Shown here one piece after another: positions 1 to 64,000 of a DNA stretch of 64,000 nucleotides. The number at the start of each line of letters is the position of its first letter. The first letter of the stretch is position 1. Made by a program: the position numbers and the translations under genes. Source of the stretch: an uncultured virus (IMG/VR IMGVR_UViG_3300042554_003148) (taxonomy: Duplodnaviria > Heunggongvirae > Uroviricota > Caudoviricetes); the IMG/VR virus record IMGVR_UViG_3300042554_003148. One strand, 5' to 3'. The notes under the pieces are model-generated. The model was given only the letters and a program-made list of their open reading frames with translations. It was not told the DNA's origin and searched no databases.

Positions 1-1
1 A

Positions 2-277
2 CCACCGCCACCACCGCCACCACCGCCACCACCACCTCCTTCACCGCCACCACCACCTCCGTCCTGTTCGGGAGATTTGGATTGCGAAACATTGTGTTGT
101 AATCCTTACGCTGGATGTATACCATTAGGATTAGCCGCTATAGTTTCCGTAAATACCCCATGCTCAAATTATGCTGGTGATTATGAAGGAAGCAATGGTA
201 CTCTAATATGGTGCTGTGATGGTATTGGCGTCGCTAGACCTACCGGATATTGTTGTAATCAAAGTAATATGTATTAG
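2..277 (+). CDS. C-terminal end of a longer protein (poly-Pro linker plus Cys-rich tip), probably fibre/adhesin; 5' part lies outside the window
   Basis: The frame from base 2 is open (CCA CCG CCA..., poly-Pro) and runs into the 77..277 ORF. The poly-Pro then Cys-rich C-terminus resembles the end of the 60183 ORF. Confidence 0.75.
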   Translation, partial: PPPPPPPPPPPPPSPPPPPPSCSGDLDCETLCCNPYAGCIPLGLAAIVSVNTPCSNYAGDYEGSNGTLIWCCDGIGVARPTGYCCNQSNMY

Positions 278-278
278 T

Positions 279-286
279 TGGTGTAT
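279..286 (+). promoter_or_regulatory. TGGTGTAT motif, copy 1 (putative phage promoter)
   Basis: Intergenic, followed by an AT-rich tract, 50 nt upstream of ATG 329. The same 8-mer occurs in three other intergenic gaps. Confidence 0.6.
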
Positions 287-328
287 TAAATAATACTCTA
301 TCTTATAATATTTTATTAAAGGTTTATT

Positions 329-649
329 ATGAACGAAAATATTATCGATTTTTGGCAAGTAGTTGCAACCACAAGTTTCGGAATAGTCGTGACACTTATA
401 GGATTTTGGGTAACAGTAGGAAAAAATATGGCCACAAAAAATGATGTTTTGCGCATGATAGAAACTCAAAGTCCATACTCTCAAGATCGTCAATTTATTA
501 TGGAAAGATTAGCGGCTAATAAAGAAAGTCAAGCAGCATTCGCCAGTGCATTACAACGAAATACAGAAGTTATGAATGAACTAAAAATTCAATTAGTCAC
601 ACTAGGCAAAACACTAGAGGCACTAGAAGAAAGAATAGAAAGGGCATAA
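329..649 (+). CDS. single-TM protein with C-terminal coiled coil (possible lysis accessory)
   Basis: Hydrophobic FWQVVATTSFGIVVTLIGFWV, then heptad-like MNELKIQLVTLGKTLEALEERIE. Confidence 0.65.
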   Translation: MNENIIDFWQVVATTSFGIVVTLIGFWVTVGKNMATKNDVLRMIETQSPYSQDRQFIMERLAANKESQAAFASALQRNTEVMNELKIQLVTLGKTLEALEERIERA

Positions 650-650
650 T

Positions 651-854
651 ATGGCAAATGATATTGGTTTAGCAAATAGTGGAGAGGCTATAAAACACGG
701 AACTCTTGTAATAGCACCATCTCCGTTCACAGATAGTTTTCAATATCAAAACGTTAATGTTTATAATAAACCAGTTATTACTGATATAGAAAATAAATAT
801 GATGAACGATTTGATGATATTAGTTACTACACAATAGGTTCAGGAACTCTCTAA
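651..854 (+). CDS. hypothetical protein
   Basis: 67-aa ORF tightly packed between its neighbours. Confidence 0.6.
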   Translation: MANDIGLANSGEAIKHGTLVIAPSPFTDSFQYQNVNVYNKPVITDIENKYDERFDDISYYTIGSGTL

Positions 855-863
855 GATTTAATT

Positions 864-2252
864 ATGGCTGTTTTTAAAATTAACTTAAATAAAGTATTAA
901 ATAGTGGTGGGTCTATCAAGGTTAGAAAATCAGATGAATCTGTTACGCCCACACCAACTCCGAGTCAAACCACAATAATTACGCCTACACTAACTCCAAC
1001 CACAACGACCACTCTTACGCCCACGGCTACTCCAGCAGCACAAAACAATTTATCATTTTCTAATTATTACAAGGCATCTGCTGACAACGTAAATCCATTC
1101 CCAGATCAGTACAGCGTGTCTGGTCAGGGAACGTCGGGCAGTCCCATGACTGTCACTGTAGGAGGTGGAAATCCATTAACAGACGACGAGGATCATCGCG
1201 TGTGGCTGTTGGTCAACCAGACTGGGACGCTCTCTTGGTCTATATCACTTTCTGGCAGCGATTATCAGGGCGAAGCAAGACTGTTTCGTCATGCTGGAAC
1301 ACCTAGTCAGCATGGATGGTCAAGCAGCTCCACTATCTCTGGCGGCACTGCGATATCTAATGTCGCCATTGGTGGTAGTACGCTGACCGGCACTGCCTCT
1401 GTGACTGCTGGTGAGTATTTAGTCATTCGCTGGATGGAAGATGAACGGGTTGGTGGTCAAAATCCTACCGCTACAGCGATATTATCAATAGCAAGCATAA
1501 CCACCACAACAACGCCCACGACTACTCCCACAACAACACCAACAGGCACTACAACAACAACCCCAACAGCAACACCAACGACAACCCCCACCACTGCGAC
1601 ACAATTTTCACCAATGGCAGTTATGCTAACAACGGGTTCTTCATATACAATACCAACTGGTGCTACCAATATGAAAGCATGGGCTATTGGAAGTGGTGGG
1701 AATTACGGCAGAAGCGCTGGCGGAACAGCGTATAAAACATGGGTCGTAAACGGCGGTTCTTCTATTTCTTACAGCGTAGGAGCTGCTGTTAGTAATACCA
1801 ATCTTGATGCGCCCGGTAATAATACAACAGTAACATATAATGGAACGACTATTACTGGATTTGGTGGCGGTAGAGCAAGCAATGGAACTCTCAAATATAA
1901 CGGTGGAGAATTTTCTGGCGGAGACGGTGGAGCTATAGGAGGATCAATACAATATTTGGGTAACGGAATTTGGGCTGCGGGGGCGGTTGGTGGAAATACC
2001 TCACAAAATATTGGAGGATATATAGTATTTAAAGCAACAGATGTAGATGGTCTATTTGCCGTATTAAATCTATTAGGAATAGACCCAACCACAAATATAG
2101 AAAATACTAAGCCTAGTAATCCAAATGTATTTGGTGCTGGTAGTCATTTTGATAAATATGGAGGATTTATCTCTGGTGGTATAGGCGGCGGTAATGGATC
2201 CGGTACAAATGAAACTAGAGAAACAGGAGCAGTAATACTTTACTTTACATAA
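864..2252 (+). CDS. modular fibre/adhesin-like protein: PT-rich linkers, beta-rich domain, Gly-rich C-terminal domain
   Basis: Two Thr/Pro tracts. The C-terminal segment (SYTIPTGATNMKAWAIGSGG...GAVILYF) resembles glycine-rich phage tail-fibre domains. Confidence 0.7.
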   Translation: MAVFKINLNKVLNSGGSIKVRKSDESVTPTPTPSQTTIITPTLTPTTTTTLTPTATPAAQNNLSFSNYYKASADNVNPFPDQYSVSGQGTSGSPMTVTVGGGNPLTDDEDHRVWLLVNQTGTLSWSISLSGSDYQGEARLFRHAGTPSQHGWSSSSTISGGTAISNVAIGGSTLTGTASVTAGEYLVIRWMEDERVGGQNPTATAILSIASITTTTTPTTTPTTTPTGTTTTTPTATPTTTPTTATQFSPMAVMLTTGSSYTIPTGATNMKAWAIGSGGNYGRSAGGTAYKTWVVNGGSSISYSVGAAVSNTNLDAPGNNTTVTYNGTTITGFGGGRASNGTLKYNGGEFSGGDGGAIGGSIQYLGNGIWAAGAVGGNTSQNIGGYIVFKATDVDGLFAVLNLLGIDPTTNIENTKPSNPNVFGAGSHFDKYGGFISGGIGGGNGSGTNETRETGAVILYFT

Positions 2253-2254
2253 TC

Positions 2255-2731
2255 ATGCCAAGCATATTAACAAGCCCGAATGGAAATAGTATAATTCTAA
2301 TTCCTCGCAGTGGATCGCACTCAATAGCAATGGCTATGTTACAATCCTTTTATCCAGATATAGAAATAACAGATCCGTATCATCCTGCTTATTTTTATCC
2401 AATTAGCCAAGACAATGGTCAAAAATGTGTTATTGTTAGAAATCCAATTGAAAGATTTCGATCTATGGTGTCTCATAGAAACAGAACAGTTGAAGAACAA
2501 TTAGAAAATCCAATATATGGTTGTGAATTCTGTCATATTACAAATTATGACAGAGCATTTTTATTTGAAACGCAATTACAAGATTGCGCAAATTGGCTTG
2601 GAATTACAGTGCCATTGCCACATTTGGATGCTAGTGAAAATAAACCCGTTTTAACAACAGAACAAGAAAATAGAGTTCGTGAAATATATGCAACAGATAT
2701 TGAGTTGTGGGAATCATTGATGAATACATAA
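2255..2731 (+). CDS. sulfotransferase family 2-like protein
   Basis: IPRSGSHSI resembles the 5'-PSB loop, VRNPIERFRS the 3'-PB motif, and IYATDIELW the typical C-terminal motif. Confidence 0.65.
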   Translation: MPSILTSPNGNSIILIPRSGSHSIAMAMLQSFYPDIEITDPYHPAYFYPISQDNGQKCVIVRNPIERFRSMVSHRNRTVEEQLENPIYGCEFCHITNYDRAFLFETQLQDCANWLGITVPLPHLDASENKPVLTTEQENRVREIYATDIELWESLMNT

Positions 2732-2756
2732 TTTATGAGTCAAAAATTATTAATAA

Positions 2757-2785
2757 TTGACATGGGAAAATACAATGATTATGAT
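2757..2785 (+). promoter_or_regulatory. sigma70-like promoter candidate
   Basis: TTGACA (2757-2762), 17-nt spacer, TATGAT (2780-2785), in an intergenic gap. Confidence 0.4.
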
Positions 2786-2870
2786 AGAGTATTTTTATGA
2801 TATAAAGCAAAATATATTCGATCAAGCTTTAAAAACCGTAAAATTTAATAGATAATAATAAAAATCCGTA

Positions 2871-2878
2871 TGGTGTAT
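2871..2878 (+). promoter_or_regulatory. TGGTGTAT motif, copy 2
   Basis: Intergenic, 39 nt upstream of ATG 2910. Confidence 0.6.
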
Positions 2879-2909
2879 TATTATATAGTATTTATTTTTG
2901 GAGAAAATC

Positions 2910-3254
2910 ATGATCAAGCCCGGATATCGCACAAGTGAGTTCTGGTTTACACTCGTTAGTTTTATTTTTAGTGGATTATATCTAACTGGTATCATTAATG
3001 ATCATACTAATAAAGAAGAACTTATTAGTGTTGTTAGTCATGCTGTAGAAAGTTGTATTCTAATTGGTGGTCAATTTGTAATATTATATAAGTATATTAA
3101 TAGTAGAAAAAATATTAAAGCTGAAATCAAACCAGAAGTTGTCAATACCCCACCAGTTGTTAATGAGGAGACAAAAGATGATAAACCAAGAAAGTCCAGA
3201 AACACCAAAAAGCCAAGAACTAATACTAAACGAAGTAGAAAAACTGATAAGTAG
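2910..3254 (+). CDS. holin-like two-TM membrane protein
   Basis: GGAG RBS before ATG 2910, N-terminal KPGYRTSEFW, two hydrophobic segments and a very basic C-terminal tail. Confidence 0.55.
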   Translation: MIKPGYRTSEFWFTLVSFIFSGLYLTGIINDHTNKEELISVVSHAVESCILIGGQFVILYKYINSRKNIKAEIKPEVVNTPPVVNEETKDDKPRKSRNTKKPRTNTKRSRKTDK

Positions 3255-3606
3255 AACAAAAGAATCATTTAAGGATGTTAAAAGATTCGCAATAGATCAA
3301 GCATGGAAAATTTTACAGCTAGCAATAGCTAGCATTATTCAAATTATAGAAATAATAGGAAATGATTTAAGTAGTCCAGATAAAAAAGCTCTTGCTATGA
3401 GCATGATTAGTAAATTCTACGATAGCTTATTTTTAGCAGTTGACATTCCTGTTGTACCTCACATAATAGAAGGGTACATTCATTCTTATGTTAAAAGTTT
3501 TCTTATGATTTTGGTCAGTTCAACAATTGATAGTATGGTTAAAATCTTTAGAGAAGCGGGCGTTTTTAAACCAAAGTTAACAGTTCAAAACAATTATTTA
3601 GTCTGA
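3178..3606 (+). CDS. hypothetical helical protein
   Basis: GAGGAG RBS before ATG 3178, in frame with the 3139 ORF. Confidence 0.65.
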   Translation: MINQESPETPKSQELILNEVEKLISRTKESFKDVKRFAIDQAWKILQLAIASIIQIIEIIGNDLSSPDKKALAMSMISKFYDSLFLAVDIPVVPHIIEGYIHSYVKSFLMILVSSTIDSMVKIFREAGVFKPKLTVQNNYLV

Positions 3607-3619
3607 AAGGACGAATCTT

Positions 3620-3976
3620 ATGAATTATGCCGAAAGTTTTCAAGAATTTAGTAGTCGATTATCAACAACGGATTTAATGGTTTACGGCGGAGCCGCTTTA
3701 GTATTATTTGTATTGTTCAAGGATAAATTAACTCCATTAAAAGATCTAATAATTAATACTTACAATAGTGTTATGAATAAGGTAAAAAACGACACTGTAA
3801 CATCTACACCTGTAACTACAGTTAAAACTAATGATAATGATTTTCTCAAACTAATTAGTAGTTGGAAAAATACTAGAGATTTAGCAGAAAAAATGGGATG
3901 TCCAAAAGCTGTTGAAGTTTTAGATGGCGCATTCCCATATCTCAGTCCTAATGTTTGTCATCAGGAGAACAAATGA
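3620..3976 (+). CDS. single-TM membrane protein
   Basis: Hydrophobic LMVYGGAALVLFVLF; AAGGA RBS. Confidence 0.65.
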   Translation: MNYAESFQEFSSRLSTTDLMVYGGAALVLFVLFKDKLTPLKDLIINTYNSVMNKVKNDTVTSTPVTTVKTNDNDFLKLISSWKNTRDLAEKMGCPKAVEVLDGAFPYLSPNVCHQENK

Positions 3977-4476
3977 ATACTAAAAATACCACTAATATAA
4001 TAGTTCTAGTTATTGGAGGACTATTACTAGCGTATGGATTACTTGGACCAGTTATTAAAAATAATCTATCCACCAACCCAGTAAATAATGTTCCATCAGT
4101 ATTAGCTCCGTTGGATCCATCATTAAAAGATAATTGTGAAAAAGTAACTGAAATTCTAAAATCCGGAAGTTCTGATCGATCAGTAGATGGCGTTAAATTA
4201 AGTAGTTTATTCTCTGACTTGGCAAGACTAATAGAATTAGATGGTGAAAATGAAGTAATTAAAAATACTGATGAAATTAGAGAAGCTAATAAAATAGCTG
4301 GAGCTTTTTATAATTTGGATCTTAAAGGTAAATATCCTGATCTAACACAGGCAGCTACTTATGTTGTTGTACAGCATATCGGAGACGATAATGTAGCCCT
4401 AGATCCTGAACTTAGGAAAAAAGCCGTAGAAGCTTTTAATGGTTTAGCATGGGCTTTTTATGAGGGTAGTAAATAA
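3973..4476 (+). CDS. N-terminally anchored membrane/periplasmic protein
   Basis: AGGAG RBS, ATGA overlap with the upstream stop, hydrophobic IIVLVIGGLLLAYGLLG. Confidence 0.7.
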   Translation: MNTKNTTNIIVLVIGGLLLAYGLLGPVIKNNLSTNPVNNVPSVLAPLDPSLKDNCEKVTEILKSGSSDRSVDGVKLSSLFSDLARLIELDGENEVIKNTDEIREANKIAGAFYNLDLKGKYPDLTQAATYVVVQHIGDDNVALDPELRKKAVEAFNGLAWAFYEGSK

Positions 4477-5405
4477 TGGCAAGACTATCTCCTGAACAAT
4501 TACTAAAACTATACAAAGATGGATTTCAGGGATGTCTTTGGGAAGGTCATATATTCGAAAATCTTTTAGAAAATTCTAAGTATGGTTATTTTGGAGACGG
4601 AGCCAAAAAAATTGTTGGAACTGGTAAAGGTAAACTATCTACTCCATACAAAAGTGTTTTGAAGTTTGATAAGAATCCTTATAATGAGCGCCAGGTTACA
4701 GGGGACTGTGTAAGCCACTCTACTAGAAATGCTGTAGACGTATCTCGTGCTGTAGAAATAGATATAGATAAACATAAAGAAAGTTGGATAGCAAGAGGCG
4801 CAACAGAAGCAATATACGGAGCAAGAGGTCATGGTGGACAAGGAATGAGTTGTTCTAGAGCAGCACAATTTGTCAGCCAATATGGTGGTGTCTTAGTTAG
4901 AAAAAACTATCCCGGAGTTGTGGACCTTACCAAATATCAAGGCATGTTGGGTGCCGGATGGGGTGGTCGTAGTTTGCCAGACAAAGTTATAGACCTTGCA
5001 AATGATCATCAAGTTAAAACTGTTAGCTTAGTAAGAACGATAGAAGAAGCCAGAGACGCTCTGGCTAACGGTTATGGAATTAGTGTTTGTAGTAGTTATG
5101 GTTTTAGTAGTCGAAGAGATAGTAAGGGTTTTGCTAAACCGCAAGGCTCTTGGGCTCATGCTATGGCATGGATTGCTTGTGATGATACTGGTAGTGAACC
5201 AGCTTTTTTGGTTCAGAATAGTTGGGGAAAATGGAATGATGGCGGTCATCCATCATGGGGTCCGATTCCTGATGGATCATTTTTAATAAAAGCAGATGTT
5301 GCTGCTGGTATGTTAAAAGGCAACGCAGCATACGCTTTTAGCGACTTTGATGGATTTCCATTACAAAAATTACCAGACTATGGTTTTGATTATTTAAAAT
5401 CTTAG
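4476..5405 (+). CDS. papain-like (C1) cysteine peptidase
   Basis: Catalytic signature Q-VTGD-C, WA-H-AM and Q-N-SWG. Confidence 0.85.
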   Translation: MARLSPEQLLKLYKDGFQGCLWEGHIFENLLENSKYGYFGDGAKKIVGTGKGKLSTPYKSVLKFDKNPYNERQVTGDCVSHSTRNAVDVSRAVEIDIDKHKESWIARGATEAIYGARGHGGQGMSCSRAAQFVSQYGGVLVRKNYPGVVDLTKYQGMLGAGWGGRSLPDKVIDLANDHQVKTVSLVRTIEEARDALANGYGISVCSSYGFSSRRDSKGFAKPQGSWAHAMAWIACDDTGSEPAFLVQNSWGKWNDGGHPSWGPIPDGSFLIKADVAAGMLKGNAAYAFSDFDGFPLQKLPDYGFDYLKS

Positions 5406-5414
5406 GAATACACA

Positions 5415-5741
5415 ATGAGTTTACCTAATTTAACTAAAGTTCCATCATTAGGGCTGAATCTACCGCCTCTTCCGCCTTATCAAAAATGGGCATATAATAG
5501 AGATACAAATAGTTTAGTTCTTATAGAATTTGTATACGAAAAGATTAATCAGGAATTGCAAACACAAAATATATTATCCAAAGAATCAGAAGACTCTATA
5601 AGCTTATTAACAACTACTTTACAACAATCTTCTTTATTAATAAATAGTCAATTACAAATTTTAGAAAACAGAATGAATGTTTTGGAAACGTTAGTAAATT
5701 CTATAGTTCCGCCAACAGTAACAACAACAGGCACTATCTAA
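5415..5741 (+). CDS. hypothetical coiled-coil protein
   Basis: AGGA RBS; heptad-like C-terminal half. Confidence 0.6.
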   Translation: MSLPNLTKVPSLGLNLPPLPPYQKWAYNRDTNSLVLIEFVYEKINQELQTQNILSKESEDSISLLTTTLQQSSLLINSQLQILENRMNVLETLVNSIVPPTVTTTGTI

Positions 5742-5744
5742 TAT

Positions 5745-5781
5745 TTGATATTTAAGTTAGCAAATCTGTTTTGAATATCAA
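5745..5781. other. imperfect intergenic hairpin (possible terminator or operator)
   Basis: TTGATATT (5745-5752) pairs with AATATCAA (5774-5781) and extends inward with G:U pairs. The stem is AT-rich and has no U-tract. Confidence 0.3.
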
Positions 5782-5790
5782 CAAGATATA

Positions 5791-5798
5791 TGGTGTAT
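5791..5798 (+). promoter_or_regulatory. TGGTGTAT motif, copy 3
   Basis: Intergenic, 36 nt upstream of ATG 5827. Confidence 0.6.
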
Positions 5799-5826
5799 AA
5801 CCATTATATCGTACTGGAGTTTATAT

Positions 5827-5994
5827 ATGAAATTTCTTGATAAATTAGCCTTAAATAGATTAATATCAATAATATTAAACTTTATTTTATCTATCATTAA
5901 GATAATTGCACCAAAAGATAATAATCCAGCACCTCCAGTGCCCAAACCTCCTTTAAAAAGACGACCATGGTTTCCTAGAGGTAAAAATGAATAA
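5827..5994 (+). CDS. small 55-aa membrane protein (absent from the ORF track)
   Basis: GGAG RBS; MKFLDKLALNRLISIILNFILSIIKIIAPKDNNPAPPVPKPPLKRRPWFPRGKNE; the stop overlaps the next gene. Confidence 0.7.
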   Translation: MKFLDKLALNRLISIILNFILSIIKIIAPKDNNPAPPVPKPPLKRRPWFPRGKNE

Positions 5995-6226
5995 ATTAAT
6001 TTTGCCACTTTTATTTATCTCTTTATTTTTTACTTCTCATAGATATGACGGATCGTCCCGTGCTCCTGTTATAATATCCGGAGCTATTGTTAAAAATATG
6101 GGAAATGAACCAATTAAAAAATATAAAAGAAAAGAATGTCCTGTTTGCAAAGGAAGTGGACAATATTTAAGTGGAGATGGTATAAAAATGGTCGATTGCG
6201 GATACTGCATTCCTGATAAAAAATAA
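5987..6226 (+). CDS. signal-peptide protein with DnaJ-type Zn-finger motif
   Basis: N-terminal hydrophobic stretch; CPVCKGSG...CGYC. Confidence 0.7.
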   Translation: MNKLILPLLFISLFFTSHRYDGSSRAPVIISGAIVKNMGNEPIKKYKRKECPVCKGSGQYLSGDGIKMVDCGYCIPDKK

Positions 6227-6247
6227 AGAATCTGAGGAGATAAGATA

Positions 6248-6637
6248 ATGACTATTGATCCTAAGTTAGAAAATTTAGCACAAAAAATTCTTACTAAAGC
6301 AAATATAAAAAATGAAAACTATGGATTTGATCCTATTACTATTATTATAGTTATAGGAGTTATACTGAGTCTAATTCGCGTTATTCAGGAATGTCGTAGT
6401 AAACGTAGAAAAAATGATAAAATGAGTGAAGCTTTGGACTTAAGACATACTATAGTTAATTTAACTATTAAAGATAGTTGGTTAAATAATTATAGATTAA
6501 ATAAAATATTAAAACAACATTTGAGTAAAAAACAATATCAGCAATACGGAGTTAGTTTAAGAAATGCCATCATGGAAGTTGGTAAGAATCTTGATGATAC
6601 AGAATCTTTAACACTTCTGGAGGCAACCAATGTTTAG
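6248..6637 (+). CDS. single-TM membrane protein
   Basis: GAGGAG RBS; DPITIIIVIGVILSLI followed by a basic patch. Confidence 0.7.
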   Translation: MTIDPKLENLAQKILTKANIKNENYGFDPITIIIVIGVILSLIRVIQECRSKRRKNDKMSEALDLRHTIVNLTIKDSWLNNYRLNKILKQHLSKKQYQQYGVSLRNAIMEVGKNLDDTESLTLLEATNV

Positions 6638-6878
6638 TCTTTTAGTATGGGTGATTTATGGTTTGTTTGTTGGCTCATTAGCCAAAGCTATTGTTCCGCT
6701 TAACCTACGTCTTGGATTTTTTCAAACAGTAGCATTAGGAGTAGCTGGGTCTTATATGGGCGGAGCTATTCTATATCTTCTTGGTACATATGATAGTCTC
6801 AGCCCATCCGGTATTTTTATGGGTGTTACCGGAGGCATACTTAGCCTAATGTTATATAATAAACTTATTAACAAATAA
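6630..6878 (+). CDS. GlsB/YeaQ/YmgE-family (transglycosylase-associated) membrane protein
   Basis: WVIYGLFVGSLAKAIVP...LGVAGSYMGG...GGILSL, a three-TM glycine pattern typical of the family. Confidence 0.8.
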   Translation: MFSLLVWVIYGLFVGSLAKAIVPLNLRLGFFQTVALGVAGSYMGGAILYLLGTYDSLSPSGIFMGVTGGILSLMLYNKLINK

Positions 6879-6892
6879 TAAATGGAAAATGA

Positions 6893-9800
6893 ATGTCAAC
6901 TCCTCCAATTTATTCTATCTTAGGAAACTGTAATAGCGCTAATTATAGTAAGAACGGAAATGCTTCCTCGGATTGGAATAATGAAAATGGTAATGTTACC
7001 AGCGTTGGCAGCAATGGTAATGATAGTTTTTTTGGCACTTATGATCAAAACGGTAATGTTTATGAAATTATAGACTATCAACCATCGTCATTTTTTATTC
7101 AGTTATATGGAGGTAGTTATTCTTCTTTAACAGCAAATGATTCTATTGATAGTTCTTTAAGTTTAAGAAGAGACGATGTTGGATTTAGAGTATGCGCTAA
7201 TAGTGGAACAACAACAGCGTTTGATTCTATTACAGTTTCTGGTACAGGCAATAATAACGATACTAATGGAATTGGTCAAGTAAATTACAATTATAAAATT
7301 GGTAAATTTACTATTACAAATACTCAATATGTAGAATTTTTAAACGCTGTTGCTAATAGTGGATCGCCCGCATTAATACAAACTAGTGTTTGGCCTTTTC
7401 AACGACTAATGCAGGATTCTAATCGTGGAGGAATAATAGTAAACGGCTTTAGCCCAAATATGTCTTATTCTGTAAAAACGAATTTTGCAGATAAACCAGT
7501 TAATTACGTTACTTGGTATAATGCGGCTAGATATATTAATTGGTTACATAACGGAAAACCAAATTCGTCTACTTTATCATTAAATTCTACAGAAAATGGT
7601 GTTTATTATCTTAATTTTGAAAATAATGTTACAACTATACCAACCATAATAAATAATAAAAATACATATTGGCTACCAGATAGAAATGAATGGTATAAAG
7701 CGGCCTACTATACATTAGATAAAAATGGCTCAGGTTCCGGATATTGGTTATATGCTACGCAATATGATACTGCTCCAGATTCAATTGTTTCTAATAGTAG
7801 TGGCGTTGCCAACAATACAGTAACAACACCGGACATTTGTATTAGCCCAACACCTACCCCCAGCGTTACTCCTACTTATTCTCCTACTCCTTCTTTAACG
7901 GCTAGTCCTACTCTTACTCCAACTAAAACAGCAACAAGCACCCCAACAGTCACATCTTCTGTAACAACCACTCCAACACTAACACCAACCAAAACGCCAA
8001 CAGCCACCATAACTCAAACAAGAACACCTAATTTAACTGTTAGTCCAACAAAAACACCTACACGTACTCCAACAAGGACACCAAGTTTAACACCATCAAC
8101 AACAGAAACACGTACTCCAACACCTACAGTTACCAGTTCTTCGACGGTAACCCCTACTCCGAGTAAGAGTCTTTGCTCTTCTATAACAGTTGGAGAACTA
8201 ATTTATAATCCTATTTATACTAATGAAAATATTAGAATAATTTATAAAGGTTTTACATTTGAATCCTTTATTAACAATAGACAATTACTAGTCAATGGCG
8301 GTCAATTAGGAAATGCCGATATAAATATTGGACTACAAGAAATTCCTAATGCTAGTCAAACCCCAACTCCTACATTAACGCCAACCAATACTAGTACTCC
8401 AACCATCACACCAACAAATACTTCCACAACTACTAGTACTCCAACTGTTAGCCCAACACAAACAAACACAGCTTCTGTAACACCAACTAATTCTATTACT
8501 CCAACAGTTACAATTACTTCAACAGCGACACCGACACCTAGTATAACCGCAAGTCAAACTCCAACACCGTCTATAACGCCAACACTTACACCAACAACAA
8601 CAGTTACAAATACAGTAACATCAACAGCAACTCCCACTGTAACTAGCTCAAACACAACAACTCCAACTAATACTCCAACTAACACAGCAACTCCTACAAA
8701 CACACCAACATTTACTCCATCTTCAACAACAACTCCTACTGTTACTCCAACAGTGACAGTAACCCCAACACCACTAGCATTTGCTCCATTATCAAATAGT
8801 ATAAATTATGCTAATTCCGGTAATTGGAATGGATCTGTTTCTGGTAATCTAACAACGGTAGGAACAAATGGAGGTCCAAGTTTTTATGGAACATATGATC
8901 AAAATGGAAATATTTCTGAAATAGCTTTAAGTGTTGTTAATAATACTGATTTAATTTTCAGTATCGGTGGTAATTTTGAAACTGCAACAGGAGATCTAAG
9001 ATTATTAGAAAATATAAATGAAAATACTTTGGATAAAAATATAGGTTTTAGAATTGTTACCACAGGCAATCCTCTTAACTTGCCTTATTTCATAGATATT
9101 GTTGATAGTGGAAATAGTGCAGATACTAATGGGGTTGGATCTGTTAATTATAATTATAAGATAAGTCAATATACAATAACTAACTGTGATTATATACAAT
9201 TCTTAAATGCTGTTTCTACACAGAGCGATACTAATGATACTTATAATGTTCAAATGTCTGGCGATCCATATGGTGGTATTATAAGAAGCACAGGATCAGC
9301 ACCATATACTTATACTTTAAAAACTAATTTTGATAATAAACCAATTAATTTTCTTAATATAAAAAGCATGATGAGATATTGTAATTGGTTACATAATGGT
9401 AAACCAATAGGAATACAAGATTTCAGTACAACAGAAGAAGGTGCATATATATTAGATCCGATTGGTATAACTCCACAAGTAAGTTTAATTGCAAGCAATG
9501 GTGCAAAATATACACTACCAACATTAAACGAATGGTATAAAGCTGCTTATTATAATCCAAGAAAAAATGGATGGGGTAATGGCGGATATTGGACCTATGC
9601 TACACAAAGTGATAGTTTACCAGATAGAATTTGCTCTAGCGCTAGTGGAGATGGTAGATTAATTATCAGTAATGTTTGTTCAAACACAGAAGGTAATTCT
9701 TCTACTATCCTTTGTACGTTTACCCCTACTCCAAGCGTAACTCCTACCAATACCCCAACAACAACAATTACTAGAACCCCTACTAATACTCCTACTAATA

Positions 9801-11959
9801 CTCCTAGTCTAACTCGAACAATAACTCCGACAACAACCCTATCTCTAACACCAACATCTACTTTAACTCCAACACAAACTATAACAAATACACCAACATC
9901 AACTATTGGCGGTACTCCAACAGTAACTCCTACATTAACATCAACTCCTACGAATACTCCTTCTGTAACTGTTAGTCCGACATCAAGTGCTACGCCAACA
10001 ATCACACCAACTACTACTACAACTCCAACAACAACAATTATTGTAACTCCAACAACAACCCCAACGGTTACTCCTACAGAAACTCCAACCGTTACTCCAA
10101 CAACAACCCCAACAGTTACTCCCACAACAACGATTACTCCAACTGTTACTATAACACAAACACCAACAACAACTCCAACCGTTACTCCAACAGAAACTCC
10201 AACCCTTACTCCTACAGAAACGCCAACTGTTACACCGACGCTCACCTCTACACCAACAGAAACACCAACACCAACAGTAACACCGACACCAACAGCTACA
10301 GAGGGTTTAACACCAACTCCTACCCCATCTGTAACAGAAACCCCAACAGTTACTCCAACAGAAACACCAACAACAACCCCAACAGTTACTCCAACAGAAA
10401 CACCAACAACAACCCCAACAGTTACTCCAACAGAAACACCAACAACAACCCCAACAGTTACTCCAACAGAAACACCAACAACAACCCCAACAGTTACTCC
10501 CACAGAAACCCCAACCGTTACTCCGACAACAACCCCAACTGTTACTCCCACAACAACGATTACTCCAACTGTTACTATAACACAAACATCAACAACAACA
10601 CCAACAACCACGCCAACAATTACACAAACCATTACTCCTTCTTCGACACCAATAGCCGGATGGATTCAAAGAGGTGTAGATATTGATGGCGAGGCAGCTA
10701 ATGATTACAGTGGAAGTAGTGTTGCTATGAATAATGATGGTACCGTAGTAGCAATAGGAGCATATAGCAACGATGGAAATGGAACAGACAGTGGACATAC
10801 TAGAATATATGCTTGGAACGGAACCTCTTGGATTCAAAGAGGAAATGATATTGATGGTGAAGCAGCTTTTGATACAAGTGGATACAGTGTTAGTCTCAAT
10901 AATGATGGAGATATAGTAGCAATCGGAGCAAATGGAAATAATGGTAACGGGACCGATAGCGGAAGCGTAAGAGTATATGTTTGGAATGGTTCAGTATGGA
11001 CTCAACGAGGAAGTGATATTGATGGAGAAGCAACCAATGATGCTAGTGGTATTAGCGTTTCTTTAAATAGCGACGGCACCGTACTAGCAATAGGAGCGTC
11101 TTTAAATGATGGTAATGGAACCGATAGCGGTCATGTACGAGTATATAATTGGAATGGTTCAGCATGGACACAACGAGGAAGCGATATTGATGGAGAAGCG
11201 GCAAGTGATTATAGTGGACAAAGCGTTAGCTTAAATGATAATGGAGATATATTAGCTATTGGAGCATATGGTAATGATAGTAATGGAAATAATAGCGGTC
11301 ATGTACGAGTATATTCTTGGAATGGCTCAGTATGGACTCAAAGAGGAAACGATATTGATGGTGAATCAGCTAACGATGCTAGTGGTTTTAATATTAGTAT
11401 TAATAGTGATGGTACTATACTAGCGATAGGAGCAGGTGGAAATAGCGATAATGGAACAGCTAGCGGCCATACCAGAGTGTATGTTTGGAATGGTACTTCT
11501 TGGGTTCAAAGAGGAAGCGATATTGATGGAGTAGCAGCAAATGATAATAGTGGTCTTAGTGTATCATTAAATAATGATGGTAGCATATTAGCTATTGGAT
11601 CGCCATATAATGACACAAACGGTACCAATAGTGGACATGTACGAGTATATTCTTGGAATGGTAGTTCTTGGACGCAAGTTGGCGATAATATTAATGGAGA
11701 AACATCTTTAAATTATAGTGGAATTAGTGTTCATCTTAATGGAGATGGTACAATATTAACTATCGGAGCCTCTGGTAATAGTGATAATGGAGCTAGTAGT
11801 GGTAGTGTACGAGTATATAGATTAATTGGTATCTCTTTTACGCCCACGCCAACAAAAACCTTAACACCCACACCAACTAAAACACCAACAACAACACCAA
11901 CAGTAACTCCTTCAAAAACAGCATATTATTCAGGCCAACAATATAATTTTATTCCATAA
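6893..11959 (+). CDS. giant modular fibre/adhesin: two permuted FGE/SUMF1 lectin-fold modules, long Thr/Pro linkers, 7-bladed FG-GAP-like beta-propeller
   Basis: [12 protein letters not shown] and NEWYKAAYY/YWxYATQ motifs occur twice. About 7 repeats of [27 protein letters not shown] lie at ~10660-11820. Confidence 0.8.
10341..10500 (+). repeat. 36-bp exact tandem repeat x4.4 ([12 protein letters not shown])
   Basis: CCCCAACAGTTACTCCAACAGAAACACCAACAACAA starts at 10341, 10377, 10413 and 10449, with a partial copy at 10485. Confidence 0.9.
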
Positions 11960-11971
11960 AGATAACATAAT

Positions 11972-14248
11972 ATGAATATTAATAAATCTATTATAGAATG
12001 TTGTCCATTTATACCAACAGCACAGCCTACTCCTAGTCCGACCTTAACACCAAGCGCCACTATTACTCCAACAGTAACACCTACTCCTACGGAAACACCA
12101 CCGGTAACACCCACTAATACAATAACTCCAAGTGCCACAGTCACAATACCTCCGACTCCTACTAATACTCCGACTCCATCATTCACTCCGGCCGAAACAC
12201 CCTCTCCCACAGTAACTCCGACTCCATCTCCAACAATACCATTAGGAATCGCTCCTAATGACTACATTCTAATATTTATTGATGAATCTAATAATTGGCA
12301 ATGTAAACAAGGATCAAATGATCCTGGATGCTCCAATCCAGGAGGTTACGTTGATTGGGCCGGACCTCCATCAACAATAGGATGGGCAGGCTATAATCTA
12401 TATTCCACATGCACATCATGGGACTCGTGTTCATTAAACCCAACAGAATATAAAGAAAGAGATGGAACAGCATACAGAACCACCGATTTTGCTCAAGGGG
12501 GAGTATCTGGCAGTTGGGAAAAAGATATTGCTGCAATTAATACAATATCTTCATCTATCGATTTTAATAAAATTGTTGTATTCCATTCAATATGCAGAAG
12601 ACTTGTAACGTTTTCTGGTGGTGGTATGAATTTAACTATTGAAAGTTGCTTGCCGGAGCCGTTGTTTCCTGTTGCTCCACAAGGATCATATACTCCTAGT
12701 TTATGTCCGATTAGACCGCGTAATTTTATATGGTCCCCTAGAACAATAAATACTGGAACCCGTGGATGCCAAGACGCTTTCAATAATCAATTTCTTACTA
12801 AAACATGGATAGAAACACATTCTATAAATGATAGAAATAGATGGGAAACTTTACCTCCAAATGGAGCTCGTATTTTTATATTTATAGACGACTCAGGTAG
12901 CTTAGGTCAGTATGGAAATAATGTAGAAGAACCTATTGATGAGCTAATAGCTGCTTATCCACAATATAATTTTATTAAGCTTAAATGTGATAATGAAAGA
13001 TTTTTAAGATGGATATATAATGTTACGGTAAAGAATACTGATATTTGTATAAGATCAGGTGGTAATCCTCCAGTTTCTCCTCCACCACCGCCTCCGCCAC
13101 CTCCACCACCGCCGCCTCCGCCACCCGTACAACCACCTATTCCTACTCCACCAGCACAAACTTTTGTAAATAGAATGTGGGCAAATGTTTCTATGACATC
13201 AGACGGATCAATAATAGTAGCATCTGTTCAGAATACTACTTCCACTAATACTGACAGTGTTTTTACGAGTTTAGATTATGGAAATAATTGGACACTAAAT
13301 CGTAGTGGAATAGATGTTAGAGCAATATTAATATACGATAGAGATAAAAGAATATTTGCTGCCCCAGACGATGGTGTAATAGTTAAAAGCGAACAACCGC
13401 CTACTTTTGGTAGTTGGGCAGGTTTATTCGTTATGACAAGATCATACGATAATGTTTCATTAGGATCATCTAGGCCATGGCGAGCAATATCGTGTTCTAC
13501 TGATGGACTAAAATTATGTGCTGGAGATGCTCAGAGTGGATTCTTTGTAAGCAATGACGGAGGTGCCTCTTGGAAAGCTCCAGATGGTAATAATTTTGTA
13601 CCAAGACAATTTAGTGATTTATCTTGTTCTAGTGATGGAAGCATAGTAGCAGCATCAGCATCAAGCTCTACAACATCAGCTGCTGGTGGCGTTTTTGTTA
13701 GCAATAACGGCGGATGGGCCACTGATCGTGGTATAGTTCTATCTCCTTGGAGCGCAAGAGAAAGTTGGAGTCTTAAATTAAGAGATGACGATGTGAGAAT
13801 TATTAGGGGGCCAAATATTGTACGTCGTTTTGAGAGCACAGCAGTATCTAGTAATGGTACTAATATGGTTGCAGTAAGCAATATTGGTTCCGTATTTACA
13901 AGCAATGATACTGGAAACACTTGGACATTCAGATATAATAATTTCCAAAAATGGGAAAAAGTAGCTATATCTCACGACGGCACCAAAATGGTAGCAGTCG
14001 CATCTCAAAGGTTCGCGAGCGGAGCAGTTACTTCAGCAAATTCTGAGTATATTTATACAAGTCATGATGGTGGTATTAATTGGGTTCAAAGAGGTCCACA
14101 AAAACAATGGAGAAGTATTGCTATGTCAGCCGACGGTTCTATTATGGTAGCAGTTGCTGGCCCAGGAACATCAATTAATAATACTTTCGCATACGATGGT
14201 ATTTATAGAAGCACAGATAGCGGAGTTACTTGGACAAGAGTATTCTAG
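11972..14248 (+). CDS. modular fibre/adhesin: PT linker, Cys-rich vWA-like domain, poly-Pro16, Asp-box (BNR) beta-propeller
   Basis: IFIDDSGS (MIDAS-like) and SxDxGxxW Asp-boxes (SLDYGNNW, SNDGGASW, SNDTGNTW, SHDGGINW, STDSGVTW). Confidence 0.75.
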   Translation: MNINKSIIECCPFIPTAQPTPSPTLTPSATITPTVTPTPTETPPVTPTNTITPSATVTIPPTPTNTPTPSFTPAETPSPTVTPTPSPTIPLGIAPNDYILIFIDESNNWQCKQGSNDPGCSNPGGYVDWAGPPSTIGWAGYNLYSTCTSWDSCSLNPTEYKERDGTAYRTTDFAQGGVSGSWEKDIAAINTISSSIDFNKIVVFHSICRRLVTFSGGGMNLTIESCLPEPLFPVAPQGSYTPSLCPIRPRNFIWSPRTINTGTRGCQDAFNNQFLTKTWIETHSINDRNRWETLPPNGARIFIFIDDSGSLGQYGNNVEEPIDELIAAYPQYNFIKLKCDNERFLRWIYNVTVKNTDICIRSGGNPPVSPPPPPPPPPPPPPPPPVQPPIPTPPAQTFVNRMWANVSMTSDGSIIVASVQNTTSTNTDSVFTSLDYGNNWTLNRSGIDVRAILIYDRDKRIFAAPDDGVIVKSEQPPTFGSWAGLFVMTRSYDNVSLGSSRPWRAISCSTDGLKLCAGDAQSGFFVSNDGGASWKAPDGNNFVPRQFSDLSCSSDGSIVAASASSSTTSAAGGVFVSNNGGWATDRGIVLSPWSARESWSLKLRDDDVRIIRGPNIVRRFESTAVSSNGTNMVAVSNIGSVFTSNDTGNTWTFRYNNFQKWEKVAISHDGTKMVAVASQRFASGAVTSANSEYIYTSHDGGINWVQRGPQKQWRSIAMSADGSIMVAVAGPGTSINNTFAYDGIYRSTDSGVTWTRVF

Positions 14249-14254
14249 GACAAT

Positions 14255-15220
14255 ATGAAAGACTCTTTGGCAATAATATTGCATCTATATCATATTGATT
14301 TATGGCAAGAATTTAAAGAATTATTAATTCCATTTAGAAATGAATTTAAATTATATCTATGTTTGTGCGAAGATAATGGTGAACAAACAGAAATAATAAA
14401 ATCAGCTAAAAACTTATTTGATACAGATATATCATTCCATAAAAATTATGGAGCTGATATAGCATCTTTTTTAAGAACTCTAGAAAATATAAAAGAATCA
14501 TATTTCATTAAGATACACACTAAAAAAAGTTTACTTGGACAGTATAATCAAATTAAATGGCGACATATTCTTTTACATGATTTTTTTAGTAATACAAATA
14601 TTTTTGAATCTAATTATAAACAAATATTAACTAATCCTGATTGTGGGATGATAGGTAATAAATATTTATTATCTACAGATAGCGAAAATTATCATTCTCA
14701 CAAGATAAAAGAGCTATGTAATATATTAAAAATAAACTACGATAATATTACTAATTATTCTTTTTTTGGCGGCAATATGTTTATGAGTAAAACACATTTA
14801 TTCAAAAAACATTTTTTGCCGTATCAAGATATCTTACAATACTTATTATCTAAAGAACTTAATAAAGTAATAGAAAAACACACCGGAACATATTCACATT
14901 CTCTAGAAAGACTGTTTGGTTATATTGTGTCTCTAAATAATTTAAATTTTTACTATGTTAAACATGCTACAATAATTATTCCCAATAACAAAGCACCAAA
15001 TGGAAAATTTAATCTAATAAAATTATACAACAATGATTGTTATCTACAAGAAGATTTAAATGTATATGGACAAATTATCGATTTTGATGAAAATGAATTT
15101 TCAATAGAGTGGTATCATATGGAACCAAAACCAATTCAAAAATATACCCTCATAAACAAAAACACAGCTGTTCAAAAAAATCTTGACACGCCACGAGAAA
15201 AGGATATAATACATGAATGA
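14255..15220 (+). CDS. rhamnan synthesis F (RgpF)-like glycosyltransferase
   Basis: AIILHLYH, NYGADIASFL, KIHTKKS, WRHIL, FGGNMF and HSLERLFG motifs in RgpF order. Confidence 0.75.
   Translation: MKDSLAIILHLYHIDLWQEFKELLIPFRNEFKLYLCLCEDNGEQTEIIKSAKNLFDTDISFHKNYGADIASFLRTLENIKESYFIKIHTKKSLLGQYNQIKWRHILLHDFFSNTNIFESNYKQILTNPDCGMIGNKYLLSTDSENYHSHKIKELCNILKINYDNITNYSFFGGNMFMSKTHLFKKHFLPYQDILQYLLSKELNKVIEKHTGTYSHSLERLFGYIVSLNNLNFYYVKHATIIIPNNKAPNGKFNLIKLYNNDCYLQEDLNVYGQIIDFDENEFSIEWYHMEPKPIQKYTLINKNTAVQKNLDTPREKDIIHE
15183..15210 (+). promoter_or_regulatory. consensus sigma70 promoter (probably leaderless transcript)
   Basis: TTGACA 15183-15188, 16-nt spacer, TATAAT 15205-15210; ATG at 15217. 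Confidence 0.75.
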
Positions 15221-15699
15221 CACAATCAAAAACAAGACCGTCGTGGACCGATTATTTTCTTGGATTAGCCAAAGTGGTTTCCCAAAGAAGCCACGATGTT
15301 CATACACAGCATGGATGTATTATAACTGATAAGCAAAACCGCATTCTTGGCGTTGGATATAATGGATTTCCTAAAGGACTGGACGATAGTGAATTACCAT
15401 TAACAAGACCAGAAAAATATCATTGGATGGTACACAGCGAAAGAAATGCTCTGGCTAATTGCGTTGTTAGACCAGACGGCGGCACAGCCTATGTTACTGG
15501 TCAATGTTGTAATGATTGTATTATAGCTCTATACCAAGAGGGTATAGATACAGTTTATATGATAGATAATCATGGAACAGTTTTATTCGACGATGATGCA
15601 AAAAATAGATTTGACATTTTTATTAGAATGAGTGGTATGAAAATTTTCTATATAGATCCAAATCTTGAGTGGCTGAGACAACTAAATGGTGTAATATGA
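15217..15699 (+). CDS. dCMP deaminase
   Basis: RPSWTDYF, GYNGFPKG, HSERNA and QCCNDC Zn-deaminase motifs. Confidence 0.92.
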   Translation: MTQSKTRPSWTDYFLGLAKVVSQRSHDVHTQHGCIITDKQNRILGVGYNGFPKGLDDSELPLTRPEKYHWMVHSERNALANCVVRPDGGTAYVTGQCCNDCIIALYQEGIDTVYMIDNHGTVLFDDDAKNRFDIFIRMSGMKIFYIDPNLEWLRQLNGVI

Positions 15700-15848
15700 T
15701 GGTTACCCTATTTTATATTTTATCTACCATATATTTCATACAACTATATCTAATAGAAAACTTTAATCCTATCGGTAAAGAATTTACAATCTTAACCATA
15801 TTAGGTTTAGCTGCTATTTTAGTAAAAAAAGAAAGAAAACCATTATGA
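15696..15848 (+). CDS. small 50-aa two-TM protein (absent from the ORF track)
   Basis: MMVTLFYILSTIYFIQLYLIENFNPIGKEFTILTILGLAAILVKKERKPL, with ATGA overlaps to both flanking genes. Confidence 0.7.
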   Translation: MMVTLFYILSTIYFIQLYLIENFNPIGKEFTILTILGLAAILVKKERKPL

Positions 15849-16816
15849 TATTCGACGAACAAATTTCCAGAAAACCCGACAATTATCCTTGGACCCAAGA
15901 TTTTATAGAGGCTATGCATAATGGATTTTGGACTCATCGCGAATTTAATTTTAGTAGCGATATTCAAGATTTTAGAGTTAATTTAACAGAACAACAAAAA
16001 CAAATTATTATCAGAGCATTATCAACTATTGGTCAATTAGAAATTAGCGTAAAAAAGTTTTGGGCCAAACTTGGCGATAATCTACCACATCCTTCTCTTA
16101 ATGATTTGGGCTATACAATGGCTCATGTGGAAGTTATTCACGGCGATGCGTACGAAAGGCTTCTAGAAGTTCTAGGTATAGATGATAATTTTGAAAAAAT
16201 CCTAGAATTAGATATTATTAAAGGCAGAGTCAATTATCTCCGCAAACATTTACATAAATTTCATCAAGACAATAAAAAACAATTTATTTACTCTCTTATT
16301 CTATTTACTTTGTTTGTTGAGAATATAGCATTATTTTCTCAATTTTATACTATTAGTTATTTTGGTAGATTCTTGAATTTACTTAAAGACACAAATAAAC
16401 AAGTTGAATATACTAGTAGAGAAGAGAATTTACATGCTATGATAGGTATAAAGATAATAAACACTATCAAGCAAGAATATCCAGAGCTATTTGATAAAGA
16501 ATTAGAAGATAAGATTATTCATGAATCTAAGGAAGCAGTCAGATATGAATGCGAAATAATTGATTGGATTGTTAATGGTTACGGAGAAGAAAATCTAAAT
16601 TCTGATCTTCTTAAAGAGTTTATTAAAAACAGACTAAATGAATCATTAGATCAAATAGGATACGAACCGGTATTTGATATTGATCAAAAATTGTTATCAA
16701 AAACATTGTGGTTTGACGAACAGATTCTTGGTAACAATATGACCGATTTCTTTCATTCTCGCCCCGTAGAATACTCTAAGAAAGCCCTATCGTTCGATAT
16801 AGAGGCTTTGTTTTAA
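15845..16816 (+). CDS. nrdB: ribonucleotide reductase beta subunit, class Id (NrdBi)-like
   Basis: QLE66ISVK70KFW, E96VIH99GDAY103, VENIALFSQF, REENLH and C-terminal DFFHSRPVEY. Confidence 0.92.
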   Translation: MIFDEQISRKPDNYPWTQDFIEAMHNGFWTHREFNFSSDIQDFRVNLTEQQKQIIIRALSTIGQLEISVKKFWAKLGDNLPHPSLNDLGYTMAHVEVIHGDAYERLLEVLGIDDNFEKILELDIIKGRVNYLRKHLHKFHQDNKKQFIYSLILFTLFVENIALFSQFYTISYFGRFLNLLKDTNKQVEYTSREENLHAMIGIKIINTIKQEYPELFDKELEDKIIHESKEAVRYECEIIDWIVNGYGEENLNSDLLKEFIKNRLNESLDQIGYEPVFDIDQKLLSKTLWFDEQILGNNMTDFFHSRPVEYSKKALSFDIEALF

Positions 16817-16845
16817 TCATTATTAATGGTTTTATAGGACTTTAA

Positions 16846-18498
16846 ATGACAACGCAACCGTACTATTGGCTTAATTCACATAGTCGTTTATTCTTAGAAA
16901 GAGGATATCTTGAACAAGGTGTTTCTCCAGAAGATAGAATAAAAAATATATCCCAAAATGCTGAGAGATTATTAGACATCTCAGGCTTTGCGGAAAAATT
17001 CGAACATTATATGAGTTTAGGATATTACTCATTGTCCACGCCTGTTTGGACCAATTATGGTAATTCCAGAGGACTACCGGTTAGTTGCTTTAATTCCCAT
17101 ATTAGTGATAGAATGGATAGTATCCTATATAAAGTTGCGGAAGTTGGTATGATGAGCAAATTAGGAGGCGGCACCAGTGGTTACTTTGGTGAATTAAGAT
17201 CACGCGGGGCGAGTATTAGTGTTGGTGGAGAAAGTAGCGGCCCAGTTCACTTCATGGAGTTGTTTGATAAAGTAGCAGATGTGATTAGTCAAGGATCAGC
17301 ACGAAGAGGAAGTTTTGCAGCGTATTTGCCAGTAGAGCATCCTGATATAGAAGAGTTTTTACAAATTCGTAATGAAGGCCATCCTATTCAAAATATGAGT
17401 ATTGGCGTTACCATCACTGATGAATGGATGAATAGTATGGTCGAAGGAGACAAACATAAAAGAAAAATTTGGGCCAAAATTATTCAAAAACGATTTGAGA
17501 GTGGATACCCATACATATTCTTTTATGATACTGTAAATAATAATGCTCCACAAGCTTATAAAGACAAGAATATAAAAATAAATAGTAGTAATCTATGTTC
17601 AGAAATTAGTTTAGCATCAGACGAAAATAATAGTTTTGTTTGTGTTCTAAGCTCGCTTAATCTGCTTCATTGGGATGAAATTATACAAACAGACGCAATC
17701 GAAACTCTTATTTACTTTTTAGATAGTGTTAACCAAGAGTTTATAAATAAAACAGAAAATATTCGTTTCATGAAGAGCGCTAGAAACTTTGCCTTAAATC
17801 ATAGAGCATTAGGTATGGGAGTATTAGGATGGCATTCGTATCTTCAAAGCAAAATGATAAGCTTTGAAAGTATGCAAGCTAAACTAATTAATGCTAATAT
17901 GTGGCAAACCATTAGAGAACGATCAGACAAGGCATCAAGAGAATTAGCAGAAAAATTCGGAGAGGCTCCTATTCTCGAAGGATATGGTTGTAGAAACGTC
18001 ACAACATTAGCTATCGCTCCTACAACTAGTAGTAGTTTTATATTAGGACAAGTTAGTCCTAGTATAGAACCATTGAATAGTAATTATTTTGTGAAGAATT
18101 TAGCAAAAGGGAAGTTCACATATAAAAATCCTCATCTAAAAGAAACTCTCAAAAAATATAATAAAAACGATGAGACAGTTTGGAAGAGTATACTAGTCAA
18201 AGGAGGCTCTGTTCAACATCTAAAATTCTTATCAGATAATGAAAAAGAAGTATTTAAAACATTTGGTGAAATTAGTCAGAAAGAGATTATTATTCAAGCA
18301 TCTCAAAGACAAAAATATATAGATCAATCTCAATCTTTAAATCTAATGATTGGGCCAGACATACCACCAAAACAAGTAAGCGATCTTCTTATAGAAGGAT
18401 GGAAATTAGGAATCAAAACTTTTTATTATCAACGAAGTGCTAATCCAGCACAAGAACTAGCGCGTAATATTTTAGCTTGTACAAACTGTGAATCTTAA
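16846..18498 (+). CDS. nrdA: ribonucleotide reductase alpha subunit, short form without ATP cone
   Basis: PVSCF, NLCSE, APTTSSS, QSQSLN, KTFYYQRS and C-terminal CTNC; only 550 aa. Confidence 0.95.
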   Translation: MTTQPYYWLNSHSRLFLERGYLEQGVSPEDRIKNISQNAERLLDISGFAEKFEHYMSLGYYSLSTPVWTNYGNSRGLPVSCFNSHISDRMDSILYKVAEVGMMSKLGGGTSGYFGELRSRGASISVGGESSGPVHFMELFDKVADVISQGSARRGSFAAYLPVEHPDIEEFLQIRNEGHPIQNMSIGVTITDEWMNSMVEGDKHKRKIWAKIIQKRFESGYPYIFFYDTVNNNAPQAYKDKNIKINSSNLCSEISLASDENNSFVCVLSSLNLLHWDEIIQTDAIETLIYFLDSVNQEFINKTENIRFMKSARNFALNHRALGMGVLGWHSYLQSKMISFESMQAKLINANMWQTIRERSDKASRELAEKFGEAPILEGYGCRNVTTLAIAPTTSSSFILGQVSPSIEPLNSNYFVKNLAKGKFTYKNPHLKETLKKYNKNDETVWKSILVKGGSVQHLKFLSDNEKEVFKTFGEISQKEIIIQASQRQKYIDQSQSLNLMIGPDIPPKQVSDLLIEGWKLGIKTFYYQRSANPAQELARNILACTNCES

Positions 18499-18515
18499 TA
18501 TAAAGGATATTAAAT

Positions 18516-18881
18516 ATGGGTAATGTGTTTGAAGACCAAACCAAGTTTATGGTAGCCTGTGATCAAACAGTATGCGAGTGGAATCAATCTCAATTTGATA
18601 TGTATTACACCCTTATACAAGAAGAAGTTTCGGAGCTTAAAGAGGCCATAAACAACACAGATAGAGTAGAAATATTAGATGCTTTAATAGATATTATTGT
18701 GGTTACAGCAGGAGCTATAAATAGCACTGGTAGTAATGCTCAAGGAGCATGGGACGAAGTAATGAAAACTAATTTTGCTAAAGTAGATCCTATTACAGGA
18801 AAAGTAAAAAAGAGAGAAGATGGCAAAGTATTAAAACCAGAAGGATGGAAAGCGCCTAATCTTAAGTCGTTTGTAATATAA
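18516..18881 (+). CDS. MazG-like / PRA-PH family NTP pyrophosphohydrolase
   Basis: LIQEEVSEL...EILDALID...EVMKTNFAK...REDGKVLKPEGW. Confidence 0.85.
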   Translation: MGNVFEDQTKFMVACDQTVCEWNQSQFDMYYTLIQEEVSELKEAINNTDRVEILDALIDIIVVTAGAINSTGSNAQGAWDEVMKTNFAKVDPITGKVKKREDGKVLKPEGWKAPNLKSFVI

Positions 18882-18885
18882 TATA

Positions 18886-18893
18886 TGGTGTAT
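18886..18893 (+). promoter_or_regulatory. TGGTGTAT motif, copy 4
   Basis: Intergenic, 52 nt upstream of the phoH TTG start. Confidence 0.6.
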
Positions 18894-18937
18894 ATTAATA
18901 TGTCATTATTAATATAACTTATTATAAAGGGCATAAC

Positions 18938-19675
18938 TTGAGAAAGAAAAAAAATGGTAGCACTAGAAAAGAAAAAATTATTGATCTCACAAATTCGCCC
19001 CTTAATCAAGATAATACAAGACTATCATCTAGGAATAGATTAAAACCAAGAACAGAAAATCAAAAAGAATATATACGATCTATTATAGAAAACACTATTA
19101 CTTTTTGTCAAGGCAGTGCTGGTAGTGGTAAAACTCACTGTGCTGTTGGTTTGGCATTGGAGCATTTATTAGAAGATAAAATTAAAAAAATCATTATAAC
19201 AAGACCTGTTGTTGAAGCAGGAGAAAAAATAGGTTATCTTCCAGGTAAATATGAAGAAAAATTATTTCCTTATCTATTACCTATAGAAGATGAGATAAAT
19301 TATTTTATTGGTCCAGCATTGAACGCAACCCTTAAATTAAATAATAAGATAGAAATTGTGCCTTTAGGATTTATGAGAGGAAGAAATTTTCATGATTGTT
19401 TCATAGTAGCAGACGAATGCCAAAATGCTTCCTATGAACAATTAAAAATGCTATTGACAAGAATTGGTCAAAACAGTAAAATGGTATTAACTGGAGATGT
19501 TTCGCAATCAGATCTTGCTAGACATTTACAGGGTGGTTTTTATGAAATGATAAAAAATCTATCAGATGTAGACGGTATAGGTATTTCTACACTAACCGAT
19601 AATGATATTATTCGTAATCCTATAATAGCAAAAATTTTAGCAAAATTAGACAATTATGAACAAGGCAGAAAATAG
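18938..19675 (+). CDS. phoH: PhoH-family ATPase
   Basis: GSAGSGKT, TRPVVEAGE, GYLPG, MRGRNF, DECQN and GDVSQSD. Confidence 0.95.
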   Translation: MRKKKNGSTRKEKIIDLTNSPLNQDNTRLSSRNRLKPRTENQKEYIRSIIENTITFCQGSAGSGKTHCAVGLALEHLLEDKIKKIIITRPVVEAGEKIGYLPGKYEEKLFPYLLPIEDEINYFIGPALNATLKLNNKIEIVPLGFMRGRNFHDCFIVADECQNASYEQLKMLLTRIGQNSKMVLTGDVSQSDLARHLQGGFYEMIKNLSDVDGIGISTLTDNDIIRNPIIAKILAKLDNYEQGRK

Positions 19676-20243
19676 TAAGTGCTTATTATTGAATGCTGAC
19701 TATTCACCTTTAAGAATTATTAGTTGGCAAAAAGCTATTGTATGGTCTATTAAATATGAAAATAGTCCAACATTTAAAATAGAAATACTCGAATATTATA
19801 AAGATAAATTTATTCAGGGTACTAATAATAAACAATTTAAAGTACCATTGGTTGCTAAAACCGTAAGATTTTTTAATATCTACAATAGATCACTAAAGTT
19901 TTCTAGACAAAATCTATTTATTAGAGATAATCATACTTGTCAATATTGTGGTTTAAGATTTAATCATAATGAATTGACTTATGATCATGTTATTCCAAAA
20001 AGCCAATTCTATCCAGATAAAAAAGATGCTACAAATTGGCTAAATATAACAACCGCTTGTGTCAAATGCAATAGAAAAAAATCTAATAAAACTCCGGAAC
20101 AAGCAAACATGAAATTACTAAATATCCCCAAAAAACCATTTTATGAGCCAAGATACTTGCCTTTAGCGAAGGAGTTACATACTATATATGGTAGTAGCTC
20201 AGATCAAAAAGAATGGATAAAATATATAGATGGCTATTTTTAA
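19656..20243 (+). CDS. HNH endonuclease
   Basis: LLLNADYSPL N-terminus; RDNHTCQYCG...TYDHVIPKS...ACVKCNRKK. Confidence 0.9.
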   Translation: MNKAENSKCLLLNADYSPLRIISWQKAIVWSIKYENSPTFKIEILEYYKDKFIQGTNNKQFKVPLVAKTVRFFNIYNRSLKFSRQNLFIRDNHTCQYCGLRFNHNELTYDHVIPKSQFYPDKKDATNWLNITTACVKCNRKKSNKTPEQANMKLLNIPKKPFYEPRYLPLAKELHTIYGSSSDQKEWIKYIDGYF

Positions 20244-20637
20244 TACAAAACAACTAGATAATAGTAATGATAAATTTTATTGTTTGTCTGGATCCGAAGA
20301 TTATGTAGATCAGGATGGATATCCAAGACTATATGATGAGCATATGAACGATGCTGTAGCAAAAGTTGTCTTTACTAAAAGACCAAAACATTTTGAAGAC
20401 AGTAATAAATCATATGGTCGTTATTATATCAAACTAGATCCCAACTCTAAGATATTTAATCCGAAAAAGATTCTATCTCCCATAGAAGAAAAAAATTCTT
20501 TATCTTTTATCAATTTAGTATGTAAAACAGAATGGATATTTAGAGAGGTTACGCCGCAAGTATTTCAAAAATACATAACTTTTTTAAAGACAAAAAACAT
20601 ATCCTGGTTAAAAGATGCTCAAAGAGATTTGAAATAA
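20230..20637 (+). CDS. hypothetical protein (paralog of 21361..21747)
   Basis: Shares FYC, VDxxG, IK...FNP and FLxTxNxxWL with the downstream ORF. Confidence 0.7.
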   Translation: MAIFNTKQLDNSNDKFYCLSGSEDYVDQDGYPRLYDEHMNDAVAKVVFTKRPKHFEDSNKSYGRYYIKLDPNSKIFNPKKILSPIEEKNSLSFINLVCKTEWIFREVTPQVFQKYITFLKTKNISWLKDAQRDLK

Positions 20638-20978
20638 TGCCAACGTATACTTATTGTTGTAATCAGTGCAATAAAAAATTTGAGCTATTTTTTTATATCA
20701 AAGACTATAATCCGACACCAGTTTGTCTTTTTTGCTACGCTAAAGATACTGCAAGAAGCTATCATGATGATATAGGTTCCATACAAGGATCAGTTATAAA
20801 ACATGATAGCGAATTAAAAACTGTTGGCGATCTAGCAAATAGAAATAGAGATAAGATGAGCAATGATCAAAAGCAAGAGCTATATAATAAGCACAATGCC
20901 TATAAAGATCAATCGGTTAAACCATTACCAAAAGGAATGAGCAGAATACCGAAAGGAATTAAACCTAAATGGACATAA
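20637..20978 (+). CDS. FmdB-family zinc-ribbon protein
   Basis: MPTYTYCCNQC...F...CLFC. Confidence 0.8.
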   Translation: MPTYTYCCNQCNKKFELFFYIKDYNPTPVCLFCYAKDTARSYHDDIGSIQGSVIKHDSELKTVGDLANRNRDKMSNDQKQELYNKHNAYKDQSVKPLPKGMSRIPKGIKPKWT

Positions 20979-20984
20979 TAGTAT

Positions 20985-21368
20985 ATGGAACAAGATAATA
21001 TTAAAAGTATTTTACCAGAATGGTCGCCTGAAAATGAGACCTTCATTAAGAGTCAGGTAGAACAACTCAATAAAGATCATAATATCGATCTATCTGATTA
21101 TGACTATATCTTCAAAGACATGTATGAAATTAAGAAACAAACTGATGCAAAACACGAGATATTTATTAGTATAACAGCAAATATTTTGGAACATGATCCG
21201 AAGTCATCATTGCCACAATCAAAAGCTATATGTAATAATAATTACTATATTCCTGTGCCTTCTGGCAATAGTCATGATGATTATTTGAAATTATTTTTTG
21301 ACTATATAGAAAATTGTATGGGTCTTGCTGCCAATAACGCTCAATCTAAGGAAAATAAAGATGGATAA
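20985..21368 (+). CDS. hypothetical protein
   Basis: 127-aa ORF within the operon. Confidence 0.65.
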   Translation: MEQDNIKSILPEWSPENETFIKSQVEQLNKDHNIDLSDYDYIFKDMYEIKKQTDAKHEIFISITANILEHDPKSSLPQSKAICNNNYYIPVPSGNSHDDYLKLFFDYIENCMGLAANNAQSKENKDG

Positions 21369-21747
21369 GAATTTTATATTTAGTCCCAGTGCTCATACGT
21401 CTAATAATTCTCAATCCAATAAATATTTTTATTGTCATGCTAATCATGCAGAATTCGTGGATAATGAAGGAAATGGTAGAACGCATGAAGAAAATACCAA
21501 AACGCTTGCCAAGATTATAGAAAAAAATAATCATATGTCTTATCATATTAAAGTATCTAATAATAATCAGTTATTCAATCCTCTATCAAAGTTTGATACT
21601 GAAAAAAGCTATAGTTTTTTGGATAATGTTGTTAGACCAACAGACAAGTTTATTTCTGTTAATAGTCTTGTATTCTCATATTACTTAAAATTTTTATCAA
21701 CAGGCAACAACGCTTGGCTCAATAGAGCAGAAAGGGAAAGATTATAA
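21361..21747 (+). CDS. hypothetical protein (paralog of 20230..20637)
   Basis: ATG 21361 follows AAGGA; shares motifs with the 20230 ORF. Confidence 0.7.
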   Translation: MDKNFIFSPSAHTSNNSQSNKYFYCHANHAEFVDNEGNGRTHEENTKTLAKIIEKNNHMSYHIKVSNNNQLFNPLSKFDTEKSYSFLDNVVRPTDKFISVNSLVFSYYLKFLSTGNNAWLNRAERERL

Positions 21748-22055
21748 TGAGTAAATTATCAAAAAGTAGTATCTATGCTATTAAATATTTATTTAGTCAA
21801 GGATTGAATGCTGAACAGATATCATCGGAGATCAACCTGTCTGTCGATAATATTCAAAGTATTATAGAATCAGAAAATTTAATTAAACAACCTCCAACAG
21901 CTAAAGACCTTATGATAAACCAAACAGCTGTTAAAAGAACAAATAGTGTCGCTATTATGACCAAGGAAGCTTCTATGATGAATGATCATGATAGAATCAA
22001 ATTTGCATCTCAAAAAAGTTCCACAGAGCACATATTTAGACCATTTAGTAAATGA
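21747..22055 (+). CDS. hypothetical protein with N-terminal HTH-like segment
   Basis: QGLNAEQISSEINLSVDNIQSII fits an HTH pattern. Confidence 0.55.
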   Translation: MSKLSKSSIYAIKYLFSQGLNAEQISSEINLSVDNIQSIIESENLIKQPPTAKDLMINQTAVKRTNSVAIMTKEASMMNDHDRIKFASQKSSTEHIFRPFSK

Positions 22056-22471
22056 AATTCATATCTCGTTATTCTAATAATAAAGAAGTGTCTGCCGCTC
22101 AATATATCGTAGAACTAATCTGTGAAAAAAAAGCAAAATTTGACAAAAAGGATTTACATTATAGATTTTGGGTTAACAAGGAATGGTCTGCATACTATAG
22201 AAATCAAATAGCAACAGCAAACAAATTGGTAAAAAAGTATAATCCTTTGGCTATAGTCAAGGCTTTACAAGATGATAAAACAGCAAATACATATTCGTTG
22301 CGAGCGCCTTTTCTTATTCCTATAATAGAACACTACGAGAAACTTATAGATTCACAGAATAAAGATTTTTCCAAAACTATAGATAGATCTTTGAATAAAA
22401 AACACAAAACAAACATTAGTAAAACCAAAAATATACTTTCAATTTTAGAGGACATAGACAATGAGTCTTAA
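22052..22471 (+). CDS. hypothetical basic protein
   Basis: ORF overlapping both neighbours. Confidence 0.65.
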   Translation: MKFISRYSNNKEVSAAQYIVELICEKKAKFDKKDLHYRFWVNKEWSAYYRNQIATANKLVKKYNPLAIVKALQDDKTANTYSLRAPFLIPIIEHYEKLIDSQNKDFSKTIDRSLNKKHKTNISKTKNILSILEDIDNES

Positions 22472-23474
22472 AGAAGATATAATAAAAAATTTTGGAGATG
22501 ATATTATACTATCCGGTAACTCGCTAGTAGAAAAAAAGATACTGACTATCCCAATTAGTCCAGCCCTAGATATAGTTCTAGGTGGCGGTATACCGGAAGG
22601 TAGTTTCGTAATATTTACTGGACAACCAAAATGTGGAAAAACGTTATCTTCGTTGGATTTTGCTACCACAGCACAAAAACCAGAATATCAAGGAGATCTA
22701 AAGAGTCCTAGAGAAGTGTACTATCTAAACATCGAAGGTAGATTAAAACAAAGAGATCTATTAGGTATCAAAGGATTGGACTTAACTCGATTTCATATCA
22801 TAGGATCTCAACAAGGAAAAATTTTACACGCTGAAGAATATTTACAAATAGCTGAGAGAATCATCAATGAGATTCCCGGGTCGATAGTTATCATAGATTC
22901 CTATTCTGCATTATGTACAGAAGCAGAAATTACTAGCGATATGGATAAAATGCAAAGAGCAGACGGAGCAAAACTATTAGCTAAATTCTGTAGAAAAGTT
23001 TCTAACGTTATTCCTGTTAATAAAAATATCGTAATTGGTATTACTCATTTAATGGGCAACCCAACAGGATATGGAGCGGAATTTAAGGAGAAAAGCGGAC
23101 AAGGTATCGCCTATCAAACCGATATTAAATTACGAGCAAAAAGTTCTAAACCATGGTCTTTAGGAGCAGATGATACACAGATAGGTCAAGAGGTTGAGTG
23201 GCAAGTTATTTGTTCTGCTCTTGGGCCTCCAGGTGGAGTAGCAAAAAGCTTTATCCGATATAACGAAGGCATAGATAAACTCACGGAGCTTGTTAATTTG
23301 GCCTCAGACGTCGGAGTTATAAATAAAGGCGGGGCATGGTATACAGTTAAAACAGCCAAAGAAAACCATAAATTTCAGGGAGCAGAAAAAGTACGACTAT
23401 TTCTAATGGAAAATCCGGATATTGCTAAAGAAGTTGAAAGTTCTATTAAAAGTATATTAGGTATCACAAAGTGA
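22461..23474 (+). CDS. recA: RecA/UvsX-like recombinase
   Basis: LDIVLGGGIPEG, GQPKCGKT Walker A, IIDSYSAL Walker B, GVINKGGAWY and FQG.EK. Confidence 0.9.
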   Translation: MSLKEDIIKNFGDDIILSGNSLVEKKILTIPISPALDIVLGGGIPEGSFVIFTGQPKCGKTLSSLDFATTAQKPEYQGDLKSPREVYYLNIEGRLKQRDLLGIKGLDLTRFHIIGSQQGKILHAEEYLQIAERIINEIPGSIVIIDSYSALCTEAEITSDMDKMQRADGAKLLAKFCRKVSNVIPVNKNIVIGITHLMGNPTGYGAEFKEKSGQGIAYQTDIKLRAKSSKPWSLGADDTQIGQEVEWQVICSALGPPGGVAKSFIRYNEGIDKLTELVNLASDVGVINKGGAWYTVKTAKENHKFQGAEKVRLFLMENPDIAKEVESSIKSILGITK

Positions 23475-23884
23475 TGGATGTTGTGAATTTAGATGGCGAT
23501 ATAGTATCTTGGCACTTGACTGGACACATCGCCAAAGGTAGAATAGCACATAAGTCGTCGTATCATCTACTTGCCAGGGGTCTATTGATAGACTTATTTC
23601 CTACACTACAAATTCTTGAAGAAGTATCAATACCCTTAAAAAGAAATGAAACCTTATATTTGGATTTTTATATACCGTTATCAAAATTATGTATCGAAGT
23701 TCATGGTGAACAACACTATAAATTTATACCATTCTATCACGGAAATATAATGAGTTTTTTGAAAGCTCAAAAAAAAGATAGAGAAAAAAAGGAATGGTGC
23801 GACAATAATAATATTCGTTATATAGAATTGCCTTATAATGAAAATCAAGAGCAATGGATAAATAGAATAAATCATGAACAATAA
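23471..23884 (+). CDS. Vsr/DUF559-like PD-(D/E)XK endonuclease
   Basis: LDFYIP..KLCIEVHGEQHY...DREKKEWC..NNIRYIELPY. Confidence 0.75.
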   Translation: MMDVVNLDGDIVSWHLTGHIAKGRIAHKSSYHLLARGLLIDLFPTLQILEEVSIPLKRNETLYLDFYIPLSKLCIEVHGEQHYKFIPFYHGNIMSFLKAQKKDREKKEWCDNNNIRYIELPYNENQEQWINRINHEQ

Positions 23885-24365
23885 AACATCAAAAGAAGAA
23901 TTACAATATTGGGATAAGATATTAGATGAGTATGAAACATCTATTGGATTATCGGAATATTCTGCATCCGTAATATCTTCACAAGAGATCAATACCTATA
24001 CATCAATGAGTAGAGATGAAATAGAGAAGCTTAATCCTGAAGATTGTGCTCAAATATCTTATAGACTATCTCAATTTGCTTTTTATTTACAGCGTAGTTT
24101 AAATAGAGAACTTGCTAGATATAATTGGGCAGAAGAAAGTATCAAAGAAGTGATTGCTGACGAAATAAATAACTATAAAGGATATGGATATATAGAGAAA
24201 TCTATACAAGCTATAAAACATAACGAAAAAGCCACAGGACTTAATAGTATTAGAAAATACGCAAAACAACGTAGTGATAGATTACAATACTTAGCCAATA
24301 GTATAAAAAATCTATCTGATATTATGTTATCTATTCAAAAGAGTAAAACTAAACATGGATCCTAA
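23874..24365 (+). CDS. helical/coiled-coil protein (possible UvsY-like recombination mediator)
   Basis: All-helical pattern, located between the recombinase and helicase genes. The function is inferred from context only. Confidence 0.5.
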   Translation: MNNKTSKEELQYWDKILDEYETSIGLSEYSASVISSQEINTYTSMSRDEIEKLNPEDCAQISYRLSQFAFYLQRSLNRELARYNWAEESIKEVIADEINNYKGYGYIEKSIQAIKHNEKATGLNSIRKYAKQRSDRLQYLANSIKNLSDIMLSIQKSKTKHGS

Positions 24366-24786
24366 AGACTTATTAAATAATCCTGATCAGATAAAAAATC
24401 TAATTTCTTTATTACAAGCTATGCTGCCTAACGAAGAAAAACAAGAACAAAAACCAACTAAAGCAAAATCAAAAAGTAAAAAAGAGACGGAAGCTTCAAC
24501 AGAAGAGCCTTCTTTCAATAGTAAAATTAAAACGAAGAATAAAAGGACATCGCAAGTGTCCTCTGTTAATAAATTTGAAAAAATGATGGAATTCAATATG
24601 CATAAAGATGATAAGCTAATAGATGAAAAATTAGCAAAACATCCGCCGGTTGCACGAACAAGAGAATACGAACCAATATCTGTGAAGTGCAGAGTTTGTG
24701 GAAAAACAGAGAATATAAATCCAGCTCTTGTGCATGACAGTCCTTCGCGCTATAAATGTAATAACTGTTCGACAAACGCTGGGTGA
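24355..24786 (+). CDS. hypothetical protein with C-terminal Zn ribbon
   Basis: CRVC...CNNC. Confidence 0.65.
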   Translation: MDPKDLLNNPDQIKNLISLLQAMLPNEEKQEQKPTKAKSKSKKETEASTEEPSFNSKIKTKNKRTSQVSSVNKFEKMMEFNMHKDDKLIDEKLAKHPPVARTREYEPISVKCRVCGKTENINPALVHDSPSRYKCNNCSTNAG

Positions 24787-24792
24787 GATGAA

Positions 24793-26259
24793 ATGATACT
24801 TTGTGATCCTGCCGCAGAGAGAGCGGTATTGTCTGGTATATGTAAATATGGTGAAAATGCATATTTAGATATTGCCGATATTGTACAGCCATCGACATTT
24901 ACTGTTGATAGTAATGCTATGATTTTTCAGGTTATAAAAGAAATCTGTGAGAAAGATCATAGTCCATCTATAGATATAGCATCGATATTATCAACTTCCC
25001 AATCATTAAATTTTAGTCATATTCTATCTCAAAAGAATGAGACACAACATTTAAAAGCTATTATTGATTTTCCTGTTAATCTTGAAAACGTGAGAAAGTT
25101 TGCTGCAAAAATACGCAAACTACAAATCGCTAGACTTTTAAGGGAACAACTGGAAAATGCTAAAGAAAAATTACTAGATATTAGTGGCAATGAGCCAATA
25201 TCATCTATTATAGGACTAGCAGAAGATAGTATATTTAACTTTTCAACTCTATTAAATGATACAGATAATAATCCTGTTTGTGTTGCTAATATAGTCGATG
25301 ATTATATCAATAATATTAAAGAAAATCCAATCGATCAAGTCGGTATATCGACAGGGTTTCACGTTTATGATAACGCTATAGGGGGTGGTTTACGAAAAGG
25401 ATCCGTTAGTATCATAGCAGCAAGACCAAAAACCGGTAAAACGCTTCTGGCAGATAATATAGGGTTACACATAGCTAAGAATGTAAAAATTCCTGTATTG
25501 AATATGGATACAGAAATGAGTACTGATGATCATTTAAATAGATTATTGGCTATGATGACAGAAATAGAAATTAATGATATAGAAACTGGGAAAGCTTTTG
25601 AATCACCGGATAAGAATACCAGATTAGTTGGTGCTCAACAAGAATTAAAAAACGCTAAACTTTACTATAAATCAATAGCTGGTAAACCATTTGAAGAGCA
25701 ATTGGCTATAATGAGACGATGGTTAGTAAAGGAGGTTGGATTGCATCCAGACGGCACAGCAAAAGATTGTGTTATAGTTTACGATTATCTAAAACTTATG
25801 GATAGTCAAGGAATTAGTCAAGATCTTAAAGAATACCAAGTTCTAGGCTTTATGATGACTAGTTTGCATAATTTTGCTGTCAGATATAAAGTTCCGATTC
25901 TTGGATTTATTCAATTAAATAGAGATGGAATAACAAAAGAAACAACAGATACTGCTAGCGGATCAGATAGAATTATATGGCTATGTAGTAATTTTACAAT
26001 CTTCAAAAGAAAAAGCGATGAAGAAATTGCAGAAGATGGCCCAAATAATGGTAATAGAAAACTTGTTCCTATTATTAGTAGACATGGTGGTGGTTTAGAT
26101 GATAATGATTATATTAATTGTCATATGAAGGGCTGGTGCGCAAAAATTGAAGAAGGTAAGACTAGATTGGAATTAGTAAATAATAATACTAACACAGATA
26201 AAGGATTTATTGTTAATGACGAGAACAATGATGACGATCAAGAAATCCCGTTCATATAA
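24793..26259 (+). CDS. dnaB: replicative DNA helicase
   Basis: AERAVL N-terminus, GISTGF, AARPKTGKT, DTEM, DYLKL and QLNR. Confidence 0.92.
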   Translation: MILCDPAAERAVLSGICKYGENAYLDIADIVQPSTFTVDSNAMIFQVIKEICEKDHSPSIDIASILSTSQSLNFSHILSQKNETQHLKAIIDFPVNLENVRKFAAKIRKLQIARLLREQLENAKEKLLDISGNEPISSIIGLAEDSIFNFSTLLNDTDNNPVCVANIVDDYINNIKENPIDQVGISTGFHVYDNAIGGGLRKGSVSIIAARPKTGKTLLADNIGLHIAKNVKIPVLNMDTEMSTDDHLNRLLAMMTEIEINDIETGKAFESPDKNTRLVGAQQELKNAKLYYKSIAGKPFEEQLAIMRRWLVKEVGLHPDGTAKDCVIVYDYLKLMDSQGISQDLKEYQVLGFMMTSLHNFAVRYKVPILGFIQLNRDGITKETTDTASGSDRIIWLCSNFTIFKRKSDEEIAEDGPNNGNRKLVPIISRHGGGLDDNDYINCHMKGWCAKIEEGKTRLELVNNNTNTDKGFIVNDENNDDDQEIPFI

Positions 26260-27385
26260 TCAGCAACAACTAAAAGTATTGTCCGATTATTTATGCGAAG
26301 ATATAGATAATCTATTAGATAGTCTAAATATCACAGACTATAAAATATTTGATCGTATGATTGCCATGAGATGTCCTATACACGGAGGAGATAACAACTC
26401 TGCGTGTAACTTATATTATAAAGGGGACTCATACAGGGGAAACTGGAAGTGTCGTACTCATCAATGCGAAGAAACATTCAAAGGATCTATCATTGGTTTT
26501 ATTAGAGGCTGTTTGTCTAAACAAAATGGATGGACAGGACCAGGAGATTCGACAGTATCTTTTAATGATGCTGTTGAATATGCAATAAAGTTTAGTAAGA
26601 AAAATCCTGATAATATTAAAGTCAATAAAAAAGAGGTTGAAAAAAATAATTTTGTTAATGTTATCAATCATATACAGTCTGATATAAGACTAAAAGATGA
26701 ATCACCAAAGGTGTCAAGAGCCACTATTATTAAAAATCTAGATATTCCATCACAATACTTTTTGGATAGAGGATTTTCAAGAGATATATTAATCAAATAT
26801 GATGTTGGAGAATGCACCAGTCGTGAAAAAGAAATGTTCCAAAGGGCAGTTGTTCCTGTTTATGACGATTCTCACTCACATATGGTAGGATGTTCTGGAA
26901 GAAGTCTGTTCGACTCCTGCGAAAAATGTAAGGGCTATCATAGTTTAGACGCATTATGTCCAAAAGATGACTATTTATGGCAATACTCTAAATGGAAGCA
27001 TAATAAGGGATTTAAGACTCAAGAATATCTATATAATTTATGGTATGCGAAAGACTATATACAACAAAGTAAAAGTATAATTCTTGTAGAAAGTCCCGGC
27101 AATGTATGGAGACTTGAAGAGGCAGGAATACATAATAGCGTAGCCCTATTCGGATCTGTGCTACAAGACAAACAAAAACTATTATTGGATATATCCGGGG
27201 CTATGAGTATATATATGTTAATGGATAATGATGAAGCTGGCAAAAAAGCATCAGAAAAAATTTATGATAAATGTTCGAAAACATATAATGTCTATAAAAT
27301 AGATATTGATCATCCTGATGTTGCCGAGATGACCGTCTCAGAAGTAAAAGAAATTATTTCACCACAAATACGAGATAAGTACTAA
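26228..27385 (+). CDS. dnaG: DNA primase (Zn-binding domain plus TOPRIM)
   Basis: CPIH...CRTHQC, YFLDRG, R.VVPVYD, GR, LYNL, ILVES and MDNDEAG. Confidence 0.88.
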   Translation: MMTIKKSRSYNQQQLKVLSDYLCEDIDNLLDSLNITDYKIFDRMIAMRCPIHGGDNNSACNLYYKGDSYRGNWKCRTHQCEETFKGSIIGFIRGCLSKQNGWTGPGDSTVSFNDAVEYAIKFSKKNPDNIKVNKKEVEKNNFVNVINHIQSDIRLKDESPKVSRATIIKNLDIPSQYFLDRGFSRDILIKYDVGECTSREKEMFQRAVVPVYDDSHSHMVGCSGRSLFDSCEKCKGYHSLDALCPKDDYLWQYSKWKHNKGFKTQEYLYNLWYAKDYIQQSKSIILVESPGNVWRLEEAGIHNSVALFGSVLQDKQKLLLDISGAMSIYMLMDNDEAGKKASEKIYDKCSKTYNVYKIDIDHPDVAEMTVSEVKEIISPQIRDKY

Positions 27386-27978
27386 TGAATACCAAAATTA
27401 TAGCATTTTCTGGACGTAAACAGTCTGGCAAAACTATTTGTTCAGAATTTTTAAAAGGATTATTATTATCTAATGGATATTCTGATGTTGAAATATATAA
27501 CTTTGCAGACCCATTGAAAGAAGACATATGCATGAACATGTTTGGATTATCATATGCTCAGTGTTATGGCGAAGATCATAATAAGAATGAACTAGTTGAT
27601 GCCTATTGGGAAGATAAGCAACTAACAGCACGAGATTTAATGCAATTAATAGGCACGGACTTATTTAGAAAATTAAATAATAATATTTGGGTAAATGCTC
27701 TTATCAATAAAATTAAAAAGAGTAAACTTCAAGTTGTTATAGTTTCTGATTGTAGATTTCCTAATGAAATAGAAGCTATAAAAAATAATGGAGGAATAGT
27801 ATTTCGACTAAATAGAAATCCACACAAATCAGAACATATTAGCGAATCAATATTGGATGCTTGCAGATATGATTGGAATAATTTTAATGCTATCATTAAT
27901 AATGAACATATGACAGTTAGAGAGCAATATGATAAACTTAAAAAACTTATGTTACATTTTAATGTACTACCACAATAA
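27385..27978 (+). CDS. deoxynucleoside monophosphate kinase
   Basis: GRKQSGKT, FADPLK, RDLMQLIGTD, DCRFPNE and HISE. Confidence 0.9.
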   Translation: MNTKIIAFSGRKQSGKTICSEFLKGLLLSNGYSDVEIYNFADPLKEDICMNMFGLSYAQCYGEDHNKNELVDAYWEDKQLTARDLMQLIGTDLFRKLNNNIWVNALINKIKKSKLQVVIVSDCRFPNEIEAIKNNGGIVFRLNRNPHKSEHISESILDACRYDWNNFNAIINNEHMTVREQYDKLKKLMLHFNVLPQ

Positions 27979-27987
27979 TAGGATATC

Positions 27988-29976
27988 ATGATTATAACTT
28001 ATTTCCGTAGTTCGTCTTATAATGCCCATTCTATGTGCGAACAACAATATTTTTTTGAATATGTACTAGGATGGAGGGGCCCAAGTGGACAAAAGGCGGA
28101 TAAAGGAACAATAGTCCATAAAGTTTTAGAAATTCTTGCCATGATCAAACAAGGTCAGCAAGATAAATTATCTCATATAAATGATGACGAATTCTTAGGT
28201 CTTATAGATATAAATGACTATAGTCTTAATACCATAATAGAAAAAGTATACAAGCATTATAGTACCGCTAATAGTCATCATACTTGGACTCTAAAAGATT
28301 ATAAGGACTGCTATAATTGGGTTTACAAGGCTATAGAATTTAATGGCGGTATGTTTGATCCTAGAAATCGCACCATTCTTAGACCAGAACAACACTTTGA
28401 TTTGGTAATAGAAAAACCATGGGCTAAATACGAGTATAATATTAATAATCAAAAACTAGATGGATATTTGGGCTTAAAAGGCACTATAGATCTTATAACT
28501 TTGGCTAATGATAATACTATTGAGGTCATAGATTGGAAAGGATTGCCATTAGATACAAAATTACCTACTCTTGACGGATGGACAACAATTGCAGATATAA
28601 ATGTGGGATGTAATGTCTTTGATCAATACGGTAATATATGTCGCGTTGTTGGAAAATCAAAAGTCAAAACAAAAAAATGTTTCAGAGTAACTTTTGATGA
28701 CAAAACATCGGTAATTTGTGACGATGAGCATTTATGGAAATTATCTAATGGTGAAACGGTATCTATACAGGATCTAGTTATTGGCGATACTATTAATGTG
28801 ACAAAACCATTAAAATGTAATGAACAATCCCTACCAATAGATCCTTATCTATTAGGAGTCTGGTTAGGAGACGGAAGAAATAGAGGCTGCGAGATTAGTG
28901 GCAATGATACTGAAATTTTTGAAGAAATACAAGCAAGAGGTTATGAGCTAGGAAAAATTCAAAATGATAAAAGATCAAAAAATAAGACAGTATCGATCCT
29001 AAATGTGACAAAAATACTAAAATCTTTAAATCTATTGAATAATAAACATATACCAAAAATTTATTTGAGAGCATCTTTTCAACAAAGGCTAGACTTACTA
29101 AGGGGTTTGATGGATACAGACGGAAATGTAAATCCAATTAGAAAACAAACTGTGTTTACTTCTTGTAATAAAAAACTATCCGACGATGTTAAAGACCTAC
29201 TTTTAACCCTTGGGCAAAGACCGAATCAAGCGTGTATTAAAAGAGATACAAATTACAAAAAAAACGTAATCATATATCCTATTTCGTTTCGTCCAATTGA
29301 CATTAATCCTTTTCTATTGAGCAGGAAAAAAGAACTTGTGGATGTAAATTGGGGATCTGGAAGATCTAGGGTTAGACGAGTTTCTAAAATAGAAGAATCG
29401 ATTATACAAAAAACTCAATGCATTTCCGTAGACAGTCCAGACAATACTTATCTGTGTACAGAAAATTATATTCCAACACATAATACTGGACGAAGACTAG
29501 ATTGGGCAACAGGACAAGAAAAAACACAAGAAAAATTAGAAAAAGATCCTCAACTCAAAATCTATCATTATGCTATTAAAAAACTGTATCCTCATATAGA
29601 GAATGTTATTTTTTCCATATATTTTATTAATGATGGTGGTCCTTTTTCTATGGTTTTTCATGATAGCGATCTTGCCGATACTGAAAATATGTTACGTCAA
29701 AAATTTGAAATCATTAAACAAACTAAACGACCACGATTGAATAAAAGTTGGATGTGTAATAAATTATGTCATTTTGGTAAGACTACATTTGCTAATACTA
29801 ATATTGAGCCATTGAAAGAGTATAGGGATGGACAAATATGTCAAAAAGATTCGATCATGACAAAATGTGAACAAGTGAAGCACGACCTTGAACTTTACGG
29901 GATCGATGCTACAATGAGTATGTACAAGCACCCGAATCATTCTTTTGGATCCTACAAAGCACCCGGAACCGTATGA
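27988..29976 (+). CDS. Cas4-like/AddB PD-(D/E)XK exonuclease interrupted by an intein
   Basis: SSYN...C N-terminus, GTIVHKVLE, GTIDL...IDWK|TG, QLKIY and a C-terminal CxxxC cluster; 347 aa after splicing. Confidence 0.88.
   Translation: MIITYFRSSSYNAHSMCEQQYFFEYVLGWRGPSGQKADKGTIVHKVLEILAMIKQGQQDKLSHINDDEFLGLIDINDYSLNTIIEKVYKHYSTANSHHTWTLKDYKDCYNWVYKAIEFNGGMFDPRNRTILRPEQHFDLVIEKPWAKYEYNINNQKLDGYLGLKGTIDLITLANDNTIEVIDWKGLPLDTKLPTLDGWTTIADINVGCNVFDQYGNICRVVGKSKVKTKKCFRVTFDDKTSVICDDEHLWKLSNGETVSIQDLVIGDTINVTKPLKCNEQSLPIDPYLLGVWLGDGRNRGCEISGNDTEIFEEIQARGYELGKIQNDKRSKNKTVSILNVTKILKSLNLLNNKHIPKIYLRASFQQRLDLLRGLMDTDGNVNPIRKQTVFTSCNKKLSDDVKDLLLTLGQRPNQACIKRDTNYKKNVIIYPISFRPIDINPFLLSRKKELVDVNWGSGRSRVRRVSKIEESIIQKTQCISVDSPDNTYLCTENYIPTHNTGRRLDWATGQEKTQEKLEKDPQLKIYHYAIKKLYPHIENVIFSIYFINDGGPFSMVFHDSDLADTENMLRQKFEIIKQTKRPRLNKSWMCNKLCHFGKTTFANTNIEPLKEYRDGQICQKDSIMTKCEQVKHDLELYGIDATMSMYKHPNHSFGSYKAPGTV
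28540..29484 (+). mobile_element. class 3 intein (Gly1, WCT triplet) with LAGLIDADG homing endonuclease, 315 aa
   Basis: Block A GLPLDTKLPTLDGW, block B CDDEHLW, LAGLIDADG motifs LGVWLGDG and LRGLMDTDG, block F TQCISVDS, block G IPTHN followed by Thr+1. Confidence 0.9.
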
Positions 29977-31841
29977 CTTATTCAGTACTACATTGTCATT
30001 CTCATTTTTCATTATTGGATGGCTTAAATAGACCAGAGCAAATTGCCACCAGATGTGCCAAACTGGGCATAAAATCATGCGCCTTAACAGATCATGGTAA
30101 TATTGCTGGATCGGTACAGTTTTATCAGAAAATGAGATCTAAGAATATTAAACCTATTCTTGGATGCGAATTATATATTTGTGAAGATGATCCATCAATA
30201 CAAACAAAAGAGAATGCTTCCTTGTCGCATTTTCTCGTACTTGCTAAAAATTTAAAAGGCTGGAAAACACTCATCAAAATAGTCTCGGAATCAAATAGGC
30301 CAGATTATTTTTACCATAAGCCAAGACTAAGTATCAAAAAATTATCAGAATTACTAGATGGTAACATAATAGGTGTTTGTGGTCATTTGGGATCGACCCT
30401 ATCGGATATTATCTTAAAAGATCAGGATAATAGTATTTCTAATGGTCTTTCTTTTATAGACAATATGAAAACTATATTCGGTGATAATAATTTTTATTTG
30501 GAAACACAATTATTCGATAAAGACTATCTAAAAGAACAAGTCTATTTAACAGAAACGATTAGGCGACTATCCGAATTAAGTAAAATTAAGGCAGTATCTA
30601 CTCCCGATGCTCATTATTGCGAACAAGACGACGCTATAGACCAAAGGATTCTTCTTTGCAATAATTTAAAAACAACACTATCTGATATTAATACTAAATT
30701 AATTAATAATCAAAGTATTCCTATGGAGTGCTTCTTTAAAAGTGATAAATATTATATCCTATCTCCAGAAGAGATGACGAACCTACATAGTCCACAGGAA
30801 ATAGAAAATACAATTTTTGTCGATAGCTTAATAGAAGAGTTCGACATCTTATCTGCTCCAAAATTGCCTAATTTTGATTGTCCAGAAAACTATGATCCTG
30901 ATGAATTTTTAAGGGAATTGTGTAGAGTTGGATGGAAAAATAAAATCATTCCAAATATTCCAAAGGATGATCATCAAGTTTATGTAGATAGAATAAAATA
31001 TGAGTTAGATATATTACAAGGTGCTAGTTTATCTAGTTATTTTTTAATTGTGCAAGATATAGTCAACCATGTTAGACATAATAACTGGCTACCTGGACCG
31101 GGCAGAGGAAGTGGGGCTGGGTGTCTGGTTTCTTACCTTGTTGGTATCACAGATATTGATCCCATGAAATATGATTTATTATTCGAAAGATTTTATAATG
31201 CTGGTAGAAATACTAAAGATAGAATCTCTATGCCAGATATTGATATAGATATTCCAATCGATAAACGCGAACAAGTATTAGAATACATAAAAAATAAATA
31301 TGGACACAGTAAAGTATCTCAAATGATTACTTTTAATACTATGAAAGGTAGAGGGGCACTAAAAGACGTATTGCGAGTATATGGTAATATTAGTTTCGAA
31401 GAGATGAATACTATTACTAAGTTTATTCCTGACGAAGCTAAGATAGCGGACGAGCTTCAAGAAATGAAAGAAGATACTGGAGAAGCATCTATTATCAGAT
31501 GGGCTCTAGAAAATAATACGGATAAACTAAAAGAATGGTGCTATATATCTGAAGAGGACGGGACTTTATCTGGGCCTCTATCTAAAAGATTTGAACAGGC
31601 AATAAGATTGGAGGGAACAAAATCTAATCAAAGCAAACATGCTGCTGGTGTAATAATAGGTACTCAAGACCTTGCGTCTTTATGCCCGATGGTCTATGAT
31701 AACAGAAATGATCAGCTTATCGCTGGCATGGAGATGAACGATCTAGAGAGTTTGGGTCTAATAAAATTTGACATATTGGGTATCGCATATTTGGATAAAA
31801 TTATGTCAGTATCAGAATATTTAAAACACGGAGAACTATAA
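29973..31841 (+). CDS. dnaE: DNA polymerase III alpha, N-terminal part (PHP, palm, thumb)
   Basis: HCHSHFSLLDG, LTDHG, GRGSGAG, LLFERF, PDIDID, SKHAAG and KFDILG, followed shortly by a stop. Confidence 0.93.
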   Translation: MTYSVLHCHSHFSLLDGLNRPEQIATRCAKLGIKSCALTDHGNIAGSVQFYQKMRSKNIKPILGCELYICEDDPSIQTKENASLSHFLVLAKNLKGWKTLIKIVSESNRPDYFYHKPRLSIKKLSELLDGNIIGVCGHLGSTLSDIILKDQDNSISNGLSFIDNMKTIFGDNNFYLETQLFDKDYLKEQVYLTETIRRLSELSKIKAVSTPDAHYCEQDDAIDQRILLCNNLKTTLSDINTKLINNQSIPMECFFKSDKYYILSPEEMTNLHSPQEIENTIFVDSLIEEFDILSAPKLPNFDCPENYDPDEFLRELCRVGWKNKIIPNIPKDDHQVYVDRIKYELDILQGASLSSYFLIVQDIVNHVRHNNWLPGPGRGSGAGCLVSYLVGITDIDPMKYDLLFERFYNAGRNTKDRISMPDIDIDIPIDKREQVLEYIKNKYGHSKVSQMITFNTMKGRGALKDVLRVYGNISFEEMNTITKFIPDEAKIADELQEMKEDTGEASIIRWALENNTDKLKEWCYISEEDGTLSGPLSKRFEQAIRLEGTKSNQSKHAAGVIIGTQDLASLCPMVYDNRNDQLIAGMEMNDLESLGLIKFDILGIAYLDKIMSVSEYLKHGEL

Positions 31842-32024
31842 ATGCTAACAAAAACTTTAGATCAAGTTGCTGCTGGCGAAATATTCAAGGTTAATAATAT
31901 TAACTATGTCAAAATCGCCGAGGTTCGTGTCAGTTGTTGCAGAACCGTGAACTGTCACGTTCTAGAAGATAGTAATCAAAGGACTTTTTTCCCAGGAAAC
32001 ACAGTTGTGGAGACTAATGGCTAA
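31842..32024 (+). CDS. small beta-rich protein between the dnaE halves
   Basis: 60 aa; GGAG RBS; abuts the dnaE-N stop and overlaps the exonuclease start. Confidence 0.65.
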   Translation: MLTKTLDQVAAGEIFKVNNINYVKIAEVRVSCCRTVNCHVLEDSNQRTFFPGNTVVETNG

Positions 32025-32718
32025 TTTACAAAAAATTTGTGTATTCGATTTAGAAACGGACGGGGCTAATCCCGATATTTGTAGCCCCGTTCAAATCGCT
32101 GCTGTTATTATCGATCCTTATAAATTAGAAATAATCAAAGATTCAGAATTTAATATCAATCTAAAGCCCCAAGCAATACAAGATAATCCAGAATATATAT
32201 ATGATGATTCAGATGTTCTGGATTTTCATGCCAAAGTTAGAGGATGTGATAAAACAAAAATCTTAGAAGATTGGAGATCTTTCCAGAAACAAGACAGTGG
32301 ATGGAAAATGTTTGTATCATATTTGGAAAAATATCATATAAGATCTGATAAAAAATCTTGCTTTACAGCTCCTATTGCTGCTGGCTATAATATTAATAGA
32401 TTCGATCTAAGAATTATAGATAGATTAAGCATAAAATATAATAATGTCAATAAGGAGGGACGAACATCTCTATTTTATCCACGAGATGTTATTGACTTAA
32501 TGAACGTTATTTTTTATTGGTTTGAAGGTAATAATGAGCTTAAAAACTATACACTTGATAATGTTAGAGAATATTTAGGATTAGGAAATAGTGGCTCTCA
32601 TGATGCTCTAAATGATGTTAGGGCAACAGCTGATATTTTGATAAGGTTTATGAAATTACATAGAAATTTATCGAATAAGGTAAAATTCAGAAACGCCTTT
32701 GCTCTTGCAAAAAATTGA
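32017..32718 (+). CDS. dnaQ: DEDDh 3'-5' exonuclease (epsilon/DnaQ-like)
   Basis: ExoI FDLETDG, ExoII GYNINRFD, ExoIII HDALND; GGAG RBS before ATG 32017. Confidence 0.88.
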   Translation: MANLQKICVFDLETDGANPDICSPVQIAAVIIDPYKLEIIKDSEFNINLKPQAIQDNPEYIYDDSDVLDFHAKVRGCDKTKILEDWRSFQKQDSGWKMFVSYLEKYHIRSDKKSCFTAPIAAGYNINRFDLRIIDRLSIKYNNVNKEGRTSLFYPRDVIDLMNVIFYWFEGNNELKNYTLDNVREYLGLGNSGSHDALNDVRATADILIRFMKLHRNLSNKVKFRNAFALAKN

Positions 32719-32719
32719 A

Positions 32720-34333
32720 ATGACTCAATATTTTACTTTTGATTGTGGATGTAAGTTCAAGGTTTTGGAATATACCTCAGAAGGAATTCCAAAAATAGAA
32801 TTTACAGGTAAGTTGAGCGATCTTAATCTTGATTGTTCAAAAACATGGTCTATGATCGGAGATGGTAATACCAAGGGTGTATTTCAACTAGAATCAAGGT
32901 TAGGTTCTAGTATGGCTAAAAAATTAAAACCAGAGAATATAGAACAACTATCTGCCCTAATTAGTATTATGAGGCCAGGATCTTTGGAAGCTTATAGAGA
33001 TGGTAAAAGTATTAGTCATCATTATATAGACAAAAAGAATGGTCAAGAAAGCTTAGACTATTTTCACCCATCCCTTGAGCCATCATTAAAATCAACCTAT
33101 GGAGAGATGATATATCAAGAACAGGCCATGCAAATCGCGCAAGCGGTGGCTGGTTTTGATCTACAAGAGGCAGATATGCTGCGTAAAGCAATTGGCAAAA
33201 AGAAGCCAGAAGAAATGGCTAAGATCAGGGTAAAGTTTAAGGATGGTGCTAAAAAACTGAATATAGTCAACGACGAAGAAATAGACGAAATATTTAGTTG
33301 GATTGAAAAAAGTCAAAGATATTCTTTTAACAAAAGCCACGCTGTGTCATATGCTATGAATGCATATTCTTCGGCTTATGCAAAAGCTCATTTTGCTAAA
33401 GTATTTTTTGCATCATACCTTAAATTTGCAAAAGATAAAATGGATCCTCAAAAAGAAATAAAAGAACTAATACGTAATGCAACAGAAATGGATGTGATTG
33501 TATGTGTTCCTGATGTAAGAAAGCTTAATAAGCATTTTACTATTAGCGATGATAAAATATATTTTGGTCTTACCGATATTAAGGGTGTCGGTTATTCTGT
33601 TTATGATAAATTATTAACTATTATTAAAGACTTAGATATAAATAATATATCTTGGAATACATGTTTAGTTAAAGTTTTAACAAAAATTAATTCCACAGCA
33701 GCTAAAGCATTAATATCATGTGGCGCTTTAGATCATCATAATATCACCCGTACAAAAATGTTATTTGAATACGATATAATATCTGAATTAACTTCTAGAG
33801 AATTAGATCTATTAGACTTGGAAAAGTCGTCTATTGCACAATCTTTACATGGTTTATTGACACAAAATAAAATTAATATTAAGCGAAAAAGTAGCATACA
33901 AAATCTTATCAATTTATATAACAATCCGCCATATTCATTAGATGATAAAATAGAATGGCTATCTGATACAGAAAATGCTTTATTAGGGGCCTCTATAACT
34001 TGTTTTAAGATAGATTCTTATGATATTAGTATGACAAATTGTGATTGTAAAGCTTTCAAGACTACCAACGCATCAAAAAATATTATTTTAGCAGGAGAAA
34101 TTAGTTCCATCAACTTTGTCAAAACAAAAAACGGCAAAAATCCTGGGGCTGAAATGGCCTTTGTCACAATAGAGGATCAATTTGCATCACTAGACTCAGT
34201 AATATTATTTCCTGAGCAATTATCAAAATATCGTAACTATCTATTCGATGGTAATGTACTAATATTCTTAGGTAATAAAAGTTCTAAAAAAGATTCTTTT
34301 ATAGTGGAGAAATGTTTTATACCAAGATCTTGA
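32720..34333 (+). CDS. dnaE: DNA polymerase III alpha, C-terminal part (fingers, HhH, OB fold)
   Basis: GVFQLES, SIMRPG, TYGEMIYQEQ, ADMLRKAIGKK, YSFNKSHA, GLTDIKGVG and MAFVTIED. Confidence 0.93.
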   Translation: MTQYFTFDCGCKFKVLEYTSEGIPKIEFTGKLSDLNLDCSKTWSMIGDGNTKGVFQLESRLGSSMAKKLKPENIEQLSALISIMRPGSLEAYRDGKSISHHYIDKKNGQESLDYFHPSLEPSLKSTYGEMIYQEQAMQIAQAVAGFDLQEADMLRKAIGKKKPEEMAKIRVKFKDGAKKLNIVNDEEIDEIFSWIEKSQRYSFNKSHAVSYAMNAYSSAYAKAHFAKVFFASYLKFAKDKMDPQKEIKELIRNATEMDVIVCVPDVRKLNKHFTISDDKIYFGLTDIKGVGYSVYDKLLTIIKDLDINNISWNTCLVKVLTKINSTAAKALISCGALDHHNITRTKMLFEYDIISELTSRELDLLDLEKSSIAQSLHGLLTQNKINIKRKSSIQNLINLYNNPPYSLDDKIEWLSDTENALLGASITCFKIDSYDISMTNCDCKAFKTTNASKNIILAGEISSINFVKTKNGKNPGAEMAFVTIEDQFASLDSVILFPEQLSKYRNYLFDGNVLIFLGNKSSKKDSFIVEKCFIPRS

Positions 34334-34357
34334 CAATCGACGCCGTCTTGGTATAAT
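34330..34357 (+). promoter_or_regulatory. consensus sigma70 promoter with extended -10, driving ssb
   Basis: TTGACA 34330-34335, 16-nt spacer, TGg-TATAAT with the hexamer at 34352-34357. Confidence 0.8.
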
Positions 34358-34396
34358 ATGTATAGTTGTGGCGTTTTTAACTTTAGGAGTTTGATT

Positions 34397-34765
34397 ATGA
34401 ATATCACTTTGTTGAAGGGTAATTTAGCACGAGATCCGGAACTACGCGTTGTTAATCCTAATGGAAAGCAAACAAGCGTTGTCAACTTTACTATTGCTGT
34501 TAACAGAGATTATGTTAAGGCTAATGGAGAAAAAGACAGGATCACATCTTTTATTAACTGCGAGGCATGGGATAGCGGCGCCGAAACTATTGCTGAGTCC
34601 TTGAAGAAGGGCGACTTGGTGATGGTTGAAGGCTCCTTAAGAAATGACACATGGGAAAAAGATGGTGTTAAGCATAGTAGTCTAAAGGTTAGAGTTAATA
34701 ACTTTTCTAAGATTACCAAGTTGAGCAGAATTAAGTCGGAAGAGTCCGAAACTGTTGCTTTCTGA
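34397..34765 (+). CDS. ssb: single-stranded DNA-binding protein
   Basis: AGGAG RBS; GNLARDPELR, NFTIAVNR, KKGDLVMVEGSLR and acidic ..ETVAF tail. Confidence 0.95.
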   Translation: MNITLLKGNLARDPELRVVNPNGKQTSVVNFTIAVNRDYVKANGEKDRITSFINCEAWDSGAETIAESLKKGDLVMVEGSLRNDTWEKDGVKHSSLKVRVNNFSKITKLSRIKSEESETVAF

Positions 34766-34782
34766 AACCAAATAGGAAATAT

Positions 34783-34819
34783 ATAGAATATTGGGGGTGA
34801 AATATCCCCCTTATTCTAT
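34783..34819 (+). terminator. stem-loop after ssb (terminator/attenuator candidate)
   Basis: ATAGAATA-TT-GGGGG / loop TGAAATAT / CCCCC-T-TATTCTAT; ends 5 nt before ATG 34825. Confidence 0.6.
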
Positions 34820-34824
34820 TATAT

Positions 34825-36471
34825 ATGGAAAAATCTAAACTAAAGATATTGATGTGTTCCGAAGCAAGTTTTATTAATTCTGGCTTTGGAAAATATGCAT
34901 ATGAAATTTTATCTAGATGGCATAAAACAAATAAGTATATAGTTGCAGAGTTTGCTTCTTATGGTATGGTTAATGATCCAAGAGATAAGAACATAGATTG
35001 GATATATTATGCCAATGCTGTTAGAGATAGTGATCCTAGATATAAAGAGTATATGTCTAGAACAGATAATCAGTTTGGTCGATGGAGATTTGAAAAAGTA
35101 TTATTAGATTTTAAACCAGATGTTGTTGTTGATGTTAGAGATTTTTGGATGACAGGATATCAATCCATATCCCCATTACGAAGTTATTTTCATCATATTT
35201 TGATGCCAACTGTAGATTCAGCACCACAACAAGAAGAATGGATCGATATATTTTTATCTACAGATGCCATCTTTACATATAGCGATTGGGGGGCAAAAGT
35301 TCTAAAAGAACAAACAAACAATAAAATAAAATATATCAGCACAACAAGTCCAGGGGTCAATCTCGATATCTTTAATATAAAAGATACAAAGTCTTTACGA
35401 CGCCAATTTGGTATACCGGAGGATGCTTTTATTTTTGGGTCCGTAATGAGAAATCAAAAACGCAAGCTAATCCCTGAGCTGTTTAATTCGTTGCGTAAGA
35501 TATTATCCATACTTGAATCAGAGCAATCTAAACAAAAGATCTATCTATATTTACATACCACATATCCAGATATGGGATGGGATATACCAGAATTATTAAG
35601 TCAATATAATATAGCAAATAATGTTATATTCACTTATTTATGTAAAAATTGTCAAAATATAGAGCCTTCTGTTTTTAGTGGTGCTCAAAAAATTTGTAAT
35701 AAATGTTTGAACAAAAGCTCTCAATTTCCATCTGTGTCGAATGGAGTCTCTGATACTCAATTAAGCGACATATATAACATATTCGATATATATGTTCAAT
35801 ATGCTATTTGCGAAGGATTTGGTATGCCTCAAGTAGAAGCAGGCGCTTGCGGTATACCAATAGCCACAGTTAATTATAGTGCTATGGTAGATATTATAGA
35901 GAAATTGAATGCTTATAAAATTAATGTCAAAAGCTATTTCAAAGAAATAGAAACTAAAGCTATAAGAGTATATCCAGATAATGATGATCTTATTAAGATT
36001 ATTATAGAATATATGAACATGCCATTTCCAATTAGAAACAAAAAAAGATTAGAAACTAGACAACTTACAGAGAAATTTTATAATTGGGATAATATTACTA
36101 AATTATGGGAAAATTATTTTGATCAATTAGAATTTAGAGCAAACTGGTTATCTCCATTAGGTCAATTACAAAAACCACCAAAACCAAAAGATAATAAAGA
36201 AAATATTATTCAAATTATTAATATGTGTAATGATTATCTTAAAAACGCAGATTTATTATCATCATCTAAATTTTTAAGTATGTTACAGAGTGCTGATTAT
36301 GGATTCACATATGCTTCTCCAACACAAATATCTAACTATTCAATAGATAATGTATACGATTATGTTAATACGATGATTGATAATAATAATAGGTCCGAAG
36401 AAGCAAGAGCTAATACTCAATTTATTGAAGAAGACTTTGTGCAATATGCACATTTAAAGAGTAACACATGA
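34825..36471 (+). CDS. GT-B (GT4-like) glycosyltransferase with inserted Zn ribbon
   Basis: SGFGKY, RNQKRKL, YNIFDIYV, EGFGMPQVEAGACG; CKNC...CNKC insert. Confidence 0.88.
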   Translation: MEKSKLKILMCSEASFINSGFGKYAYEILSRWHKTNKYIVAEFASYGMVNDPRDKNIDWIYYANAVRDSDPRYKEYMSRTDNQFGRWRFEKVLLDFKPDVVVDVRDFWMTGYQSISPLRSYFHHILMPTVDSAPQQEEWIDIFLSTDAIFTYSDWGAKVLKEQTNNKIKYISTTSPGVNLDIFNIKDTKSLRRQFGIPEDAFIFGSVMRNQKRKLIPELFNSLRKILSILESEQSKQKIYLYLHTTYPDMGWDIPELLSQYNIANNVIFTYLCKNCQNIEPSVFSGAQKICNKCLNKSSQFPSVSNGVSDTQLSDIYNIFDIYVQYAICEGFGMPQVEAGACGIPIATVNYSAMVDIIEKLNAYKINVKSYFKEIETKAIRVYPDNDDLIKIIIEYMNMPFPIRNKKRLETRQLTEKFYNWDNITKLWENYFDQLEFRANWLSPLGQLQKPPKPKDNKENIIQIINMCNDYLKNADLLSSSKFLSMLQSADYGFTYASPTQISNYSIDNVYDYVNTMIDNNNRSEEARANTQFIEEDFVQYAHLKSNT

Positions 36472-37430
36472 ATATTTTATATATAGGACCGTATAGATTA
36501 GCTAATAATGCGGGTTTAGAATCAACTAATCTGCTATATAATCTTATGGAACTTGGTCATAATATTACAGCTAGATCCGTATTCGATGGAACAAATCCTA
36601 TTAAGGATAAAGAAATAATATCCGTGTTTGAAAATATAGAGCAAAATAAATATTCTAAATTTGATTTACTTATTCAGCATCTACCTATCTCAAGAATTGT
36701 AAAAACTTCAAAAATCAAGAATAATATCTACTGGCCGATACTAGACAATACGGGATTGTCTCCAATTGAAAAAAAGAAATGTGAATTAATAAGTCAAGAT
36801 GGACTGCTAATATATAGCACAAATTCCGATAAAACTATTTTGGGTACTTGTAATATATCTAATTTGATGAAACTAAATTATATAATTAATGATAAGCTAT
36901 TATCCAAAAATTCTAGTATATTTAATTTTGGTATCTATAATAGACATAAAAAATATTATACAATTGTCGATGCGACTATGGAATACACTATACAAAATCT
37001 GATTATTAATTTTGTGACAAAATTTCAGAACAAAGACTATTGTTTGGTAGTATTCTTACCAAATACGACTCAAAACTTATTAGATCAGTATCAGAAATAT
37101 ATAAAAGAGATATATACAATATTTGATATTAATTTTTCTATCAATAAAATTCTCATTGTGCCGATAGACCATAATGTAGATGCTCTAGTATCGGCGCATA
37201 AAACAGGAGATATCTATATTTCCTTAAAAGATAATATACAGACTATCTTATCGTCTAGTCTTGGTAAAAATATTATTTATTATAAATCAGAACCAATACT
37301 ATCATACGAAAAAAATAATCTTAAAAAATATGGAACTATAGAATATAAAGAAAAATTAGACTTGGATCAACCAAGTATAATAAAAAATATCGATAACCTA
37401 AAAGAGATTATAGGAAGATATGCTCAATAA
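36468..37430 (+). CDS. degenerate GT-B-like protein
   Basis: GT-like start MNILYIGPY...LMELGHNI and HKTGDIYIS, but no EGFG/EA motif. Confidence 0.55.
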   Translation: MNILYIGPYRLANNAGLESTNLLYNLMELGHNITARSVFDGTNPIKDKEIISVFENIEQNKYSKFDLLIQHLPISRIVKTSKIKNNIYWPILDNTGLSPIEKKKCELISQDGLLIYSTNSDKTILGTCNISNLMKLNYIINDKLLSKNSSIFNFGIYNRHKKYYTIVDATMEYTIQNLIINFVTKFQNKDYCLVVFLPNTTQNLLDQYQKYIKEIYTIFDINFSINKILIVPIDHNVDALVSAHKTGDIYISLKDNIQTILSSSLGKNIIYYKSEPILSYEKNNLKKYGTIEYKEKLDLDQPSIIKNIDNLKEIIGRYAQ

Positions 37431-38277
37431 TATAGCTACCAGTAATATCATTAGTAGTATTTTTAGTAAAAATACGCTATTATATAATGGTAAAAAAGAT
37501 TTATTTTTAACCACTTTATTACAGTGCGAGTCAATTAATATTATAGATTCGCCATCTCAACCATTTTCTATTTTACTCTCTGATAATCCGATAGATTATT
37601 CACAAACATCTATAAAAAATAGCTTAATGTATCATGTTAATAGTTTAATATTATTTCATAAAGAACCACCACAAGCTCTTAAAAAAGAAGATAAAGCAAT
37701 TCTTGACAAAAAATTAAAGAATTCTTACAGACTGTTTTTCTCAAAAGATATAGAGAAATCTTGGGGTTTAGCAACTATAGAAAAAAATATAAATATTGAA
37801 TATGGAGTCATAAGAATAGATGAAAAAGATAAAAATAAAAATGTATGCGTAGTTAATCTTAATAAAGATAATGGTATACAAAATTTATATCAACATATTA
37901 AAAATACTATTATCGATTGTGATCTAATAGATGCGCATACTGATGGTGATGAAGTATTAAAGATATTATCACAATATAAAATATGTATTATTCCACACGA
38001 TACATATGATGCATTATTAGCTGCTTCTTTCGGAGGACTGGTTTATACATCATCAAGTCAGATAGACAAATCCATAAGCAATATAGCATATATAAAAGAC
38101 TACAATACTATTAATGATCGGTTAAAAAACGATTTGAACCAATGGGATAATATAAATAGTTTATTAAAACAAAATCAGTCATACATACATGATAAATACA
38201 ATATAGACAAATTCTATAGCGAATTTAATAATATCTGTACTTCTATTTCTAGAAAAGCATTTACATATGAAACGTAA
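37420..38277 (+). CDS. degenerate GT-B-like protein
   Basis: ILSQYKICI...LLAASFG...YIHDKYNIDKF resembles a GT-B C-terminal domain without the catalytic Glu. Confidence 0.5.
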   Translation: MLNNIATSNIISSIFSKNTLLYNGKKDLFLTTLLQCESINIIDSPSQPFSILLSDNPIDYSQTSIKNSLMYHVNSLILFHKEPPQALKKEDKAILDKKLKNSYRLFFSKDIEKSWGLATIEKNINIEYGVIRIDEKDKNKNVCVVNLNKDNGIQNLYQHIKNTIIDCDLIDAHTDGDEVLKILSQYKICIIPHDTYDALLAASFGGLVYTSSSQIDKSISNIAYIKDYNTINDRLKNDLNQWDNINSLLKQNQSYIHDKYNIDKFYSEFNNICTSISRKAFTYET

Positions 38278-38674
38278 TCTAATTATAACAGTCGATTCTT
38301 CTATTAAACAAGATGGTTTTGTGCATATTAATCAAATATCTTCGATCATTAATTATTCCTGTGACTCTATCATTCTAGACTGTTTAGAATATCTGCAAGA
38401 AAAAGATCATGCCGTAGTATTTAATGTTCTACTAGAAAAATTAAGACCAACTGGCAGATTGGTTGTCTCGATAAGTAATGCTAAAGATATAGCCAATAAT
38501 TTTGTTAATGCAACAATATCATCCGGTGACTTTTTAAGATTTTTTATTAACAAACAGAGCCTATTAAGTATCGAATCTATATATACTTTTATTGATTTCA
38601 AACATTATGATATTTTAACACTAGATACCGATGACACATCTATAACTATAGTAATAGAAAGAAAAAATATATGA
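38267..38674 (+). CDS. truncated class I SAM-methyltransferase-like fold
   Basis: SCDSIILDCLEYL...LLEKLRPTGRLVV; no GxGxG motif I. Confidence 0.5.
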   Translation: MKRNLIITVDSSIKQDGFVHINQISSIINYSCDSIILDCLEYLQEKDHAVVFNVLLEKLRPTGRLVVSISNAKDIANNFVNATISSGDFLRFFINKQSLLSIESIYTFIDFKHYDILTLDTDDTSITIVIERKNI

Positions 38675-39396
38675 GCAATACCATATGCGAAAAATGTCTT
38701 TTTGCTCAGAATATTTCTAATCCTATGCCTTGTTCTTTTAGTATACCAAGTCTTATAAAAGATATCCATAATATTGTAGAAAAAAATAATTATTTTGTTA
38801 TTAATAACTACACATGTAGATATGGTTTTAGTAAAAATATTTATCAAGAAAATATCGATAAGTTTAATGATACAGATATGATGGAGTATGTTAAGCAACA
38901 AAATATTGTCAAATATTCCTTGGCTCTTATTACTAGTAATATAACATTTAAAGATACTATAGAAAACTTAAACGCTTTATCGATCAAACCGGAATATATC
39001 ACTATTATTTGTTATGGCAACGGCTACGACATACACGAGATGCTGCAACAAAAATTACCAAAATTCATAAAATATAAAGTTCATTCTTTTCTTGAGAATA
39101 TTCCTTCTCCAAAAGCATTACATGTTGCTCTAGAAACAAATAAAAACAAGACAGGAAATCTACTTTGGATTCTAGATGATGAAAGTATTGCTTATGTCTC
39201 CAAGTACGATAGTATACAGAATATTAACTATATGATAAATGTTGAGCAAAAATCTGCTCACTATTATAGATGTAATAAAATTGATTCTAGTTTTAATGGT
39301 ATTTTTATTAATACAGATAATTATTGGGCTCTTTCAAAAACACAAGACTACACAATAGAAAATAATCAAAATACTTTAGTTATAAACTATGATTGA
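38671..39396 (+). CDS. hypothetical protein (N-terminal Cys cluster, possible degenerate GT-A fold)
   Basis: CEKC...C...C, and LWILDDE resembling a DxD position. Confidence 0.5.
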   Translation: MSNTICEKCLFAQNISNPMPCSFSIPSLIKDIHNIVEKNNYFVINNYTCRYGFSKNIYQENIDKFNDTDMMEYVKQQNIVKYSLALITSNITFKDTIENLNALSIKPEYITIICYGNGYDIHEMLQQKLPKFIKYKVHSFLENIPSPKALHVALETNKNKTGNLLWILDDESIAYVSKYDSIQNINYMINVEQKSAHYYRCNKIDSSFNGIFINTDNYWALSKTQDYTIENNQNTLVINYD

Positions 39397-40057
39397 TATT
39401 CTTATTATTACTCCAGAAATTACAAAAGGCATGAAGTCTGTTGGCTCAAAGTGTTTATTACCATTAAGAAAAAATCTAAGCGTTATTGAGTATCAAATAG
39501 CGCAAGCGCAAAAAATAACAAAACAATCGCATATAACCATTAATATAGGGTTCGATTCTGAAAAAATTATATCCAAATTATATCGATATAGAACAATCAG
39601 ATATTTAGTAAATCATGACTATAACAATACGAATCAAGCTAAAAATCTATTATTATATATAGATCAATATAAACCTAAAAATTTATTAATTTTGAGTAGT
39701 GGATTATTATTAAAAGAAAATACAATAGAAAAGACTCATCTTCAAGCAGAATGTAAAATATTTATGTTACATAAACATAAAAACAATTTTTCTATAGGAT
39801 CTTCTATGTCTAAAAATTTAGAGTATTTATTTTTTGATATGGATGAACCATGGACAGAGATTGTATATTTGAATGAAGATGCGATTAATATTCTATCTAC
39901 TTGCGATAGAAATATATTTAAACAAATGTATCTTTTCGAAGTAATAAATTTTTTACTAAGTAAAAATATAAAGTTCACAAAAGTTTATATTAATAAAGGC
40001 AGTATTATGAAAATTAATAACTATAAAGATCTTGATAAAGCGAAAGTATTTATATGA
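39389..40057 (+). CDS. nucleotidyltransferase-like (LicC/GlmU fold), degenerate
   Basis: MKSVGSKCLL, IEYQI, NHDYNNTN, YLFEVIN and KINNYKDLDKA; the GxGxR signature is replaced by TPEITKG. Confidence 0.65.
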   Translation: MIDILIITPEITKGMKSVGSKCLLPLRKNLSVIEYQIAQAQKITKQSHITINIGFDSEKIISKLYRYRTIRYLVNHDYNNTNQAKNLLLYIDQYKPKNLLILSSGLLLKENTIEKTHLQAECKIFMLHKHKNNFSIGSSMSKNLEYLFFDMDEPWTEIVYLNEDAINILSTCDRNIFKQMYLFEVINFLLSKNIKFTKVYINKGSIMKINNYKDLDKAKVFI

Positions 40058-40773
40058 CAACAAAAATAGTTGTACAGAAATTAAATGATAAATTTATTAA
40101 TAATATTGAATTATCAACAACTCCATTTTGTAATAAAAAAGTATTGAATATAACAGGATATCTATATAGGATATATTATATAGAAAAATTTACCCATATA
40201 ATATTTGCAGCTTCATTATTAGATAATGAAATTAATCAATTCATTGATGAGTTTGGTACTACAGTAAATATCTTTATTTATAATGACACAACAAAATATA
40301 TTGAACACCATCCTAATCTTAAAGGAGTTATTCAGAAAACAAAGACTGATTCAAAAAATAAAATTATCACTATACCTAAATTAGTTAATAATGAAATTTA
40401 TTATAGCGATAACTCTATACCTAAATATGATAGCATAGTTTGCTTTTTAGACAATATAGAATCTTTACCAGAAGCTTTAAATAATTATCTTTATCCACAA
40501 TCTATATTATCTATTAAATTATTTAATAATAGCTCTATAATACATCCTCAAAATTTAGGACTTCTTTTTGAATATGATAAGGCAAGGATTCTTAAACAAA
40601 ACAAATATTATTTGGCATTAACAGACGACTACGTTCCAGAAGCATGGGCTTGTGGAGCATTAGCGCTAGATATTGACGATCTGAATTCATTAACACCAAG
40701 TAAATATAAACATACAAAAAGTTTTCAGTCTTATTCTAATTTTTTAAAGGTATTAATCAGTGATAAAAAATAA
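40054..40773 (+). CDS. degenerate GT-B-like protein
   Basis: QNLGLL...ILKQNKYYL...EAWACG. Confidence 0.55.
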   Translation: MTTKIVVQKLNDKFINNIELSTTPFCNKKVLNITGYLYRIYYIEKFTHIIFAASLLDNEINQFIDEFGTTVNIFIYNDTTKYIEHHPNLKGVIQKTKTDSKNKIITIPKLVNNEIYYSDNSIPKYDSIVCFLDNIESLPEALNNYLYPQSILSIKLFNNSSIIHPQNLGLLFEYDKARILKQNKYYLALTDDYVPEAWACGALALDIDDLNSLTPSKYKHTKSFQSYSNFLKVLISDKK

Positions 40774-41218
40774 TATAGGATTTATGCTTATAAATATAGA
40801 AAATGATCAACACCATGATTCTATGCTACAAAATATTAGAAAATTGATAGATGCTAATCCATATAAAAATATTGTTATATTTAATAGTATTTGTAATAAA
40901 ATTACTACTTATAATATCCCTATCTTGCATCTGAGTCACGCTAAATTTTTTGAGGGCGACTTATGGCTATTTGATTTAACTAGTGTTATTATTAGTAAGA
41001 ACTTCACCAATCTTAATAAAAAAATACTATATTGTAATGACATGCCGTGGTTAAAAAATAGAACTAATATATATAACGAATGGCTAAAGATTTACGATTC
41101 TGATCTAGATTTTGTAACTACCAATCAATATTTGTATGATATATACAGTATATGTTGGAAAAAACCATTAGATATTATGGAGAATTTCGATTATGAAAAA
41201 ATACAACACATCGTATGA
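40760..41218 (+). CDS. hypothetical protein (possible GT-B N-terminal-domain remnant)
   Basis: KKILYCNDMPW...DFVTTNQY pattern; coupled to its neighbours. Confidence 0.5.
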   Translation: MIKNNIGFMLINIENDQHHDSMLQNIRKLIDANPYKNIVIFNSICNKITTYNIPILHLSHAKFFEGDLWLFDLTSVIISKNFTNLNKKILYCNDMPWLKNRTNIYNEWLKIYDSDLDFVTTNQYLYDIYSICWKKPLDIMENFDYEKIQHIV

Positions 41219-42005
41219 CCAACTATCTGATCAAGATAAAAAAGATCTAATATTATCTTTATATTCATCAGAAGGTAAGAGCTTTGCTGATATAGCTACT
41301 ATGTACGATACTTATGCTAATAGAATAAGACGAGACGCTAAAAAATATAATATAAAAATCAGAGATAAAAGCGAAGCTCAAAAAAATGCATTAAAAACTG
41401 GCAAACACTCTCATCCAACAAAAGGCAAAGAAAGATCAGAGGACACAAAACAAAAAATAGGGATGGGAGTATTAAACGCATGGGAAAATCTCGAAGACAA
41501 CGAAATACAAAAAAGAAAGCTTAAAGCTAAACAAAATTGGGAAAATTTAGACGATAACACAAAAGAAAACATACTTAAATCTGCTAATATGGCAGTAAGA
41601 ACCACCAGCAAGGTAGGATCAAAATTAGAAAAATATCTACATAAAAGACTATTAAGTGATGGTTATAAAGTAGAGTTTCATAAAGAGCAAACACTGGTAA
41701 ACACAAGGTTGCAAATTGACCTGTTCGTTCCTAGTATAAATCTAGCTATAGAAGTGGATGGTCCATCTCACTTCACTCCTGTGTGGGGCCAAGAATCTTT
41801 AAAAAGAAATAAAAACTACGATAATAAAAAAGAAGGATTAATCATTGGTAAAGGATGGAACTTATTGAGAATTATACAAACTAAAGATTATTCTGATGCT
41901 CGTGCGTTTTTGATCTATGATCAAATACTACAGATTATAAAAACAAATCATTCTGATCTCATTTCTGGACAACAGAAATTTATTATAAAGGATACCAATG
42001 GCTAA
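41193..42005 (+). CDS. free-standing homing endonuclease: HTH, NUMOD3 and Vsr/DUF559-type nuclease
   Basis: KSFADIATMY..YANRIRR, HPTKGKERSEDTKQKI, DLFVPSINLAIEVDGPSH and GWNLLRI. Confidence 0.8.
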   Translation: MKKYNTSYDQLSDQDKKDLILSLYSSEGKSFADIATMYDTYANRIRRDAKKYNIKIRDKSEAQKNALKTGKHSHPTKGKERSEDTKQKIGMGVLNAWENLEDNEIQKRKLKAKQNWENLDDNTKENILKSANMAVRTTSKVGSKLEKYLHKRLLSDGYKVEFHKEQTLVNTRLQIDLFVPSINLAIEVDGPSHFTPVWGQESLKRNKNYDNKKEGLIIGKGWNLLRIIQTKDYSDARAFLIYDQILQIIKTNHSDLISGQQKFIIKDTNG

Positions 42006-42717
42006 AAAAGATAAAAATGAAGTTGCTGAAGATAATATTGTTGAAAAGAAAATTCCAACAATTGCTGATTTAGACTGGACAGATTATGTTCTAGGGCTTT
42101 TATCTGACGATGAAAAGATTAGTGGCAATCCAACAACGGATGGTTTAAGGCGTATTTTTGAAACTGTTTTAAACTGTAGATTAATATCATCAACAAGTTT
42201 GGTTGTTCAATCTCCTAGTCCGGAAAATGAAAAAAGAGCAACGGTTATACACTCACTATCATACTGTTTAAATCCAACCCTTCAGGACTCAAACGGTTTA
42301 AATATTGTGTCTGTGGATGGCTCTGCGGACGTATACTGGGGTAACTGTGACAAGGTTTATAGGAATCACCCGGTTGCTGTTGCAGAAACAAGGGCCGAGG
42401 GCAGAGCATTGCGCAGAGCATTAAGATTGCGCAAAGTAGTAGCGGCAGAAGAACTGTCCAAAGAAATCGAAGATCATCCTGATCAAAATAGTGTTAATAA
42501 AATTAGTAATCAACAAATTAATTTTATAGATGTTTTAGCTCAAAGACTAAATATTAATGTGACTAAACTATTAGAAGAAAATAGTATAAAAACAGATAAT
42601 ATTTATAACTTGACTCATGAATCAGCCGTTGATATAATAAGATTATTGTCCAAGTACCAACAAAATATGGACAGTATTGCTGAAACTATATTAGGCTACT
42701 CAAACGAATGGAAGTAA
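41998..42717 (+). CDS. Rad52/Sak/Erf-like single-strand annealing protein
   Basis: GSAD...AVAETRAEGRALRRAL and C-terminal ISNQQINFI helical domain. Confidence 0.65.
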   Translation: MAKKDKNEVAEDNIVEKKIPTIADLDWTDYVLGLLSDDEKISGNPTTDGLRRIFETVLNCRLISSTSLVVQSPSPENEKRATVIHSLSYCLNPTLQDSNGLNIVSVDGSADVYWGNCDKVYRNHPVAVAETRAEGRALRRALRLRKVVAAEELSKEIEDHPDQNSVNKISNQQINFIDVLAQRLNINVTKLLEENSIKTDNIYNLTHESAVDIIRLLSKYQQNMDSIAETILGYSNEWK

Positions 42718-42720
42718 TTT

Positions 42721-43044
42721 ATGAAAGTTTTATATAAAGCTAATGATAAGCTACAATTTGAACTTGAGGCTAGTGGACAAAAAGAGATTTTTAAAGAACT
42801 GGCACTGATACAGGAAATTTTTAGTGAGTCCAAATGCGGCATGTGTGGTAGTACAAATCTTAAATTTGTGGTAAGAAATGTTGATGGAAATGATTACTAC
42901 GAACTAAGATGTGCTGATTGTGGCGCTGTTCTAGCTTTTGGTCAACACAAAAAGGGTGGCACATTATTTCCAAAGCGTAAAGATGATAATGGAAATTATT
43001 TACCACATAATGGTTGGCATAAATGGACAAAAGATAAAGAATAG
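42721..43044 (+). CDS. Zn-finger protein
   Basis: CGMCGS...CADCGA.LAFGQ. Confidence 0.75.
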   Translation: MKVLYKANDKLQFELEASGQKEIFKELALIQEIFSESKCGMCGSTNLKFVVRNVDGNDYYELRCADCGAVLAFGQHKKGGTLFPKRKDDNGNYLPHNGWHKWTKDKE

Positions 43045-43407
43045 TTACCATTTATTCACTGGGCATTTTTCGCTATCCCAGCTTAATTTGCTAATATAAT
43101 TTCGTGTTCTATTTATTGGACAGCCACACTGTAAACAGGATTGATTTTTAAAGAATTCGCAGCTCTCGCATATTTTAAATCTTCTCTCTATTTCTTCATC
43201 TTTGGCTAACACAAAATTATTTTTAGCATGAGCGACCAAGCTTTTAGAGAAGTTTTTAATTTTTGTGCCAAATCCTGGCTCTTCTGATCTAATATCCATA
43301 TAAGAACATGGAAAAATCGGTGGATTATTATCTTCAACAGTGATCTCTAGTCCACATTTTGAGCATTTGTAAGTGTTATCTCTTATGCTTATAAACTCAC
43401 AAAACAT
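43045..43407 (-). CDS. Cys-rich protein (DUF6171-like C-terminal domain)
   Basis: RRFKICESCEFF...CLQCGC...KCPVNKW, plus an N-terminal C..CSKC..C. Confidence 0.75.
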   Translation of the reverse strand: MFCEFISIRDNTYKCSKCGLEITVEDNNPPIFPCSYMDIRSEEPGFGTKIKNFSKSLVAHAKNNFVLAKDEEIERRFKICESCEFFKNQSCLQCGCPINRTRNYISKLSWDSEKCPVNKW

Positions 43408-43409
43408 AA

Positions 43410-46400
43410 TTATTTTTCTCTCGGTGGTGGTGTATTCGTAAAAAATTCATATGGTATCATTTCCCATAGAAACTGACTTTTTAATATGGTGCCTTTATTT
43501 TCTATTCGATCTATTGATCCATAAAATGTTCTATACATCATCTCATTCATTAGTTGAAAAAACAATGGGGTTGTTGATGGTACTAATTTAGTATCTTCTA
43601 TTTCCATACATTTCCAATAATAAATATTATTATTTAATATAGGCTGAAAAGACGAACCACTAACAGATCCCGCTTCTACTATCTCGTATGGATCCAAAAT
43701 ATCGCTAATTTGATTTCTTTTACCCGGTCTAAATAAACCAGTTGGACCATATCTATACACAGTACTGTAGATATCTAGTCCGCGTAATTGTCTAGGTATT
43801 TTTCTAAATTTTATTTTTAGATTATTTACATTATCTAAATTGCATACATTATATATTTTCATTGATTGACCAGCTCTAATACCTCCCAATGTTAATAGTC
43901 CAAAACCATCAACAGATTTTTGAGGAACAGAAGCCCCTATTGTTTCTCCTGGTGGAGGCAAACTAGAAACAAAATTACCATCATCTGGTGGCGGTGGAGA
44001 AGGATCATCCGGATCACCACCTCCTACTCCACCAGGTAAATTGCCTATATCCAACACATCAGCATCCTGAGTACTATTGGTTTTGTCTGCCTTGTTATCT
44101 TTTATTTCTAATGGGCTTAGTAATACATCATATGTTTCTATTGCTGTTACCATAATTTCTTTATAACTATTTATGGTATCCATTCCAGCAGCATTGCCAT
44201 TGATATGATAATTTCTTTTTATCGTAACTTCTTCCCATTTTATAGGTAATCCTGCTGCTGTTGCTTTTTTTTCTAAATTAGTTTTATTTTTATTAACTAT
44301 ATTTTCTCCAATAGTATATTTATATGTTTCATATGGCCCACTTCTAAATCCACTAGTACTACCTTTGCTGTAATTTATACCATCAGGATCATCTTCTTCG
44401 TTTTCCAATATGGATCCTCGTTTATGATTACAAATATTATTTATTGCTAATTGAGGCATTCCATATATTCCTTGTATATAATTTGCTGGTCTACAAACAT
44501 ATGTTATGCTTTTCAAAACTTTCGGTCTTAGCTCTTCCGCTATACTACAGCCTTGATGAGGATCCAAATTTATCCAGTAATTATCATTATCGTATTCGTA
44601 CTCTATCTGAAAAGCTAAAAGAGATAATCTATCAAAAGGTCTGAATGTTTTAATTTTAGCTAAAATTTGAGGCTTAATACCATGTCTAGTTCGTTCAAAA
44701 TCTCTAGTAATAGATACAATATCTTCTTTCAATATAGTATTTTCTTTAAATGTTGTAATATCATCAACCACAACGGATTCTAATACTGTAATAGATTCAA
44801 TATTTTCACGAGCAATCTTTCCGGAGATAATAGATGTTTTATTTTTTATTGTTATTCTTGCTTTTTGATAATCGCTAGTTTCGTTTAATAGTTTTAGAAT
44901 ATCATTTCTTTCTTGATAAAAAACTCTAAGAGCTAATTCAGAGATTTTTTTATTAGAGTTATATTCTGTTAAAGATTCATAGTGTCTATAAATATAGGAT
45001 AAATTATAACTTTCAATGACTTTATTTGTGGCAACAATAGTATTTACGCCTATGTTTGATTCTACCTCTAAATTTACATTAGTATTTTCTAATAAATTAA
45101 GCCTTGTTATTAAATTTTGAAAAACTTCATTACTTATAGGATCTCCATTAATATCTGTCGCTTCAATTGGCGGCTTCTCTTCATAATCATTTTCTATTGA
45201 TATATAACCACTAGGGTACGGAACCATCGAAGAATCTCTAAAATTATTATTTCTTATATATGTTAAATGAATATTATTAAAATCAACATTATTAAACGAA
45301 AAATATTTAGAATTACTTAATAAATTATCTAAAGTTGTTGAGTTTGCTGGATTATTTACTATATATTTACTATTATTATCAACAACAGTAATAACATCAT
45401 TCAGTTTATGGGGATAGGCTACAGAAGCACCTACATATTTTAAAGAATTAATTTGTTCACTTTGTTCTTTAGTAAAAAACATTTTATTATACAATAATCT
45501 ATCTGATTTATGATTATTAAACATGTTACCAATTTTTTCAATATTATTGTACATAGGTATTTGAGATAGGATATTTTTATTTATTGTGTAAGACCCATCT
45601 CCATATGAACCATAACTATTTGTTGTATTATATACTTCCGGGTGCGGCCTATTTAATGATTCTTTTTCAAAAGCATACATGTTCACAGGATTATTCTTTA
45701 AGTCTGTAGAGGACGATAATCCAAATACTACAATTACATTATTATCAGGACTAATAAAGTCTGCTTTATCCATATCTAATCTATCTACTTTTAATATAGT
45801 ATACGGTTTTTTATCTTTATAAATTAGTGCTTTACCTAATATTTTGGTAGTATATTTTGGAGTAGTATCCGCTGGTGCAACAGGTTGATCGGGCTGTGTC
45901 GATGTGGGTGTTACGGACGGGGTTTCTCCTGTTGGTCCATCAATAAGATTAACATCTATAATTGCATCTGGAGCAATATTTTGACCACTAACTTGAACAA
46001 TATCCTTAAAAGTAAATATCTCAAATGGTACAGTTCCGTCTATCATTATTAATTTTTTTTGATTAATATCTGAATACAGATTTTTAAAAATGCTATATTC
46101 GGTATCAGGTAAATCATTATATAAAACATGATTACGTGTTATATAATCTGATTTCTCACATAATATCGAAGGTTTTTGTGCTAAAGATACCCATTTACCA
46201 GTAGTCGGAACAAAATAGAGACCATCAACACAAACATTAGAGCTATCTGTAGATGAGAATCTTACATCCACAATATCATCCGTATGATACGATATATTAT
46301 TATAAGTCAATGGGCCGCTAACAGCATTAAACTCTGTGCAGCCTATGGTTAATTCTTTGATAGACTTTTCCTCTAGTAAATCTTTGATATTTTCAACTAC

Positions 46401-49400
46401 TTTAACAGAAAATCTGGATAATTCTGGCAGCGTATCCTTATTTAATCTGATATAGTTATATTTTTTATATGGCAATATAGGACTATTAGCGTATTTAAAA
46501 ATAGAGGCTTCTGCTTTATACCAAAAAATATTATCTTTTGAAAAATTAATTAGTATTTTTTCTGGACTACCAAAAGGATATCGTTTGTAATCTTGATGAT
46601 AAATATCATTAGCTATGGCTTGTCTAAAATCTTGAGCTCTTTGAGCATTAAAATAATTAACAATTTGTCCTACGGCTATAGACATAGCAATGTCGCCTCC
46701 TCCAAGACCCGCCATAATTCCTCCTAAACCACCAGCCCCACCAAGACCAACAGCTCCCGTATATGCGTATGTTGCAGCTAAAATAGCCAGCCATGGAAAT
46801 TCTACGCCAGGAATACCCTTAATATTTCCAATGAGTTCCGGATCTGATGCTTCACAAATTGTATTATCTTGAAAAAATATATTAGGAGCATTAATATTTA
46901 CAAATGGCATCATATGCTTATAGTTTTTTAAGTTTGCCATAAAACCATACCCACCATACTGGGGTGGCTTACCGTACTCTATAAGAGATAATGCTTCATT
47001 ATTTCCATATGAATTTAATGATGACAAGATTGGAGCCGTTGGTTTTTTAGTATCTCCAAAATGTAACAACAGCTCCCAACTACATAATGAACTATATAAA
47101 CTACTAGAATTAATTTTATTAGTAAAATCATAAATATTTGTATATAATTGAGAATTAATAGTATTATCATTAGGCAACATATCATCATGTTCATCATATA
47201 ATGTTATAGCGCAAGTAAAAAATGTGACATCGTTTTTATTAGGCCCTTTTGTTCCCTTAATCCCAGCACCACCTCTTGGTGGACAACGCACAGTAGAATC
47301 AAACATTGGTTTACCAGCATATTTACTAAATGTATTATTGGTAATGTTAAGCTTATTAGCCGTAACCGCATTATGATAAATATTTACTTCTTGATCACTA
47401 TATCCAAATGGACAAATAGATGGTTTTATAATATCATCAGTGTTAATAATATTTTGATAATTAGCAGCAACATATCCTGAACTATTATTATAGTTATGAT
47501 CGTTTACAACATTATATTTATTGGCATGGTCAGAGAATTTTAAACTAAGATTAAAACTATGATTCTGAATATATTCTTGATTTAAAAGATATAAGTGAGG
47601 ATTCGATGTTGGTTCTTTATATGGAACAGAGATTCCAGCAACAGATGTTTTTGTAAATCTTGTATTCATATTAGATAAGCTATATAAATATTGAGTTAAA
47701 TCAGAATTATTAATATTTATTGGATTAAGAGGCCAGTCTTGTGGAGCTGCCAAGCTATCAAAATCTGATTGTATTGTTTGATCTATAAATATTGATCCTC
47801 CAGCAATTGGTGATTTATATCTTTCACCGCCACCAATTCTATATAGTTCATCTAGACATGGTTTAGAATCAAATACTATACTTAAATCTTTTGTGTTAAC
47901 ATAGTTTAGAAAATTTAGTTTAACTTCTATATCTTTAATAGAAAAATTCAATACTCTAGGATTTCTAAAGCCTTTCCATGTTCCGGTTGGATTTGGTAAG
48001 TTTTCATAATAGTTTGCTGGTTGCTCTCCATTATCTTTAATACAATTTGGATTGGATCTTCTGGCCTTACTCATATATTTGACTATATCTTCTGGTATAG
48101 GCCCTGGAGGATATCTTGGTCCAGAAACTGGGAAAAGATATTTAAACCTATTATTTTCTGAATCACTAATGAAACCAAATTCATCCATGAAGGGTGAAAA
48201 ATTATCGTAAGATCTAGCTTCGTATCTTTTTGGATCTCCTCCTCTTAATATTCTATATCCATGATCATAGGCTTTTCCATTTGCGCTAGGTATATCTTGA
48301 TCGCCGTATTCTCTATGGATTTGATTAAGCCAAACCCAGTGAGGAGGACTATCGGATCTACACGGTGTTGTTCCGCCACATTGTATGCTTTCTTGAATCC
48401 ACTGAGCGCCTTCTGCTATTCCTATCTCTATTGATGATTTAAATTGTATTGGAATAATAAAAAGATTATTTCCGCTATATATATAGCTATCATTCTGAAT
48501 ATTGTTTATACTAGGGCCGCTAAAACTATAAGACTCTCTAGCTCCAACATTGAATTTTAAAACACTAGATAGATTCTCTATGCCGCTATGTAATGGACTA
48601 TCATAAGATATCCATCCGCTTTGAGGATGAAAAACACCCTTTTTAAAATCGATATATTTATCAGAATTATCCGGTATAATATCCTCAAAACAATATTTAA
48701 AGCCCTCTGCAAAATAAGGAGGATCCAATGATGGTTTGTCAGATTTATAATTTAATGGCTTTCCTGTGATAGCCGGAAACACAGTTCCAGGATCCGGATG
48801 ATTAGGAATACTTATTCCTATATTATTAATTATTTCATTATCCCAGCCACCATATGATTTTATTTTTGGTGAAAAATCGGTACTAAAAGTCTCATTATTT
48901 TCCTTATCAAGTGCTCCACCCCAAGATCTATAATGATAAGTATTATTTTCCCATCCATCTAGAGTAGAACCCTTTCCTCTTATCCAGTTTCCTCTTGATC
49001 CGTATAGATCTGTTGAATATAAACTAAAACAATTAGCGCATTTTGGATCAGAATGGTGTCTTATATGTTCAAGTTTTATTTTATCTAACCTATATTGAAT
49101 ATTAGCATCAGAAAAATATCTTAATATAATATTAGAAGATTGATCATACTTATAGGATGAGTCCGCTTTGCCATCTTTTATAGGTCCTCCATAGTAATCT
49201 TCTAAATAGTATAGCGTATTGTTAATTAATTTTTCTGGCCGACTCTTTAGAACTTTAATATCTGATGTCATGGCTATAGGTAAAGCTAATCCTCTACCAT
49301 GTATTGCTATACTATTTATAATTGGAGTATGAACTCTTAAATTTTTAGAATTTAATATAATATCATGTTTTTCTCTATCTATAATATATTCTATATCTGC

Positions 49401-51590
49401 TGGATCCGGTTTAATCGGAGGCGGAGGTTTTCCTATTCCTCCCGGCCCCGTTGACGGAAAAGAAGTTGATATTGGTGACAAATATCGTCCTCTAACATCT
49501 TTAGGAAAAAATTGATTGGGAGTATTGTTTAGATCGGGGCTCATTAGACCAACAAGACTAGTAACATAAAATGTTTTAATCTTAACAAATGTGCCGTATG
49601 GAGTTATAATCGTGCATTTTATTTGATACCTTCCTGTAGAATATGGAGCAACATAAACTTCTGGCCCATGAGACAATGATTCAAAGCCAACAACTTGTCC
49701 AGTATAATCTTTTATAGTTTGTTGAACCTGAGATGTATCAGAAAATAATTGTGGGCCACCTTTAGTAGATATAGATAAAATAATATCATTAATAAATAAT
49801 ACTGGTGGTCCACTAACTTTTTCCCATTTACACACAAAATCTTTTCTGACTAATATATCAGAAGGATTATTCTCATCCTCTGCTGTTTTATAAGAATCTA
49901 TATCCAGAGTTTCTGGTAAAACTCTTAATAGAATTAGATCCGATAGATTACTAGTGTAGTTTAATCCTAGCACCGATCCATCTTTATATTTAAAAACGCA
50001 TGTATTTGGACTATTGTCATTTTTAATGTTATTGTATTCTGGTAAACTTGGATCATTAGTAGATTTAGCAAGAACTAGGTTGATTTTATTGATTTTTTCA
50101 TTATATTTAATAATTGGTCTAGCAGAATCCCATAGCATCAGGTCTGATCTGGGAATAATATTTGCTGGTACTTTAGGATTTTGTTTAAACTTTAAACCAA
50201 TTCTTGATTTTGTTTCAGCATAATTTGTATCTATACTTAGATCGCCAACCTCTATGCTTTGATTAGTATATAATATAGCATTTTTTACTTCGGACTTGAC
50301 AATATATTCACCAAACTGATCTACTCTAACATTCGCTCCGTATTCTAATGGTTTATTAGATGTTACAACCCCTTCTGCTCCTAGTATAAGTTTAGATCCA
50401 TATTTTTGTACTAATTTTTGTTTTAATCCTACTGTGTTATATATAATATTATTATTTAAATTTCTAGTATTATCATCATTATCGGTAGAACTTAGCTTAC
50501 TGAAATATGAACTTATTTTATTAAGACATTCTATCGTAGACTGTAAATGACCAATGCCTGTTGATACATAGTTATTATTTATGAAAATATTTACGAACTC
50601 CATTACTTCTTTAGTATATAATCTACTAATACTAAATTCATCTATAAATGGACTGGTAGCAATATATTTAGATAAATTTTTATAGCTTCTTGCTGTATGT
50701 GTTTGTCTATAAGATTCTCTTCTCTTTAGATCAAATGTTAATTTATGATATATAGCATTATATGCTTGATATAAAGATGGCGAGCAAAAAGAACGAGGAG
50801 CAATGCCAGGAAATTGTGCCATATATTCATCAAAATTTATATAATAACTATATACATCGCCATCTGGAATCCATAAAAGATATTTGCTTTGTCCTATAAC
50901 TATGTCGCTATATGTGCTTACGCTACTTGATGTAGAAACACCCATACGATTTTCTTCAACAAAAATATCACTATCTAAAAATAATGCATTATTACCAATA
51001 GTAGATAATTTAACATAATTATTTTTGCTGTCTCCATAATTAAATTCTATATATTCGCTATTTATAAACTTGCTAGATGTTTTATTTGGATCGTTAGTTT
51101 CATATAGAGTTTCTTCATCAATTTTAACGAATGATCTTGATGTGTTAAAAAGCTTAACTCTTGCATTATTTGGAAACTCAGATAATTTTTTACCAGTTTT
51201 GGACGGAACGATTCTTTTAAACCAGCACATTAGACCATGTACTGGAAAATAAGATATATTTTGTCTATTTAGAGTCCAATCTGTTGACATATATCCATTT
51301 GTTTTCCAAAAATTAAACTTTGGATTAATAATCTTTAAGAAATTTTGTATACCTAAAATATTATTTTCATTATTATATCCTGAAACATATCCTTTATCTA
51401 ACAATAGGGTGTTGTCGATAGTACTATTATCTTTAGTTATAAAAAGAGGGGTCCATACATTATCCGCAGCTTCAGTGGTGCTGATCAGATTATTTAGAAT
51501 ATCGTTCCTCACACTAGCAGCATTAATACTGTTTTTTTGATCTATCAAATCTTCTAAAAAGGTTTTATCGTATATAATACAATTATTCAT
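43410..51590 (-). CDS. giant 2726-aa virion (tail/baseplate-like) protein with PKD-like and P-domain-like segments
   Basis: WEKVSGP...GRYQIKCTI (PKD-like), IKDIEVKLNF..TKDL...CSWELLL (proprotein-convertase P-like) and a Gly-rich hydrophobic hairpin. A structural role is inferred from size and context. Confidence 0.65.
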   Translation of the reverse strand: MNNCIIYDKTFLEDLIDQKNSINAASVRNDILNNLISTTEAADNVWTPLFITKDNSTIDNTLLLDKGYVSGYNNENNILGIQNFLKIINPKFNFWKTNGYMSTDWTLNRQNISYFPVHGLMCWFKRIVPSKTGKKLSEFPNNARVKLFNTSRSFVKIDEETLYETNDPNKTSSKFINSEYIEFNYGDSKNNYVKLSTIGNNALFLDSDIFVEENRMGVSTSSSVSTYSDIVIGQSKYLLWIPDGDVYSYYINFDEYMAQFPGIAPRSFCSPSLYQAYNAIYHKLTFDLKRRESYRQTHTARSYKNLSKYIATSPFIDEFSISRLYTKEVMEFVNIFINNNYVSTGIGHLQSTIECLNKISSYFSKLSSTDNDDNTRNLNNNIIYNTVGLKQKLVQKYGSKLILGAEGVVTSNKPLEYGANVRVDQFGEYIVKSEVKNAILYTNQSIEVGDLSIDTNYAETKSRIGLKFKQNPKVPANIIPRSDLMLWDSARPIIKYNEKINKINLVLAKSTNDPSLPEYNNIKNDNSPNTCVFKYKDGSVLGLNYTSNLSDLILLRVLPETLDIDSYKTAEDENNPSDILVRKDFVCKWEKVSGPPVLFINDIILSISTKGGPQLFSDTSQVQQTIKDYTGQVVGFESLSHGPEVYVAPYSTGRYQIKCTIITPYGTFVKIKTFYVTSLVGLMSPDLNNTPNQFFPKDVRGRYLSPISTSFPSTGPGGIGKPPPPIKPDPADIEYIIDREKHDIILNSKNLRVHTPIINSIAIHGRGLALPIAMTSDIKVLKSRPEKLINNTLYYLEDYYGGPIKDGKADSSYKYDQSSNIILRYFSDANIQYRLDKIKLEHIRHHSDPKCANCFSLYSTDLYGSRGNWIRGKGSTLDGWENNTYHYRSWGGALDKENNETFSTDFSPKIKSYGGWDNEIINNIGISIPNHPDPGTVFPAITGKPLNYKSDKPSLDPPYFAEGFKYCFEDIIPDNSDKYIDFKKGVFHPQSGWISYDSPLHSGIENLSSVLKFNVGARESYSFSGPSINNIQNDSYIYSGNNLFIIPIQFKSSIEIGIAEGAQWIQESIQCGGTTPCRSDSPPHWVWLNQIHREYGDQDIPSANGKAYDHGYRILRGGDPKRYEARSYDNFSPFMDEFGFISDSENNRFKYLFPVSGPRYPPGPIPEDIVKYMSKARRSNPNCIKDNGEQPANYYENLPNPTGTWKGFRNPRVLNFSIKDIEVKLNFLNYVNTKDLSIVFDSKPCLDELYRIGGGERYKSPIAGGSIFIDQTIQSDFDSLAAPQDWPLNPININNSDLTQYLYSLSNMNTRFTKTSVAGISVPYKEPTSNPHLYLLNQEYIQNHSFNLSLKFSDHANKYNVVNDHNYNNSSGYVAANYQNIINTDDIIKPSICPFGYSDQEVNIYHNAVTANKLNITNNTFSKYAGKPMFDSTVRCPPRGGAGIKGTKGPNKNDVTFFTCAITLYDEHDDMLPNDNTINSQLYTNIYDFTNKINSSSLYSSLCSWELLLHFGDTKKPTAPILSSLNSYGNNEALSLIEYGKPPQYGGYGFMANLKNYKHMMPFVNINAPNIFFQDNTICEASDPELIGNIKGIPGVEFPWLAILAATYAYTGAVGLGGAGGLGGIMAGLGGGDIAMSIAVGQIVNYFNAQRAQDFRQAIANDIYHQDYKRYPFGSPEKILINFSKDNIFWYKAEASIFKYANSPILPYKKYNYIRLNKDTLPELSRFSVKVVENIKDLLEEKSIKELTIGCTEFNAVSGPLTYNNISYHTDDIVDVRFSSTDSSNVCVDGLYFVPTTGKWVSLAQKPSILCEKSDYITRNHVLYNDLPDTEYSIFKNLYSDINQKKLIMIDGTVPFEIFTFKDIVQVSGQNIAPDAIIDVNLIDGPTGETPSVTPTSTQPDQPVAPADTTPKYTTKILGKALIYKDKKPYTILKVDRLDMDKADFISPDNNVIVVFGLSSSTDLKNNPVNMYAFEKESLNRPHPEVYNTTNSYGSYGDGSYTINKNILSQIPMYNNIEKIGNMFNNHKSDRLLYNKMFFTKEQSEQINSLKYVGASVAYPHKLNDVITVVDNNSKYIVNNPANSTTLDNLLSNSKYFSFNNVDFNNIHLTYIRNNNFRDSSMVPYPSGYISIENDYEEKPPIEATDINGDPISNEVFQNLITRLNLLENTNVNLEVESNIGVNTIVATNKVIESYNLSYIYRHYESLTEYNSNKKISELALRVFYQERNDILKLLNETSDYQKARITIKNKTSIISGKIARENIESITVLESVVVDDITTFKENTILKEDIVSITRDFERTRHGIKPQILAKIKTFRPFDRLSLLAFQIEYEYDNDNYWINLDPHQGCSIAEELRPKVLKSITYVCRPANYIQGIYGMPQLAINNICNHKRGSILENEEDDPDGINYSKGSTSGFRSGPYETYKYTIGENIVNKNKTNLEKKATAAGLPIKWEEVTIKRNYHINGNAAGMDTINSYKEIMVTAIETYDVLLSPLEIKDNKADKTNSTQDADVLDIGNLPGGVGGGDPDDPSPPPPDDGNFVSSLPPPGETIGASVPQKSVDGFGLLTLGGIRAGQSMKIYNVCNLDNVNNLKIKFRKIPRQLRGLDIYSTVYRYGPTGLFRPGKRNQISDILDPYEIVEAGSVSGSSFQPILNNNIYYWKCMEIEDTKLVPSTTPLFFQLMNEMMYRTFYGSIDRIENKGTILKSQFLWEMIPYEFFTNTPPPREK

Positions 51591-54500
51591 ACTTTAGTTG
51601 CCGATAATGTCCATTTTCCATTAATAAATATAAAAATACCTTTACTTCCAGCAGAGGCCGATAGTTCCAAAGGATTATCAAAATTTACTACAAGTAAAGG
51701 AACTGATGCTGATCTTCGTCCTTGAATATGATGCAGCCTAACGCTTGCAGAATTTCCAGACCCTATTGTTCCTATAGCCATTACTGATGGTTTGCTCAAA
51801 GGTTCATAAAATCCACTTAATCTATCGTATCTACACAACAGTTTAGTTCCTTTTGGAGCAGTATATCCTGTTTTGTCTACTACATATACTAATCTTCTAT
51901 ATCCATTTTGCAATGGTTCTTTATTATATTCTATATCATCTATAAATGCTCTAGTAGAATATGTGCTATCATAATCGTCTTCTTTAATCATATCGCTTTC
52001 TAGTGTTACATAAACATTCCTATACGGACATTTATTATCTGTTTTATTTGCTAAAAATTCTTGTAAAGAGGCTTGATCTGTTTTATTAGTAACTATAAAT
52101 GGTGGCAAAATTTCTTCTTTGCATCCTCCTCCACTAGCGTCCCACACTCTTCTTTGCGAATCCCATCTTAAATCTATTGGGCCAACAGGCCATAAGTCTG
52201 GTTTTTGAGCCCAATTACGATAAAAATATTTGGATTTAGTACTTTTTTTAGTCCATTTACCAGTTCCTTCGCCGATCCCTGTTCCCGAGCCAGACCATGT
52301 ATATGCTTGTGTGATAATATCGCCTAAAGGAGTTATTCCATATTGTGATGATGATGGGAGTAATGCTCCGGGTGCTTCTAAATTATTTTTACCAAAATTT
52401 TTATCACCAGTTGTATCAACCAGTCTGAATCTTAAAACTAGACCATTATCATCAATATGATATGGCATATCATGAGCGTTCGGCGCAGGATATCCTTCTG
52501 TATCAAATCCCCAAGAGTGTAGCATTAGCGGTCCTCGCAAAGCCATAAATCTTTGATTATTTAGTATAAATACATTATCTGTTGCTTGTTTATCCATATC
52601 ATATCTATAATAGTCTTTATTAATATTATCTTTTCTAATATTATTATAGAGCACAAAATTATTACCATTCGTTTGAGGATTGTCTCCTCTGCCAATAGCC
52701 ATTATGGAGTGTCTACAAATATCATCTGGTAAAGCATAAGGATTCCTAAATTCGCCACTTGGTACCACTATGGGATTTAAACTATATAAATTAACATCTG
52801 GTAATGATGTTTTTTTAGTTGGGTCTTTATCATTCTTTTTGATATCTAATTTAGCCTTGGAGCATACGGAGCATGGTATTCTTAAAGGCGTAGACAATTC
52901 TGTACCATCTAAATTATAGATTAAGGTCTCTCTAGTATTAAGACACTTAGGACATGCTAAATCATATGTAAAATTATTATAAGATAGTTTTAAGTTTTGT
53001 TCACCACCAAAAAATGTTCCACTACCACTAACCAAAGTACTTAAAGGATAGGTTCCATTTTGTTTAGTTGGATAAAAAGAAACAGGTGACAATATTCCAT
53101 CAAGACTCATAGCGGATTTAGAAGAATAGTCTTCAAATAATTCTGATCCAATTTCATCTCCAGTAATAATACCTGCCCAATGATGATTTCGTATACTATA
53201 ATAAACGCCAGAATAAAAAGCTTTATTTTGATCAGTACCATATGATGCATAATCCGAATATCTTAATGATTGTTCTCCATTATTATTTGTTATATTCCAA
53301 GCATCCGTAAATTTAACTCTATCTAAATGTTGTTGAGCTTGACTGATAATTAACTCAACCGGACTTGTGCCGTAAAATCTAGTACGTCTATCATCAACCT
53401 TGTAAGCTTCTCTTGAAGATCTTGCTTTAGCTAATATATCAAGTCTTTCTAGTAGAGCTTTATTTGATAATCTTTTATTGATTGTGTTAATTTGTTGATT
53501 AATTTTACTAATATTATTATTTAGTGTTCTTGCTTTATCTGTTAATTCTTTATTAAATAATCCTGTTTTAGGATTATATGTTTGAAAACTATAACTAGTT
53601 TTTATACCATCGTTGGAGGTTTGAATACTAATATTACTAATAACCGGAAATCCATAATCATTAGAACTATTAACTACTATACTAGTATATCTTAAAGTAG
53701 AATTTAGATTAGCATCATAAAATATAGAATTTTTTGAAGATATACCATATAATGTATTGTCAAAAGTAGAATTTCTATTTACTCCTAATATATTAGGATT
53801 GAATGATCCGCCTATACCAAATATTGGTGGACCAACTATTGAGACTCTTCCGTTCTCAAGAACAGACTGATAGTTAACATCATATGCTATATTAAAATTA
53901 ACAACATTTTCTAAAAATCTTATACCTCCATATTTCCATGGAACATAGTCGCTATTTTGTTCTACTTTAATATTTCCAAATAAATTATCAGATATATTAG
54001 GATTAAGCATAATCGAAGGATCATTGGCCCATGGGCCGTAAACTCTATTGTTGCTCTTTATTGGTATGCCAGCAAAAAGTGGGGTTGCCATCCTTGGTTT
54101 AATAACATCATGTTTGGTTGCTTGATTGCTAGAGGCCCCTTTGACAACTATAAAATCTTGACTGATTACAGGTAATCTATATTGTTCTAAATAATCTATA
54201 TAAAAACGAAATTCTTGCATTTCTTCTTCTGAATATTCATATCTATTTTGATTTTTCTTTGATTTACCCTTTTCTTTTGGCTCTCTTTCTTCAGCATCGT
54301 CCGCTTCTTTCTTGGCCTGTTTAACAATACCAAGATTAGCTAATATAGCTAAATCTTCTTCGGCAACATTAGCAATCACAGTTAATGATGGATCAGCAGT
54401 ATAGCTATTACTTATGCTCATAACCTCTATACCTGGACTCTCAACAATAGCTCTACAGTCTGTAAGATTAATAGGATTAAGAAATACTAATTGCGAACAT

Positions 54501-54856
54501 TGTGCAGAAATATATAACTTTGCTCCTGGAACAAATCGATCATAAGGATCATAGTTATTATTTTTTCTAATTAAAATAAAATCTTCATCTGTTAATGTAT
54601 TAATATTTACAGACGGTTGTAGTAATGGACAAAAACTATCCTCTTCATCTTCACTAACTGGTATAACTACATTATTATCAATTCTTTGACCAGTATCTGC
54701 TGTCGATGTTTTTTCCCAAGCCTGAATCCTACTCTTATCTGCGTCACTAACTCTATCTTCCTTCAGTGCTGTTACTAATTCATCTTTAGCTTCCTGTAGT
54801 TCTTTTTCAGCTTTACTAAGTTCTTCTTTTAATTCTGCTATAGTTTGTTCTGCCAT
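51587..54856 (-). CDS. large putative structural (tail) protein
   Basis: 1089-aa ORF coupled to the downstream gene; N-terminal coiled coil and CPKC...CSVC. Confidence 0.65.
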   Translation of the reverse strand: MAEQTIAELKEELSKAEKELQEAKDELVTALKEDRVSDADKSRIQAWEKTSTADTGQRIDNNVVIPVSEDEEDSFCPLLQPSVNINTLTDEDFILIRKNNNYDPYDRFVPGAKLYISAQCSQLVFLNPINLTDCRAIVESPGIEVMSISNSYTADPSLTVIANVAEEDLAILANLGIVKQAKKEADDAEEREPKEKGKSKKNQNRYEYSEEEMQEFRFYIDYLEQYRLPVISQDFIVVKGASSNQATKHDVIKPRMATPLFAGIPIKSNNRVYGPWANDPSIMLNPNISDNLFGNIKVEQNSDYVPWKYGGIRFLENVVNFNIAYDVNYQSVLENGRVSIVGPPIFGIGGSFNPNILGVNRNSTFDNTLYGISSKNSIFYDANLNSTLRYTSIVVNSSNDYGFPVISNISIQTSNDGIKTSYSFQTYNPKTGLFNKELTDKARTLNNNISKINQQINTINKRLSNKALLERLDILAKARSSREAYKVDDRRTRFYGTSPVELIISQAQQHLDRVKFTDAWNITNNNGEQSLRYSDYASYGTDQNKAFYSGVYYSIRNHHWAGIITGDEIGSELFEDYSSKSAMSLDGILSPVSFYPTKQNGTYPLSTLVSGSGTFFGGEQNLKLSYNNFTYDLACPKCLNTRETLIYNLDGTELSTPLRIPCSVCSKAKLDIKKNDKDPTKKTSLPDVNLYSLNPIVVPSGEFRNPYALPDDICRHSIMAIGRGDNPQTNGNNFVLYNNIRKDNINKDYYRYDMDKQATDNVFILNNQRFMALRGPLMLHSWGFDTEGYPAPNAHDMPYHIDDNGLVLRFRLVDTTGDKNFGKNNLEAPGALLPSSSQYGITPLGDIITQAYTWSGSGTGIGEGTGKWTKKSTKSKYFYRNWAQKPDLWPVGPIDLRWDSQRRVWDASGGGCKEEILPPFIVTNKTDQASLQEFLANKTDNKCPYRNVYVTLESDMIKEDDYDSTYSTRAFIDDIEYNKEPLQNGYRRLVYVVDKTGYTAPKGTKLLCRYDRLSGFYEPLSKPSVMAIGTIGSGNSASVRLHHIQGRRSASVPLLVVNFDNPLELSASAGSKGIFIFINGKWTLSATKV

Positions 54857-54861
54857 AGTTA

Positions 54862-57800
54862 TTATTCTTTTGGTTTTTTAGCATCTTCTGGTTTTGGTTG
54901 ATTCTTTTTATTTATTGCATCATTTAAAGAACGAATTTTATATTTAAGATTATCAATTTTTCCTTGTAAATCACGAACTGTTGGATCTGATGCATAATTA
55001 CTTCTATCGATAGCATTAGTTTTGGTGCGTTTTGTTATGATTGCTTTTTTTGTATTATTATCTAATTTAGCCCACGAACACGTAACATCATCAATATTTG
55101 GACTAACATTGTATCCTAGAATAGGTCCCAACAAACCATCATCATTTCTAAGGGCGTGCCAATAATTATCGCCAAAAACAAAACTATCATCAATATAATT
55201 GCCTGGCTCTTCCCAGCCACCATCCGCTATTTCAAAATTATATCTTATATTTTGACTACCATGATAAACAAAAAATGATGACGTTGTGCCAGGAATAGCT
55301 ATATCTATATAAGCTGTATCTTTATAAGCATATACGTCTGGCATTTTAACCATATATTGTTTACCATAGTATTTACTAGCTATAGTTTGAATAAAACCAT
55401 GAATAAGTTGTAAATCTTTAATAAAATTATGATTAAGATATAAATCCCAATTCATTTGCATTTTAGAATGCAAAGCATTTCTTGGCTCGGCCATATGCCC
55501 ATCTTCTGCTATACTAGGACTAGATAAGTTAGTACCAGCTCCTCCCATACCACCACCCAGATTAACTGTGGATATTGGCTCACCAGGCAATGGTGGCGGT
55601 TTTGCTTCCAAAAAGATATTTTTAGCCTTATAAGCATTTACTAACATAACAAAAAGATCAGGCTTACTAAAATAAGATTTACCTAAACAATATGTCAAAT
55701 ATTCATCAAATCCAGAGCATCTTAACTCTGTTTCTTTAATTGTAAATCCAGCGGATTTATATTCAAGAGTTCTTACAACATTTCTATCACTTTCTGCTGC
55801 TGGAGTTGAACTACTGTCTGATGATCCGGAACCATCGTCTGATGATCCGGAACCATCGTCTGATGATCCGGAACCATCGTCTGATGATTGTTCTTGTTGG
55901 GCATCAGCAGCATCTTCGTCTCTCTTTTGAGCATTCGGATTATTATTATCTTCTCCTCTATTATTCCATCCTGGCTCTTCATCACTCATTTTTGGTCTTT
56001 CAAGCTCCGGAGAATCAGTAGACGGACTTGTTTCTTCACCCTGTTCTTCCTCGTCCTCTTGCGCAATAAAAAGCGGTGTAAAAGTTATTATATTTTGGGC
56101 AGATTGTTCCGAAGATGGTGATGGAGGGGGCGGAGGAGGCGGAGACGACCCACGGTTATTTACAGATACTCCTATCTCAGGAATAGCAGTGGAGCTACCT
56201 TGAAAACCTACTCCAGATAATTTATCCGGAGCCCCGCTTCCTTCGCTATCACTATTTGATCCATTCGGTGGACTATTCTCTGTTTCTTTTTGTTCTTCTT
56301 CTGTTCCTCCTTCACTATCGTCATTTTTTTTCTCATCATCTGATGCATCGTCGGTTTCACCGCTAGCATCTTCTGATTTTGGTGTTGAAGAAGTTTTTTC
56401 ATTGTCACTAGTAGAAGCTACGCTTCCATCGTACATAGACAATGGTTCGCCTATTGATAATGATGGTAATTCATTAAGGTCAAAAGCAATAGTAATCTGA
56501 TTTGTCCAAGTATCTAAATATACTGGTCTGACAAATCTAAAAATATTAGAATCAGAAGTTGATCCGTATGTAACGTCTAGTTTTGTGCCAAAGTATGGAC
56601 AAATAACATCTCTGAATAATGGTATAAATCTTGTGCCAGGATTATTACGAAATATTCTTGTTAAAAAATAATTACCACCTATTACGCTTTCTGGTCTACC
56701 TATTTCGGCATCTCCCCAATAAGGATCAATAGTTATATTATTTATTTTATTTGATCTTAGAAATGGATTTCTAATTTTTGATATTGATCGTCTATTATTA
56801 ATAAATCTTTTAACTATAGGATTCCATATATAATTATTTTGTGCATAAGCTAATCTGTAGGTTTTTGCTTGATAAAATCTTTGTTGATTGCCTCCAAAAA
56901 CTACTTTTCTAATACTATTCTGATTTGTCTCTTGTCCAAATGAGCTATTTTCAACATTAAATCCAGATGTTTCTAAATTCGATACAACTGCTGGAATCTG
57001 ATATGTTGGATTATATTGAGTTCTATTAACAGTAACAACTTTAATAATAAATTCTATACCACCATTAGCTTTAACCGGCACAACAACTGTTAAAAAATCT
57101 AATCCAGTATCTTCTACAATCGTTGATATAAATTCTGATAGGCTTTTATCTGGACTACCAGATATTCTGTAGTCATAGGGAGGAGTGGGTAAACTACTTA
57201 AATCAAGAGAAAAAGAGTTATATGGTAATGATGTAAATCCTCTTCCAGGGCCAGCAGCAGTTATTACGCCAAAAGTATTCATTGTTGTTAAATGTGGTTC
57301 ATTAACACCATTATAATTAATACCAACTCTTCTAATACTTTTTGATAAAATTCTACCAAATGGAGAATATGATCCATCCTCGTCTCTGGCTCCTCCATCA
57401 ACATTAGCGGTTAATGCATGTATACTATCTATAATAGCTTTGGCACTAATCCCATTTTCATTTAATGCAGCACCACCGAATCTGTTATATCCCATGCTTT
57501 CTAAAAATCCATAAACATTAAAAATATTAGCAATATTACCTTGAGATAATCTAGCATTTTTTGCACTAGTTACGGCCCCATCAAAATCTTGTAAGATTAT
57601 TTTAGAATTATCCAATAAACTATCGAAAGATTCTATTTGTACGCTATATGTTACTCCTCCTGGTCTATTATTTCTTTCCCAACTTCTTACTAATCCTATA
57701 AATTCAAAATTATCAAATTTAAAATATACTGGAGTATCAATAATATCATAAATATTAATTGGTCCATTTCTATTAACTGTTCCGTCCGGCTGCACATAAG

Positions 57801-58176
57801 TTCCTGTTGCAAAAAAACCAGGATCCTCATAAACCCAATAACTAGAAACAAAAGCGTTTCCAACCCATCTATAAAAAATCTTTCCGGGAGCATTTTTTTC
57901 TTTTTTTGTTAAGCTTGAACTATATGGATTACCAAATTCATCAACATAACAATCATCTCCTATGCAGTTATAGTAATGATTTAATGGATAACTATTGGCA
58001 TTATAATGAGGAATATTAGCAAAAATATTTGGTTGAAAATCTTCTATTAATTCTACTGTTAACGAACTAGCTTTTCCTCCCCATCCAACATTACTACTAA
58101 AAGATACTACACTAGCACCTAAGAATAAAGTCTGTGCCAAAACATTTTCTTTATAATTCTGACAATTAATCGGCAT
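54862..58176 (-). CDS. large putative tail/baseplate hub-like protein with acidic low-complexity insert
   Basis: FLGASVVSFSSNVGWGGKASSLTVELIED N-terminus and F.F.GLVRSW...YSVQI pattern; acidic insert at ~55790-56420. Confidence 0.65.
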   Translation of the reverse strand: MPINCQNYKENVLAQTLFLGASVVSFSSNVGWGGKASSLTVELIEDFQPNIFANIPHYNANSYPLNHYYNCIGDDCYVDEFGNPYSSSLTKKEKNAPGKIFYRWVGNAFVSSYWVYEDPGFFATGTYVQPDGTVNRNGPINIYDIIDTPVYFKFDNFEFIGLVRSWERNNRPGGVTYSVQIESFDSLLDNSKIILQDFDGAVTSAKNARLSQGNIANIFNVYGFLESMGYNRFGGAALNENGISAKAIIDSIHALTANVDGGARDEDGSYSPFGRILSKSIRRVGINYNGVNEPHLTTMNTFGVITAAGPGRGFTSLPYNSFSLDLSSLPTPPYDYRISGSPDKSLSEFISTIVEDTGLDFLTVVVPVKANGGIEFIIKVVTVNRTQYNPTYQIPAVVSNLETSGFNVENSSFGQETNQNSIRKVVFGGNQQRFYQAKTYRLAYAQNNYIWNPIVKRFINNRRSISKIRNPFLRSNKINNITIDPYWGDAEIGRPESVIGGNYFLTRIFRNNPGTRFIPLFRDVICPYFGTKLDVTYGSTSDSNIFRFVRPVYLDTWTNQITIAFDLNELPSLSIGEPLSMYDGSVASTSDNEKTSSTPKSEDASGETDDASDDEKKNDDSEGGTEEEQKETENSPPNGSNSDSEGSGAPDKLSGVGFQGSSTAIPEIGVSVNNRGSSPPPPPPPSPSSEQSAQNIITFTPLFIAQEDEEEQGEETSPSTDSPELERPKMSDEEPGWNNRGEDNNNPNAQKRDEDAADAQQEQSSDDGSGSSDDGSGSSDDGSGSSDSSSTPAAESDRNVVRTLEYKSAGFTIKETELRCSGFDEYLTYCLGKSYFSKPDLFVMLVNAYKAKNIFLEAKPPPLPGEPISTVNLGGGMGGAGTNLSSPSIAEDGHMAEPRNALHSKMQMNWDLYLNHNFIKDLQLIHGFIQTIASKYYGKQYMVKMPDVYAYKDTAYIDIAIPGTTSSFFVYHGSQNIRYNFEIADGGWEEPGNYIDDSFVFGDNYWHALRNDDGLLGPILGYNVSPNIDDVTCSWAKLDNNTKKAIITKRTKTNAIDRSNYASDPTVRDLQGKIDNLKYKIRSLNDAINKKNQPKPEDAKKPKE
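55816..55888 (-). repeat. 21-bp exact tandem repeat x3.5 (SSDDGSG)
   Basis: GTCTGATGATCCGGAACCATC at 55816, 55837 and 55858, with a partial copy at 55879. Confidence 0.92.
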
Positions 58177-58187
58177 AATATTTCCTA

Positions 58188-60167
58188 CTAATGATCTCTA
58201 TAACTTTGTCCTATATTACATTGTTGGTATACCCAACTGATACTACGAGAATATCGTCCAGAATTTGGGTTCCAATTTTCATTATCACTGGATATATACA
58301 CCAAACCTAAAGTTTGTAATGGCTCATTAAATAATGGACTAGAAGAATACGGCCTATGAGCCTCAATAACTTGCTCAATAGCCTTAAATAAATAGTTATT
58401 ATAATGTAATGGACATTTTGGATTATTCAATGATATCTCATCAACTGATGATGCCGGAGGTATGGCTATTTCTATATTAATTGTCTTTTTGGGGGTAGTT
58501 CTTCCGGTTCTTTGTATAATTGGTCCTAATGCTCTGCCAATAACAAAAGTTTCTGCTGTACTATCCACAGGATTATCGTATGATACGGTAATATTTTCAC
58601 TAATAACACCAGGAATCAATAGTTGTTTATTATTAAACTCATAACTATAATTAATTGTGCCTTTTTTTGGATCAAAAGATTCACTAGTAGACACAGGAAC
58701 AGCACTCAATAAATTTTCTGTACTAAATATAGGATTATTTGGTAATGATGGCGGGTCGGTAACATAAGCTGGAATATAAGGAACTTTTCTATCGGAACTA
58801 TTTATTCCAAGACTAGCTCTTCTATATAGATAAGGCTTAATATGATTTGTCCATGCGTTTAACGCATTTTCTATTTTTGTACTTTTAATATTTTGGCTAG
58901 GTGGATATTGAGGTGGTATTGGAAAAGCGGATGAGGCCGTGTCTGTGCTATTATAGGCTTGTGTATTAGTTTTATCCAACATATTATTCGCATAAGATAA
59001 ATCCAATTTTGCATCTATAAGCCCATCATTGCCTATGCCTGTTGGAAGAACGCCACTTTCATGTTCCATTATATCTTGGTTTACGATAGCTAATCCTTCT
59101 ATATTACCAGCAACTCTTACTGTTTTAACATAATCTTCTCCAGTTGAACATTCTATAGTATATGTTTCAGTATATGGGATACCGCTAGGCATAGCTAACC
59201 ATGTATCATTAGCTTCATACGTTCCATTAAAAATATCCATATTTATTGTTCTGTTATGATTAAAAGCAAATAAATTTTGCTCAAATGGTATTTTTATATA
59301 TGGCGAGCTATTTGTTGTGCTTCCACTAAATGTATTTTTTGACATTTTTTCTACCCAAGCTTTGGCGAGAACATACGGCTTGGTATTTTCGTCAAGCAAA
59401 CCAGTAGCACAAATTTGATTTTTAGGGGGCAGTATACCTTTTGCAGATAATCTTCTTGTGATTCTAAATTGTGGAATATTAACAATATTTAGTCCATTTG
59501 ATAATGGCAATCCTAGATTAATAGGATTATTATCATTAAATAAACCAAGATTAGGATTATGAAACTCTGGCCTCATTGATGGAGAAAAAGAAACATTGGT
59601 ATATGATACATCATCCAGTGGCTCAACACTCCAACTATCAGACCTATCCGTTACATATTTTTCTATAACATTATTTGGATCTTCTATTAGACTAGAATTT
59701 GTTTCTAGAGCTATAGTATAGTCTGCGCTTTGAACCCAATTATCGGCCGTATTACTAAATGACATATCCCTGACAGATAATCCACTAATTTCATAAAGTA
59801 TATTATCTTCACATTTAAATTTTAATGTTCCATATGGACAACTAGTAAATAGTTGTTTTAATCCACTAACTCCGGCTATGATTCCACTAAATCCTGGAAA
59901 TGCTTTATCAACATCAACATTAGAAATATTACCTTCAGGAAATCTAAAAATTTTACCATTAAGATTTATGGATGTGACAAGAGTTTCTGGTAAATTATTA
60001 TTATTAGCATTTATACTATAGCTGATATCAACAACTGGTACAGGTCCGGTGATGCTATGGATTGGTATATTGTTATATTCTATAATAATTTTAGGATTAT
60101 TATTAATAGATTGTATCTGATTTAATTCTTCAGAATTTATTCCATTTATATTTAATTGATTAAACAT
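58188..60167 (-). CDS. putative structural (tail) protein
   Basis: 659-aa beta-rich ORF in the operon of giant genes; C-terminal ENWNPNSGRYSRSISWVY. Confidence 0.6.
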   Translation of the reverse strand: MFNQLNINGINSEELNQIQSINNNPKIIIEYNNIPIHSITGPVPVVDISYSINANNNNLPETLVTSINLNGKIFRFPEGNISNVDVDKAFPGFSGIIAGVSGLKQLFTSCPYGTLKFKCEDNILYEISGLSVRDMSFSNTADNWVQSADYTIALETNSSLIEDPNNVIEKYVTDRSDSWSVEPLDDVSYTNVSFSPSMRPEFHNPNLGLFNDNNPINLGLPLSNGLNIVNIPQFRITRRLSAKGILPPKNQICATGLLDENTKPYVLAKAWVEKMSKNTFSGSTTNSSPYIKIPFEQNLFAFNHNRTINMDIFNGTYEANDTWLAMPSGIPYTETYTIECSTGEDYVKTVRVAGNIEGLAIVNQDIMEHESGVLPTGIGNDGLIDAKLDLSYANNMLDKTNTQAYNSTDTASSAFPIPPQYPPSQNIKSTKIENALNAWTNHIKPYLYRRASLGINSSDRKVPYIPAYVTDPPSLPNNPIFSTENLLSAVPVSTSESFDPKKGTINYSYEFNNKQLLIPGVISENITVSYDNPVDSTAETFVIGRALGPIIQRTGRTTPKKTINIEIAIPPASSVDEISLNNPKCPLHYNNYLFKAIEQVIEAHRPYSSSPLFNEPLQTLGLVYISSDNENWNPNSGRYSRSISWVYQQCNIGQSYRDH

Positions 60168-60182
60168 AAAATATGTCCATTA

Positions 60183-63100
60183 TTAAATTGTTGGTACGCA
60201 AGTAGTACTTATATATGTACCTTGTACAGCTGGGTGGCACGGATATATCAATTCATTTGGTTGAGAGCACGAATATCCTTGGTTACAAACACTTTGATAT
60301 AAGACCCATCTATATGCAGTATAAGGAGATGGAAGAGATTCTAAAACAACAGCTACTTCAGAATCATTAGTGCTTGATAATCCCCCATAAACATCACAAT
60401 AATAGTAACATTCCCCAGCATTCACGGGTGGAGGTGGGGGTGGTGGCGGAGGCGGCGGCGGAGGCGACGATGGCTCATTACATCTACTACAATACGATCC
60501 ACTAGGACCATATACATATAATTCTACAACATGTGTTACATTAGCCCTTAATGGAGTTAAGGCACAATTAGGAGCACAATTACCACAATCATTATAGTGG
60601 CAAGTCATATGAGTAATTGTAACAGAGGAGCTTAATGGTAAAGAACTACTGGAGGCGGTGTTTAGTGAATCTTTAGGTAATTGACCTGTCCACGTTACAG
60701 CCACCGGGCCTGAACCACATCCAGCATCTTGATAGTATATTTGGTTAAGAGGTTTGATAAATAATATAGCATTTTGATTGCTTTGTAATATACCTTTTAG
60801 CGAAACTGTTATAGATCCATTTGCATTAGTTACACAATTAAATATACTCAATGGTCCTGTTGCCAATCCTCTTGTTGGGGTCGGAGTTGGAGCAGGAGTT
60901 CTTGTCGGTGTTACAGGATTAGATGATCCGCATGGTCCTGCTAGTACTATACCATTTCCAGAACTATATCGAGGTATATATAATGAGCCAGTAGTCTGAT
61001 CGACATCTAAATGTCCAAGATATTGAGGACCTATTTTGTTAATAATAGATCTGTTCTGCTTAGTTTCTAAATTAACGCCAACAACATAATTATCCGTTAA
61101 ATTATTATTATAGGTTATATAATATCCTACTTTATTATTTTTATCTATCTTTAAGAAATTTTCCACGTTATAAGAGGATCCAAGAAGATCGTTAACTATA
61201 GATATGGTACTTAGTAAAGATGGATTTTGTTGATAATACGAAGTTGATTGATTTAATTCATAAATTCTAATAGAGCTTTGTGATCCGGCCTGTCTAGCAT
61301 CAAATGAATATAATTTATTATTAAATATATATGGAGTAACTGATATCGATCCAGGAGAAAAATTATTTATGGTCGTAACTGCGTATGTCGAACCATCTAT
61401 TATAAACAATGTATGCTCAGGAGAGGCTCCAACATGATTACTAACTACTACATAAATCTTATTATTATTTTCATCAACAGATACATTTCCATTGCCAAAA
61501 AGTTTATTTAACGAAATTGATGTTTCTATAGTATCTGTTGAGCAATTTATAGCTGTTAGGATTGCATTACTATTAGAATCATATCTCATAATAAAAATTT
61601 TATTAGTCACACTATTTATTGCTAAGGCTGATGGATGTATTTTGCTTTGCAAAGATATGGTATTAACTAATGAATCTGTTGATCCATTTATTACCAGTAC
61701 AGAGCCATTATTAGGTGTTCCATAATTTATAAGATAAAGTTTATTTAAAGACTCATTAATTATTAAATTACCGAATTCAGCGCCTGCTGGTCCAGATATC
61801 GAGGATGTTATACTTTTAGTTATACTATTTACAACTCTAATTCTATCACTAATTACATCAACAAGATATAATTTTTTACTACTATTATTAAAGTAACAGC
61901 CATAAGCTTCTGTGGTTGGAAATAATACCTCTGTAGAATGAGTACATTGTGTTAAAGGTAATGGTGACGAAGATGGTGTTCTCGTCGGAGTTCTTGTTGG
62001 GGTAACAGACGGAACAACAGCGGCCACGGTTGATGTTGGAGTGACCGTTATTTGAGGAGTTCTAGTTAATGTTATGCTTGGTGTTGGTGTGGGTGTTGGA
62101 ACAACACATTCATAACCAGAACATCTTAGTGCTACTCTACCAGCATTATTGTATACAGTATCTACGACCCGTGTTCCTGCATTATTAATTTGCATAGTTT
62201 GAAATATATTCGCGCTACGAATATTATCGCTTAGTTTTTCTTTATATATCCAATTATTATTTACATATTCATATATTATTATTCTTTCATTGATAATACT
62301 TATAGGATCTTTATGCATAATTGCTAAAATATTATTAGTTTCAGAAATTGCTGCTCTACCATCCTCATTTGTAGCAAAAATAGATGTGATGGGAGATCCC
62401 TTTAGGGTCCATTGATTATTTATTAGAGTATAAACTTCTACTCTACTTCGTCCGCTAGCCACGAATGTATCATTACTTTTTGCGTCAATATACCATAGTA
62501 TATTACCAGCTGATGGAGAAAAAGATGTACTTATTGTTGCCGATTTAACCCATGCATTATTAATCCAATCATAAACTCTTACTATACCAGTAGTAATACC
62601 AATAAATAATCTACTACCATCAGGACTTAATTTAATATTCGGATAATATCCTACTAAATCAGTAGAATTTTCGCCAAATATTGAGAATCCTTTTTGTGTC
62701 CATGTTCCATTAATAAATTCGTATACTTTAATTTTACCAGCTGTTGCTTGTTCGGCCCCGGTGGAGCCAACATAGTCTGGACTACCAATAGCAATAGTAT
62801 TACCGTCACTGCTCATACTTACAATAGAACCTAGACCCTCCCCAGTATTTATTCCTAATATATCTGAACCTTTTTTAGACCAAGATGTACCATTCCACAT
62901 ATATACAGTAACTTTTCCTTTATATTGTCCAACAGTAGAATATATACTTGTTGAATGTCTTGGTGTTCCTATCGCTACTGTGGTACCAGCAGTATCTGTA
63001 TCTATAGAATCATTACCGCTAAATGCAGTAACAATCTCGGCATTATCTAATGTTATCCTACTAGCTCTTTCGATCCAGGCTGTATTGTTCCAATCATATA

Positions 63101-63998
63101 CTACTACCGTATTAACAAATAATCCAGCTATTGTGGATCCGTTTCTACTTAAAGAATATGTTACTAATCCACGATTACTAAGTTGTGGTTCCAATAGTTC
63201 TCCTAATTGTTTGTAAGAGCATACGGGCAACATAGTTGGTGTTGGAGTAACTCTGGGGGTAGATGTAGGAACAGGAGTTCGTGTTGGGGTAGGTGATGGC
63301 GTTGGAGACGGTACTGCTTGACCTATCGGTAATACGCACACACAATCAATCGCTGCTCCAAAGCAACCACAATTAGCGCATGTGCTTTCAAATCTGATTG
63401 TTGTTGTTGTGCTTGAAGCGGTAAAATCTATTATTTCTGCGATCCATCCCATGCTTTCGTATGATTCAAATGTTGTATTGCTAGGATCAAAAGAGAAATT
63501 ATATTCTTCAGCATAGGTGCCTGTGATAACAACCTTAAATGTTCTTATAACATTAATATTTCCATAATTATTACCAGATTTTTTAAATGATAGTCTATAA
63601 ACACCATTTACAATCGTTGGTATATTTTGTTCAATATAACCAGGACTACAAGAATTTAAATCAACCCATACTTTAATTGGTTGATTTGTCCCATAGAAGT
63701 GCAACGAATGAACATCAACATTATTGGTTACCCAATTAGCTGCTGTTCCTAAATTCATTGATGGTACACTAATCTCGAAATCACCATTAACAACCAAATT
63801 ATTAGCACAAGATGGACAATCAGGAACCACCGGTATAGTAATTGGTGGAGGACAAACAAAGTTAGTATCGATTTCTTGACCACGTCCAGATGATGTTGCA
63901 CTAGACGGATCTGGTAAATTATTGGATTTGGTGGCATATGTAAAATATGCAGCATTAGCGGATCCGCCAGAATAGTATGCCGCTTTATACCATTCATT
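60183..63998 (-). CDS. modular fibre/adhesin, 5'-truncated by the window edge: FGE-module tail, DUF642-like domain, FG-GAP-like propeller, YVTN-like propeller, Cys-rich tip
   Basis: The frame stays open upstream of 63830 to the edge ([12 protein letters not shown]...YATKS). NLVVNGDFE...GAAIDCV, PT linkers and poly-Pro13 at 60426-60464. Confidence 0.8.
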   Translation of the reverse strand, partial: NEWYKAAYYSGGSANAAYFTYATKSNNLPDPSSATSSGRGQEIDTNFVCPPPITIPVVPDCPSCANNLVVNGDFEISVPSMNLGTAANWVTNNVDVHSLHFYGTNQPIKVWVDLNSCSPGYIEQNIPTIVNGVYRLSFKKSGNNYGNINVIRTFKVVITGTYAEEYNFSFDPSNTTFESYESMGWIAEIIDFTASSTTTTIRFESTCANCGCFGAAIDCVCVLPIGQAVPSPTPSPTPTRTPVPTSTPRVTPTPTMLPVCSYKQLGELLEPQLSNRGLVTYSLSRNGSTIAGLFVNTVVVYDWNNTAWIERASRITLDNAEIVTAFSGNDSIDTDTAGTTVAIGTPRHSTSIYSTVGQYKGKVTVYMWNGTSWSKKGSDILGINTGEGLGSIVSMSSDGNTIAIGSPDYVGSTGAEQATAGKIKVYEFINGTWTQKGFSIFGENSTDLVGYYPNIKLSPDGSRLFIGITTGIVRVYDWINNAWVKSATISTSFSPSAGNILWYIDAKSNDTFVASGRSRVEVYTLINNQWTLKGSPITSIFATNEDGRAAISETNNILAIMHKDPISIINERIIIYEYVNNNWIYKEKLSDNIRSANIFQTMQINNAGTRVVDTVYNNAGRVALRCSGYECVVPTPTPTPSITLTRTPQITVTPTSTVAAVVPSVTPTRTPTRTPSSSPLPLTQCTHSTEVLFPTTEAYGCYFNNSSKKLYLVDVISDRIRVVNSITKSITSSISGPAGAEFGNLIINESLNKLYLINYGTPNNGSVLVINGSTDSLVNTISLQSKIHPSALAINSVTNKIFIMRYDSNSNAILTAINCSTDTIETSISLNKLFGNGNVSVDENNNKIYVVVSNHVGASPEHTLFIIDGSTYAVTTINNFSPGSISVTPYIFNNKLYSFDARQAGSQSSIRIYELNQSTSYYQQNPSLLSTISIVNDLLGSSYNVENFLKIDKNNKVGYYITYNNNLTDNYVVGVNLETKQNRSIINKIGPQYLGHLDVDQTTGSLYIPRYSSGNGIVLAGPCGSSNPVTPTRTPAPTPTPTRGLATGPLSIFNCVTNANGSITVSLKGILQSNQNAILFIKPLNQIYYQDAGCGSGPVAVTWTGQLPKDSLNTASSSSLPLSSSVTITHMTCHYNDCGNCAPNCALTPLRANVTHVVELYVYGPSGSYCSRCNEPSSPPPPPPPPPPPPPVNAGECYYYCDVYGGLSSTNDSEVAVVLESLPSPYTAYRWVLYQSVCNQGYSCSQPNELIYPCHPAVQGTYISTTCVPTI

Positions 63999-64000
63999 TT

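Follow-up and report, generated by a model that had tools for sequence, protein, structure and literature searches.

A DNA polymerase III alpha subunit encoded in two intein-free pieces, with a probable proofreading exonuclease gene in the gap, in an aquatic phage lineage

An uncultured freshwater phage encodes the alpha subunit of its DNA polymerase III (Pol III) as two separate polypeptides, and we infer from sequence comparison and structural modelling that these assemble non-covalently, in all probability, into an active replicase for which an exonuclease encoded between them is the likely proofreader. The window analysed here is a stretch of 64,000 nucleotides (IMG/VR record IMGVR_UViG_3300042554_003148), in which four tightly packed plus-strand genes make up the locus. 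These are dnaE-N (29973..31841; 622 amino acids (aa), with PHP, palm and thumb), a mini open reading frame (ORF) of 60 aa (31842..32024) in the same frame as dnaE-N, a DnaQ-like DEDDh exonuclease gene (32017..32718; 233 aa counted from the ATG) and dnaE-C (32720..34333; 537 aa counted from the ATG, with fingers, helix-hairpin-helix (HhH) and OB fold). Direct reading of the sequence shows how closely they are joined: the dnaE-N stop abuts the start of the mini ORF (TAAATG, 31839..31844), with a GGAG 11 nt upstream; the mini ORF stop and the exonuclease start overlap by 8 nt (ATGGCTAA, 32017..32024), an overlap retained in 65 of 79 close loci; and one base separates the exonuclease stop from the dnaE-C start (TGAaATG, 32716..32722). 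The longest dnaE-C ORF begins at a TTG at 32699, the start adopted in an earlier reading made from the sequence alone (hereafter the sequence-only reading), but sequences of relatives support the ATG at 32720. Upstream on the same strand lie genes for a Toprim primase, a dNMP kinase and a PD-(D/E)XK nuclease (26210..29976), the last of which carries a LAGLIDADG insert of intein size in this stretch, and downstream is an SSB gene (34358..34765, also plus strand); these neighbours were assigned with Pfam and are conserved among relatives.

The layout is neither a misassembly nor a recent break. Independent contigs from three of the four runs examined span all 4361 bases with no differences and no joints, which removes the misassembly that the sequence-only reading had named as one way in which it might fail. 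At least 99% of sampled words of the stretch are present in 24 DNA runs, among which the source sample may be included; the runs listed as containing the stretch include none from RNA. The split dnaE described in that reading is confirmed. Its layout goes far beyond chance, the same four ORFs recurring in the same order in all 80 closely related loci, contig ends aside.

DnaE-N begins with a PHP domain (aa 6–179; 29988..30509; Pfam PF02811, 3.6e-38), in which all nine metal-ligand positions are occupied (H7, H9, D16, H41, E66, H86, H138, D212 and H214), the last two lying beyond the Pfam match. The catalytic palm/thumb region (aa 312–603; 30906..31781) matches positions 2–260 of the 260 in Pfam PF07733 (DNA_pol3_alpha) and contains the conserved PDIDID and KFDILG motifs. 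The catalytic aspartates are D422, D424 and D600, invariant in 45 distinct DnaE-N sequences; in alignments of 45 distinct sequences per half, catalytic and ligand residues are invariant throughout. The PHP match is uninterrupted, and PolC models fit weakly (1e-31) in comparison with DnaE models (1e-141). The TAA stop falls 22 aa past D600, close to the 20 or so estimated in the sequence-only reading, and the motifs it had picked out (the PHP ligands, PDIDID, KFDILG and, in the other half, YSFNKSH) are all present and conserved.

DnaE-C opens with an element of about 40 aa (32720..32839), modelled as an ordered three-strand structure and carrying C9 and C11 (Cys-Gly-Cys) together with C39, all three invariant in 45 DnaE-C sequences; no counterpart was seen in unsplit relatives or in alpha subunits of known structure. 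There follow the fingers domain with its GVFQLES motif (32810..33259; Pfam PF17657, DNA_pol3_finger, from profile position 21), the conserved and continuous YSFNKSH motif (aa 201–207; 33320..33340, placed by NCBIfam mapping), the HhH domain (33497..33757; Pfam PF14579, HHH_6) and a C-terminal OB fold recognized in the structure model (aa 427–537; 33998..34330; Z-score 11–12). The model of DnaE-C superposes on E. coli alpha 573–926 and on M. tuberculosis alpha 607–1099, with a Z-score of 15.8 in each case. The sequence alignment ends at position 1055 of the 1160 in E. coli alpha, with the tau-binding end not seen and no clear clamp motif, and no match to the beta-clamp family was found in the nearest genome record, G001 (101 kb, 70% complete according to CheckV).

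Placed end to end, the halves make up, at the level of sequence, a whole Pol III alpha with nothing lost at the cut. DnaE-N covers positions 42–615 of PHROG 405 and DnaE-C positions 610–1054; for NCBIfam NF004226 (1146 positions), the corresponding ranges are 5–575 and 583–1051. Alignment to the E. coli and Taq proteins, which the sequence-only reading had proposed as a check, likewise shows complementary halves, DnaE-N corresponding to Taq alpha 7–626 and DnaE-C to E. coli alpha 588–1055. Neither half alone reaches the NCBIfam equivalog cut-offs. The PHP domain, the catalytic palm with its three aspartates and the thumb reside in DnaE-N, whereas DnaE-C holds the fingers, the OB fold and the HhH domain that binds duplex DNA; the split itself lies in a linker at the protein surface, immediately behind the palm. 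We propose that the two chains are separate products of a single, tightly coupled operon and that they most likely come together again, without a covalent bond, as an active polymerase.

It is very unlikely that a split intein of an unusual, very short kind, or splicing at the RNA level, rejoins the halves covalently into a single-chain enzyme. Members of this family do often contain inteins (inserts of intein size interrupt other parts of the gene in 18 of the best 150 DnaE-N representatives), a LAGLIDADG insert is present in the adjacent nuclease gene, and split-intein DnaE loci have been described in aquatic metagenomes (PMC2677866). Here, however, neither half matches a Hint or intein family (Pfam, E ≤ 0.01), and the flanks are just 22 aa in DnaE-N, following the final palm motif, and about 35 aa in DnaE-C, ahead of the conserved start of the fingers, the latter stretch being itself an ordered, conserved three-strand structure; both observations bear out the earlier claim that intein termini are absent. 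The N-half tails vary among relatives, with no conserved nucleophile at the junction, an Rfam search of 29500–34800 gave no match, to introns or otherwise, at E ≤ 1, and the intervening DNA codes for two proteins under purifying selection. The cut lies approximately 230 aa upstream of YSFNKSH in alpha order, and that motif is continuous, so the site differs from the cyanobacterial one, as had been argued from the sequence. Among relatives, the spacing between dnaE-N and the mini ORF ranges from −17 to +3 nt and is sometimes larger, while the frame offset of dnaE-C with respect to dnaE-N is 1, 2 or 0 in 38, 27 and 8 loci, respectively; there is no conserved read-through or frameshift fusion.

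The exonuclease encoded in the gap matches RNase_T (Pfam PF00929, 2.6e-10), PHROG 192 (3e-24) and, in a profile comparison, the exonuclease domain of T. maritima PolC (PDB 2P1J, 1.6e-6). Its DEDDh residues D11, E13, D130, H195 and D200 are invariant in 40 sequences, and the Exo I (D-x-E), Exo II (D) and Exo III (H-x4-D) motifs are intact, in agreement with the earlier description of a complete exonuclease and a small gene within the split. The C-terminal tail is also conserved (K221, F224, K225 and F228). Its gene position suggests that it most likely belongs to the same complex, as a proofreading subunit resembling epsilon. The intact PHP ligand set leaves room for a second proofreader, and the PHP site may supply a second 3′–5′ activity.

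We analysed the conservation of this arrangement in two sets of relatives. In the close set of 80 IMG/VR loci (66–100% identity), the order N, mini, exonuclease, C holds in all 80, with dnaE-N seen in 80, the mini ORF in 80, the exonuclease in 79 and dnaE-C in 73; the genes missed fall at contig ends. The distant set comprises 156 loci (39–51% identity), some of them from the same contigs as the close set. Here, the N-half stops after the palm in 135 loci, five are unsplit and 16 are interrupted by contig ends or inserts. Among the 135 split loci, the order N, exonuclease, C was found in 101, while 27 have under 2.5 kb of downstream DNA (with the exonuclease right after N in 21 of these), two show the exonuclease without reaching the C-half, and five have neither exonuclease nor C-half within about 4.46 kb of N. 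Thus, in the survey of related phages that the sequence-only reading had called for, split point and gene order recur, in 80 of 80 close and 101 of 156 distant loci. The N-half ends within 15 aa of the end of the present one in 133 of the best 150 representative clusters, taken from 27,794 hits. Unsplit relatives also exist at similar identity (P0005, P0007, P0010, P0027, P0029 and P0086; loci L163–L166 and L170), so the split is not obligatory for this type of polymerase, and in one unsplit group the exonuclease gene lies directly upstream of dnaE. Median pairwise dN/dS values, which are rough at a dS of 1.2–1.8, are 0.10 for dnaE-N (22 pairs), 0.21 for the mini ORF (86 pairs), 0.09 for the exonuclease (45 pairs) and 0.14 for dnaE-C (29 pairs); by this measure, all four genes are under purifying selection. 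G001 has one PF07733 match and none to PolA or PolB, although a record that is only 70% complete could be missing another polymerase.

These data bear on two further explanations of the split. If it were an inactivating break, the polymerase would be a pseudogene or in decay and another enzyme would replicate the genome. We consider this extremely improbable: unsplit relatives do exist and the nearest record is incomplete, but both halves are intact at the same point in those 133 clusters and in more than 200 loci, their dN/dS is about 0.1, all catalytic residues are invariant and G001 offers no PolA or PolB candidate. Recurrence and purifying selection together argue against the recent inactivating split that had been raised as a potential refutation. 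It is also unlikely, if to a much lesser degree, that the locus is a fossil of mobile DNA, in which an element or cassette fractured dnaE in the palm/fingers linker, leaving halves that still assemble and an exonuclease and small ORFs that are passengers. The junction is indeed an insertion hot spot, with an HNH-type ORF in a single relative, locus L015, and a distance from N to C that exceeds 1 kb in 34 of 101 distant loci; the small-ORF slot is occupied by at least four unrelated families or by nothing; the dnaE of phage phiT1 (below) shares the cut site, yet its gap contains just one unrelated ORF of 49 aa; and fracture of phage genes linked to homing endonucleases is documented (PMC2988022; PMC2677866). 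On the other hand, the exonuclease is a DnaQ-type proofreader with its DEDDh site intact and not a homing endonuclease, no other gene occupies the gap as consistently (101 of 108 split loci for which sufficient downstream DNA is available), its dN/dS is below that of the other three genes, and it is found directly upstream of dnaE in an unsplit lineage. Taken together, these four features point to a functional link between exonuclease and polymerase.

The 60-aa protein has no family in Pfam, PHROGs or NCBIfam. It is modelled with confidence as an SH3-like six-stranded β-barrel with a Cys-Cys pair at a hairpin tip, its nearest folds being EF-P domain I, KOW, Tudor, FeoA and uncharacterized phage proteins. 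C32 and C33 are invariant in 59 sequences, as are F15 and V56. Across sublineages, the slot holds unrelated small proteins or none, with at least four families that share no mutual profile similarity (hhalign probability below 1%). The protein is not universal, and its membership of the polymerase complex is weakly grounded; it may be a lineage-specific accessory, and our best guess is a small adaptor or stabilizer that acts on the exonuclease or at the place where the two halves meet.

The sequence-only reading had speculated that the Cys-Cys pair of this protein and the Cys-x-Cys…Cys hairpin of DnaE-C bind a metal and clasp the subunits. Both sets of cysteines are invariant, the former at a hairpin tip, the SCC protein and the hairpin occur together in 54 of 55 distinct SCC-bearing variants, and the hairpin is absent from unsplit relatives. 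Nevertheless, the SCC protein is missing from 27 distinct hairpin-bearing DnaE-C variants, including lineages without any small ORF, one SCC lineage (L183/L184) lacks the hairpin, and the co-occurrence comes mostly from one clade and is explicable by relatedness. Each Cys feature thus occurs without the other, an obligate metal clasp is unsupported, and we regard metal-mediated clasping by the two as improbable. The non-covalent replicase of three or four subunits put forward in the same reading stands in part: comparison supports the intein-free, conserved split just after the palm, and the Cys clasp is not supported as described. There is perhaps an outside chance that the split is an adaptive design and not a scar, yielding a modular replicase with the DEDDh subunit built co-translationally between palm and fingers, dedicated Cys joints (the DnaE-C hairpin and, in this clade, the SCC protein), a possible shared metal site and two proofreaders, one of them a PHP exonuclease that is still active, in effect a non-covalent analogue of PolC.

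Single-chain DnaE enzymes (E. coli 2HNH/5FKU, Taq 2HPI/3E0D and M. tuberculosis 7PU7) have the same domain order of PHP, palm, thumb, fingers, HhH and OB, and the phage halves retain their catalytic Asp residues and the positions of their PHP ligands; the phage enzyme differs in being two polypeptides with an extra Cys-bearing element of about 20 aa at the new N-terminus. PolC of Firmicutes is also a C-family enzyme with a DEDDh exonuclease inside the linear order of the polymerase. In PolC, this is a domain inserted in the PHP domain of one chain, whereas the phage exonuclease has a gene of its own, located between palm and fingers, and nothing breaks up the PHP domain. The E. coli Pol III core (alpha-epsilon-theta) likewise combines a polymerase, a separate DEDDh proofreader and a very small third protein. 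Theta, however, is helical, while the phage mini-protein is an all-β SH3-like barrel, with no sequence or fold match to theta seen, and alpha is in two pieces here. Cyanobacterial split DnaE, cut at the FNKSH site and rejoined by trans-splicing, is also encoded by two dnaE genes, but these are at separate loci with intein halves flanking the cut, in contrast to the single intein-free operon around an exonuclease gene described here. A cut at FNKSH is in line with the split-intein DnaE loci reported by Dassa et al. 2009 (PMC2677866), whose account of fractured genes in aquatic metagenomes includes three DnaE loci with split inteins and a free-standing homing endonuclease. Those loci, as described there, share with ours an aquatic phage-like dnaE in two adjacent ORFs with a gene between; ours has no intein, and a DnaQ-type exonuclease takes the place of the homing endonuclease.

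Parallels also come from other phage polymerases. The 43A and 43B proteins of Aeromonas phage 25 are reported to co-purify and polymerize (PMC2988022), and DNAP-N and DNAP-C of PhiKZ to form a stable 1 : 1 complex (PMC13648687). By analogy with these intein-free, two-polypeptide active replicases (gp43A/43B of Aeromonas phages 25 and 44RR, and PhiKZ DNAP), the present system most likely works alike, although theirs belong to family B rather than C, with the exonuclease as a domain of the polymerase itself and no nested proofreader gene. In group 2.2 jumbo phages, the catalytic module of a minimal Pol III alpha is divided between two independent proteins, which are predicted to restore an enzyme together (Iyer et al. 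2021, PMC7824862). According to that description, PHP and the other domains are absent, the two genes lie far apart and a family B polymerase is present alongside; here, a full-length alpha is encoded by adjacent genes, with no other polymerase seen in G001 (101 kb, 70% complete).

A literature search found no description of this dnaE layout. Except for the form that cyanobacteria splice by means of an intein, work on Pol III alpha has dealt with a single chain. The locus described here, shared by abundant aquatic phages that form a very large group, presents a natural two-chain alpha, cut right after the palm and with the gene of the probable proofreader inside the cut. Should the pieces assemble as proposed, they would provide a natural system for studying palm–fingers communication in a C-family polymerase, the recruitment of an epsilon-like subunit without the E. 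coli contacts, and the coexistence of PHP and DEDDh proofreading. For annotation, gene-calling programs and family cut-offs rank each half below full-length thresholds, such that replicases of this kind are easily misread as fragments.

A cultured relative is available in Rossellomorea phage phiT1 (gp20/gp19/gp18; GenBank PV767480), which a tree of the N-half places as the sister of the aquatic clade. Its dnaE is cut at the same point and has a small ORF in the gap, but there is no exonuclease there, the small ORF (49 aa) shows no relationship to the SCC protein and gp18 is without the Cys hairpin. The PV767480 record labels both phiT1 pieces as Pol III alpha, without comment.

The gene for Pol III alpha is divided in the window into two half-genes, which together with the two genes between them make up four plus-strand open reading frames lying end to end across 29973–34333. 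DnaE-N (29973–31841, +; 622 aa) ends in a TAA stop, immediately followed by the ATG of a 60-aa mini ORF (31842–32024, +). The ATG of a DEDDh exonuclease gene (32017–32718, +) overlaps the end of the mini ORF (ATGGCTAA), and DnaE-C (32720–34333, +) is read from an ATG that meets the exonuclease stop in the junction TGAaATG. The longest ORF for DnaE-C would start at a TTG at 32699, but this finds no support in the relatives, whose proteins start at the Met of ‘M..Y.TFDCGC’, and ATG 32720 is therefore preferred. GGAG precedes both the mini and the exonuclease starts, and there are stop/start overlaps between the genes, a tight spacing that is compatible with coupled translation. The 8-nt overlap of mini ORF and exonuclease is retained in 65 of 79 close loci from IMG/VR. 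Gene structure and domain matches confirm the observation of the sequence-only reading, which had described a DnaE in two genes with a mini-protein and an exonuclease between them.

Pfam places PHP at aa 6–179 of DnaE-N and the Pol III alpha catalytic model, matched in full, at aa 312–603; DnaE-C matches the models for fingers and HhH, and the exonuclease matches RNase_T. The small ORF had no Pfam match, and no intein family in Pfam matched either DnaE half. Coverage of full-length families is complementary, DnaE-N and DnaE-C matching positions 42–615 and 610–1054 of PHROG 405, and 5–575 and 583–1051 of NCBIfam NF004226 (1146 positions). In the alignment to E. coli and Taq DnaE that had been proposed as a check, DnaE-N corresponds to Taq alpha 7–626 and DnaE-C to E. 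coli alpha 588–1055 and Taq 648–947. An AlphaFold2 model of DnaE-C (pLDDT 78.2) superposes on E. coli alpha 573–926 and M. tuberculosis DnaE1 607–1099 (Z 15.8 each), and structural comparison identifies its last 110 residues as an OB fold. DnaE-N and DnaE-C are shown to be two complete, complementary and conserved half-genes of one alpha. From the complementary coverage, the cut falls just past the final strand of the palm (KFDILG, D600), in a short linker. On the domain boundaries reported for E. coli alpha (Lamers et al. 2006), this would be the palm/fingers transition. YSFNKSH, at DnaE-C aa 201–207, includes the site FNKSH at which cyanobacterial DnaE is cut and is continuous here, as had been noted. 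Two NCBIfam models meet near this FNKSH residue, and their lengths suggest that they represent the cyanobacterial DnaE halves.

The active-site residues listed in the sequence-only reading are present and conserved in alignments that comprise 45 distinct sequences for either half and 40 for the exonuclease. The PHP ligand positions H7, H9, D16, H41, E66, H86, H138, D212 and H214 and the catalytic Asp residues D422, D424 and D600 are invariant or nearly so in DnaE-N, and the same holds for D11, E13, D130, H195 and D200 of the exonuclease. Beyond its exonuclease fold, the latter protein (window 32017–32718) has a conserved basic/aromatic C-terminal tail at aa 215–233 (K221, F224, K225, F228), a candidate docking peptide for polymerase or clamp.

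The layout is neither an artefact nor recent. At least 99% of the sampled words of the stretch are contained in 24 listed DNA runs (freshwater and lake metagenomes, 2016–2024). Misassembly was addressed with contigs from independent runs: three of the four runs examined carry all 4361 bases intact on a single contig with 0 differences, the fourth covers the stretch with two overlapping contigs, and no joints were seen in any of the four, although the runs supporting the stretch may include the source sample. None of the listed sequencing runs containing the stretch was an RNA run. An IMG/VR search with DnaE-N returned 242 relatives, and in the best 80 of these (66–100% identity) the small ORF is present in 80, the exonuclease in 79 and DnaE-C in 73; the gene order is constant and the missing genes fall at contig ends. 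Their neighbours are a primase, a dNMP kinase and a PD-(D/E)XK nuclease upstream and an SSB downstream. The spacing from DnaE-N to the mini ORF varies among close loci (−17 to +3 nt and more) and DnaE-C occurs in all three frames relative to DnaE-N, so that a product of read-through or frameshifting cannot be a conserved feature. Median pairwise dN/dS values are 0.10 (DnaE-N), 0.21 (mini), 0.09 (exonuclease) and 0.14 (DnaE-C), rough figures because dS is near saturation. No Rfam match was found at E ≤ 1 over 29500–34800, and the analysis shows no splicing element in the split.

Scanned in full with HMMER, 1.84 billion representatives gave 27 794 matches to DnaE-N. Among the best 150 (39–65% identity), 133 stop within 15 aa of the end of the window’s N half. 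Six continue into the fingers half (P0005, P0007, P0010, P0027, P0029 and P0086) and one, P0150, has a long tail without explanation. Two profile-based locus searches used alignments A2 and A3, smaller than the 45-sequence alignment A1, which was too diverse for locus search. They added 156 more distant loci, some on contigs already counted: in 135 DnaE-N ends after the palm, five are unsplit, and in 16 DnaE-N is cut by a contig end or an insert. DnaE-N, exonuclease and DnaE-C follow in order in 101 of the 135 split loci, with a gap between the halves of up to 1 kb in 67 and more in 34. A further 27 have less than 2.5 kb of downstream DNA (exonuclease directly after DnaE-N in 21 of these), and in two the exonuclease is seen and DnaE-C not reached. 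The remaining five (L103, L161, L162, L179 and L182) show neither within about 4.46 kb, and in their sublineage the halves may lie far apart. The junction between the halves looks like an insertion hot spot, given the gaps above 1 kb in 34 of these 101 distant loci and an HNH-type endonuclease-like ORF between dnaE-N and the mini ORF in one relative (L015:7840–8563).

Identity to the DnaE halves is nowhere above 35% among GenBank phage records, and exonuclease matches were confined to six Bacteroides phages at 27–28% identity. Two top ‘phage’ matches were rejected as ordinary bacterial-type full-length dnaE. Full-length bacterial-type dnaE genes of 1185 and 1157 aa are found in OQ572403 (L082, ‘Pseudomonas phage Y1’, unverified) and MT836213 (L083, ‘Bacteriophage sp.’); these lie in a high-GC or bacterial-looking context and may be host DNA. 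The cultured Rossellomorea phage phiT1 (L081, PV767480, 2477–5759) has a dnaE cut at the same point as that of the window; both pieces (gp20, 573 aa; gp18, 469 aa) simply bear the annotation ‘DNA polymerase III subunit alpha’. Its gap, however, holds no exonuclease, and the 49-aa gp19 found there is unrelated to the window’s mini-protein. In Bacillus phage 056SW001B dnaE is continuous (1034 aa), while in Bacillus phage Jayan it is cut at a different position from the window’s.

When the N part is placed in trees with FastTree and bacterial-type dnaE serves as the root, the unsplit Bacillus phage branches off first, phiT1 next (support 1.0) and then the aquatic clade. An unsplit group (P0086, P0010, P0029 and L163–L170; support 1.0) lies near the base of this clade, where the backbone is weak (0.5). 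In L163–L166 and L170 an exonuclease gene stands immediately upstream of an unsplit 1139-aa dnaE (e.g. L163:3786–7902), possibly the state before or after the nested layout. A second unsplit pair, P0005 and P0007, is nested among split forms, in a clade with support 0.97 where its sister is L189 (0.88). Single-protein searches with P0058 and P0007 found no relatives in viral contigs, and a P0007 search of metagenome contigs found one distant locus (31%). The unsplit proteins have a linker of about 30 aa from KFDILG to the fingers, without the Cys hairpin discussed below. An old split plus one or more re-fusions would account for the data, as would several splits that arose independently.

F15, C32, C33 and V56 are found in every one of 59 mini-protein sequences, and Y22, K24 and N37 in almost all of them. 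AlphaFold2 predicts with confidence a six-stranded barrel (pLDDT 92.7) with the Ser-Cys-Cys in a turn between strands 20–29 and 35–40. The nearest solved folds are EF-P/eIF5A domain I (Foldseek E 0.03, TM 0.57–0.60) and ribosomal L2, FeoA, KOW and Tudor domains at Z 4–5, values ordinary for small barrels; in BFVD the matches are small, uncharacterised proteins of phages (E 3.6e-4 and TM 0.83 for the best). The protein belongs to no family in Pfam, PHROGs or NCBIfam, and in the protein atlas it matches unnamed viral clusters only. An alignment search of longer proteins found no fused form at E ≤ 0.001, which is weak evidence. In more distant sublineages the slot between DnaE-N and exonuclease holds a group of small ORFs of 72–83 aa with ‘..SIC.IND..YQVH..’ and a C-terminal helix, a ‘..MCKSFDK..’ group or two further small-ORF groups; it is empty in, for example, L137, L155, L175, L193 and L205. 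Comparison by hhalign of the window’s family (A) with the other small-ORF families B, C and D gave probabilities of 0.2–0.3%, indicating no profile similarity, and an apparent ‘[VL]S.C’ motif common to A and B was dropped.

At the start of DnaE-C, the AlphaFold2 model has an ordered three-strand element (pLDDT 83–88; strands 4–6, 12–18 and 24–26), and C9, C11 and C39 are invariant in 45 sequences. Solved alphas offer no counterpart, structural alignments beginning at model residues 14–24. It had been speculated that the DCGC cysteines at this start and those of the mini-protein (SCC..NC) could form an inter-subunit metal clasp. The ‘NC’ cysteine of the mini-protein (C38) is variable among relatives. 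Over 107 distinct combinations, the SCC protein (the window’s Ser-Cys-Cys family) and the Cys-x-Cys hairpin occur together in 54 variants, the SCC protein alone in one, the hairpin alone in 27 and neither in 25. The 27 variants show that the hairpin does not depend on the SCC protein, and an obligate clasp is not supported, though within this clade one might exist; the association largely reflects a single clade. A better reading takes the hairpin as belonging to the new N-terminus of the split enzyme, where it may bind metal or serve as a small docking element. The comparative evidence supports the sequence-only reading’s intein-free, conserved split around an exonuclease, and does not support its metal clasp as an obligatory part.

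Non-covalent assembly of the two halves into an active polymerase is what we infer from established split phage polymerases, since gp43A/43B of phage 25 (PMC2988022) and DNAP-N/C of PhiKZ (PMC13648687) assemble in this way. By its gene position and the alpha–epsilon paradigm, the exonuclease would be the proofreading subunit. A complex prediction run without controls (DnaE-N 300–622, DnaE-C 1–340, exonuclease and mini-protein as partner) scored 0.00 against a mark of 0.32, which weighs on binding in neither direction. Genome-wide checks on the record nearest to the window (G001, 101 kb, CheckV 70% complete) found no beta-clamp family and no PolA or PolB. A full-text search of a limited literature library, covering main texts, found no description of a full-length DnaE that lacks inteins and is split around the gene for an exonuclease. 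The nearest cases are ‘fractured’ DnaE loci with split inteins (PMC2677866), a minimal split Pol III alpha in jumbo phages (PMC7824862) and, in OM43 phages, a PolA encoded by split genes together with a small ORF (PMC10580990); the splits mentioned in bacterial C-family polymerase surveys are intein splits or fragmented genes only (PMC3919608, PMC12926913). The comparisons support regarding the layout as a case of phage polymerases working in pieces, here in the C family and with the cut housing the gene of the probable proofreader. The split DnaE with nested exonuclease occurs widely among aquatic phages.

Intein-size inserts occur in a neighbouring gene and in DnaE-N homologues. Just upstream of dnaE-N, a PD-(D/E)XK nuclease gene (27988–29976, +) has one at aa ~190–499, with a LAGLIDADG_3 match at aa 368–411 and an end reading ..THN followed by Thr; it is absent from most relatives, where tblastn matches only aa 1–189 and 500–662. 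Eighteen of the best 150 of the 27 794 DnaE-N matches (P0008, P0012–14, P0020, P0037, P0040, P0043, P0052, P0054, P0062, P0066, P0071, P0105, P0127, P0132, P0138 and P0141) contain inserts of about 120–430 aa away from the cut, yet stop at the usual split point. The sites are query aa ~380 in 16 and aa ~65 in three, P0071 having both. These inserts are probably inteins, and in P0062 and P0105 they show a weak resemblance to the LAGLIDADG portion of the nuclease insert. A free-standing HNH endonuclease gene adjoining phoH (19656–20243, +) and an ORF with a weak NUMOD3 match (41193–42005, +) are further signs of homing-type elements in the genome. Several very large ORFs (2726, 1089, 1104, 659 and at least 1215 aa) follow one another at 43410–63998 (−); none has a Pfam family and only one a PHROG, of function unknown, and they presumably encode structural or host-interaction proteins. 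Two further proteins are encoded at 6893–14248 (+): the first, of 1688 aa, combines FG-GAP repeats with an FGE-sulfatase-like domain, and the second, of 758 aa, has BNR/sortilin-like repeats.
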